From assembly GCF_000150275.1 (NCBI RefSeq), contig NW_002060947.1:5433229-5497228 (forward strand): a stretch of DNA of 64,000 nt, in the 5' to 3' direction. This document shows positions 1-64,000 of the stretch, piece by piece. Every line of letters begins with the position of its first letter. Position 1 is the first letter of the stretch. The notes below the pieces were generated by a model. That model did not search any database and was not told the origin of the DNA. It saw only the letters and a list, made by a program, of their open reading frames with translations. This stretch comes from Trichoplax adhaerens (taxonomy: Eukaryota; Animalia; Placozoa). The translations under genes were made by a program, and so were the position numbers.

Positions 1-571
1 AGCCTATTGCTAGACGACTGAGAGTACTCGCTATTCATTTACAGTAGTATTAATTAATGCTTTGAACGATTGTGAAAGTGACTAGAAAGTGCACCGCTTA
101 GGTATTTACAATATTGTAGATGAAAGGAAACAAGAAATTGATAGTTTATCTTATATTTTCCGAGTCAACAGCGCTGTCGTTGATTAGTAGATATGGATAG
201 CTGATTGAATTTAAAATACTACAGTATATTACCTTTATCGCGATCCTGTAGAAGATATTTTAATTTATCCGATGCGATTTTTCCTTGTTGTAATAAAGTT
301 TGTAGTATGTTTGCTGAGGTTTCAGGGATTCTAGTATCGGAGTAGTCTGTTTCCCCCATGATCACATCATTATCTATTTCCATCAGGTCGGTTTCTATTA
401 CAAGCCATTATAAAATAAAGATTACATCATGTAAAACGAGTAAAATGGAAATTAAGTAATTCATTTATTAACTCTTCATTCCCGAAAAGAAGTCGAAACA
501 GAAAGATTGATGCATTGCAGTTAGAAGTGCATATAGAAATGATTTTTTATTTCCGTGAAAGTGGATAATGT
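1..571 (-). CDS. Exons of an unidentified minus-strand gene running off the left edge
   Basis: AG..GT-bounded, phase-compatible open segments at ~472-571 (STKDIIHFHGNKKSFLYALLTAMHQSFCFDFFSGMK), ~233-395 (TDLMEIDNDVIMGETDYSDTRIPETSANILQTLLQQGKIASDKLKYLLQDRDK) and 1-30 (STLSRLAIG). No family recognised. A candidate ATG exon at ~684-735 does not join in phase. Confidence 0.4.
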
Positions 572-1089
572 CCTTCGTGCTCTGACATTATGCATCTACA
601 CTAGAGTACAATATATTCATCTATCGTATGATATAACCATAAGCCATTTTAAGATTTAGATGATATCGTAAGACGCTAGTCACCTTGTTTATCCATCATG
701 ATTGGATGATGATAATTATACGCATTATTTGCCATCTTTTACTTTATTATTATGAATGAAAATATCACTCCGTTTACAAATTACACAGTCCAAGCGTTAA
801 TAACATGTCGGAAGCTGCAATCTTCGCCTTTTGCTTTCAACAAATTCCTGCAGCCGTCCGTTCTGATAGTGCGTTATACAGTAAGTGAACGTACTGTGCT
901 GCATCATATGGCATTGTACGGTACTGTACCAAGCGTAACACTTACTGTCCATACTCATGAAAGCCTAGTCATTTTCCCAAACATCCTTGCCCAATCATGC
1001 TCCTAGTGTATGCATCACGTGACAATCACAGCCTCGTAGTGGACGTGGCCATGACGTAGCATCACCTGACACTGGATCGCTAGACCTGA

Positions 1090-1400
1090 CAGTACAATGC
1101 AGTACAGTACTGTACATACTGTACTGTACATTACAGTACGATATACAGTACAGTACAGTACTGTACTGTAGTTTACTGTGCAATGTACAGTACTGTACTC
1201 TACACTGTACACTGTACTGTACAGCGTCTTTTTGGTAAGGGTAGACAGTACTGTACAGTACAGTACAGTACAGTAGAGCACAGTACCTTGCAGTACTGTA
1301 CATTACAGTACGATAGTACTGTAGTTTACTGTGCAATGTACTGTACTCTACACTGTACTGTACTGTACACTGTACAGCGTCTTTTTGGTAAGGGTATGGT
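1090..1400. repeat. TACAG/CTGTA low-complexity satellite with a ~150-bp internal duplication
   Basis: Interleaved (CAGTA)n and (TACTG)n runs. The block ending 'tgtacagcgtctttttggtaagggta' occurs twice (ending ~1242 and ~1396). Confidence 0.85.
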
Positions 1401-1555
1401 CATAACAGCTATTACCATGAAAAATGACAAGCTTTACAGTACTTTATACGATTACGACAAAAATGTGTGGAAAATCATTGGAAAATACCCTGATATTACA
1501 CCTAGAATCTCAAATGACTTTCCACACACTCTGTACAGCTCAGTACTGTAGTACT

Positions 1556-1952
1556 GTACGGTACTACAGTAGTAGTCACTGGACCGTGCCCAAGCCTAAC
1601 TAGTACTGGACGCCATGAACTGCAAAACAAAATCTTGGCTGATTCGCCATTTTAGCAAGATACTGTTGATTCAGCAGCATTCTGCTTCTTCTGGTGAACT
1701 CCACTGTTGGTTCTTACGCTCTTACTTGGTAATGTGACTACAAGTACCGTACAGTACCTTGTAGTATACAGTACAGTACTGTAATACGGTACGGTACTAC
1801 AGTAGTAGTCACTGGACCGTGCCCATGCCTAACTACTTAACTAGTGCTGGATGCCATGAACTGCAAAACAAAATCTTGGCTGATTCGCCATTTTAGCAAG
1901 ATACTGTTGATTCAGCATTCTGCTTCTTCTGGTGAATTCCATTGTTAGTTCT
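1556..1952. repeat. Direct duplication of a ~160-bp segment (period ~233 bp) between two divergent genes
   Basis: 'gtactacagtagtagtcactggaccgtgccc...aaaatcttggctgattcgccattttagcaagatactgttgattcagca...ttctgcttcttctggtgaa' occurs at ~1556-1713 and ~1789-1952. Confidence 0.9.
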
Positions 1953-2636
1953 GACTTCTGACACTCGTACTTTGTCATTACAGTCTACTGTACTGTAAGA
2001 CTACAGTACAGTCCAGTACTGTACAGTGTACAGTACTTTGCAAAACTACTGTACAGCGGCGGTACTGTACAGTACACCGCAAAGAGTACGTGACAGTCAG
2101 GCGCACCAACCTCACGTAGTCATGAGGGAAGTCACACCTAAATCACACCGGGTCTCTCATGTCCCCTATACTGCAGTATATGAAATATCCAGCAAGGGGG
2201 TAGACTGAAGCACGTACGCTAGGCGCGGTTGCCATCAACAATACCTACGGTACGGTCGGTACCAATGAAATTGCATCAACAGCGTCGGCCCACTGAAACC
2301 ATGGTAAAGCGATGACGACATATTACATGAGCATGTCCGGCCTTCTTGCATCAACATCAGCAAATGGTTGAAATGAATTGCTAAGTCATCGCTATAAATA
2401 TTCAATATCTGATCCGTTGATGTTGATTGAGTTAAAGTTGAGCTGGTTGAAGGAGCCAATCAAGTTGTATTGAAGAAGAAGAAGAAGATTGTTGCTAGGA
2501 CGTTATTCGGTAGTTGGTGATTGCTCATTCGTTTAAACCATTCATTCACTAGAATAACAACAAGCGGAGAAAAGAAAGAAAGAAAGAATTTTCAACAGGC
2601 AATTTGTGAACAACACTCAAACTATCTACAGTAGCA

Positions 2637-5529
2637 ATGGATAACAGTCATCATAAACAAGCTAATATCACCAGGCCTAAATGTAATGCGAAAATTAAAC
2701 GAGCTGGGCCTTATTTATTAGGACCTCGTGTTGGTAATTCACCTGTACGTAGTATTGTTCAATGTTTAGCCAAGTTAGAAGGGACTGATCAATTTTATAC
2801 TATGAAAATATTAACATTGAAAGATCTCACTGAAGAGAAACAAGACGATATCCAGGGTAAAATGTTAATGCATACCGAGTTTTCCTTGTTGTCATTACTT
2901 CAAGGTGAACCTGGAGTTGTTCAAATGCATCGTTTCTTTCAAGATGAAGTTTATGAACAGCCTACAGTACCTTCATCGCCACCACCGCCATCGCCAGCCA
3001 ACGATCGAAAACACGATAATGTCAAACAACTTCCAAAACGTAAACGTTTATGCATGGCTTTAGACTGTTTATATCCACACGATTACAATCATAGTTCCGG
3101 CGATTTAATCAACTGTCAGCACTATGTTATAAGAGAGAAGAGACTATCGGAAATGGAAGCAATCATGATATTTACCGACATCATGAAAGTGGTTGAAAAT
3201 TTACACAAGGTACGGTAACATCATAAAAATGCAAATCTTTTCAATCAGTCAATGGTATTCGAATATTCATCCGAGGATTGAATTTAGTTCAAATGGATTC
3301 CTTCTATCCGCAATGTTGGACTCTCTTTACTGACTTAATATCCTATCAGCTATTACTATAAAGCTTATTTTTTGATTCAATAATAGCGTACATGTACAAT
3401 AGTGTTAGAAAATTCTTGTTGTCCATACTACTCCTTTTGTTATTATTTTCCTCCTATCTTATGTTCAAATTTTGTATTGGCAGAAAAACATCGTTCACCG
3501 TGACTTAAAACTAGGCAATATGGTCTTAAATAAAAGGTATGATTAAAGTTTTCCTCAATTTTAATTTATTTTATACAGCGATCAAGAAATACATGTACGC
3601 CATTAAACTCATCCCTGCAATAATACATACATTCCGTATTTCATATTAGTTGCAGTATAGTATTAAATTGACAGACGCCAAGCTTCTCGGCTTTCTTCAC
3701 CAAAGACGTAAATAAATGAGCAGAATTTACTAAAATCACCTAGTCAGCAAAATGCTTGCCTATCATTTCTATTGATGTAACTTAATTAATAATGATATAC
3801 TCAGCATGATGGAAGTGTGAAATTGATATCGTGCAATTAATGACGTAACAAATTAGCAGAATTTACTAAAATCGCCTAATCAGCAAAATACTTGCCTATC
3901 ATTTCTACTTATGTAACTTAATTAATAATGATATACTCAGCATGATGGAAGTAAATTGATATCGTGCAATATATTGCAAGTGCTATTGACCTCAGTTTAT
4001 AGGTACGTATGCTTAATTAATATGAGTGCAATGCGTATCTACACACACTACCATGAAGTGCTTGCTGATTGATCAATATCCGCTCTGTAATAAAGTATCA
4101 ACTCGTGTACAATTTGTAACAAACACCTATATCATTATACTATCCATCTTCATAATGTACATTTATTTCTACATTGCCGAAATTATAACTATCATTACGT
4201 TGGCTTCGCTTAATATCTTCAAGAAATAACAATCCATAATAATATATTTGGTTAGAACTAGACGTGTTACAATTACCAACTTTTGCCTTGGCAAACATTT
4301 ATTAAGTGATGATGAATTATTGACGGATCAGCGAGGCAGTCCAGCATACATCAGCCCAGATGTTTTAAGTGGTAAGTACTTTATGGTACTAAAAGTAGTC
4401 GAGGTTGATCACTAAGTTTAGAAACTTAGGATACTTTATATTATTAAAGTATTAATGTGCTAAGTACAAATAAATTAATACCTGATTGATTCTCATTCAT
4501 ATTCAGCACAAAATCAAAGTATGTTTTAATTTGCTACACTCGTATAACTGCAACAATTCTAGGTACCCCTTATGCTGGTAAAGCTAGCGATATTTGGGCT
4601 CTTGGTGTCGTTCTCTTTACCATGCTGTACGGTCAATTTCCATTTTATGATAATATGCCTCACGAACTCTTCAGAAAAATTAAAGCTGCGGAGTACCTGC
4701 TGCCTGAGTAAGCCAGTATTAGACTTAACGGCTCTACCAATTAATCTATGCTTTAAATCAAATTTTCTTTTAGTAAAATAACTAGATAAATTAGCAATTT
4801 TATTAATTACCAAACTAGGCATAAACTGTTGTGACAAAATGAAATACCACAACAGGATATAATCCTCCTGTGACGTACAGTAATGTTATTTTGACTTGAC
4901 AATTAACGGATTTTGCTTCTCGTATACTTTCTTTAGTGACCATAGAGTTTCTCCTGCCGTAAAATGTATTATTAAGAAAATCTTAGTCTTGAACCCTAAG
5001 AAGAGGCCCACTGCATCTGACCTACTTCGACATTCCTATAGTTTACTATATACCTGGTAAATTTTCGATATCAGTTCGTCCTTACGATAATATTATCTAA
5101 AAACTATTATTATTACTGCATTTAAAAGGGTTATTATAATAAAAAAATCTGTTTATTCGACTGCTAATAGTTTACATCTCGACAATTTCGAAAAAAAACA
5201 GGTTTATTCCGAAGAGTATTGATGAAAATGATCAGTGCGTACCGGAAATGCCCAGCGATGACATGACTAATACTATGGACAAAGTAACACAAAAAGATGA
5301 GAAAGATTTAAGGAAGCAATGCCTACAATACTTTGATAATTCATTCTATGGCAAGAAAACACAATTTTTAAATATGCAATTATTAACAAGGAAAAGGAAA
5401 GCAGCGTCCATACCAGTACAAAGTATACACGAAGACGCCCGGCCGTTAACACCTGTAGAAACTGAACTTATGTCGAGAAGAGGATATCTTCAACCTTTTT
5501 CACCTTATTTATCAAATAATCTGAACTAA
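2637..5529 (+). CDS. STK40: Serine/threonine kinase 40 (Tribbles-related pseudokinase), 6 exons
   Basis: Exons 2637-3209, 3484-3536, 4256-4371, 4563-4707, 4937-5056 and 5202-5529 have GT-AG introns and splice in frame. Motifs KRAGPYLLGPRVGNSPVRSIVQCLA, IVHRDLKLGNMVL, ITNFCLGKHL (NFC in place of DFG), DQRGSPAYISPDVLSG and WALGVVLFTMLYGQFPFYD match STK40. Confidence 0.95.
3705..3970. repeat. Tandem duplication (2 x ~135 bp) in STK40 intron 2
   Basis: 'gacgta...gcagaatttactaaaatc...cttgcctatcatttcta...atactcagcatgatggaagt...aattgatatcgtgcaat' at 3705-3837 and 3842-3970. Confidence 0.9.
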
Positions 5530-6606
5530 TCATAAGCAATGTAATTAGCTTACCAATAGAATCCAAAATTCTCAAAATGTTATATTTTTATTATCAAGAC
5601 AGTTCATATACTGGAGAGATTAACCCGTATTACGTAATGTATTACTCAATTGGCATTGCATACGTTTATGATGTAATTTGTAATGAAACACGTCGCCTTT
5701 GTGTAGCTAGTAACGTATAATACTTGCTCCTTTTTTACTACGCATATAAACATAGCAGATAAGTTTCTAGGATCTCTTATCATAAGTTGCAACGTATTGT
5801 AAATCTAACAACCAAAATAGAGCCATTGCATAATTTATTAATTCTACATTCAACAAAAGGATACACCAACCAATAGCGCGATTTGGTCTTTTTGAAAACT
5901 AAGGTAATGTTTTATAACCTACAAAGTGTTTTTCTACTGCATGACCATGATTTTCCACTTTCGAAATATCCCAGATATGACATAGCATCGTTTACATTCG
6001 CGTACATCGTGTCCTGGTATGTGAGTTCGTACGTACACTGACACTCAGTTATCTTAATGATCCTATTGAATTAGCACATTCAGTGCATGTAAATGTACGC
6101 GTATATATATTCTTACGTATTTATACCATTTTATTTATTACTGTGTATTGTTTACAAAATTTAGAGCAAAATTTCGATCGTTTATACTATGTTGTTGATG
6201 CTATATTCGAAATGTCACGATTCTGCAACTGTATTACAAATTGAAATAAAAATTACTTACTGTACCATGATTTTGTATTCATATAAGATTTTTTAGACAA
6301 TGAAACTATCGTACTTCTTAATCTGCACGTTAACTGATATTACAAGAATAGACTCTAGACACAACAAGCTTTTAAAAATGCCACAATACCTCAGTGATGG
6401 ATTACCTTTACAATTATTATCGCAAAGCGATAATAATTGCATATATACGTATAATTTATTCTTAGTATTTTGGCAATAAAGATTTATAGGGCGGCATGAT
6501 ATCTATCACAATACTATGTAAAAACTTCATTATGTCTAAAAATTACAACCGATTAAGTACTAATTTAAGATGATATCAATAAATAATTATCCTAGACTTC
6601 GTTCGG

Positions 6607-9085
6607 TTACGAGGAAATAAATCCTAACTCATTTTCGAGTATGCAACCTACATCAAATAGTCTATTTTCTCGGAAAGATGGCGCCACCAATGACATAGAT
6701 ATTGGCAATCCTTTCTTTGCCGTCTTAGTCGGAATAACTAGAGACGGTATACCTAATTAGAGATAGACAAAATTATTATGGATTGTTGAAGGTGATCATA
6801 GAATGATCTAGTGCAAAACAGTAAAATTTACCTGCTAAATTCGCTCCTGCAAGATAGAAATCATGATGAAGACTCTCCACAATATTTTGCTCTTCATAAG
6901 GCCTAACAGCGTCAGCGACAGTTAAAACGGAAGGACTTAAAATCATGTCAATTCCATTGCCAAACGCATTCTTATAATCATTCAATATTAAACGGCGAAC
7001 TTTTTGCGCTTGTTCCAAATAACGGCCACGGTTACTGAAAAATCGATATTAATTAATTAATATCAGCTAAAGTACGAAGTAGGTAGCATCTACACAAGCA
7101 GCAACAAGTAGTTGAAAATATTTACCTCCTTAAGGAAAAATAAGTGCCAGCAAGAATCCTTCTCCTAACCGCAGGGCCAAAACCTTCTTCGCGGCTTTGA
7201 CCATAAACTTCGTCCGTAGTTTCACCGTTAGCACTTCTATAACCATATTGTAACCCATCGTAACGTGCCATGTTTGAAGAAACTTCAACAGATGTCAATA
7301 CGATGTAACACGGCATGACCAAATAAGAGTGTGGTAAGGAAATTTGAACAATTCTTGCTCCCAATGATTCCAACATTTCGGTCGTTTCCGACCAACTTTC
7401 TAATATCTCCTTGTCTAATTCCGCAATGTGATGTTCCTTGCGAAAGTGAACGTCAATAACGAATTAGTTGTTGCAGACGATCTGCCAACTCGCTTGTAGT
7501 ATCATTATGCAAATGCCCATTGTTGTCTAAACTAGTCTACTGTACTACATATACCTTTGCTATACCAATAGTAAACATAGATAGTGGCTTATCCGCGACA
7601 TTTGCGGACTCTTCCAATTGATGATCTTGACACTTAATAGGCCTTCGACTCGATGTTGCATCCTTGGGATCATGGCCAGCTACAATTTCATATACCAATT
7701 TTATATCCTGTACGCTTCTAGCAACAATTCCAGGGGCATCAAAAGAGCTTGCTAAAGGAATAAGCCCATACCTAGATAATCGACCGTAAGTAGGTTTTAA
7801 GCCTGCCAACCCACACCAAGCAGCCGGTAAACGAACCGACCCTCCGGTATCAGATCCCAGGGCCCTAAATGCGTATATCGAATATAATATATATATAAAA
7901 TGACTTAAGCTTCACTTGACTGTACACACGGAAGGCATTCCTTTAGCCTAAAATTATGGTAAACTACAACGAATTAAAAACAATATGAGTATTATTGTTT
8001 AATCTATTATATTATTACATACACTAATGACATGCCTGCAGCGACGGCTGCAGCGCTTCCACCAGAGCTTCCACCAGCTAAATATCTCTGGCTCTTATCA
8101 GTGCTATCACATAAGACAAGACCGAGATATAAACGTTAGTTGCGTACTGTACATTGCAGTTACTAAATTCATACTGTGTAATACATACGCAATTACGCAT
8201 TTCATTCAATTTTGATTCGATTATAGACTGTATTAATCTTCGACAAAAGAATTAACCTATCTTCTAAAGGCCAAGGATTTAAGGCAGGTCCGAATTCGCT
8301 TATAGCATTAGCGGTTCTATTTAAATACAGATAATTAATTGCGGCATTTTGGATAATATGAACATAACTACTGTAGTACAGTAGCCATTCTCTTGATGGG
8401 ATATGTAATTTTGAAATAAGTATTTTTTACCTACCCCATAGCAAATTCATCTAAGTTTGTTTTGCCAATTAGTATTCCCCCTTGATCAAGTAATCGCTGC
8501 ACAACCGTAGCATTAAGTGGTGGGACATATTCTAAAATTTTAATCAGTGACAGCATCTTAGCAGTTATCTCATTAATCGCTACCGCTGTAGGTACTGAAA
8601 CTAACTAATTACGATCTAGATTTAAATAAAAAAGCCGACTTCATCTCACCGAAAAGCGTTCGCGATGCACATGTCGTTTTTATACCTTTCGTACTAAAGT
8701 TATCTTTGACAGCAAAGGGAATTCCATCCAGTGGACCTAATGGTTGGCCTAACAAATATATTGGAAAGAATCTTGAGTCATAAATTAGATTGCATAGAAT
8801 CTATTAAAATAATGTACCAATACTCTAGCAAGGGAATAAATGGATGGATGAGGCAGTGCTCATCATCACCTTTCCTACATCTTATTTGCAATCTATTGCT
8901 GCATACATGCTTTAAACCTAAATTATCTACCTTTTCTTAGTCTCTCTTCCGATGCTTTTATTTGTTCAGTTATAATATTCTGGTCGGTGTTGTAAACGAA
9001 AGCATTATATTTATCAGCGATAGCCAAACAGGACGAGCATAATTCTGAAACCGTAAGCTGCCCTTCCCGCAGTAACTGGGCTGCC
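6607..9085 (-). CDS. QRSL1: Mitochondrial glutamyl-tRNA(Gln) amidotransferase subunit A (GatA); short first exon not resolved (probably 9100-9340)
   Basis: Exons at about 8932-9085, 8651-8748, 8456-8531, 8258-8317, 8023-8077, 7554-7864, 7125-7436, 6832-7034 and 6607-6752. They encode [24 protein letters not shown], the amidase signature [52 protein letters not shown] and RRRILAGTY. Stop TAA at 6607-6609. Confidence 0.93.
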
Positions 9086-10163
9086 TTTATAATAATAATA
9101 ATTCAATGGTATCATAAATTCATTTACAACAGGTATGTTCTTCATACATTTTAAGCTATCATTCTATAAACAGATGAAAATTTCTAATTCCTTAGCGACT
9201 TCAATCGAGCTCAATCTGGAAATACGTCACTAGATACCATGCAAAATATGCTGCTAACGTGATGCACCAGTACGATACTGATAAAGAACTTCATGTACGT
9301 GTATCCAGAAGGAAAATGCATGCAGCTTGTCATCATCTGCAAAACGGAAGAGGTTGACACGTGATAGACGGTATAGTCCTACACTTTGGAAACTTTTCTA
9401 TATTAACCTTTTCACTACTGCCGCTTGGAATCTACTATATTGATTGTCCATTACTCACTCTATACCTCAATCATTGGAGATCAAAAATAATAACTGTACG
9501 ATCTTTATGTGATTTGTAATAAAACGAGTGACAATGATGCTACAGTAACACAATATTTCCTATGCATCAAAATCATCCTGACGTGCTTTTCTTTCCATTG
9601 CCCAACTACGCTTACATAATATATCTTTAATAAGATCTAATACTCTCTTAGCGAACAAATAGAGTGAAATGATGGCATGCAAATTGATGTTATGTTGCGA
9701 AGCATCTGATTGCTGCATATCGATTTTCGAATTGTCACTTCAAATATTACCAGCTATTACCTTGGTTACTGACATACGCAGCATCTTCCAATCGTATCTA
9801 CTTGACTGATACCATTCTATCTTCAAATGCTTTAAGTAATCAATCAGTAGAATGTAGTTTCTACCTGGATCACCACTACGACCTGGCTTAGCACTCTGCC
9901 TTCAGTAGTGTAGAAATGAATCAATTAAGGCTAATTTTAACTTGAGCAAAGTATATTATATACCAGAAATACCTAAACATGCCATCCGAGCCATACTGTA
10001 AGCCATCAATGAGTACTATCGGTGTGTACAATTGTTAGCCAGCTGACTTTATGAAGACCAACTACTTCACTATTTGAGATACCGTCTGTCCGTAACTATC
10101 TAAAAAAGAGCTACTATGGTGTACAAGTGTGCACTAGTGTGGAGAAGGCCATTCCAGCCAGCC

Positions 10164-10661
10164 AAAACCTGTTACTAAACATGGCCGAAACTACTCTACA
10201 GTTACTCGGGTGCCCGACAAAGGACTATGGAAGAGACTCTTCTACTTTCCTATGGAAAGTAGCTCTTACTTGAAGTCAATAAAAGTTTTTCTTGCTAGCC
10301 AAAACCTGCTACTAAATCGCTAAAACTGCTCGACAGTTGCTCGGGTGCCCGACAAAGGACTGTGGAAGAACCTCAGCTACAGAAGTCAATAAAAGTTTTT
10401 CTTGCTAGCCTAAACCTGCTACTAAACATCGCTAAAACTGCTCTACAGTTACTCGGGTGCCCGACAAAGGAATGTGGAAGAAACTCTTCTACTTTCCTAT
10501 TAGCTCTTACTTGAAGTCAATAAAAGTTTTTTCTTGCTAACCCAAACCTGCTACTAAACGTCGCTGAAACTGCTCTACAGTTACTCGGGGGACTGTGGAA
10601 GAAACTCTTCTACTTTCCCATGGAAAGTAGCTCTTCCTTGAAGTCAATAAAAGTTTTTCTT
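10164..10661. repeat. Minisatellite, 4 copies of a ~110-137-bp unit
   Basis: Units start at ~10164, 10301, 10411 and 10543. Consensus 'aaacctgctactaaac...ctctacagttactcgggtgcccgacaaaggactgtggaaga...cttctactttcctatggaaagtagctcttacttgaagtcaataaaagtttttctt'. Confidence 0.92.
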
Positions 10662-11446
10662 CCATCTCTACGCTTTAGTAAATGCACAATAGAAAATGAG
10701 TTCTATAAGAATCATACAAGTATATTACTGCAAAATATAACTTTATATAGCTGTTAGCTACTGTGGCTTATACGTAAACAGTACAAGTAAATCGTTTCTC
10801 ATCATACCAACCACCATATGACGACTTTATTATTTTATTAAGCATAACAGGCTATTCTACTTCCTAGTGAGACCGTATTTGATGCCACTACTAGAAGTAG
10901 CTGCAACCTCTGCAATAAAGTGTGAATGTAATGCGCTGCTGCATGCATACGAGTATATCACCCGCTTAGTGCTGCGGCAAATGGCAACAGGCATGCCGCT
11001 TAAGGTGCATGCACCCCTAGTCCTTGCACTTTGCCGGAATACTTAGACATGAGCAAGGACTATATGTACATTACTATTGATATACCGCAAATTGCGTTTG
11101 TGCTAGCAAATGCTTTATGATCAACTACTGTTGATCGCGTAATATGCGGGGCAGCAGTCTGTATTATTTTTTGATCTTAACCTTCCCATTTGCTATAGTT
11201 AGTCTTCTAGCTAGGTACAAGTGACTAACCACAGACTTCTTATTAATGGCTGTGATAACATGCCTTCAAAATAATAATGCAAAAGCTACAGTTTCATATA
11301 AACTTCACTTTATTACATAAACTAGCAAATTAGGTTCGACTTCCACAACTACCAATGATTATCCAGATGCAATCAGGCTATCTAAATTATTTAAAATAAC
11401 ATTCATCATTTAAATATACAATCAGTAAAAGAATGGCTACTGTCCA

Positions 11447-11905
11447 AGTACAAAATCCAGTCATTTCGCCAAATGCCTAGTCAATTTGCAAACTGCCATA
11501 CATCTTGTATTATTAACCAATGCAAATGCTTTAAGGCTAATGTTAAGTGTAACAGTAAATGTCAAAATCAGAGAACAAGTAAAAATAAATAAAAATTTTC
11601 ATAATCACAACATTATCAATTCAATAATAACTCTTCATTGATAATAGTATCTCTAAATGTTTGGCAATTACTTCAGTAATTGCCAGTTGCATATGTATTG
11701 ATTATTCGAATCAGTCTATTATCATTATTATGTATAATTCATCAAAAAATATATAGATTCTCTGTTTTTTTAGTAATATTACTGCATGAATAAAGATAGC
11801 TTCTCATATTTGTAAAGAAAGACGGTTTCACTGATTGACTTGTTTTACTATTTTTGCAGTTTGCGAACTGACTAGGCATTGCGCAAATACACTGAACTTC
11901 GCACT
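11447..11905. mobile_element. Degenerate MITE-like element (~460 bp) with ~50-bp imperfect terminal inverted repeats
   Basis: 11447-11496 'agtacaaaatccagtcatttcgccaaatgcctagtcaatttgcaaactgc' aligns with the reverse complement of 11856-11905 'agtgcgaagttcagtgtatttgcgcaatgcctagtcagttcgcaaactgc'. The interior is AT-rich and non-coding. No clear target-site duplication. Confidence 0.5.
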
Positions 11906-14900
11906 CAAACGGGTGCAGTAACATAACCATATCTTACCAATTAGGTCGCAAGATCAGATTTACATTTGTTATCGCGATATATTCATAATTCACGCTTTTA
12001 ATTAATTACAGCGTTACAATACAAATCCCACATACTTAAGGCAATCTATTTACGTCACGGAACCTTAATATTAACATCTCATAAGAGTCTTATAATNTTA
12101 GTCATAAAACTTATTCGGGATTGCACTACAATGGTGCTTACAATATACTGTACTGTCCACATAAGTTGAGATGGATCTATATGAGTTTATGTATCAATAG
12201 CTGGCAATTCCTAAGTAACCTAAAAGACAGAATGAGAAAATGAAGTATGTTCCTCTAATCAACTGCATAGGTAATTTGGATAAGCTGCTATTTAATTCTG
12301 AACATCATATTTCAAATATCTTCGCTTCAATCAGATGAGCATTTACATGATGATATACTGTACATTCGGTATCATGAGTCACTTAAGCCTTACGTATTTA
12401 GAGCATATTTACTTAATGTGGAAATAATGACTACAATATAATAATAGTTAATCTTTCATCTTTAATCTAATCGCAAGTCATTATAAGAGTGCTTGTATTA
12501 TGACGACATTAAATACGTATAAAACAATCAACTTTTCTTCCTTTCTAAAATCATTTATGCGACTAACTCATTTCTAACCGACATAAATTTTTATACTATT
12601 TATCAATTTTAATTTTGCTAAATCATGTTGTCATTATCGACAAACATAACTATTTTACGAGTACGATATCATTTTGTTTGTTATTAAATATTGCTTACAA
12701 ATTAGATAATCAATTTAGTCAATCCATATGGTCAGACACGGAATAACTTATTAATAACCAGCCAAACTATTCCTTAATAATTTTATATACCGGTAAATAA
12801 TTACTGGAGTTACGAGAGTGATAATATGTTAGCATACTCATATTAATTTAAACTAGAAAAGATTTCGAATTTTGATTACAGCAAGTGATATTTGGCCAAT
12901 CGTAATATAATTTATGACTACTTTCCTAGGTGAACTTTATTAACATTATTGGCGGTTAGCTCTTAATGGAGGTAGTATCTCTTCAAACACTTACGTTATT
13001 TGAAGATATTTGAATTGATCACTTGTAAATATGAACTAAGTTAACATGTAATAAAGTAAAATCTTACATAAATACAGTAAAATACAATATTATGCAATGA
13101 TCTACTCATAGAACTGATAATATGGAGTGTAAATACGATTGAGTAAGACAGTATAGAACTTTAATTGCTGGTAGGCTGCTTAAACAAGTAAGTCGACCAA
13201 TAATTCTAGTCTAAAAAAGAATATCCAGATAAAATTAGTCGTTTAAAATTGAAAGTATATTAGCAAAATGAACGATAATGTTATATGCATTTACTTCCTG
13301 CAGTCAGATTTTAATTATTCATAAAACAAAATATGGCAGACTACTGTCATTCTTTGGCTTATTTAGCGCCCTCTTTGAATCAATCACCTATCGCTATATT
13401 CTTAGTAGAACACAATCCAGCAGATTGCATGATCTTATTTAACAACATCTTTGAATAACATATCTACTACCATGTTCACAACATACGCGTACATGTCAAT
13501 CCTGCAGGCATTTATTGTTCTCCTGTATTAATTAAGCTATGGCATGATTGGATATAAATTCTACCTAAATATCAATAAATAATTCCATAAAGCAACTTGA
13601 TATGCAGGCATAACCAACTGTAAATACTTATTAAGCATTCATTGGCATGATTTACTTGCTTCTCTAGCCTAATCTTTGGACGGAAGGGCTATTTCTCCAT
13701 TCTTCATAAGTGCCCTTCTATCATGTCGTGATTATGCTATGACCCAATAATAATTAACTCAGCTATAGCCTACAGTAATAATGTATATCGCCAGGTGCTG
13801 TATATAAGCAATTACCGTAGACATTTGATTATTCGATAGACTAGAAAGTGCTTCTTGATTTATTGATGCTTTGCCAAAGGTTATCTAGCATCTATGATCA
13901 TGCAGCGTGCTTCTGTCCTAAAATTATCTGTAGTAGGTCAATCGATATTGACTTGGTTACTTTACTAAAAAACAAACTACAATTTACCTTTGCAAAGCTC
14001 AGCCAGGACTACAAAAAAGAAGGAGGCATAAAAAGTACGTTATAGCTTATGGTGACAGTTATACACTACAGTTCAGTAATCTGTAAAAAAAAATAGTCAG
14101 CCTATCCATTTCTAGTATAGAGAATGATAGAATTGCTTTACTCTCTCCTTTAGTAGCTTCCGATATAGTTTACAGGAAATATTAAACATTTTCTCATGTT
14201 CATGATGAGCTGACCATCAGTATTATTCCAATGCACAGTTTTTATCTATTTCTGTAGGTATTGCACGAATTTTAATGCTGGAAAATCCTTCTTGACTATT
14301 TCTTTAGCCAGTTTGGAGTATATACGCTTACGTGTAAGTAGAATGTTGCAATCATGCTATCGATTACCTTATCAGATTTATTATTTTATGAATAGTTATA
14401 TTGAAATACAATACAATTTCTAATGTTCAGAGTACGGAATAAATCTTTAAATAGGTTAAAAATCAATATTAACCAATTACGCTATTTCAATTAATTTATA
14501 AATTAAAGACAATATCATAACCCTCGTAGAATGGAGACTTCGATGAGAGCTAAAAAAAGTTATCTGGACTAGAAGTCGTGGAAGTATCCGGAAAGTTAAA
14601 TCTTATGACTGACTTCATTTCTCAAAGAGTTTTTCATTCTATAGGGTATTGCCTGCACATAAAAAGTAGATATCGATTATGCAAGTCTTAAATAAGGCTC
14701 ATAAAGTTAACAAAGACGGAAATATCTGCTCGTACATAATTTTAATCTCGTATCACATCTTATATAAATCATTCATGCTAGCAGCGTCGAACATGTCGTT
14801 ACATTAATCATAATAGGAAAAACTAGTTAGTAATTATAATAACAGTTCATATTAAACTTAATATTTTCTATCGAACAAAACTAATAACTAGATATATATG

Positions 14901-15026
14901 TAAATAGAGTTCACCAATCACGGAAGGTATTATTTATCGTAAGTAATCTTACGAAATGCAACAACAAATAATAAACAATATTTTTGCAACAAGCAATAAC
15001 GCCTGAGAAACAATGATCGAACCTTT

Positions 15027-16320
15027 TTAGTATTTTTTGACTGAGGCGTTAGCGTTATACTCGTTTTGCTCATTAGTAACTGTGATATTATAATGGCTGT
15101 TATTTTGGCTGCTACTTCGGCTGCTATTTCGGCTAATACTTGGAGACTGTATACTTGGCGACATTCGAGAACCATTTACTTGGAGTACAGATAAATAGTA
15201 GTGGTCATCAGTACAAATAGTATTATCTCGAGTAGTAATAAGGTTAGGTTGGATGGAACGACTATAACACTTGGTAGCCATATTTCGTACACCACTGACG
15301 CAATGAGCCAAATATCGTCGACAAAATAACGGTAGACAATTAAAACATTTAAAGAACACCCTTCGCAATAACATCACATCAGTGAAAGTATAAATAAATG
15401 GATTAATAGCCGAATTTATAGGCAAAGCTATAATGACAACAAATTGTATTTCAAACACATTACTAGTCTGTTGGATAATGGCACGATATAATGTATAATA
15501 GAATGGTAACCACGAAACTAAATCGGATATAATAATAATAAATAATCGAAATGCAATAGTTTTATCTTTACTCTCTGTTGATCTACGGATCATTTTACTA
15601 CTTTTACGAATGGAATTAAATATTGCAAGATATAAAATGGCAGTAATAAACCAAGCTATGATAGTAATAATGGTATATAAAATAATCCAAGCACGATAAT
15701 AAACATTGATAACATTACTTGGCATGCAAATACTAGAAAAGTAATGTAAGCGTTTATCACCATCTTCATTAATGCTAGTTATTGTTGGAATAATACAAAA
15801 TGTAAATGAGGTTATCCAAGCTGCCAAGATAAGATAACGAGACTGCGATGCTGTTAATTTACGAGTTGAAAATGGAAAAACTAGACATATATAACGATCA
15901 ATAGTAATGATTAACATCATTAAAACCGACATCAGGCTAGAACAAGTACCCAGTAACATCGCAATAGAACATGACCAACTTTTCAACCAAGTTTCAAAGA
16001 TACTTCCATAAATTCCATGGTATGTAAGATCAGCTACAGCAAGAATTAATAAGTAGATTGCAGTCGTAAAGTCTGCCAATGCCAGATTGGCCACGAGTAA
16101 GTGGGGCACTTTTACCGATCGACGTGAATTAATAAAATATTGGACAATAACGCAGATATTACCCACTAACGCAACCAATCCTGTAAACCAGACAAATAAT
16201 TGTAGAGATAAATGTGTTAATAAGTTACGGCATAATGATAGGCCTCGAAAATTTGTCTCGGGAGTGCATGTCGTTACTTTAGACGGAACTGCACAACATA
16301 GGTAATCTCGTGTTGTTGAT
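15027..16320 (-). CDS. Hinge + 7TM + C-tail exon of the LRR-GPCR
   Basis: ORF 15027-16355 with an acceptor at 16321-16322. Hinge YLCC..TCTP..GLSLCRNLL, TM1 GN, TM2 LLVANLALADF, TM3 TIDRY, ECL2 SSICMP, TM6 SDLVSWLP, TM7 PINSAINPFIY. These are typical of LGR/RXFP-type receptors. Confidence 0.95.
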
Positions 16321-19300
16321 CTAGAACAAGAAAAACATAAATTATGATACGTCATATTTAACGTTAGCTGGAATTATACAGCATAGGAATTCTCATAATG
16401 AAGATCTCAAATACGTGTAAGCATAGACATAAGTCTGAAGAGAGCATAATATAGTAGAACTTAGACTGTAATATTACACATGAATAACCTCACTTCTAAC
16501 AATCTAAAACAAAACAACAGAAAGATGAAAATGTTAATCTGATGGGAACACGGGTAACCCGTTACGTCAGTTGGAATTCTGGTCATGGTAAGTAATCTAG
16601 TTACAAAAATGCAACTATTAAAATAAAAGAATATATTCCCGACGTATAAGATAAAATTTGCAATAAATTAATGTTCATCTAATGTAGCAATCTCTATTAC
16701 CCGAGGTTATTGAAACATCTCTCAATGCCATACATTTTATCGTTACGTTTATATGACTATACCTGATTTTTACTGACCTCTATATTACAATTTAAAAATT
16801 TTGCATTATCTGTTGACAAGTTTCTAGCATTTAATGTTTATTAATAAAAGTATATAATATCTCACTATCATTCTAATTATTAATGATGATACTGTAAATA
16901 AATTAATATTAACTATTAAAGATTTGAGCAAGGATCTAAATATACCGTCCACATCCTACTTTCGAGAGAAGTTCAGTAACGTATCAATAAAATCATTCTG
17001 CTTTTGTCCTGACAATATAGACGTTTATTGTATTACTGACTCTTAACATCACCAAATCAATGTTTCTACTGATCTTTATAATAATTTTAATGCTTATTAA
17101 AAGTATATGATCAAAGCTATCCGAATAAGTAGGAGATATACAAATCCTACTACTGCTATAAAATAATATTTCTTGATTATGGCTGTAAGCGTAGTAGGAT
17201 TTTTTCTTTCCAATAACATTTCGAGAGTAAATATTGTTAACAATAATATGTAGGGCATATAACAGACAGTGGCATCGCAAAAATATCTAGCAAACTCTCA
17301 TTATACACCTAAAGGCATGCAATAAAACATATATTATTAAATATTATATTTCCTATATATTAAAAGTGTTCATCAGACACACAAACATTTTATATGAACA
17401 TAAACTTACACCGACTGTAATAAAACCGGCCCATAAAATGATTCATGGGTTAAACTGACCAAACTATTTCGACGCATAGATCTAAACAGACAGATAAACA
17501 GCAAAAGCATGTCTAGTTAGCATTACTACTGTGTATTGGCTTAGTTACTGACAGAATAGCAATATTCAGTATACTATTTTCCGAACAGCTGTTATATAAA
17601 TTGGGGGATATAGTCTATTTATATACTTTCGGATAATAAAGATTCATCATCTTAATAATAGTCATAGACACACAAGAATTAACGGCTCCTTATTATACGA
17701 AAGTAATGTAATCATAGTAGCATTCAACTAGTAAAATTGAAAATCATTTTATCAGAGATAAAATCGATGAAATTTGTAATTTTCGTCAGATGCGACATTG
17801 AAGTTAAGAATATATAATCAAATTCTCTGTTAAAATCACTGTGTTTTATTCATATAATATATAAATAATCGGCTTAGAAAATAGCACGTTCATTTTAATC
17901 TCTTATGCTTGGTACGCCAAATGCCATAAAATACGTAACTAGGGCAACAATACGTGTGATGATATTACTACATCTATCAGATCTATCCAATGTTCCATCA
18001 CCAGTCATATAAATGATACAGAAACATTAACTGCATTATTACGATCATATATTTATCTGCATGTTACGTGCATAATTTTGATATTTAGTTCAACTCTTGA
18101 TGAAATTAGATGCGTCAATGATAACTATTATCAAAACCATTACTGATAGACAAGTATGTAAACAGACTTCGCTTCACTTCCGCTGGGATGAATAAAATCT
18201 ATGTCTAATTTCAGAATTGAGTCAGTAAGGATGATAATTAATGGTAATACATTCTAATTTAGCCTACGTTCATAACATAGATAAAACTAATTTAATTTAA
18301 TTTTGGACATATAATGGAGTAAATATGCTGATTTTAGTTATATATAGAAATATAGTAATCGATAATATTTTGATAACATGCTAACTAAGTTTTTTTAAAT
18401 TATAATAGGTACGATTTAAAAGACTCTTGTTCATGATCTGATCTCTAGTTGATAAATAAGGCATATAACTTAAGTAGCTTTTGTATCCTAGTAAAGAGAG
18501 ATAATTCTCCGAATTATTGATCTAATGTTGTAGAAAGTTTTGTTTATCAAAGCTAGCTATTCTGCAAACGAGCTAATTTGATGTATGTACAGATCCTGTA
18601 ATAAAATCTACATATATTTATTCGAAATCTTTAGCGATCGCTAGTGGCTTTTAATCAGAGAAATAGGTATTAGTACATACGCCTACTTACACTGCCTGTA
18701 AATTTGATAATCCTCTAAAGCAGCCAGATGTTAAAGAACGAATTCTATTGTTATCAGCATACCTAGATTTAATAAAATTAACCAATGATTAGTATGCTAA
18801 TTTCTTTACAACAGTTAGCTATAAACTGATGATCACAATAAAATCATACAAGTATTCCAATTTAGGAAAAACGCCAGGAATATAATTTGTTGCACAAATG
18901 TCATGAAAGTTATTTTGAGAGATATTCCTATAATCAATTAAATATGAAAAAAGTAAATGTAAATGAAATATTTTAGATAATTTTGGCTTTATCTCTTCAA
19001 GACTAACAGTAATTCAAGTCCATTCAGACAAATTTTGCTAGATTCTGGAAACGCTGACAAAAAATTATGGCTTAAATCGCTGAAAAAGATAAGACAAGCC
19101 TTTGCGTAAGAACGAAATAGAAGAACGTTACAATGTATTGATGAACCATATTTATTCATACAATACTGGAAATAAATGGACAATATCAATTCCTAGATGA
19201 ATATATCACAAACATATTGACTATAAGGCCCACAGGCAATATTTCCATAACTTCTAATTAACATAACATCAAAAAATGTCGATATTTTTATATTATAAAT

Positions 19301-22300
19301 ATGGCTTACAGTCTTTCTAAGTTATCTTCAGAATCTTTAAACAAGATACTGGAATCGAAGGTATAGAATTTATTGTATTGCAAATTCCTGAAAAGAGAAA
19401 ATATAAAAAATATTTTTAAGTCTCATGTACCATAATGTTAAGCGTTATGTAATTCCATAAACCAAGTACTAACAATGACAGTAGGAATCCGCGCAAGTGT
19501 TGAAATGTGCCGTTAGGCAAAGTGGATAAATTGCTTCTTGCAATATTTCTGATGAAAACAGACATGAAAGAAACCTTCATAAGTCATCGTTAAGTTTCTT
19601 CAAAAAGACGTGCAGTTACCCTAATGTAGCGATTAGAGCTTGATAACTTACATTTCGAATGTAAAGCAGTCGCGACCGACGGTATTCAGATTGCACCAAT
19701 ACGGAGGTTGTATAGCGGAGACAATTTCGATTATAGTGCTAGTAGTCATATTGTTATTCCCAAAAGATCTAAAGGATGACAGAGCATTCGTTGATTCTCA
19801 TTATAAACTTGCATAGTAATTATGAAAGAAGAAATTAAAAATAGCATGAAAGCTGATATTTTAAAAATTTCTTCATATTTCCTTCAGTATGGTAAATAAC
19901 TAAAAGAATATTATCATAGCAGAATAGCTGCCCAAGAATCAATATCAATTACTAATGTGTAATTTTCTGCCTCAACAGTTTAGTTATACGGTATTTACGA
20001 TAGACCAAAATTGCATATCAATTGCAGTATATGAATAGCACTTACAATTGTCTCAAATGAGTGGCTAATTTGAAAAATTCAACTGGTAGAGAGATGATAT
20101 CGTTGCCAGAAATGTCACTAATACAAAGCGAAAGTTGATAGAGCAAAATCTCAACGACAGTATTACTTATGGATTTCTTGAAATAATCAATATCAAAAAC
20201 TTTTAACCGATTATTGATGACTTACATGCTTTTTAATCGTTTATCCTTTATATTAATCAGAACATTTTGGTAAAAATTTCCTAAGTAGCTTTCCAGATGA
20301 TTGTTGGCAACACCTCTTTAAATTTACATAGAGTTATGTGATCTAGTTTATTTGATAACGATATGATTTACACCTTTAATAAGTTAAAATATTTTATGTT
20401 CACTCACACGGCATACATATGCTCTAACGTATGTTTACAAGGTGCAGAAATAGTCTTAAATTCATTGCCATTCATATATCTGTAAAATAAAATTATATAT
20501 TAACGATTAAAAATTTTAATGTTTACATCAGTTATATATTTACGAATTATTAGGTTAATATCATCATTGCTATATGAACATAAAAACCCCCAACATCGAC
20601 ATTCGATAAATATAATGTCAATTCTTGGCTCATACTGCAACCGCTGACGAGCAAGATACATGTACAACAGCGTTCTATGGCTCCAATTAGACCTCAAACT
20701 CAATTTTCTCTATAGCAACTTAAATTACTATATGTGATCATCAACGTTTTATACCATCAAGTCTATGAAGGAAAGATGTTCACATCGCAAACGTAACATA
20801 GTCATCCCTAGATATCCTACCATAACGTCACTGATAACAATTTATTTTCTCTCAGCATTATCTACATATTCAATGTAGATAACGGCATATATTTGCATAT
20901 ATTATCAGTTTATCTAATTTTTGTCCTCACAGCTAAACTTTAGATAACCTATAAAGTAAGCGACTGATAATAATTTATTCTTGTCTAAATGTTAGCAGGT
21001 AATCTAATTCATGTCCATACGGCTACGCTATAAATTTAGTTGTTTTTCAATGAGAATTTACGGTTAATAACCTAAGGAAATATATGTATTTAGTGGTGGC
21101 TGTCCGACAACAGAAAATTGTCAGCAGCTGCAACATAACTTAGTATTGGTTTATAGATCAATATTAGCCATGTTTAGTATAATGTACTGTAGCTTAGCCT
21201 ACTAAGTTTAATAGAAGACGTACTTAGTATTCAATAAGCATAAACCATAAATGAATATTTTATGTTAGAGTACAGACGACCATACACCGTAGAGTGCTAA
21301 ATCACTATTAANNNNNNNNNNNNNNNNNNNNNNNNNNNNNNNNNNNNNNNNNNNNNNNNNNATAAAGTAAGATGGAACATTTGTATGCTGATTGTAGCTG
21401 CATGTGATACCCAGAGTATATCAGCAGCCGACTTAAACCAGAAAATCAATAATCATTTTCATTCTGGCTCGATTTATCTAAGTATAAATTTTATTTTAGA
21501 ACTAAAGAGGATAATTAGGTGTCATTTTAAAAGAGTTTTGTTAGCGGAGATAGTACTTTATGTAACAAGTCTTGGTTTGTAACACTAGTATGAAATATTG
21601 GCCGTCAGCTGAAAAATATTCAAGTTAAAGTGTTAACTAAGGATAATTAACAGGTAAGTACACATGGAACAATAAATGGTCATCTGAGCGTCTAGATATA
21701 GCATGAGCTTAAAATTAAGGCTTAACGACTTACAAATTTTTAATACCCTCAGGAATTGATTCACACCGCCAGTCAGAAATCCGATTATTATTTAATGATC
21801 TGTTTGATATGATATAGAATATTTATAACTTTTAGTTTGAAGTTATACCATAGAATCATATGCTAGCAGATCTTTATTTTAATTCTTAGATATGATTCAG
21901 TATAAAATATGAAGTTAAAAGTCGAGAAAGTGCATTAATCTTACATGGTAGTTAATTTATTTGCACCGCTAAAAGCATGACGGCCTATGATTTTAATGTT
22001 ATTTCTGTCCAAGTTGCTTTTCGTTATTACAATTAAAGACAAGAAGTCAAATATAAGTTTCAATATATCTAAGACTTATAGCTTTATAAATCAGCATATA
22101 CCGCTTTTCATTTAGAACATTCACGTGTAAAGATATTTTCAATTTATTGCACTTCACAATATACAAATCCAGTTAAAGTTAATGTCGATATATAACCTCT
22201 GCATTCATCACCAAAAATATGCTATTTTTGGTGACGACAAATTTTCGTCGCTTGAATCAAAATGATAACAAATTTGCGGCAGTTATAAAGTAAGTTATTG

Positions 22301-25300
22301 TATTTACATATCTTCAACAAGCATTTGATCATCATAATGATTTCGTAATGATAGCGTAAAGAATCTAATAATAAGGAATTGCTATTACAAATAAAAAACA
22401 TGTATACAAATTTATCTGCAGTATATAGTCTCTGCACCCCCACTAATATGGTACTAAAATCAAAATAATCTTGCAAAAAATTTACATTTAAGCAGATCAA
22501 ATGAAACTATCTCCTAACAAAACCAATCATTATTCACGAACAATAGAGCATTACCGCATATGACAGATTCTTTCTTAGCTCAGAATTTAAAATAACCTAA
22601 TACTAGTTATTGTAATAGCATAACAACTTACATCGTCTTTAATTTCTTAAGGTGTTTCAAAGGAGAAGCTTCTAATGTGATAATTGAATTTCCTTGTAAA
22701 TCTCTGATGTATTACAAATTAAATCAAATTAATCAACAGCTTGAGACTCAAAACCCTGAAAGTAGCCTATAAGAATATATTGATTAAAATATCTCACAGT
22801 TGCAGTAAAGACGCCAAATCTTGATGAAATGAGATGTTAACATCAACGACTTTATTGTTATCCAAACTCCTAATCAAATCGAAAAAATGATGATAATATT
22901 TCTAAGCTTTCCCAACATATGTTACTTTCATTATACCATTTCCGATATAGTAGCTTATCCTCTTTGTCAATTTGAAAACTCACAATTTTTGTAGAGATTT
23001 TAAACCTTGAAATGCGCCTGAAAGAATCACTCTGATATCGTTATTTCCCAAGTTTCTGTAAAGTTTTATAAATTAAAAAGGAGAAATTTATGCATATATA
23101 ACTACGGTTAATATTTGACAAAATACCGCAGCAAAATTTAAAATTACTCTATAACGATAACAAACTGATAATGTAAAAATTGTAAACTTAGTAATAAATT
23201 CAAAATATATTTTATCTAAATAAGAGATCATTCATATCTTAGAAGTGACTGAGTGATGAGGAATTGCATTGTAGTTACTGTACAAAGCAAACTATACCCA
23301 TATATCATATAGCTATCCGTAAGATAAGAGATAGATTAGAACTGGCCATATCAATGCATAACTAACATAGTAAGAGCAATTAAAACGCGCAAATTATGCA
23401 TGTGGAACTACCATCAAATTTTAAAAAATATTCTGCTGCAATTCAAAATTATTCTACGATGCAAACAAAATTATAACAAAGAAATTATTAACTAATTGAT
23501 AAAATAAAAGTAATTTTATCCATATATGGGATTATTTATAACTGGAAGGTAGCTAAGTGATGCTGAATTGTACTGTAATAGCTATATAAAGTAAAACTGC
23601 ACACATTGGTCACACAGCTATCCGTAGGATAAGAGATAGGGTGGAACCCAGCAATGTCAATACAGAAAACAAGCGTTACAAGGATAATTCTCTTTATTAG
23701 CAAACCACATGGTAGATTAGCTAGCTTAGCAATAGAAAATTAAAGTTATTCATATAATCTCCTTACGCTATAACTTTGGCCATGACACCCACTTACAAGT
23801 TATCTAAATTGAGATTTGATTGAAATATCCCATTACTTAATAAGACAAGACGATTATTACGCAAGGACCTATATGGTGTTGTTTAAGACAAGTGATGAAA
23901 GTTTATACGATTGATTTGTGGTATTAATTTATAGCGACACCTAAATAGCAAATAATTACAATGATTTTAAACTTTTTAAGTAGGATAAATCTGTTGATAG
24001 AAGTACCATTATCCTGTTATCATTGATGTTCCTGATGGCATCATAAATATAAATCAGTAATCATTTGTTATATCAACAAAAAATTAGCTGGCTTACAATT
24101 TCTCTAAATAAGTCAGGTATCTACTAAAGCGTAAATTTTCCAAGATATTGAACGATAAATCCCTGCTCAAAATACGCAGTAAAAGAAATAGTAAAAATAT
24201 ATTAATCGCTCTCTGTCTTTTATCAATTTTTATGGAGCCTAATAATAATAGTATTTTGTAGTTTAAGGAAAAATTCGGAATATTATATAGAATTAATGTA
24301 TACTCACATATAAGTTAGCTTGTGACAGTTTTGAAATGTATCAGTCCGAATATTAGAAATATCATTGTCCCGGAATATCCTGTTAGATATCGAAATTGAT
24401 AATAATGTTGGCAAATATTTCTAGACATATGTTTCATGAATGAATTCTGTTATTAAATCTTTAAAGTTTAATTAATAGATAGTTTCCTCATGATATAAGG
24501 ACACTTACAAATTTCTAATCATGTCTCCGTTAATCCAACTATCAAGTATATTCTTGTCAAGTCGATGAAGATTATTGTGACTTAAATCGCTAGTCGTGGT
24601 AGTGTATGTAAAATATTTTGGTGATTAAATTACTTAGGTACTTATTTAGAATCACTCTCACGATCTAAGTGTAGGCATAAAATATAACAAACATCTAGTG
24701 AAATGTGATAGTTACGGAATTTATAGTAGTCATTGAAATCCTATCTTTTAAGTTACTGATTTGCAAAGATGGAAAGTGATACATTCATAAATGATTCAAT
24801 GTAGCTAATACTTACAGCCAGCGAAATTCTGACATTACTATAATCTAATGTAACAATATTATATTTATTTAGTCTAAATTTCTCTATAAGTCTAGATTTT
24901 AGAGCTGATACACTGAACATATAACATCTAAGCTAAAAGAAGATGAATGAGTAACGGATCTAATCAAATAGATATTGCATTGCTAATTCGATTTCTACTG
25001 AATTTAATTTAAAATCGGACATAACAAAAAGGAAAAGCTAGACTTTTTTCATATCTTGTAACCTGTAAAGGTTTACAGGACTAATGATTGGTAAATAACA
25101 TAGAATCTATTAAGCATCTCCTGAAAATACTGGATAATAGTATAACAGCTAAGCAAATTAGAGTAAAGTTGTAGGAAGTCAAATTGGGAGTAGCAACATT
25201 AAATTACTCAAACTAAGAAAATTTTATCAATTTAATCCTACTGTTCTAGATATTATTCGCATCTTCAAGTGACAATTGCAATAATATCATCAAATAGAGC

Positions 25301-28300
25301 CTCTAAAATATGATTCAACATGCCTGATAATTCTAAGATAGCATGCTAAAAGAAGTGCGTAACTTATTCATTAATAATCTCTCGTAATCATTAGACATCA
25401 AGATTGCTAATAAATACTTTATCTTACAAAAATTTGTTATAAAATTTAATATTATTTGTTACATACAGTGTAGTTAGTGTGGTCAAATTCTTCAATTTGA
25501 GTACTTTAGATTCATCAAAAGCGTTACCGGATAAATTCCTAAAGAGAAAATTCTATATTATAGTAATATTAATCTATAAATTACAAAGACTTAAAGTATT
25601 GATAATCTCAGCAAATTGGTTAAAAATGTTTGTTCTTTCATTATGTTGTATAAGACCTTCCTAATTTAATATTTTAATATTAAAAATCCTAGCTAACAAT
25701 TTATGATGTACGTGTATACCAGAAACTAATATCAACTAGTTATCATTAGTGTTCTTTCTACCTATAGAAGTTTGCAAGAATTATTTGTTTAAATGATATT
25801 TTTATGTTTGTAATGATTGACTTACAAGACTTGAAGGCGGATCATCGAGTTGATAGATGGTATAGAATTGACATTGCCATTCGATAAATCTCTGCGATGT
25901 TATAATAGCGATGCCGATAATTAAAACTTCGACAGATGATATTTAAATTAATTACTTAAAATACTTGATATTTAGAGTTATCGGATAACTACAGTACACC
26001 TACAGTTTTGTGATATTTTTCCATATCTCGCTTCCAACTGCTTTGACCTCTGTTATGATATTAGAATCAATTTTCCTGTAAATTGGCATTTATGTATTGT
26101 AAAATAAAATCGAAAATTTTATCTTTGCCAGGATTTCATGATCTATATCGTAATAATTTAAACTATATAATAATTTTAATCGTAAAATACTGTAATGGTC
26201 TTATCAATGATATCATCAATTTCCCATTATTTAAGCATATGACAGAATTTTTTTCAATTTTCTATTCGATAGAATAAGAATTTTATAATTTGAAATCACT
26301 CAATTTAGCTATCGAGATTTTGTAAAAGCTATTAGGATTATAACTTACAGATCTTGTAGAGCAGGACAGAATGATTCAAAAATTTCCGCTGGATTACTTA
26401 TGCGGTTTCCTCCTAGCCAACTAAATAGTATGTAATCATAATTATTGGCATTCGTTAGCACAGTATCTTTTCGGAGAAGACAGACAGTTATTAAAGTTGT
26501 TACATTATTAGGCTATATCGCAACTGAATAAATTAGATAAACAGAGAAATTACTCATGACTACTTTACTCTATGCAACTTACAGATATTTTAATTGATCA
26601 AGTCCACAAAATGCATCTTGACTTATTATTTTAATAGCGTTGTTTCTTATTTGTCTAGTTGAAACATATATGTGCAAAACACTTAGTACTCAGACTAAAA
26701 TAATATCCATTCATTGATACGAGGAAATCTCAACAAAAACTCCAATTTGATATCGCAATCAATTAATTAATTAATGTATTAATGCAAAAATTTGCGTCGA
26801 TATTCTAATGAATTAGCTTACAGTCTTTGTAATTGAGTTAAGCCTTCAAATGGACAGTGTTGAAGATGTACAATATTATTTTCGTCTAAAATGCTGGATA
26901 AGTATCGTGATTTAATATGCAATTCAACATGAATAGTACATAGTAAGCCATATCTATGAATACTTACAGCTTTTGTAGCTGGTTTAAATCTCGGAACATG
27001 CTGTTGTTGATTGATACCAGATAATTATATGATAAATCTCTGTAATTAATAGAAAGTAATCTATTAAACACGAATCAAGAATTCATAGTGTACCATTAAT
27101 TCTACAGCATGTTTTAGTTTGAATGAAGGAATAAAAAGAATATGATCATTTACAATTCCTGCAAAGTTGAAAGACCAATCAACGCATCATCCTCAATTAA
27201 CGAGAGACGGTTGGAGCTTAGATCACTAATTAAATATGATAGATTTGAAGGATTTTGGTTAGTTTTCGTTATTTTATCGTCTATTCTTAACTTACTTAAA
27301 CTAAAAGTCACATTTTAAATTGATTATTTACACACTACTGCACGAATTTCACTGTATATAATGTCATAAGCTGCGCATACATTGTTTCTATCGTCTTCAA
27401 GCCTTCCAAAACACGATTTTCTAATCTGCTAATTTCGTTTACTGATAGATCTCTAGGCATCATTAATCGAATTTTAAGCAATTAATACCACAATCATCTT
27501 CTTGAAATGCTTGCTATGAATTATAAATGTTCTTGAAGACTATTTACAATGTTTTCAATTGCACCAAATCCTGGAATTGATTGGGCTTCAAGCCAGTGAT
27601 TTTGTTAAAATATAGATTTCTGGGGTAATGACGATCAGAAATATTATATGACATTAAATTCTGTTTTAATGATTGTTACTCTACGCAAATATAGCAATTG
27701 CACTGCGAAATTTAATTTTCAAAATTTTTACAGCGAAATCATAAACTTACAAAGTCTGCAATTGATTAAGCCCTTGAAATGTCACATTTACCATGAAACG
27801 GATATTGTTATATGGCAATTGCCTGCCACAAAATATGGTTAATATTATTAGTAAGTACAAGTTTGTTATTTGCTATAAGATTATAGAGAGATTTAAGAAA
27901 AGAATTTTTTTTGTTGATCAAAAATGTTTCTGCTCAATTCTGTTTCAAATTAGTAATTTCCGATTTACAATATCATTATGGAATAAGAATCATCATTACT
28001 AAATACAGAATAGCAATGACTATGAAAGTAAGCAATTTAGCCGCAATCTTTGACCGCATTATAATAAGGACAGATATATCGAAGCGAAGCTTTGAAAACT
28101 GCGATAGGAATATTATGACTATACAGTAGATATGTAATAGTGAACAGTAATTAATTTTCTCTAGCTTCATTAAGTAGCACATTTATATCCGTAGCTTCTT
28201 AAAATAAGGCAAATTCAGAAGGCAATTTAAGAACGACAAAGCTATTGCAGATTTCCGTGAAAAGCTGCCGAAATAGCTAGTAATGTTTATTCTATAAACT

Positions 28301-31300
28301 AGCTAATTCTAGAAACTGATTATCTCTTGTTAGAAAATTGAACGGGAATACTTATAATCTCTACCAAATCGAATTGTAGGTAAAAAAGAACTTACAAATT
28401 TTGTAAGGAATTCAGCTGTTGTTGAGAGAAAAATTGTCCTTGAATTGTTTGTAATACTCCATTTGAAACTAATCTAAAAGTCCGAATGAATTTCTAAATG
28501 ACCCTTGATATCACTACTAACGTACAGCCTCAATTTAGCCAATAGTTTAAAGCCTATGCTATTTATTCGGACTTACAATGTTCTGAGCTTACGTAATGGG
28601 TAGAATATCTCAGGTTCAAGGGCTAAAATATTATTCTGTTCTATATTCCTACAGATATTTTGCAGAAAAGATATCGGTAACGATTAAATATTGATAATAT
28701 AGTAAGAATTTTATAGCTAAAGCATTATTCATCGCGATCTAATACACTATAAATATTTCATAATAAAAATTAGTTTAACATCATTACTAGTCATTTGACT
28801 CCCATCTATTAAATTATCGATGTAATCTAAGCGGATTTAAATTAATAAAATGGATAATATAGCTTTCGATTTTTGTATCTTAGGAAGTACGAGATATTTC
28901 CTACAAAATTTGTCATCGGATCGAATACCACCTTATTTGATGGTAAAACTAGTAATAGCAAATTTGTGAGCAATAAGTATTTGTGAATTAATTCATAAAC
29001 CAACTCACAAAAAAAGTAATCCTGAGCAATCGCTAAGGCTTTTCGGTTCAATCCATTTTATCCGACATCCTTCTAAATTTCTGTAATATTAAATTTAGGT
29101 ACTTAGAATATTTAAAACTTTCGTCTTTGGTCCAAAATGTGCTACTTAATAATACAAGTAGCTTTCACGTCAATTTTTTGTATGGATATTTATACAAAAT
29201 GGTTCAGTTATGACTTACAAACTTTTAAGTTTAAATAAATTTTTAAATGTCGTAGAATTAATTCTCTGAATATTATTCCTTGCTAAAGATCTGTCAATGA
29301 TCGAAATCGGATTCAAATAAAAATTAGAAGATTGATTAAAGAAATTTAAGAGACTGGCAAATCGTGAAAATCGTCCCTTAGATAAATTATTTACAGTATC
29401 GACTTTTCTAAATTACGTTAACTATGTTCTGATACTTACAAATGGGCCAGAGAAGGTAATCTGGTAAATGCTCCATCAGTAATTGAGTTAATTTCATTTT
29501 CATTTAATAACCTAGAAATATTCGACCGTAAGATTGCAAATTAAGTTTTTAGGTATATTTTAAAACATCAAATTTTTAAAGTGCTTGGTACATGCTATAA
29601 TAACAAAGATAAAACATGAATATACTATATGAAATAGCCTTACAGTGTTTCTAAACTTGTCAAATGAAACATTTTAGCATTTATCATGCTTAACCGATTA
29701 CCAGCTAAATTTCTGGTCATAAATAGAAATTAGATTAGCATCTAAATTAACACTACTGAATTATTAAAAATTCGAAACTGATTAATTATTCGAAAATCTT
29801 ACATAGTTCGCAAAAATTTGAAACCATTGTTATTAAACGCGTCTTTCCCAATATCTTTAATTCTACAGTTGCTAGCTGAACTACAAAATTAAAAGTTAGC
29901 AGACAAAAGATTAGCCCTACAGAGCATTCCATTCTACTGTACGTGTATGCAGGATACCAGAATCAAATCATTTAAAATAATATACTACAATGTTTCACAG
30001 TTTAAATTTTACTACTTCTTTTTGAGAAACATTACAGTATAGTTGTGATCTAAATGTACTACCGGATAATTATTTTTAAGTGAAATTAAGAGTTAAAGTT
30101 GATTTCGTTTTAATTAGTCAAAGTTATATAAATTCGTAACTAACACTTGCATATGATGATTATCAACTAATAATCTACGACTTATTATTAGTTATTACGT
30201 TAATAAAACGGGAACATATGATTATTTCCAAACTGAAAATCCTCCTTCTCTAATTATATAATACTATCACGGTATGATTGCAATTTCCTGTAATTCAACT
30301 GCTGTAATATAAGACATAAAGCTAGATACCATTAGATTATGCAATATGACAGAAACCTAATTAATTTCTGAAGATTTATGTAGAATTGTAGTTTTCTTCA
30401 AACTAGATAAATAACAATATATTACATCAGATAAATTATCTCATTCTACTAAATTTTTAGAAAGATGAAGAGAATGCAAGGATAAATTATTCCCATAATT
30501 ACCAGGTATAAAAATTAAAGCCATTTATCATTAAGAAACTTACAAATATACGAGCTGTGTCAGACCGGCAATGATACCAAGGCGAATTGATGTTATGGGA
30601 TTGTTATTAAGGGATCTAATTTAATTCAAATCATTAATATACCACATGAAAGTATATTGGTAGAAAAACAGTCTCTACTATATCGTCAATTACTGGTAAA
30701 TTCAGTAACGAAAGGGAAGATGTTTTATTATACGTCATTACAGTGATATTAGGTTTGCCAAATCATCAAATGTTCCGTCTTCAATGTAAGTTATAGAATT
30801 TCTTGATAAAGATCTAATTAAAAGGCAAATAATAAAAATTTTTTTTATTGCCGATTTATTGATAAAGTTAAGTTTCTTCTCATAGTAGATCATTTTCATC
30901 TAGAAGTAATTTACAATTGTTTTAAATTTGATAATCCCGAAAACATTCCTCTGTTTACTTCAACCAAAGAGTTGATTTCCAGCGTTCTACGTTAATAATA
31001 ACAAAAGCTAACATATCAATTTTTCGTATCATTTCTTGAATAGTTATTAGCTGCGAATATACTATTCTATTATAGTAAATTTTATAAGCGTTTACTATGG
31101 ATTATCTTGCTTTCTAATATAGATTTATTAAATCACTATCAACTACTCTCTACGATGAAATCATAAAATCAATTACATTAAAGGTAGTCAAATTTTTAAA
31201 TGAAGTATGATCAACTATTGACTTTGTTGATTGTATAGTTAAAGGTATAATGTTGAATAGACAGTAAACCCAGATAAGTATTTGATAGGCAAAACAGAAA

Positions 31301-33945
31301 TAGAGCTCGCAATCCAACACTTCCATTATTAGCCAAACTCGTTATTTTAACGGGTATATACTGCTAGTGAGATATGAAATTATTTCTAAAAATCCTTCGT
31401 TAAGGTTTATCAATACTAGTAAAGTTTTTGGATATCCTTGTTTATATTTATTCACCACTTGTTCAATAAAAATACGCGTATTTATAATAAATGGAAGGTA
31501 AATGGCATAAGTTTTTCTATATAATGTACGTATTCTTACAGATTTGTGAGGTATTGCAAGTTTTGAAATGATCCGTTACATATTGTTTTAATCTTGTTTG
31601 CAGCCAAATTTCTGTATATCCGGATTAATAAATAGTTGACAATCGTTAAATAATTAATTAAAAAATGACTCAAAGTATCCATTGATAAAATACACTCATC
31701 TATCCGAGATGAAAAACAAGCTTACAATATTAAGAGCCCACGTAATCCATAAAATGTTTTATTACAAATTTCTTCAATAGCATTGCTGGCTAAATTCCTT
31801 TATGAAAATATAACGTATTAATTATGAATAATAACTAGTTCATCGTTTACATTAGTGTCAATTAGTACACATTATTTTACTAAAAGAAATGTGAATTTAA
31901 AAATGCCCTCAACTCTAAAGATTATCAAGCATTACAGGTTTATGAGATTAGGAATCCATAGAAATGGATTTTCGTCCATAGAATCGATTGAGTTGTCATC
32001 TACGAATCTTTCAAATATAGCAGATAAAAATATCCAAAAATAGCGAGGTGAAAAAGTGGTTTTAAAGTAAGTGTCAATAAAATAAATCATAGCGAAAAAG
32101 GACGTACAACTCTCTCAGATTTGGTATTCCAATGAAATGTTCATTGCGAATACGCTCGACTTTATTGGCTTGTAAGTTTCTAGAGATAGGTCAAATTAAT
32201 AGACCAGAGCAAATTCAGTATTTAACAGAATAAAATGATGCAAATAATTCTATATTCGATTTATAGCTCGGCCATGAAAATTAAAAGAAAGTAATGTATT
32301 TATTTTAGGATCGTAAAAATTGTTGAAGTCTGTTCTTATTTGAAATATTTACAAAAAAATACAGTTAAAATATATATGTGTAAAACTTCTAACGTATCGT
32401 AGGGTAATATAACAATATTATTATATTTTTAGCACTAATATGAGTATACTTATCATTAGAATCTCAACCAGATTACATACCAATTTATCCATGTGTCCAA
32501 TTAGATACATAGCTGGCATTACATGCATTTTACTGTTTATATTACTGTAATTTACAGGAAATTGATCAGAATTTATAGTTACGCCTTGCACACGAGATAA
32601 TTTCAAAGTAATAATCAAATTGAATAAGGCGTTACTAGTAGTAATTAATGTATTAATTTAATTTTTATTTTGGAATAGAATATATATATAAGTTTACAGC
32701 TATTAATAACGCCTTCTAGATGGTTTAAAGAAAATTTGATTTGACAACACTGCTAGGATAAATCGTCAATAACTACATATTTCAAAGTTATTAGATAATC
32801 CAACATGTACAAAGACAACGATATTATGGCGTAATGCGATAAAACTTACCTCGATTTCAAATTAGTTGTTACTCTATAACTAAGAAATATTATTTGGGTT
32901 CATAAATTCATATTCAATAGTTATGAACAAGTCGCTTAGTTTTTTAAAGCGTAATTACTGTCAATTTTTGTCAAGGTGTTAATTTTGTATCCCTCTTAGT
33001 AGCTCGAAATATGAAAGTTGTCAGGATCTGTATACATGTACACAATGATGTATACAAGTTCGTAACTAATAATTACAACTAGTTCATTGTAACTCTACCT
33101 AAGCTTCAGTAATACTTATAAATAGTGTAAGGTATGATTGTAGGTATGACAACGATTCTAACTTCAATTTAATAATGCAAGGTGTTATAAATTGCATCAT
33201 AAAATATACTCACAGCGTAGTCAAATTGCTCAAGCCACTAAAAGTTCGATTGGAAAGATATTCGACGTCATTATGGATTATCTGTCCTATTTCATTATTA
33301 AAAGTGTTACAAATTCATATTTCTACTTATAATATCAGCTTTTGCTATTTCTGAAATATCAATTTATATATACATATGCAACAGTTAAATAGTACAGAAT
33401 ACAGTATCCATCAACTCCACATAACGGTATAGACATACAATATTTGCAAGTTCGGATATCGCAAAAAGCTATAAGGTGGTAATAGCTCCAAATAACTGTT
33501 TCTAATCCACCTGTAATTATAATAAATAATATGCTTGAATTAAGCTTTTATGGGGTGGTATGGAATAGGGTATTTTCATTTGAAAATTTTCTTTATAACA
33601 TTAGCGATAAGCTTTGAATTACATGTTTGTCTTCGTTTTATCCGTTGTGCTCAATTGGATAACAGAGATTGATATATCAACGCAACTGATCGATTGATTG
33701 TTACAAGTACAGCCAGTGACGCAAGTCGAGGAAGTAGCTAGAGAAAAGTTAAAGGTATTAAAATTTTAGCAGATATCTTAGATAGAGCAACTGTTACGAT
33801 AATTAAAACTCTTTTTCATATGATCAGTCTAGTCAAATGGAGAAGGAAGCTGCTATCCAGTAAACTTACCGTTAGGTAAAAGGGCAATACATATTACTAT
33901 TGACAGAGGGAGCATATACGTTGAAAGTGATATATAGCCCATCAT
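15027..33945 (-). CDS. Very large leucine-rich-repeat-containing GPCR (LGR-like, rhodopsin class), ~49 exons, roughly 1600 aa if all intact exons are included
   Basis: Signal-peptide exon 33870-33945 (MMGYISLSTYMLPLSIVICIALLPN). LRRNT exon 33623-33737 (CVTGCTCNNQSISC). About 46 LRR exons between 17410 and 33510. Terminal hinge+7TM exon 15027-16320. Intron phases are compatible along the chain except for one exon (33214-33286). Linkage across the N gap at 21312-21361 is assumed. Confidence 0.8.
23241..23690. repeat. Diverged direct duplication (~140 bp, period ~300 bp) in an LRR-GPCR intron
   Basis: 'gaagtgactgagtgatgaggaattgcattgtag...agctatccgtaagataagagatag' (~23241-23380) versus 'gaaggtagctaagtgatgctgaattgtactgtaa...agctatccgtaggataagagatag' (~23544-23690). 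Confidence 0.75.
24816..24881 (-). pseudogene. Decayed LRR exon with in-frame stops but intact splice sites
   Basis: ag|A AAT TTA GAC TAA ATA AAT ATA ... CAT TAG ... TGG CT|gtaag. It is 66 nt, phase 2-2, and begins NLD* like neighbouring LRR exons. Confidence 0.6.
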
Positions 33946-36900
33946 TACTTACATTTAGCTAAATAAGATTGAAAAGAAACCTTATTATTATCATTATTAT
34001 TACCTATATATTTGTTATGAATCATATGCTGTTTCGTATAAAAAATTTAATAAATTTCGATTAAACGTGATTTTACGTAGCTAACATTGGCTGCATAATA
34101 TTAATATAAAACTGATCGTAATCTATGTATCATACTCTGAAATAAAAATAACTGGCAATTTTAAACATTTTAATTTTTAAATTTTAATCAAGTACAAGTA
34201 AACGGTGCTGATAACTGAAAATGTTAGATTATATCGTTGTTGAAATTGTGTATTAGAATAGATATTTTAAGATGCAATCGAGTACATCAGATGCCTGACA
34301 CTTCTATCTTTAAAGATCTTTTAATGATTTCTAAATTGAAATCTCCTTGAAGAAACGAAACGAAATTTGATGATAGATTCTAACCTTTATTCGTTCAGTT
34401 TTAACCTTTGTTTTAGCGTAACAATTTGATCGTAATAGGTGAAATTGCCAGAAATTATAATATTTTTGTTATAAGGTTAATCGGCTAGTAGAAGAATTGG
34501 TGAATTTCATTGTACAACATTGATATAAGTAGATATTTAAACATTTGCATCGATTGCTAAACTAACTAAAAGCTTTCTTGATGAAAAGCGCCTTTAATCA
34601 ATCTAATCACAACGGATAATCTAGAGAAAGCTTTTTAATGGACAATTTCCTGAAATTACGGAAAATGCAATGGCGATTATATTTCGAAATTTTGATTTAA
34701 TTTAAATTGGCATGTGATTAGATCCAATAATAATTTGCTAATAATTGCATATGATGTCATAAACGACTTCATACGCTATTCATTGTTGGATAAAATTCTC
34801 CTTATTTTCCTTTACAATGGATTAATTAGTGACTGCTAACATGACGCCATTTATACAAATAGATCATGAAAATCATATAAGTATTTTATAATATCATTTA
34901 CTATTGGAATTGGTATTAATTTTGTTTTCTCCTATTTATTATTTAAGCAATATATAGCAATCATACCGTCTTTACAATTGTGTTGAAATAAGACAAAAAA
35001 TTTTACCATATGCTTACTTCTATAAACATATTGAAAAATTGGGCTTGGTCTGCAATAACGAATTGTGCAAGGTTACCAGGCATCATTATAACAGCTGATT
35101 CTATACTAGCTACAGTATATGACTCTCAATATCTTATGATAGCTCTTCATTTTGACAATTTTACTCCGTGGTATTGTATAAATATGAATGGTTTTTGCAC
35201 GCTTGTTATAGTAACAGTATTTGCTGAGAGCTCAAGGCACTCCAACTAAAGTTCTAATAGTATACCCTGTTTACGACTAATAATTTTCTTTATTACTTGG
35301 TATTCTCTTAACCAATCACTATCGATATCGTATACATCTATCACGTTAGATAGTAATCGCTTGGTAATTTTGTTCATCATGGTAGAATTATATGGTAGAA
35401 TTATAGGTAACTTTACTGCAATAGTTGTTCTATTATCCGGCTAATGCTACAGTAGTGAGATAACAAGCAACAATAATATGTATATCTTATTGTCACAAAA
35501 CTACTTTGCAACCAGATAAAGTAATGTATGATCAATAAGTCAATTCCTTGAACCACGTATCAAGAAACGATATCTACACTATCAGAAACACTTTTGCTCT
35601 ATTAGCAAACTAGACAAAGACTTAAACGCCTCGTATTCTGCGTTAAACACTAAGTTTAAGAATCGACTTTATTACACGATATACTTCATTTATATACAGT
35701 ACTCTTCCTCAATAGTTCATGAATCATAGTTAGTACGATTGACTTTGGAATCATTCACTGAATTAGATAATAATTTTAGCTACTGCTCCCTTAATACAGA
35801 CAACAGTATTTACAAACATAGACATATGATGACTAATACAGAATAGTCAGATTACGATAAGTCTCCTATCACAGAACATTTCGACGATAATTTACAATCT
35901 ACCATAAGTAAGTTACAATCACAATGATTCGAACTGTAATTAGATAATTTGCATTCCTACTATAACTATTAATTTCAGTATGTGTACATGTGTCACTGTC
36001 ATAAAAAGTCAGTACTATGTTAAAACACAGTATATCCAAATTAGAAGTTAACTAAATAAGGACTAGCTAACAGAATTATCCTAACATAGATATTTCTACT
36101 CTAATACAGTATATAACACTGTCACACTTATCTACATATACTTGTATATAATACAGATATTTATTAGATGGGAATAAGAACGCCTTAGCAATACAGTACA
36201 ATTCTTTATATATTTTTATTATCATCACCCATGCGTGTATTTCAGATGCAATTCTAGTCCTTTCTTGATTTCAATCGTCAATTCTTAACCACATTACAAC
36301 AATTTAATTATCTATTTTTCAAATGGGATAATTTCTCCTACTAAAAACTTCTGTTTACTCACTTTCTCTTTCATGATATTCTCATTTCAAGATTAAATTA
36401 AAACCGGATGTAGGGTGTTTTACTAAAAAATTTTCTTGAAGAGTAAATATTTGTAGTAAATTTCTGTATACCAGCAATGCGTATGTAAATAAATCAAGCA
36501 TCACCATAACTTTGTACTACATTATTGTTACGGAGCTTGATGCTCCTTGATAAGTGGCTAGTAGTAAAGCTGTCAACCTATCGTTGGACTCGATTTTTAT
36601 AGTATGGGAACAAGTTCGTTTTCCTTTACTGAGGGTCTGCGGAGTTAGTCGAGGAACCTTAAGAGTAGATAGTTTACTTTATGTACGATCACGAAAGCTG
36701 TTTTGTGACAATTATTTAGGTTTGTTACAACTACGATTGCAACACAAACGACTAACGAATACTACAAGATCGATTTCCAATCAATTTCTCAATCGTCCCA
36801 CCAATTGAGCTAAGCCCTACAGCAATTAACTATAAGTCTGTGAGCGTTTACAAAGGTTAGACAACGATGTGCTAGATCGTCTCTCAAACTAGTATCCAAA

Positions 36901-37176
36901 ATCTCGTACAAAAACAATCAACAGCTGTGTACGGCAACTTAAGTTCATTTCTCAGCAAGTACAAATGTTCCCTCCAACATCTAAACCGAATATGATATTT
37001 CTAGAAATCTTCAGATCAAGATAACCTAAACCCAGTTTAGATGAGTTATCCAATCACACAATGACAACGCATGCTAAATATTTCCAACACGACTACACTT
37101 AACCTTAATCAAAAACAATCAATTACTTCACCAAGTCTAAACATAGACAACCGGAAAATACATAAGATGATTCACC

Positions 37177-37620
37177 TATTTTCTAGCAGTCTTTGCACGA
37201 CAGTACTATACAAATGATGACTAGGCATGATTTCGTAGCTCAATTTAATTGCTAATTTTCTACAGCCCTGTTACGGCTATGTCATACTGAATGCTTGCAT
37301 AATGAATTCTACTGTTTGTATATATCACTGCTATGCAAAATTGATAATTTTGCTATGACAATTTTGCATAGCAGTGGATATATATATCGTTCATTTCAGT
37401 ATTGTGTACAGTTCGCCTAAGTATTGTCGAACACGATATCATGTAGTCATAAGCATTACCATAATATCATACTACATTAACGCTAGCCATGGACAACGAG
37501 GGAAATAATTCCCAAATAGATCATGCAATTTACATATTTTCTAGCAGTCCTTGCACTTTAGTACTATACGAATGATGACTAAGCGTGATTTCATTGCTAA
37601 ATTTGTCGCTAATTTTATTA
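37177..37620. repeat. Two ~85-bp direct repeats flanking a perfect 18-bp inverted repeat
   Basis: 'ttttctagcagtc.ttgcac...agtactatac.aatgatgacta.gc.tgatttc' at ~37177-37260 and ~37535-37620. Hairpin arms cactgctatgcaaaattg (37326-37343) and caattttgcatagcagtg (37359-37376). Confidence 0.8.
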
Positions 37621-37951
37621 TACTGTCTAAAAAGATGCTCATTGCTCAAAGGCAGCGATCATGTTCGAGTAAAAGGTGCAGTACAACGAGGGTGTCCAAT
37701 ACTCAGTGTCCTGGACGAGAGACAGTATAGCAGCAATGGACCCACTAGGTGTAATTTTGTCATTGGTTACTACCAGCTGCTCATACCATAGTAAACTATA
37801 ATACTGTTGTCATGGTAAAATTGTAATAGGAATGATTTGTACAGTACTGCCATACGTAAACTAGGCTAGTGGAAGTTTCTGCCTGCTTCTTGCTTAGCTC
37901 TTTCCATTATGCCATCAAGAAATCTGTGACTCTATAATTTCAACAAGAAAA

Positions 37952-40900
37952 ATGGCTGAAACTGATGCAGTAAACGATGGTTTGTAATTCATGATAGTCA
38001 AATTTCTTAACAAGATTGTTTCTACCTTCTTAATAGCAGCAATGATTGCATCGAAGGATGCAATGTTATGATCGTCCTAGAAGGATCATATTCCTGCATA
38101 TTTCTACCTCAACGAATACTGTACTGTAGATAATAACTTATAAATAACTGATTCTATTTTTAAAAAGTCATGCTTAAATAACGTTCTACAGATTGCATAA
38201 TACTTCTCGTTGCTCGTATGTCAAGTATGTAACTGGCGAATACTGTACTGTAGATAGTGTTATAAATAACTGATTCTACTTTGAAAAAGTCTTGCTTAAA
38301 TAACGTTCTACAGAGTGCATAATACTTCTCGTTGCTCGTATGTCAAGTATGTAACTGGCGAATACTGTACTGTAGATAGTGTTATAAATAACTGATTCTA
38401 CTTTGAAAAAGTCTTGCTTAAATAACGTTCTACAGAGTGCATAATACTTCTCGTTGCTCGTATGTCAAGTATGTAACTGGCGAATCGTACAGTAGATAAT
38501 GTTATAAATAACTGATTCTATTTTGAAAAAGTCTTGCTTAAATAACGTTCTACAGAGTGCATAACACCCCTCGTTGCTCGTATGTCAAGTATGTAACTGG
38601 CGAATCGTACAGTAGATAATGTTATAAATAACTGATTCTATTTTGAAAAAGTAATGCTTAAATAGCGTTCTACAGAGTGCATAACACCCCTCGTTGCTCG
38701 TATGTCAAGTATGTAACTGGTGAATACTATACAGTAGATAGTGTTATTTATAACTGATTCTATTTTCAAAAAGTAATGCTTTAATAACGTACTACAGAGT
38801 GTATAATATCTCTGTACGTTGTTCGTATGTCAAGTATGTACCTAGTGAATATTTTTGGATTCTTGTTTGCCAATTTACCTTCGTAGTGCTATTGCACTGT
38901 ATTTTAATCTCTCAAAGTAGGCTTAATTAAAGCAACGCTTTGTGCAGATTGTAAACGTACTGTAGGGATTAGAGTCTAAGACTACAGCACACAGCCTTAT
39001 TCTATTCTTGCGTAAGATACAACTTTCATACGTTGTATTTTACACCTCAGTTAACAACTGTTGATCAATCTCTTTTTGATAACCCATTAATTACTGAAAT
39101 CGATTGATAGTAATAACAATTTATAATTCTGTATCATTTTTATGGCATTTATCATTGAACATTATTGGGTATTCGTGTTACATTTCAATGATGCTAGCCT
39201 CAAGCACAATATTGAAAGACTAAAAATGTTATTGCACATAGAAGGATGAAGTGTTAAAAAACAAATTAATAGTATAACAGCCAGATTGCACTATGCTTGC
39301 TATCGATCAAAAGTGTTGCAAATAGGACTGATTTGATAAATCAGATCAATTTCCACATCGTATATTAAAATATTTTCTAGCTGCTAGTCCACTACTTACA
39401 GCTTCTGTATATAACTCTCATTGCGTTACAATTCCTGTATAAAATTAAAATAAAATTCCAACCTAATCTTTTCTATTCTGCCTTTTATTCTGTATAGACT
39501 TACTGCACCAATCCATTAAAAGGAAAAAATCAAGCGGCAAAGAAGTAAGTTTAGTCATAATCCCCGACGTTAGGCCGTAATTTCTGCTTGAAATAATGTC
39601 ACAAAACGAATCTGCCAATATTCTAAGTACGAGTACAAATACGCTGCTGCATACGTGCATCAATTCGTCTTAGATTGCTCGTCTGTTTGAGATATCGCCA
39701 AAGGACATCGATGATAGTATACAAAGTAGTACAGTATATTAAGCTTGAAAGTAATCGTACACTCAATTTTATTGGTGCATAAGCATACTAAGATAGAAAA
39801 TAGTAATAAGTGTCTCTTATCTCTTTCTATGGTGATATTTATGAATACTGTCCAGAGACAGAAGGCTCAAGCGATGGTAACCTCCTTTCTAAATAATCAT
39901 TTGCCCCCAAGGTATAGAATTTCCAACGAGAATTATCTGCAAGTTATTCAAAAGAGTATTACTCTTGAAAATAAGGGTATCACTAAGATACAAAAAGCTA
40001 AAAAAAAGCGATGTAACATAACTCCATATCGAGAAAAACACAGAGAAAAACTACACTGCAGCTTGGAACTTAGTCAAAGGTACGTTATATAAATCTCTAT
40101 CAACAATTCCCAGGCATTGCCTTAATTGATAGATGTTAGTTGCTAACATAGCTTTAAATGATGCAGGTTTGATGATTATATGCCACTACATAATTTATGG
40201 GTCGATTACATGTCCTGCCTTCTCAACATACAGAAACGAAGTACAACTTCAACCTGGTAAGCAGCTGACCTGATGTGATATACTTGATTTACCGTAACCA
40301 AAACAGTTATGACTTTGAACTTTATAAAAATTACCACAGAGATTTACGTGATGATTCATCATTATGCATAAATTTGATAATGGAGGTATAAACATTGTCT
40401 TTCAGCAGTCTAAGCAAGGAATATACTCAGAAACTTTTAAAAGCGGATTATCACGGCTGCTGGATTACCGGTACAAATGCCACTATGCGTAATTCCGTAT
40501 TGCGAAACCTTTCATTATTTAATAATTTAATCACTTAAACTTTACACTTTACATTCCAGTGACTCGATCTAGGTGTCCGTCCTACATTGGCATATCTGGA
40601 ATTGTGTTACAAGAAACCAAAAATGCTCTTACATTAATTGCACCCAGTAATAAAGTCAAATGTAATTATCCAGTAATGATTGAATATTTAACACACAATA
40701 TTTTAGTGAAAATTTTTTTGTATGATAGTTTGTTACTGTACTGCCAGAACGTTCAATAGTAATTCTATAATTATAGGTTGTTGTATTTAATTTTCTGCTT
40801 AACTGCATCAATCCCATAAACTCAATGAATCATCCTTCATTTATGATAGGCATACCGAAAACAAACAACATTTTCACCTTCAAAATTGGAGATTTAGTTT

Positions 40901-40986
40901 TTACTCTCTATGGTAACCAGTTTCGATATAGGTCAACTGACAGGGCTGCAAGAAAATTCAAGCTAAAATCAACGATTGATTTGTGA
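37952..40986 (+). CDS. POP4: Ribonuclease P/MRP protein subunit p29 (POP4/RPP29)
   Basis: Core exons ~39855-40079, 40168-40256 (FDDYMPLHNLWVDYM), 40406-40470 (KLLKADYHGCWIT), 40560-40661 (VTRSRCPSYIGISGIVLQETKN) and 40850-40986 (IPKTNNIF...LYGNQFRYRSTDRAARKFKLKSTIDL*). The 5' exons (37952-37979 MAETDAVND, ~39381-39436, ~39675-39733) are tentative. Confidence 0.9.
38113..38850. repeat. Minisatellite, 6 x ~120-124 bp, in the putative first intron of POP4
   Basis: Units start at 38113, 38237, 38359, 38481, 38601 and 38721. Units 2 and 3 are identical; units 4 and 5 share diagnostic variants (aatcgtacag, acacccctcg). Confidence 0.95.
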
Positions 40987-42109
40987 ATCAGTATTCATGC
41001 TTCAATTTTGATACAAGGCTGTATTAATTGTACTGTATTTGTTCATGATTCGATTTCTAACCAATTGTTATATTAACAGAAAATCTTTAGCGATATTTAA
41101 TTTAAGCCTTATTTGGTAATCCACTTGAAAATATTGATCTTTCTTGGATGCTGTTACGCATTCTCGAAGCACTCTAGGCTATTTAAGAATTCTATATTTC
41201 GAGAAAAACATATGTGTACAGTAAATGTATGTGTAAATAATACATAAAATATACAGTAATACGTGAGTGAATTATCGATAATTATAATTCATGTACGGAG
41301 TATGCACGAAATCGGATATGCTAAGCGCAAATTTTTACTCTTCAATGGGCAAAGATTTGGGCCCTAGTTAGAAGCCAAAGCCGTACACTATAAATAGTAA
41401 GTAAGAAAATCTAGATGCCATTCATCAATAGACTAGGCGATGCTAACATCACATTTATTACAGTAGAAATTGAATTCTTATAATGATTATTTGTAAATTC
41501 GCCCAGTGGGAATCACCACCTGGCATTATTTCAATCGGTGCCGTAGAATATAAACCCAGTTCAGTAGATAGGGGTGTAACACAGTCAATAGTAGCTATTC
41601 GATTATATTCTTACTGATATTAGCAGTCATTCATTACTTATAATGACGACATGGATTCATTTTTTTTCATCTTTATGCAACGCTAATTTTGCATTACTTG
41701 AATTTCTTGTCAGAATTTTCTTTTTTAAAGTAGGTATGTATACTAGTATGGGAAGTTGAAGACGTTGCCAAGTACTGTTTGTTAGTTACGGATACCCACC
41801 CATACAGTAATAGCTGACATTTGATCCGGAAGCATTGATGTTTTTAGAAAGGAAGGGTGAGGGAGCTAATGCTGTAACGTCTAATCCTATTGCCATATTT
41901 CAATTTGAGCAATATGACGATTCAAAGAATTGTGTTGTAGATGTATCATTTCCCCTATCAGTTATTCTGTAACTTAGGCGTAGTAACTACTGTAATTAGC
42001 AGATTAATCCATTCAATGAAGGGTATTAACAGTATTATAGTCTAGCACGGTCATTATTGATATTTCTTGATGATATTTATGTTAGTCAATCGTATGCGTA
42101 CACGTGGAC

Positions 42110-43160
42110 AGTGAGCAGTACAGTACTGTGCACCGTGCAGTTCTGTCGAGCCAGTCATCTAGCTCATTTACAGTATACTGTACTGTACAGTACAGTGTAA
42201 AGTTGTCCCTTTTGAGCATAAAGTTAACCAACCATAAGAAACTAGAATACTGTACTGTACTGACTGACTTACCGTACAGTATCATGCTACAGTACTACTG
42301 TACACTGTACACTGTACACTGTCGTACGCGCCCGAGAACCCTGCAATTGGCATACTGTACAGTACCGTACTGTACACAGTATGTACAGTACAATGCAGGC
42401 CATACTTTACACTGTAGAGTATTCAACATTTTGATACACGATTGAACAGTACAGTACAGTACTGCTCCAACATTACTTGTCAACGCACATGGGGAAGAGG
42501 TCAGCCCAGCACTCAGCAGTTCCCCCAAAAATAAAAAACAGATGAAAAAGTGACCACATCCCACCGTGCTACACAGTGCAGTGTAAACAGGGAAAGTACT
42601 GTACAGTACAGTATGTACTACAGTACTCAGTGTTTGTATCACAGTTATCATCACACAGTACAGTACAGTACTACAGTAGTGTACACTGTGCAGTACAGTA
42701 CATGTACTGTACGTATTAGAAAGGTTGTGTGATAGCATGCGAGTACGTCTGAGCGGATCAATATTAAACCGGGAAAGCTGGTCAAGAAGTGAGAAAGACG
42801 TTATCGTTCTTTTAGAAATCCCTTCTTTGAAGTAGCCCCTGGCGTAAAATACAGTAAAAGAGAACGTCAAACGTCTGGCCCTCCCTCCACGACTATTGTG
42901 CTGTACAACAATTTAATAATAATAATAATGATAATAAGTATAATTAATTATTATTATATAATATATTGTACTGTACAGTACTGTACAGTGTACAGTGTTA
43001 TACAGTACTGTACTGTACAGTACAGCACACTACTTTACAGTACAATGTATACTGAGTGTACAGTACTGTACAGTACTGTACTGTACAGTGCAATGAGACC
43101 CAAGTGCAATACACTACAAATACTGGATGCAGTACAGTACTATAGAGTACTGCACACTGG
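42110..43160. repeat. TACAG/CTGTA low-complexity satellite upstream of LARP1
   Basis: Dense CAGTA/TACTG runs and TACAGTACTGTA palindromes. They give rise to the YCTV/YSTV-rich spurious ORFs. Confidence 0.85.
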
Positions 43161-44077
43161 TAACCGTTATGTGAGTGCAATTGGCAGACGGACAGAAGCT
43201 GTCCCNNNNNNNNNNNNNNNNNNNNNNNNNNNNNNNNNNNNNNNNNNNNNNNNNNNTTCGTCACCGGTTGAAAAGGAACGAGCCCATGTGCTACGAGTGA
43301 AGTCATCCAAACGCGTCACTTGTTGCACTGGAAATCAGTCATTTGCTTCTATTTGGTGTTTCTTCTTGGCTGAAGAGTTGGATAGCGCATTTAGCGTGAT
43401 ATTTGCCTAGCTGACAGTTGGTTAATGTCTTCAATCGGTAGCTAAGAAAATTCAATTTGGCCTACAAGCATTGACTTTGAATTTTCTGAGCTTCGGACTA
43501 GCGACCATCGGTACTGTAGTCGACAACCTCACGTATACGATAGTATCAATAGAATCTCTATCCTCGTGGTTTTAAAGCAAAGCAGTCATTTGACCGGAAA
43601 AAATTTTTCATTCACCAGTGACGTTGAATCGCCACGCCATTGACTGACCTATTGAAAGTGTCTTCGTATCTTTTCGCCTTGAAGCTTCAACAGTGGAGTT
43701 TTACACAAATATCAGATTGCAATAACGTATCTGGTATCTCATTATCCAATAGTTATACTGACCTTTTCAAGATTAACACAAAGAATACTCAAGAAAAGGG
43801 TCGTCTTATCGGTGATCAAAATCTGTCGTTTAGACAAGTTTCAATTGAACTTCACCAAAGCTTCTCCAGTTAGCTACTGTGCGATCTATAGTTGCTTTGC
43901 GGTGTCCCCTAATTGGGCAGAAGAGGGATTATTAGTTTAGACTTTGCTTAGTCTAGCACAAAATATCCCCTAACTCTTGGTTCCTGCCGGACTTGTGAAA
44001 TATTCATTTCACGCCATTGTCAAAAGTTCAGCGATCACTGATTACCTTGCAAGCTACAAGTGTGGTAGTACTCGAAT

Positions 44078-47000
44078 ATGGAAGCGGAACTGGCCAATAA
44101 GGTAGATGAAATCAAATTGGTTGACAAGGAGTCGAAGAACTCCAAAGAGAACGATGGAGTTAGCAAGCCAAATGAAACTGTAACTCCAGAAGGCGAACAT
44201 GATGAAGGAAAACGTTTACCAAAGAAGGCAGCCTCGGATAGCGAGAATTCTGGTAAAAATCCATGGCAAAAGCCGTCTCCAACAAATGAAGTTGGACGTA
44301 AGTTGACAATGTCTTTGTGTAGGCTATTACATGATATCAAGTTTTATTGGATTCTGTGTGACCTCAGTTGAACAAGTAAATTCAGTCTGCATCAATGATG
44401 TTATAGAATCCATTTTGGCATCCTCATTCCTTTTATTTATAGTTTCTATCGATTAAGTCAGCGTACAGTAATGCATGATCTTCGATCACGTTAATAATAC
44501 ACATTTGCTATATTCTTATCATCTCAAGGTACTGTATTTGATTTATTACTCAGTGAACGTTAATGCAGTAGTCTACGCTGCGTATCTGTAGTCATTGAAA
44601 GTGCATGGCTATTTCCCCGTAATCATTTGGTAATGAAATAGATAGCTTCAAAAATTCAATCTTCCAATTTCTACGATTGATTTTAGATACTGAAAAGCGT
44701 AGCTCAGCCAATACTACTCCAATAGCTAGTAATGGTCCTAGCGTTAAAGAGACTAGTCGGCAACAGAAACCGTCAAAGGTATGTAATTGCATCGGATTTC
44801 CTTGGCTTTATTCGTTGAAGATTTGAATGCATTCTATAGGTTGAGTACTGTATAGTGTGGTACAGTAGTCGTGCACTCGATTGATTCATTTCATTCTTAC
44901 ATTCTGTCTCTTGTGTCCTTGATAACGGTGGCATCTTTGGATTTAGTTCTATTATAGCACTAACTTTATTACCTAGTTGGATATGCTTTTTTTAGTTTGA
45001 TTACCAGTGAAAGTGTTTTTAGCATTGATTTAGTACTATTTCTTACAATGATTATAAATACGGCAGAATGGATCATACGATTGTGGTATCTCGCGGGAGT
45101 ATTCTTTCTGACAGTACACAGTAACTTATGTTATCATTTTGTTTTTAAACAGGCTAATTTAGTTGATGTAGAAAATTGGCCGACTCCAAGTGAAACAGCA
45201 GCAACCCAAGGTCCTAATCAGGTTAGCTCGAGCGAATGATTGCTCTCTATTGGAGCGAATTTATTCATTATTGAGTCATGAAATGGCCATTTTTTTTTTA
45301 CTGGTAACTATGTTTCATCATTTTTTCATTCATGCATAGTACATTATACAGTATGTTACTATGCGCATACAAGATCGAGATCGTACGTAGTCTGTATAGG
45401 CATGAGACCACTCCTCTCTCTGTCATGCAAACAGTACTCATGTGGTCCGGTCCCAATCTACAGTACAGTACTGTAGATTACAGTCTCCCAAGCTACGGTA
45501 CTACCAAAAAAGTGGGTTGATCATGTTGAATTGGATGCACCCTTGTACGGGTACCCTGATACACTAGTTCTGTATGAGAGCTAAAGGAGTCGACAACGCA
45601 TGTCATTGCTCATTTGCACCTTACAGTACATACAATTATTCTAGCGGGCATGGTACTGTAACTGCCACTGGACTAGCCAGCCGGTTTGGTACAGCATGTC
45701 TGAAAATTCCACGCGTGCTATGTTCCACACTTTCCATTGTACTGTATACCGTACAGGGCAGTCCCATTTTTTTCATACTAAAGGCAATCAATCCATGTAG
45801 GCTTGGGCAAACGCCTGTAAAGCAAAAAGTTCTCGTGGAAAAGGCACAAGACTTCATCAACTCGTACTAAAATGCCTAAATGATGCAGCATTAATGCTAC
45901 AGTGAATATTGTGGTATCGTAGATGGAAAAGGAATAAATCCTTGACATTAACTTCCAGTATAGGACTGTCTGCTAGCCGGAACAGTTCGCTAACTCTTTG
46001 ACGGACAACTTTGAACAATAAGGAACTCGTAGAAATGGTTGTCACTCAAAGTAACGATAGAACCGATAAAAGTACGACATCGCTTATTCAGAAATACAAC
46101 TTTTCTCTTGATACGCTGCTGTGTTTACATTGCCAGACGTTATATCGGATAGTGAAGGAGTGATGCAAAAAATAATGGCTTTCCACTAGTAGTTCTGTCG
46201 TTTTATTTGCTTACGCCCCCGTTGAAAGCACGTGATTAGAATAGAATACTGGAAGGCGAGAAGGGCATGGAAAATAGATGGAGTCGAGTAGAGTATGTTG
46301 TACTTCCTCGTTACCGACTCTTACGTATTCGATTCCCATTCCTATCACTTCCTGGTCTTGAGTCAATACAGTGATAAATCGATGTCGTTTCTCAACTTAT
46401 CGTCTTATCATATGGAATACATGGCATTGGTACATTTCTGTAATGGTTGCAACATCTCTTCCACTATTTGCCAACAGTTTGCGTTCTATGATCGCTTTCG
46501 TTTTTTATGAATTAGGTAGTGGTATCGATGCCAAGGACAAAATTCATCGGATGTATTCATGTCATAATAACCTATCGGTTGACGTAATAATAACAATAAT
46601 AATCAACTATAAAATTGTTAATCATGCAATAAGGTGTTGATCTTGGTCGGAGCTTGGCACCTTTCCGTTGAGATTGATATTGGATAATAATATAATTGAA
46701 AGATCATTTTTAACAGGATCGATTTAGTTTTTACCTTATGACTTTAACCGAATGATTATAATTACCATCAGACGGGTTTGAAAGTAGCTTCTGAAAGTTT
46801 TAAATGTTAACCCCTGTAAAATCTTGTACGATATCTTGACTTGTCATGCTTTATCATCATTTTTCTGAAATAATGTATGATAGAATGCACTTTACAGCGT
46901 ATCTAAAGTCTCGTGGAAATTTTGCAAGACTAATGAAAAATTATTCATTTCGTAATATCCAGATACCAAATAATATTCCTGCTAATGCTGGAGATAACGC

Positions 47001-50000
47001 AACTGCATCCGTTAAAATTACAAAAGATCAACAAGAAGAAAACCCAATACAAGCATCACCAACAGCTGAAGAAAGCAGCCAGAAAGTTGGGAAAAAGAAG
47101 AGTAAGTGTATAGTTCTTAAGCATTAAATGCCTACCTTGTGGGATTGATGTTGTTCATTGGATGACAATTTCTATTGATAATATTGCCCATTTCTTACAA
47201 CAGATATAATATTCTACAGTAGTACTTACGGTAGACATGTAAATCTTAGATTAATGACTATTTTTTAGCCACTAGATGCATTAGTCAAATATTCATCAAT
47301 TACAGTTGTAGTAATTGTTGCGTTAACTGTATTGTTTGATACCCCATCAGCCAAAAAGTGGGTCCCTCTGGAGATTGATCCTGTACTCCATCATCAGAGA
47401 ACAAATGAACATGATGACAGACAGTTTGGAAGTCATCCAAGAGGCCATGGCAGACATTCAAATCATGGTGTATCTGGTCATGGTGGTAATCACCATCATA
47501 GGAATAGTAATAATCGTAATAGGGGAACTCGAGCCCGTGGAAATAATAAAAATAGAAATCGTGGTGGCAATAATAGAGGTGAGTATTAATTAAATGTGTA
47601 AATTGACTCACTATCGGCTTTCGATTTCATAATATGTAAATGAACACTTTTTTATCATTAGTTGAAAATAATCATCAAGGATATCCAAGGCAACATCAGC
47701 CTCCTTACATGTATCCCACAGTCAATAATATGATGCCTCAACCGCAAACTATGGCGGCTACTGCAGCAGCTATGGGAACAATTTATCCTAATTATAACAT
47801 TTATCAGCAAACGTTTTATAATCAACAAGCTGCTCTTTATAATCCATCTCTATATCAACCTGTAATACAATCGGATCAAATGGCTTTAAAGGATGCTATT
47901 CGAAAACAAATGTAAGATCCCATTGGTCATCTTATTAATAATACAATGTAGCATGAATTTATATAGTACTATCTTTGTGGTATATAGAATTTAGTAAATT
48001 TTGGTACGTTATTTGGCAAAGTACAGGAGTGTGATGAAGACATTATTATTAGTGTGTAATAGAATACTGTATTGCCGCCATATGTAGATATTTAATTGAA
48101 ATTAAAAAAGCATGGATTAAATTATTATTCTTATTACCTAATGGTATCACTTGAATGCGTAACACTTCATAAAGATATTTATAACGTTAGTTTTGGTATA
48201 CTGATATATTCGATTTTATAGTAAGTTCGTAATAATTATAATTATCTAGATCTCCATTTGACTTGTTTTTATTTCATTTGTAGTGAATACTACTTTAGCC
48301 AAGAAAATCTTTTAAAAGATTTTTACTTGCGCCGTCAAATGAATGCAGATGGTTTCATCCCTGCAAAAACAATTGCTGTATTTTACAGAATGCAAAAATT
48401 AACGAAAGATGTCAACGCTATTGTCAATGTAAGGATATGAATATAATGCGTACTTAACGTTGTTCTGTTGACTCGGCAAATATTTTTTTAACTTTACTTG
48501 ATTTATAATCAATTAATTTCATACTATTTACCGTAATACAGTAGTGTATAGTGTATTCACAGCGATTTTACTGTAGATAATCTCAATCTTATCTCTGCTA
48601 CCTTTTCATTTTGCTTAGGCCGTAAGTGACAGCGAAGTCGTGGAAGTAATAGGTGATCAACTACGGTGTCGAATTGACCCGAAAAAGTGGCCAATGCAAC
48701 CGGAAGGTGCGATACCGGAAGCTAATCGGCCGTTATGGGAAAATACTACTCCTCGTCAAGAACAAGTGCAAGGTATTGCACAGTAATATAACCCTGCGAA
48801 AAAATAAGAAAAACGTCGATTTGTCATACTGAACTTTCGTCGCCATTATATTGATACTAATTCGCAAGAACGAGTATAAAATCTCTTGAAAGTATTATCA
48901 TAAAAATTATGAATAATTTACAATGATACGACGCAAACAAATTGAGTAGTTTGAAGTGTAAACGCCGTGGTACTGTATATAGTCTTGAATTTACACGGGA
49001 ATCAAGTGAAATTATAAAGAATCTTTTATTTTGAAAAGAAGTTCAGTAATTAGCTGTACTTAAATTTGTTGGTACTATCGATCAAGAAATCGATAGCTTC
49101 ACAAGATAATACCTTTGCGATAGGTTAAACTGACCGACTTTAGAAGAAACATTTATTTTAAAATATATGGTACCAAACGCCATTGACCAATGCAATGATT
49201 GAATAAGATACAGTACAACACTTGACTTCAACCTAAAGAAATAAATTGTCAAGTGCCATAGTATTTTTTATGATATAATCTGTTGTATGCCATATAACGT
49301 GTTTGCCTTTTTGTTTGTAATTTATATATACTTCACAAAAAAATATATGTAATGAATGAGTTATCACATCAATGTGTATCGGTAGTTTTACCGTTTTCAA
49401 CAGTAACTCTATTACGTTATGGTAAGCGTTGATACTTTGTCATTGTTGGATAATTCATGGAATGACTTAAATGTCTACCAGTTTGGCGTGCATTGTCAAA
49501 GTTTGCGTTTTAGCAAAAATTTACCAACGTCTAACCTTTAGTAATACCTACGCTGTTGATAATAAGGCTGACAAATAGACGTCATGTAATTAAAGTAGCT
49601 TGCTAGTTTTGTTCTTTAACTCGTGCAAGTGGGTATTTGCACGGTAATATCCAACATTGTATATTACTAAGTTCCTACAGGCATCCCTAACTAGTAAGTA
49701 GCCAATACTTATTATTATTATAATTATATTCCGTATTTTAGCAAAGCTCATCCCAATAAGTTTCGCTAATCTTTAAATGTGTAGTTAATATGTCAGTGCT
49801 TAATCTAAGTTGTATGCTGCTGACATTAGTAGAAAATTAACTGTGATCATAATGAAGAACTAATACGGTATAGTGCTGTAATACAGTACTTCTTTTGCTA
49901 CTAAATATTAAAACAAATTGGTGTACTAATACTTATCTGCTAAGCCCATTTAATCAGAAAGATGTTTTAAGTTTACTATGATATCGTGCAGTATATCCGT

Positions 50001-50302
50001 TGATCGATTTTTCATTTTTAAGTTAAGGGTATCAACCTTACTAAATAATTATTAATAACTGATCATGAAATGTATCATGTATATTATCACAGCGCAGTAA
50101 TGATATCAATTTGCTACTATTGTAACCTTAAAATATAGCTCACAGTTACGAGTAGATTGATTTAGTTATGGTATTGTTTTTGCTTATTTTGTTACTACGG
50201 TAGTTGATAACGATTTAGTTAAGCGATGATTTATTACAAGGTAGATTGTTAGTGGTTCACACTTGTTGTTGCTCCTGTATACAAACATAAAATATATCAT
50301 AC

Positions 50303-50336
<34 letters not shown>

Positions 50337-53300
50337 TTACGAGTAATCTGCATACATTTAGCATGACCACTCATCAATTAAAAGCTTTTGCTTCTTAACC
50401 ATCAGTTGCTTGTTTTATCTTTGTGGTTATTCTGTATCTTGTTGTATTTGCATGTCATTATTACTAGATGCTTAGTTTACGCTGGTTAAGTATATTATTA
50501 AAATGATAAGTCCCGGAACTAGTTCAGGATAGAAGATGATTAACAGTTACTATTTAAATTCATTACAGAGGAGAGTCAGTCTAATGTTACGAGAAAATCA
50601 AAGGGTGAAAGTGGAGCTAATTTTGAAGGTCAGATTACTCTTCTGGAGCTAATCTAAGCAATTGTATTAATACTTTAATACGTCTGCTTTGTCTTCTTTC
50701 GATACTATACAATTTTTAATTAGGCTAAGTACGATACTGTAGTTTTAATAAGGGTAATGTACAGTGTACATATACACGCATAGATGTGTATTTGCAGCTT
50801 ACCATTTATTTATTCCAATGTATAGATAGATATACGAGATACATAGCTAAATTATTTGTTATTAAGTTAGAAACCTTTTGGCGAAAAAAATCAGACAGTG
50901 ATAGCTGCTAAAGTATGATTGAGCGATTTATACGTACTTAATTTCAGGTAGTAGTATGCCTCAGGTCGCTCAAACGAATCCGCCATTACCTGAAGCGGAG
51001 AAAAATCAGAAAGGTAGAACCGAATTTTTTCTGTAGCTACAACAATGTGTTAATTATATGGTGACTTGCTATCAATCCTAAGTACTATGGTCTGTCAAGG
51101 AATCTAACTTGCTAAATGAAATCTAGAGGTCAACCTTCAAATACTTTAGTATATCAGTACGAAGCAGTTAAGAAAACAATAGATTATAGCATGATTTCAA
51201 ATTTGATTCAAAGCAATTTAGTAAGGTTGCATTGATATTTAACCAAATGGGATTATATGGCATGAGTATCCAGATAAAATTTTATAATTAAATTTTCCCA
51301 TATTGGATTTGAGCCTTTAGTGATCATAAATATTTCAAAATTTTTTCTTGTATTTACGATTCTTCCAATTTCTTTGTAGACCCTGACCTTACTGCCGATA
51401 ATGAATCGGAAAAGGCTGATACTTTTAAAACTGTGAAAGGTAATTATAGTCTTCGTTGTTTATGTTATAGGCCCTAATTAACAATATACACTTGTAGCTT
51501 TTCTAATAAAACAGTGCGGCTACTTGCTTATGAAGTCAGCATAGTATGACCTGTTGCATCAATGTGCTTTTTGATAAATTTATCAACATTTGATGATTGT
51601 TGGTAACTCTTTCATTGAATACGTTATATCTGCTAGACACTCATGAAGAAAAAACGAAAACAACTAGAACGCAAGGTATGACAAGCAAGCTACGTATATG
51701 AGTAATACAATTGCTACCAGCAAAGTTTCACTGTCTTTCCGTCTGATACATGTATAAATATAACATGTGGCTTGTTAATTAGTTATTCAATGGCACAGTA
51801 TGTAACCGTATTGGCTATTATTAATTATTCGTTTGCACGTTATATTATACCCGTTATGTATCTAAAATCTAACAGAGGAGAGTGTATCTACTACAGCTTC
51901 CGTACAGAAATCAAATTATGGTAATTAAACCACTTTGTCTAAGTTTTACTGATGGGACTATTTCATATATTATTTTACCAAATTTATAATAAGTTTGATT
52001 GGTATATTCTCGTTAATCCTATTCTATATTGCGACGCCACTTTGATTGTATCTGATTTTAAAATTTGTTTACAAGTACACTTGTATAAATGTAATTAGTC
52101 ATAATAATGTTAAACATTTCCCATGGTATGCGTCAAAGTCGACAGGAATAAAATTTTAATTCATTGCTGTCTATCGATATTATTCTGTAATATTCTATAG
52201 GAAGCTCAGTGCATACAGAAAAATGGCAAGAAGTAAGAAGAAAAAAGTGGCAAAATACGAAGCCAAGCAAGGTTTTTGATCATGTCCTATTGATAATACT
52301 GTACTTAGTAGGAGTCTTTATAATTTTCAATTCCTTGCAAAAATTAAAATTTATGTATATTTATAATAAAGAAATATGGTGAAAAATTCACAAGTCAAAC
52401 CTATCAAGGTAGCAACTATGATAGAGAATTAGAATTTGACTTGGAAGAGGAGCTACAGTTTGGTGGGAGAAAGAAAACATTTTCTGAGTGGTACTATCTG
52501 CTTATGCTTTTTTTCATTGTATCTTGCTATCGTGGTATATTTAAAGTGCTGTATTGTAATATTTATTTGTTCAATTAAATCCAATGAACTGCACAATCTT
52601 CCTTATAGGTCTGACGACTCAGATGAAGAATTTGATGATGGTGATGTGCAGAAAATCATAATAATTACGCAGACGCCATATATAAGTAAGAAGCACCCTA
52701 GTGGTGATCGAACTGGTGTCTTTACTTCTAGAAATAAAATGACGGAACAGCATGCTGAAATTATCAATGAAGGGTTATATTATTACGAACAAGTTAGTAG
52801 CTATTCTTTTCTGCTTTCAATGTTCCTTTCGTTTCCTTAAGGTGCAAATCTTCATTTACAACGTCTAATAATTGCCCTTTGAAATTTAATTAGGACTTGC
52901 AGATAGGTGCAGGTTACAAGGTACTTTTAACATCAGTTTATCAGAGTTGATTACGGAACTGCTAGTATGTATGCATTTACTATATGTTTTTATGGCTAAT
53001 TGCTCCTATGTCTAATTTAGAATGAAGTTTCAAGCTGCTTCAAAAAAGTAGATGTAATTTCATCTAAAGAATTTGAAAGTCAATTACATAATAGTGATTC
53101 CTATCGAAAACCTAACGTCCAGGAAGATTTTCCTTCGTTTTATGTTGATAAAGATCAGGATAGCAAAGATAGCAGCAAAAGTGAAGGTAAAAGTCAAGAG
53201 AAGAGACAACGAGCAGCTTCCAAAGGTAATAAAAAGACCGATGCTATAGTCATCGGTAAAGGTGCAAGTGGAGACAAACAGAGAACGAATAAGTCATACG

Positions 53301-54837
53301 ATAAAGTAGAGGCAAGGTTTTACCCGTTACCGAATAAATCGCAATCGATGGCGAAGAAGGTAGTAAATGATAAGTTTTGCTGTAATAATAATATTTTCAT
53401 TACTCAACTCGTAATCGTTAAAGTAGCTGCTAAATATATACCAACAATATCGATAGGCAACAAACAAACAGAAAACGAAATACAGTCGCAATCCTCCAGT
53501 TGAAAGCCATGTTGGCTGGGTGATGGGAGCTGAATCCTATGGTTCTAAAAGTTCAGAGTAAATATTAAATATTCATAACAACATTTTCCGTACTATATAA
53601 TTATTTCCCGTAATACAATTATTTATTTAAATTTTACCAATCGTAAATGTATTCTCGCTAGAATGAGCGATGCCACAAACGAACTAGTAGCTGGTGAGAG
53701 TAGTTATTCAAGCTCATATGGTACACCACGATCAATTCCTAAATTTCAGCATCCTTCACACGAAATGCTTAAAGATAGCGGCTTTACTAAGTTAGCTTAT
53801 TCAAAGTTTAGAGTGAAGTGTCTTAAAGGTAAGTAGTATATTCATATTGACATTTGCAATTGCATATTCCATGCAAGGAAATCTTGGCAGCTCAGCATAA
53901 CTTTTTATCATTCGTATTCGTGCGTTCATTATAAACTAAACAGAGCGACAGAAACTCGGAATTGGTCAGTCTCAGGAAATGAATACGCTATTCAGATTTT
54001 GGTCTTTCTTTTTGCGATCACATTTCAATAGGTTTATTACCATACTATTAATAATCCTTCTATTAAACCTATCCCAGTATTGTGAAATTAAATAAAATCG
54101 TAACCTAATTATTCCCCTAGAAATATGTACGAAGAATTCAAACAGTATGCAGTCGAGGACAGCAAAGCTAGTTATAGGTATTTAAATTATCTCTAAATAC
54201 TATTTTATTTACGAGAATATCGATCTAAATCGAAATTTTGGTTTTGGTTAACATTTGGATATCTGAATTTATAACCCGATTTAATTGTTGCTTTTATTTC
54301 ATTCGAATAGATATGGCATCGAATGTCTTTTCCGATTTTACAGCTATGGCCTTGAAAAGAAATTTCGTAGCGATCTTATGCAAGATTTTCAAAAAGAAAC
54401 ACTTCAAGATTATAATTCTGGTACTATAATAACAATAATATAGTCAATTTCTATGCAAAATTACCGAAATATAATTAGTTTATAATGATGATTAAATTAT
54501 TTTCCACATGTGTGTGTATTTCGGGTCTGTAGGCAATCTCTATGGTTTAGAAAAGTATTGGGCATTCCGTAAATACTATAAGGTAAGTGTAGTTGTTTTA
54601 CACCTAGGTATGCAATTTTCGAGTACTTTATCCTTCTATGAACATTTTACGTAAATCATAGGGAAGTCGAAAGTATCATACAATGCCTGAGCTAGAGGTT
54701 GCTTTGTCAAAATATAAAGCGTTGGAAGATTTTCGAACGGTCAGTTGCATGATGATATATTATAGTGCACTATATAATTTGAAAGCTTTATCGATACGTT
54801 TTTCTGCCCTTAGGCTGTTGCACCTCAACAGGAATAA
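44078..54837 (+). CDS. LARP1: La-related protein 1 (La motif + DM15 repeats), >20 exons
   Basis: ATG at 44078. Motifs ENWPTPSE (45152-45221), KKWVPLEID (47351-), La motif KQI|[26 protein letters not shown]...IDPKKWP (47900-48690), KIIIITQTP...GDRTG...[10 protein letters not shown] (52608-52792), and DM15 [60 protein letters not shown]. Last exon 54814-54837 ends in TAA. Confidence 0.95.
50312..50336. repeat. (TA)n microsatellite in a LARP1 intron
   Basis: Run of about 12 TA dinucleotides. Confidence 0.9.
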
Positions 54838-56666
54838 TGCCAGAATTAGGATAATACAAAGTTATCTTTACTTGTATAAAGATATCTGCAGTAGTAATAA
54901 GTTCTAAGTACAAATTTCAACGCAAATATGTGACAAATTTTATTTAGTGTTAATTTAATTGGACAGATTTATATTTGCTTAATGATTGCTTGTAAACTTT
55001 TTGTTCGTGACATTATTAATTATAATAAGACCACTATTACCCTGATTTTTTGTATATGCCGCGCAAAGACGGCGATAATTCTATTCATATCTGATATCAA
55101 ACATTATTAAAATTTATTGCTAACTGCTGGGTGAGATCCCTTTATAAAATTTTCTCTTAGTAATCATGATGGTAACACAAGATCAAAAATGAAAGCAAAG
55201 CATATATGATCTTTTATTTGAAATACTTGGCACCAGTGCAATCTTGTTTAAACGCAAAATTTTTATTTCGCAATACAGACAGATATTGAATACTAGATTA
55301 TTATGTATAGAATGGTCTAATATTTACTTATTGATTTGATAATTAACTTTTATAATTTGAAATCAATAATTAATCAGCTACTCATGATCTTTGTAAGTAA
55401 TCTTGTTTAGAATACCTGCATATATTACTTCAGATCTGTAGATTATTACATTTATATTAATATCAGAGGTTTCAAGGTATTTCTATATAAATTTCTCACC
55501 ACATAGGATATTTACTGTGTGCTAGTCAGCAATTGGGGAGTATTCGTATTTACTACCAAAAAAAGATGCGTGGTATCTATTAATAAATTGCGTATTACCT
55601 CCCTGCCTATATTAATGCAAATTAAAGTCTAATAAAAGGATCGAAAAGTTGCTTTCCTATGATCTACTTGATATTTCTGCTGGTGACGATAAAATCTATT
55701 ATTACTGATTTAAGTCTTGCTGTTACAAAGTAATCACAACCAGATAATATCGTTACACTGGTGGTGTTAGCTTATGACTTAAGAAGCGTTTAGTAATCGC
55801 CGTTGTAAACTGAAATTTTATTAAAATGCAACCGCAGGATACAAGTATCCGTGAACGCTACGTTACTGAACTTGAAAAATCATCACGAGAAGAACTTTAA
55901 TTTATTAGTAATAACTAACAGATTGTTACAACTTATCCATGCTTTAACATACAGGTACTTTCTAGATAGAACTAGAAATTCCAATCAGCTTAAATTGTCC
56001 AGGTATCTTTTAGGCAAATTACAAGACCGATTATAAATGATACTATCGTTAGTTAACAAGGCAGAGATGGCATTGCTTCTCCATCTTAGGTATATTACAT
56101 TTGGATTAATTGTAGTGGGTAGGAGGTAATGACTAGATATTATTTACGACGTTAGATGCCGCAAAAGTAAAGGAATGGTAAGTAAATGCCTAATGTCATT
56201 GTATGATATAATACTACTCTTTCAAGGGGAACAAACATCCACAGGAATCTAACGATCGATAGGCGAAATCTGTATATGTTTAATTTATAAATATTTCATA
56301 TTCAAATGCAGAATGTAACCACAAAGGATTGTAGACAAAACAGCAGTAGTGGAAAATTTAAAAACGTGAACTTGTAAATATTATAAAAATTAAAATCTTG
56401 ATTGGCTAGCATTAATACGTGCTATAAGCGTAAAATTAAGTGGTATACAGTAAAATAGTAGGAGTAATTTATTGATTTACAATTAAAAATGAGAAGCATT
56501 GTTCCGTAAAATTTACCAATCGTAATATTCTTCCTCTACAATAAGTATGAATTCAATATCGTGTAAGCGTTAATTCTATAATAAATGTTAAAAGAGTACA
56601 TTACAAATCATTTACGAATAGGCAGATTAGATACTACTTAAAAGGTTCTTCGGATTAGCTTATTTG

Positions 56667-58589
56667 CTATGAATTTATCAGACATCTGGTATCGTCTTCA
56701 ATATCAAGGGATTCATCAGCAGTAGAATCGACTAAAGCAATCTGTGCCATTGCAGCAATGGCTTCTAAAAATGGAATAGTAAATAGAAAGAATTAATAAA
56801 TGATTTCATCGCTATGAATTATACACCATTTCACGAATAAATAAATAAAATTAAAACGAAATTAAAAAAAATATCTTACCTTCTTTTCTGGATTCATTGG
56901 TAGTTTCTATATTACTACTCTCCATATTAGTAGATTTACTCCCAATAACGATAGGAAAATCGACGTGTAGATCCTTAGAGAATGGAATAATAGCAGCTAC
57001 CTAAAAGATTCATAAATAATAATTTATTAAATCTTGTAGCAAAAGATTAAGCTTCTTTATTGATATCAGTTCTCTACCTGAAATATATAGGTTACATTAA
57101 CATTTAATGCAAGTGATTGACTAGTAGGAGGAGTACTCGGAATAGGAATAGTCTGATTACTGCTTTCATAAGTCTGACAGGGAGAAATTTCATTTTTTGT
57201 ATATAACTCCTGTATAATTGTGCGTATAGTCTTGGTATGGCCTATCAATTCAAAAATATAGAATTTATTTCTAGCTGGTGGCTTTTATAAATTTGCTAAG
57301 ATATCAACAATCAATTTTAGATTAAACTGAAAGTTTTACCTTCTGCTGCTACAGCCAGACAGCCGATAAATCTTACTCGGAGACATGGAATGGTTCGATT
57401 GGACAAATTTTGGCATTTAATATCTAGTGAAATAGACTCCCCTGGGCGATAACCGCTCCGATCAATACTTGCATTTAGCTTAACGAGTCCAGGTCGAAAG
57501 CAGAAACAGCAGAATGATATATCATTTTGAAGTGGAGATGGTGATTGCTTATTAAGTAAAAAGAATTATAAACGTTAATTTTGGGATGATTTAGCGAGAC
57601 TGTGTTTAACATTTCCGATATCGTTATAGGCACTGTTGATGATATCATCCATAGGTATAATATATTTCCTTTTCGTGATTGAATTAAATATCAATATACA
57701 CGCAAGAGTCAGAAATATTAAAACATACGTATACAGTGTATAACATATGTGGATCACACAGTAGGATATAATGTGATGTCGGAGTTGCCTATTCATCTTC
57801 TATGGATACTTACTAGTAATGTTGGGCCAATATCAACCTGCTGGGTAACCTGAAAAGCCAATTCCTGCTGATGATCATCATTGGGAGGATTTTCTAAAAT
57901 TGCAACCATATTATAGCGGATATAGCAATCTTTACCACCTTCAAGTGAACTTGGAAGTGCAATATCGGTTGGTAATTGATAGCTAAACTTGAATTCATTT
58001 GAGCCTTCTGGTAGTGTTAAATTACTGATTCGAGGTTGGCTATCTTCTATGCAGGAGAACAGAAATAAATATTATATTCGATAGGCGCAATAATAACGAA
58101 TATTTATAATCAGACCCGCAGGGATACTAGCTTTAAACGAAGTAAATTTATGTTATTCTTAATAGACTCATTAAATATAGCTATATAGTAACTTGAGAAT
58201 TCACTTGTATAAAATTTGCAAAGTATTTTAAAATATTACTATTTAGTTCCTAATTTTTCTATCGAACGCTGTAAAATTAACTTATTGATGAAATTACATC
58301 TCTGCATTCCTTTCTTAATAGTAGTAATACCTTCACCCCAAATGGAAATTGTCGTATCTAAGTAGACTTGCACTTCTTTATAGATATAGGGCTTGCTTCT
58401 AACTGATATTCGAGATTGAACACCATCTGAAACTTGAGTACATGCAGTTCCGCGAAAACGAAGACGAATAGCTCTAGCATTCATCGTATTTCTCAATTGA
58501 ACTCTAATAGAACCTTCTATTACTTCACCAGGTGAATATTCTGCATGTTCTTTATCAAGAATAATTTGCAATTCGATATCTTGAGTCAT
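56667..58589 (-). CDS. Arrestin-domain-containing protein (alpha-arrestin/ARRDC family), 6 exons
   Basis: Exons about 58331-58589, 57814-58047, 57340-57547, 57078-57241, 56880-57000 and 56667-56764 splice in frame. Arrestin_N motifs YSPGEVIEGSI, IRLRFRG, LPEGSNEFKFSYQLP, LPSSLEGG..YIRY. Arrestin_C motifs CCFCF.PG.VKLNASIDRSGYRPGESI, IPSTPPT, PIVIG. Confidence 0.9.
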
Positions 58590-61500
58590 TTTGATTGATG
58601 ATTTCTATTAAGAAAAGAAATATTAGACATTACAGTCATGATTCTTCCATATAATTGTCATACCAACTATCTTAGAACAATATTAGCCAGTATTGGATAC
58701 AAGAATTAAGCAATAAACCATACAGAAGATCTCTTAAGCATGAATTTCAATGACTAATAATCTCTCTGGTTTGATTTATAGGACAAAAGCATAATTAATT
58801 CAACCCCATGGTACATTACTTTACCTTTATGCCATTATATTAAATGCCCTTCACTAGTTATAATCGGTGACAATATTACTAGATAGAAAGTGAATGTGTC
58901 CGTTTAAATTCAAAGGGTAATACAGAGTTTTTGCGGTGGATAGAATATTCGTATCTTGCCATAAATATGCATTTTAGCTTTTGCTAATATAAATACAAAT
59001 ATTCTCCCTGCGCTTATGGTGGTATACAGTACATGACCGATTATTTTCATATTTACGTATGTTCGATGTAAGATTATGGACTACTCCAGTATTAGTGATG
59101 TTTACAACCTCCTTAAGTGTAATCTAAGTGGATGATGGTTGCTTTAATACATAAACAACCTTAATTTAGGAATCGATAGACTAAAATAGTAGTTGTGAAC
59201 TAGTTTAATAACAGCAGTCAATCGTTTACCTTATTAATGTTAAAAACTGTAAGTACAACTACTAAATTTAGATGTAATGATTGAGGACTATAAGCTTTTA
59301 TAAAATTTTGAAACTGCATCCAAAAGTTTAGAAGATTTATTGCTAAAGCGAAAAATTGAGAAGATTGGAATATATTTGAAATTAGCGAGGACAGAGTACT
59401 GTATCGCAATTTAATTTACAGTTAGTTTAAGATTACCCTAACGACTGAGTAATATGTCAATTTTCAATAGCAGTTAGTTGCGGGAAACACATTCTCAGCA
59501 CAGGTTGCAAGCTAGGAATATTCCTAGCCTGTAACAAATCGTTATCAAATTTAGTAGTATATTTAAAATATGCAAAGAGCATAAGCTATCATTAATTTGA
59601 TATCTGTATTGTTATCGCAAGCTCATAACCATAGATTTTATGCATCTATCTAAAATTAATATCAACACTTACGTTAATATTACTACTAGAACTAAATCAG
59701 ATAGTAAGTGTATTTTTTCCCTAGGAAAGTGGTTAAGGCGTTACTGCAGATATATCGCTGATAAAATCCAAATCACAATCACGTTATAAGTAGATCCAAT
59801 TAACTGATATAATTGTTGCTTGAAATTTAAGTCGATCTATAATATAGTTTAATCACAGGTGTTAATTTTTTTTCGTATATCGAAACAATCTGAAGTAAGT
59901 TAAGCATAGTAGTAAATGTTGCTGCTTCTTATCTTACTGTCGATTCTCAACTGGTTATAACCTTAGCGAGCCTAATTTATAACAATAGCTGCGATACTAC
60001 CAAAATTCAAATTTAGCGCAATATATTTGCATCTTAAGATGGAAAGAAGGAGTAGGATAGTGCTAGATTACGCTATATTTTAATTTGATCTCGATCAAAC
60101 TAAAGCCAGAACAATAAATTTACTTTTAGACTAATAGCATACCTTTCGGATATATTAATTCAATTCGATTATTGACCAGTTTTGAAAGTTTTTAGATACG
60201 AAGACAGAGAGTAGCATTTAATTACCCCCTAAATTTTCCTTTAAGCCGGCTAGAAATGATGGGAAACCTTCAGTAAAGCGTTGTAGTTACCACTCCTTAG
60301 TCCCGGTAGGGAAACGCCAACAAAAGCCGTGATTTAATAAATCACGACTGTGGGTTAATGAGGCTTTTAACTATACACTTGTCAATATGTATTCTACGTA
60401 CAATGCTTAACTATTGTTCTCATAGGCTGTCTGTACATAACCCAAGGCCTCATTGCATGTAAAATTCAATTCGACTTAATCCGATCTATTGTCGAGGTAG
60501 TCAAAGGATTAGATATTGTCTTGACGAAATTTCCTTGAATTGACCCCTGCTACCTTTGAATATAGCTTTAATTGACTACCTTCAACGATTGTGCGTGTCC
60601 ATTCCATTTACCATAGTACATTGTTGTAAGCAGAATATGCAAATGACAATTATTAATAATATTATTCAGCGCCAGGAAAAAATAGTATGTTATGTATACG
60701 GTACAATAGCCCTATTAGTCAAAGTCGAATTCAATTAAAATGCTCCTGAACTTCAATGCGATCATTATGCGGTTTGATAAGGCGATGCTAATTAATATTA
60801 AGCATACGAATCTTCATAATAAGAAAGGTTTTCAGATGGAGTGCGTAACAATATAGTCATGACTTCTTTCAAGTATTATAAGAATTTTAGCGAGATATTA
60901 CTGTACTACTACTGCATTATATAGGAGTATTCATTAAATTCTGCATCAGTTAGCAATAAATATTTGTCTTATTTCTCTTAATAAGTTATAATATCCGTAT
61001 AGCTTTATTATTCAAACCTATATAGAGCTATCAGATAACTTTAAGCAGGCGAAAATAACTGTCTACTTAATTGATTAATGATGTCAGTGACTATGTTACT
61101 GTGTAAGGATTATCACATCCCATCCCTTGTAGAGAAGGTCGTGCTATTTGCATTCATCGAATAAATTACGAGAAAATGTGTTAAATGACATTTAAATAAA
61201 AAAAATATTTCTCACACGTATTAACAATTAGGCCACTGAAAAGTTCACCTTTATTTGACAGAGTACGCGTACATTTCGTAATGTTCTGTTACAGAAATTA
61301 GCTGATTCTTTACATGTAGTGTAAATAAAATAAAATAGATTTCATACCTTTATAACTTTATATACAAAAACAAAACTTTTGAATCTTCGTCAATATACTT
61401 ACCCAGTAGCGTATGAATACTGCAGCTATACTCGGTACACAGAAATTGCAAATATTAACACGATGATAGCCGACAAACTTAACTTAAACCTTATGGAGTT

Positions 61501-61656
61501 TCACAGTATGTCACATTAGAGTACTTCGTGAAGATCGCTATCAAGTATTCATTGCATGACAAAGCTGGCCGATTATGATGAATCTATACTGTACAGTACA
61601 ACGGAACCCAAATATTAATTATATATTATCAATCTTGCGGTTACATAGTGGCTTAT

Positions 61657-63609
61657 TTAAGCATTTGTATTAACTCTTCCCAATTTTTCTTGCACTAATT
61701 CCTTCGTTTCTCCAATCCTAGAATAAGTAAAGGTTAACATTATCTATCGACCAAATCAATCCTTGTACAATCGTATATCAATTTTTTATTTTATAACGTT
61801 AAGGATAATTCAAGCATCATTCCACTAGTGTGAGAATACAAGCATATTAATCCAAAAAATAGCATAACACTGATTTCAATTACAACCTATTGAGTCGATA
61901 AGCTATTCTTATTCTTGATAGCCATAACGATACAACAAAACTAAATGAACTTAACCGCAATACTTACTGTTGACGCAAACTACCTAGAATGCCATCAAGC
62001 GACTCTGAACTCTTTGAATATTCCTGATTGTGAAAAACATCAAGTTAGTAATCACTACTTATATCACGTTGGACCCTTGTAGAAATTGTCTTCTGTAAGT
62101 TATTAATTACTTTCTACCAAAATAGGGGTATAACGATGAAATAAGTAGTACACAACATACAGTCGTATCGAGTGGAGCCTGCTGGTAGCTGCTGTCACCG
62201 TAGTACATATCCGTTGAGGAATTTTCTTCAGTTGTCAAAAACAATCGATTATTGCTTTCCTGTGGTAATGCATACGAGTATAGTACAAATTGTAAGAGCA
62301 CTTCCGTTAAGGCAATACGTTTGTATATATTGCGACTGTACAAAGGAAGTCTAGTAATTTCTTACCTTGTGAAGTTCTTTCGCTAGTTCTTCAACAAGAC
62401 TTACACGATTCTCCAGCAAAAATAAGCGATTTGATAAAGTTTGCTCCAGATCATTATATTTCGCTTTCAGCGCTACTAACTCACTTCTTATATCACTGGT
62501 TGACTGCTGGATCTAGTTTCAATTACATGATGTTGAAACATTGCGCAGAGAAAGTTCCATTACTTAGCGCCTAAGATGAGAGTATCACCATTTAAATAAA
62601 TAAATATCAAGCGAAAGAAAATACCGTACATGTTCGTTGCAGAGATATGCAAAACGATCTGCTAGTAGTTGCGAAATTATAGAATTCTCATTTTCACCAG
62701 TTATCTCGTCAAATTTCAATGAATCGGTAATCGCCTTATCTTCTTCCGCTGTAACTTTTAATATTTCATCAGAATCATCGTTCTGTACGATTTCAATCTC
62801 AGAAACAGGGGTAAAGTTAGCCTTTGGATCTACAACGAAATAATATCCTTAAAGTTTTTCTCGAAGTAGTCATAAGAATTTCAAATAAAATTAGTTTAAT
62901 CAAGTTAGTATAAGAAAAATAGCATTTCTGAGAAGAAAACAATTAAAAAGTAAAAATCCTTAAGTTGATGTATAATAATGTCGCTAAAATGCATGCTAAA
63001 TTGATATTAATTATGACTTTGCTACCTTCAATTAAAACTCTTTCAATAAAGTGACTATTTCGATTTTGTCCATGAGTAACGAGTTCAGAATGTTCTCCAT
63101 CATCCACACATTGACGAATCACCTTAGGTTGAAGGGAAATGTTCACGACATCATCCAAAGCAATAGAATTATTGTTATAAGTTTGATGAAGCGGATTGTC
63201 TAATGGATATTCAGCATTAGCAGCTGTAATAATCTGACTACTGGACTCCTTTTGGGTCGATACAACATTGCCATCTTTACTTAAAGGCAAAGGAGCTGGT
63301 CTAATTTTAGCCTGACTTTCCAAGTGCGAATCACTCCGTTGTTTCAAAACAGGAACCCTGTAACCTTTTTCATTAACCTCTTTATCCACGATAGTTCCCT
63401 GAGGACGATCAAGCACTTTAGTTTGCCTGCTAACCAAATATACCAGATATAAACTTCGTCAAATAGAAGTTTTAATTTTAAAATTAAGTTTGTTATCCGT
63501 TTGCTTGCTAATAAATTCAAATTTTGCTGTAAACGGTTTTGGATACTAGCAAGATAAAACACAACCAAGGTTAGAATCAACTCACCTTTTGACGATCTTT
63601 TTTTGACAT
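61657..63609 (-). CDS. Uncharacterised protein with a C-terminal coiled coil; 5' end unresolved and possibly beyond the window
   Basis: Phase-compatible exons at about 63586-63609, 63027-63430, 62630-62829, 62366-62512 (IRSELVALKAKYNDLEQTLSNRLFLLENRVSLVEELAKELHK, heptad pattern), 62160-62260, 61968-62023 and 61657-61717 (ends ..VNTNA*). Family not recognised. Confidence 0.65.
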
Positions 63610-64000
63610 CTAGAAATTTCGATGAAATCACGTAAGATGAATAAAAAAATTCAATAATACATATTATCTTAGAAGCATAAGAATACCATAATATTAAACA
63701 GTCCTGTGGCAAGTTAAAGTTTGAAACTGTATTATCAAATTGGTCCTGTTATTCGTATCACATCAAATAGTTCGATATAAAACTTAACTTATCGAATGTA
63801 CACATGCAAAAATGATACGATCAATTTATTATTTCCTACACTACACCATATGGAGTACAGTACTATTAACATTCCATAGTTTTTTAGCATCGTATTAATC
63901 GGTAATATTTATATTTGTTTGCGACCATTAATAGGTAATTAAAACGATTAACTAACATTAAAGAGATAAAAGTATCTTTCACTCAATTAATAGCGCATAC

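Follow-up and report, generated by a model that had tools for sequence, protein, structure and literature searches.

The window, a stretch of 64,000 nt of Trichoplax adhaerens DNA (contig NW_002060947.1), carries on its minus strand one signal-peptide exon, one LRRNT exon, 46 exons of a single LRR each and one exon for hinge and 7TM domain. Joined, these exons (E1 to E49) give an open frame of 1624 codons, as checked by spliced translation, in the domain order signal peptide, LRRNT cap, 46 consecutive LRRs, short family-specific cysteine-rich hinge, rhodopsin-type 7TM domain and Ser-rich tail.

Gene model and the LRR exon array

GT-AG splice sites are present at all modelled exons, the donors being mostly GTAAGT or GTAAGN. 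The introns of the model have a median length of 132 nt, and 11 of them, of at least 350 nt, are interspersed with those of about 130 nt. The junctions of E1, of E2 and of the 34 upstream LRR exons (E3-E36) are based on sequence signals together with contig-length arithmetic. In the following list, E3 to E35 are given according to the joined-frame model and E38 to E48 according to RNA contigs.

33870..33945, minus: E1, signal peptide with its start codon, 76 nt, 3' end in phase 1; in-frame stop before the ATG, hydrophobic core, donor gtaagt
33623..33737, minus: E2, LRRNT cysteine cap, 115 nt, phase 1 to 2; motif C-x3-C-x-C-x7-C
33439..33510, minus: E3, LRR exon 1, 72 nt
33214..33286, minus: frame-broken 47th LRR-like segment
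32108..32179, minus: E4, LRR exon, 72 nt
31936..32007, minus: E5, LRR exon, 72 nt
31726..31797, minus: E6, LRR exon, 72 nt
31540..31611, minus: E7, LRR exon, 72 nt
30915..30986, minus: E8, LRR exon, 72 nt
30742..30813, minus: E9, LRR exon, 72 nt
30544..30615, minus: E10, LRR exon, 72 nt
29803..29880, minus: E11, LRR exon, 78 nt
29644..29712, minus: E12, LRR exon, 69 nt
29440..29511, minus: E13, LRR exon, 72 nt
29219..29290, minus: E14, LRR exon, 72 nt
29009..29080, minus: E15, LRR exon, 72 nt
28577..28648, minus: E16, LRR exon, 72 nt
28396..28473, minus: E17, LRR exon, 78 nt
27751..27822, minus: E18, LRR exon, 72 nt
27548..27619, minus: E19, LRR exon, 72 nt
27381..27452, minus: E20, LRR exon, 72 nt
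27154..27225, minus: E21, LRR exon, 72 nt
26968..27039, minus: E22, LRR exon, 72 nt
26822..26893, minus: E23, LRR exon, 72 nt
26583..26654, minus: E24, LRR exon, 72 nt
26349..26420, minus: E25, LRR exon, 72 nt
26004..26075, minus: E26, LRR exon, 72 nt
25826..25891, minus: E27, LRR exon, 66 nt
25467..25538, minus: E28, LRR exon, 72 nt
24509..24589, minus: E29, LRR exon, 81 nt
24308..24379, minus: E30, LRR exon, 72 nt
24097..24162, minus: E31, LRR exon, 66 nt
23960..24031, minus: E32, LRR exon, 72 nt
23797..23868, minus: E33, LRR exon, 72 nt
22984..23055, minus: E34, LRR exon, 72 nt
22798..22869, minus: E35, LRR exon, 72 nt
22632..22703, minus: E36, LRR exon, 72 nt; 3' end read as a loose end after E37 in RNA contigs
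21945..22016, minus: E37, LRR exon, 72 nt; RNA joint 21799/21945 in runs X5, X6 and X9
21734..21799, minus: E38, irregular LRR exon, 66 nt
21362..21608, minus: cryptic exon, used in a minor and unproductive splice form
21312..21361, no strand: assembly gap of 50 N
20408..20479, minus: E39, LRR exon, 72 nt
20226..20315, minus: E40, LRR exon, 90 nt
20046..20117, minus: E41, LRR exon, 72 nt
19652..19768, minus: E42, irregular long LRR exon, 117 nt, two Cys
19474..19548, minus: E43, LRR exon, 75 nt
19310..19387, minus: E44, LRR exon, 78 nt
19008..19079, minus: E45, LRR exon, 72 nt
18850..18927, minus: E46, LRR exon, 78 nt
18691..18762, minus: E47, LRR exon, 72 nt
17410..17481, minus: E48, last LRR exon, 72 nt, family motif SFYGP
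15027..16320, minus: E49, cysteine-rich hinge, 7TM, Ser-rich tail and stop codon; motifs DRY, WLP, NPFIY

All 46 LRR exons are in phase 2 at both ends and have lengths divisible by 3, from 66 to 117 nt: 34 measure 72 nt, four 78 nt, three 66 nt, and there is one each of 69, 75, 81, 90 and 117 nt. The codon split at every LRR joint has the form NT|N and specifies in each case one of the residues L, I, V, F and M, hence any skip keeps the frame as well as a hydrophobic core residue. With an HMM built from the LRR exons, 45-46 phase-compatible AG..GT exons are found on the gene strand vs none antisense. Pairwise identity among the LRR exons averages 0.40 for DNA (maximum 0.64) and 0.235 for protein (maximum 0.48), and the all-versus-all protein comparison of the 46 reveals no clusters of look-alike exons. 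The layout put forward in a preliminary description of this DNA (signal peptide, LRRNT, about 46 LRR exons, hinge/7TM) is thus borne out as a 49-exon open frame, and so are its statements that the LRR exons are mutually divergent and that each intact one has phase 2-2 and measures a multiple of 3 nt.

E3 and E4 are separated by an intron of 1259 nt that contains the frame-broken segment at 33214-33286, which scores 15-21 bits with the HMM and has a gtgagt donor. It presents no frame-compatible acceptor; read from 33286 or 33281 down to 33214 it measures 73 or 68 nt, and its inclusion leads to a stop codon. The segment is either a dead exon or the site of a 1-nt error in the reference; accordingly, the true LRR number may be 47 instead of 46, or an exon may have died here. 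Decayed pseudo-exons between the intact LRR exons were considered and rejected, as only this segment rises above background when the introns are scanned in all frames with the 46-exon HMM: other remnants reach at most 5.9 bits, vs a background of up to 11.9 bits on the opposite strand and beyond the limits of the gene.

Concerning the surroundings of the gene, a Pfam search of 14 long flanking ORFs gave one Arrestin_N domain above cut-off, with Pkinase and DUF7299 below theirs.

Receptor class and paralogues

The 7TM exon E49 matches Pfam 7tm_1 with E = 7.5e-27. Its closest solved 7TM sequences are RXFP1 (3e-33) and TSHR (1.6e-31), together with LHCGR, FSHR and RXFP2, the whole set spanning E = 3e-33 to 1e-23 at only about 30% identity in the 7TM part. 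These receptors likewise consist of an LRRNT followed by LRRs, hinge and 7TM, and in the vertebrate FSHR, LHCGR, TSHR and RXFP genes hinge and 7TM are also encoded together in a large final exon, and the small exons carry about one LRR each. A 7TM domain closest to those of known LGRs, an LRRNT-capped LRR ectodomain on the same polypeptide and a cysteine-rich hinge place the product among the LGRs. However, the vertebrate glycoprotein-hormone and relaxin receptors carry only about 9 LRRs (PMC9545775) vs 46 here, and neither their long type A hinge nor the LDLa module of type C is found in the Trichoplax gene, where no LDLa exon lies between E1 and E2.

The high LRR number (46 exons) and a hinge that resembles none of the types A, B and C are traits of the placozoan-specific LGRs, which are described from the same species as a large gene family with an ectodomain of LRRs only, in unusual number, and a short cysteine-rich hinge of their own (PMC9545775). 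According to that work (Hauser, Koch and Grimmelikhuijzen 2022, PMC9545775), Trichoplax has 41 such receptors with unusually many LRRs, Tadh-LGR-15 reaching 34, a number exceeded by the 46 (possibly 47) found here, and no type B LGR was found in this animal. In front of TM1 the present gene has the hinge motif STTRDYLCC..C..C, conserved across ten members of the family, and the longer form SFYGPxxLxTVxSTRDYLCCxVPAKVTxCxP is common to the paralogues P0010, P0015, P0017 and P0018.

The own genome yields 98 matches and at least 55 paralogues, the best of them 48% identical. In pairwise comparison, identity is 34-48% for paralogues (E down to 6.5e-95) vs about 30% at E = 1e-33 for bilaterian LGRs, and the closest paralogue models contain LRR and 7tm_1 domains only. 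As the preliminary description had proposed, exon number was compared among paralogues: in the ten checked, 18-38 phase-2 LRR exons precede the 7TM exon, with no antisense matches, vs 46 here. Collinear exon-to-exon orthology with three of them is seen for the membrane-proximal E43 and E46-E48 only, the distal exons being too diverged. A query with the 7TM region of P0017 returned only this paralogue's own relatives, and no full-length H2 orthologue was found.

The structure considered is that predicted for the database paralogue P0015, which stands in for the ectodomain of the 46-LRR gene itself. Its predicted fold is a continuous LRR solenoid followed by the 7TM, with full-length LGR4, TSHR and FSHR as top Foldseek matches. 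LGR4, whose family has 16-18 LRRs, is the best of these, although the 7TM of LGR4-6 (type B) is a far weaker sequence match (E = 3.5e-10) and the hinge differs. The model ectodomain by itself finds its best superpositions in the ring-shaped ectodomains of TLR8, TLR9 and TLR13, with TMq 0.42-0.43; the TLR7/8/9/13 ectodomains have 26 LRRs. TLRs, however, have a single TM helix and TIR output, whereas the Trichoplax receptor is a 7TM GPCR with no sign of pattern recognition; canonical TLRs are absent from placozoans (PMC6321704).

Transcripts, assembly gap and exon usage

Spliced transcripts of the gene occur in three studies. The transcript data are assembled contigs of three transcriptome-size runs (X5, X6 and X9), one of them on record as RNA. 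The chain from E37 to the 7TM exon is identical and consecutive in all three, with 13 GT-AG joints, and no exon-skipping joint was found across these 13 junctions, which cover the 3'-most 12 of the 46 LRR exons plus the 7TM exon in contigs that drop rare isoforms. Besides the main chain there are only low-depth, unproductive joints, among them those of the cryptic exon at 21362..21608, seen in X5 only at a depth of 3-4 vs 17.7 and with a stop at codon 2. The longest evidence upstream is an X6 contig of 4363 nt in which 3037 coding nucleotides precede the 7TM exon, vs 3581 nt in the model, i.e. about 85%.

The assembly gap lies within the intron 20480-21733. It is bridged by a DNA-like X1 contig of 2779 nt that is collinear with the reference and supplies 172 letters where the assembly has 50 N, and the intron is removed in all three RNA runs through the joint 20479/21734; the gap is harmless to the gene. 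The preliminary description had left room for a pseudogene, or for two separate loci misjoined at this point, and this would agree with the gap being there at all and with the reference-derived protein P0001, which is limited to 305 aa within the 7TM part. P0001 is the sole relative from the locus in a search of representative proteins, where no full-length product was found, and no contigs encoding it are on record. Against the gap-spanning joint in three runs, the collinear contig, the 1624 codons that stay open, and transcription and splicing in three studies, such an alternative retains practically no weight.

Concerning exon usage, the preliminary description preferred to see the 46 symmetric exons as a menu from which subsets are spliced onto one constant 7TM. 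Phase, length and junction codon of the LRR exons are all compatible with this, and RNA contigs restricted to E37-E48 may miss rare isoforms. Symmetric phase is, however, expected in any one-LRR-per-exon gene, because exon duplication leaves it, and the architecture is common to 10 of the 10 paralogues checked, as exon duplication predicts. The uniform phase 2-2 structure would then be the footprint of repeated tandem exon duplication. Transcripts with differing exon subsets do not appear among the contigs of the three runs for the 12 LRR exons covered, a single contig contains most of the coding sequence modelled upstream of the 7TM exon, the introns are short and have strong donors, and a full-text literature search found no report of alternative splicing in placozoan LGRs. 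The likeness to Dscam or to agnathan VLRs is purely formal, consisting of many same-phase modules for parts of a recognition domain. Dscam has clusters of similar, mutually exclusive exons, whereas the exons checked here are consecutive and mutually divergent, without groups of similar alternatives. VLRs are assembled somatically at the DNA level from cassettes that lack splice sites, whereas the present gene is complete in the germline, has canonical splice sites and is matched by a DNA contig collinear with the reference. We thus regard a spliced menu as very improbable.

A milder version, in which the gene is mainly constitutive with a few cassette or dead exons in the 5' two-thirds, including 33214-33286, and an LRR count somewhat below or above 46, is unlikely too, if a little less so. 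The X6 contig is short of the model by up to about 7 exons, a shortfall equally explained by a contig ending inside the gene. The eleven longer introns scattered among the short ones and the 1-nt frame problem of one LRR-like segment also point this way, but that segment is the only intron remnant above background, and all modelled exons keep the frame with canonical splice sites.

The open 49-exon frame and an RNA chain without skipping, together with the 3037 upstream nucleotides in one contig, support the other option named in the preliminary description, a giant solenoid of over 1100 aa, and do not support combinatorial splicing. With a probability of about 0.85, the locus is one expressed, constitutively spliced Trichoplax adhaerens gene that encodes a protein of about 1624 aa belonging to the placozoan-specific LGR clade.

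Proposed function and significance

In such a receptor the LRR solenoid would be the ligand-binding surface, for a protein or another macromolecule, and binding would be relayed via the hinge to the 7TM domain. As DRY, WxP and NPxxY are kept there, G-protein coupling is expected, and the Ser-rich tail may serve arrestin recruitment. Recognition diversity would stem from gene duplication and divergence, each of the at least 55 paralogues having its own array. To our knowledge, no ligand is known for any of the dozens of such Trichoplax LGR genes.

The unusually high LRR number of the Trichoplax LGR family is already published (PMC9545775). Added here are an exon-level model for a locus represented so far by P0001, proof that the N gap is harmless, and RNA evidence against a splicing menu for the 3' third of the array. 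It is hardly probable that the full-exon main isoform is accompanied by cell-by-cell skipping of in-frame LRR exons, chiefly among the 34 upstream ones (E3-E36), and nothing here points to it. If true, rare or cell-specific skipping would be a new route to GPCR diversification, and the at least 55 giant LGR genes would then provide a much larger ectodomain repertoire for sensing microbes or food. As it stands, the locus displays an extreme receptor architecture, an LRR ectodomain of about 1190 aa on a family-A GPCR, with LRRs that outnumber those of vertebrate hormone receptors about fivefold. It belongs to an animal among the simplest, in which at least 55 paralogous genes, and not splicing, are the visible source of diversity.

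Organization of the gene model

The curated model of the gene, a giant leucine-rich-repeat GPCR (LGR), comprises 49 exons (E1 to E49) on the minus strand:

33945-33870, minus strand: E1, signal peptide
33737-33623, minus strand: E2, LRRNT
E3 to E48, minus strand: 46 LRR exons
16320-15027, minus strand: E49, hinge, 7TM domain and tail

A first pass upstream of the 7TM open reading frame (ORF) yielded 24 clean 72-nt exons bounded by AG and GT and bearing the LRR signature, and the remaining LRR exons came from searches with a profile and from examining the stretches that separate these 24. All introns of the model are GT-AG, 33 of the 48 being at most 170 nt long (median 132 nt), and translation of the joined exons gives an open frame of 1624 codons. 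Every one of the 46 LRR exons starts and ends in phase 2, with lengths of 66 nt (three exons), 69, 72 (34 exons), 75, 78 (four exons), 81, 90 and 117 nt, while the junction codons are all split as NT/N, encoding Leu, Ile, Val, Phe or Met. The exons are mutually divergent (mean DNA identity 0.40, maximum 0.64; mean protein identity 0.235), and conservation among them is confined to structural LRR positions. On the gene strand the exon profile detects 45-46 phase-compatible exons, versus 0 antisense; as it was trained on the same exons, the gene-strand count arises by construction and the antisense zero is the informative part. The LRR exon signal is far above chance, and the exon structure given in the preliminary description, including the count of 46 LRR exons, is correct.

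One additional segment resembles these exons:

33214-33286, minus strand: LRR-like segment, 15-21 bits, gtgagt donor, 73 or 68 nt

Its inclusion results in a stop. Either this exon died recently or the reference carries a 1-nt error here, in which case the segment could be a 47th exon. A profile search of the introns showed no other LRR remnants above background, so that the notion of numerous decayed pseudo-exons finds support at this single site.

Splicing and continuity across the N gap

Contigs of four runs were aligned to 16100-22099. X1 (138 Mb of contigs) has an even depth of ~85-90 across introns and behaves like a genome assembly; X5, X6 and X9 are transcriptome-size contig sets from three studies, X9 being on record as RNA. 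The identical 13 joints are found in X5, X6 and X9, each reading CT..AC on the plus strand and thus GT..AG on the gene strand. They connect E37, E38, E39 and so on through E48 and then the 7TM exon, with a loose end past 22016 corresponding to the 3' end of E36. Position 16320 falls at record position 1326 of a 4363-nt X6 contig, so that 3037 nt of this contig lie upstream of the 7TM exon, versus 3581 nt of upstream coding sequence in the model; judging from these lengths, one assembled transcript would hold at least ~85% of that coding sequence.

Two readings of the array had been proposed, a menu of LRR exons spliced combinatorially or a single giant solenoid. Within 16100-22099, no joint skipping a modelled exon was seen in the X5, X6 and X9 contigs, a result that covers E37-E49 and refers to assembled contigs, which lose rare variants. 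Additional joints occur in X5 alone, at a depth of 3-4 versus 17.7, and define one cryptic exon:

21362-21608, minus strand: cryptic exon (X5 only), reached from E38, running into gap sequence and then joining E39

Since it has a stop at its second codon, this form is unproductive noise. The mostly short introns, together with donors that are mostly GTAAGT or GTAAGN, would also favour constitutive splicing. Combinatorial splicing is hence not supported, the same 13 consecutive joints recurring over E37-E49, whereas the giant solenoid is supported by the uninterrupted frame and by the RNA joints linking LRR exons to the 7TM exon.

Concerning the N gap, it lies inside the intron at 20480-21733. 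One 2779-nt X1 contig spans 21311/21362, with 172 letters in place of the 50 N of the reference, and the joint 20479/21734 is seen in X5, X6 and X9; therefore, the two sides of the gap are contiguous and the flanking exons are joined in frame in the mRNA. A word of ~31 nt at 21162-21193, with a depth of 1250-1600 in X1 versus ~89 around it and also raised in X5 and X6, is a high-copy repeat adjoining the gap and probably caused it. Two more N stretches, at 12097 and 43206-43256, lie outside the gene.

Receptor family and paralogues

The sole long ORF in the gene region (15027-16355) encodes a rhodopsin-type 7TM domain (Pfam 7tm_1, E = 7.5e-27), whose closest solved relatives are RXFP1 (3e-33), TSHR (1.6e-31), LHCGR and FSHR, whereas LGR4 matches far more weakly (3.5e-10). 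The E49 product displays DRY, WLP and NPFIY motifs and a Ser-rich tail. The 46 T. adhaerens LGRs catalogued by Hauser, Koch and Grimmelikhuijzen (PMC9545775) include 41 placozoan-specific receptors, which combine unusually numerous LRRs with a hinge region of their own, as exemplified by Tadh-LGR-15 with 34 LRRs. The present gene belongs to this already known family, and shares with its paralogues the hinge motif SFYGPxxLxTVxSTRDYLCCxVPAKVTxCxP.

A six-frame search of the 105.6-Mb, 1414-contig genome with the 7TM exon returned 98 matches at E < 1e-10, ~55 of them full-length 7TM exons with 34-48% identity. The 20 kb upstream of each of ten paralogues contain 18-38 phase-2 LRR exons (antisense 0), counts that are lower bounds from a profile trained on this gene. 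Two paralogue proteins encoded on the same contigs bear the names TRIADDRAFT_56630 and TRIADDRAFT_53796 of T. adhaerens. In the protein models of paralogues, LRR and 7tm_1 are the only domains. Exon collinearity with three paralogues is limited to the membrane-proximal E43 and E46-E48; divergence thus lies in the distal repeats, which presumably set specificity. Two 7TM proteins from other public assemblies, P0002 and P0003, have 57% identity to the 7TM exon, versus at most 48% for the T. adhaerens paralogues, and are possibly orthologues from a different placozoan lineage.

Two neighbouring ORFs were also annotated:

58239-58589, minus strand: ORF of 116 aa, Pfam Arrestin_N (E = 3.3e-12), ~24 kb from the LGR gene
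2637-3218, plus strand: ORF of 193 aa, Pkinase match that is weak and fails the Pfam cut-off (E = 0.008)

The former probably represents an exon from a gene of the arrestin family; a placozoan expansion of alpha-arrestins has been reported (PMC6321704). The latter may belong to a kinase gene nearby, as one of its exons.

Predicted fold and possible function

One mRNA joins LRR exons to the 7TM exon (X5, X6 and X9 contigs). In the model predicted for the T. adhaerens paralogue P0015 (mean pLDDT 76.8), an unbroken LRR solenoid precedes seven helices. Taken as a whole, this model is matched best in Foldseek by full-length LGR4, TSHR, FSHR and LHCGR. For its ectodomain, estimated at ~28 LRRs from ~700 aa, the best superposition is with the ring-shaped ectodomains of TLR8, TLR9 and TLR13. 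By extrapolation, 46 LRRs would either spiral through more than one turn or be split by the irregular, Cys-containing E38-E42.

In the proposed mechanism the solenoid would bind a macromolecular ligand, the signal would pass via the short hinge to the 7TM domain, and the latter would couple to a G protein. Placozoans are described as being without canonical TLRs (PMC6321704), and therefore a role of this gene in sensing microbes or food is conceivable, albeit as pure speculation.
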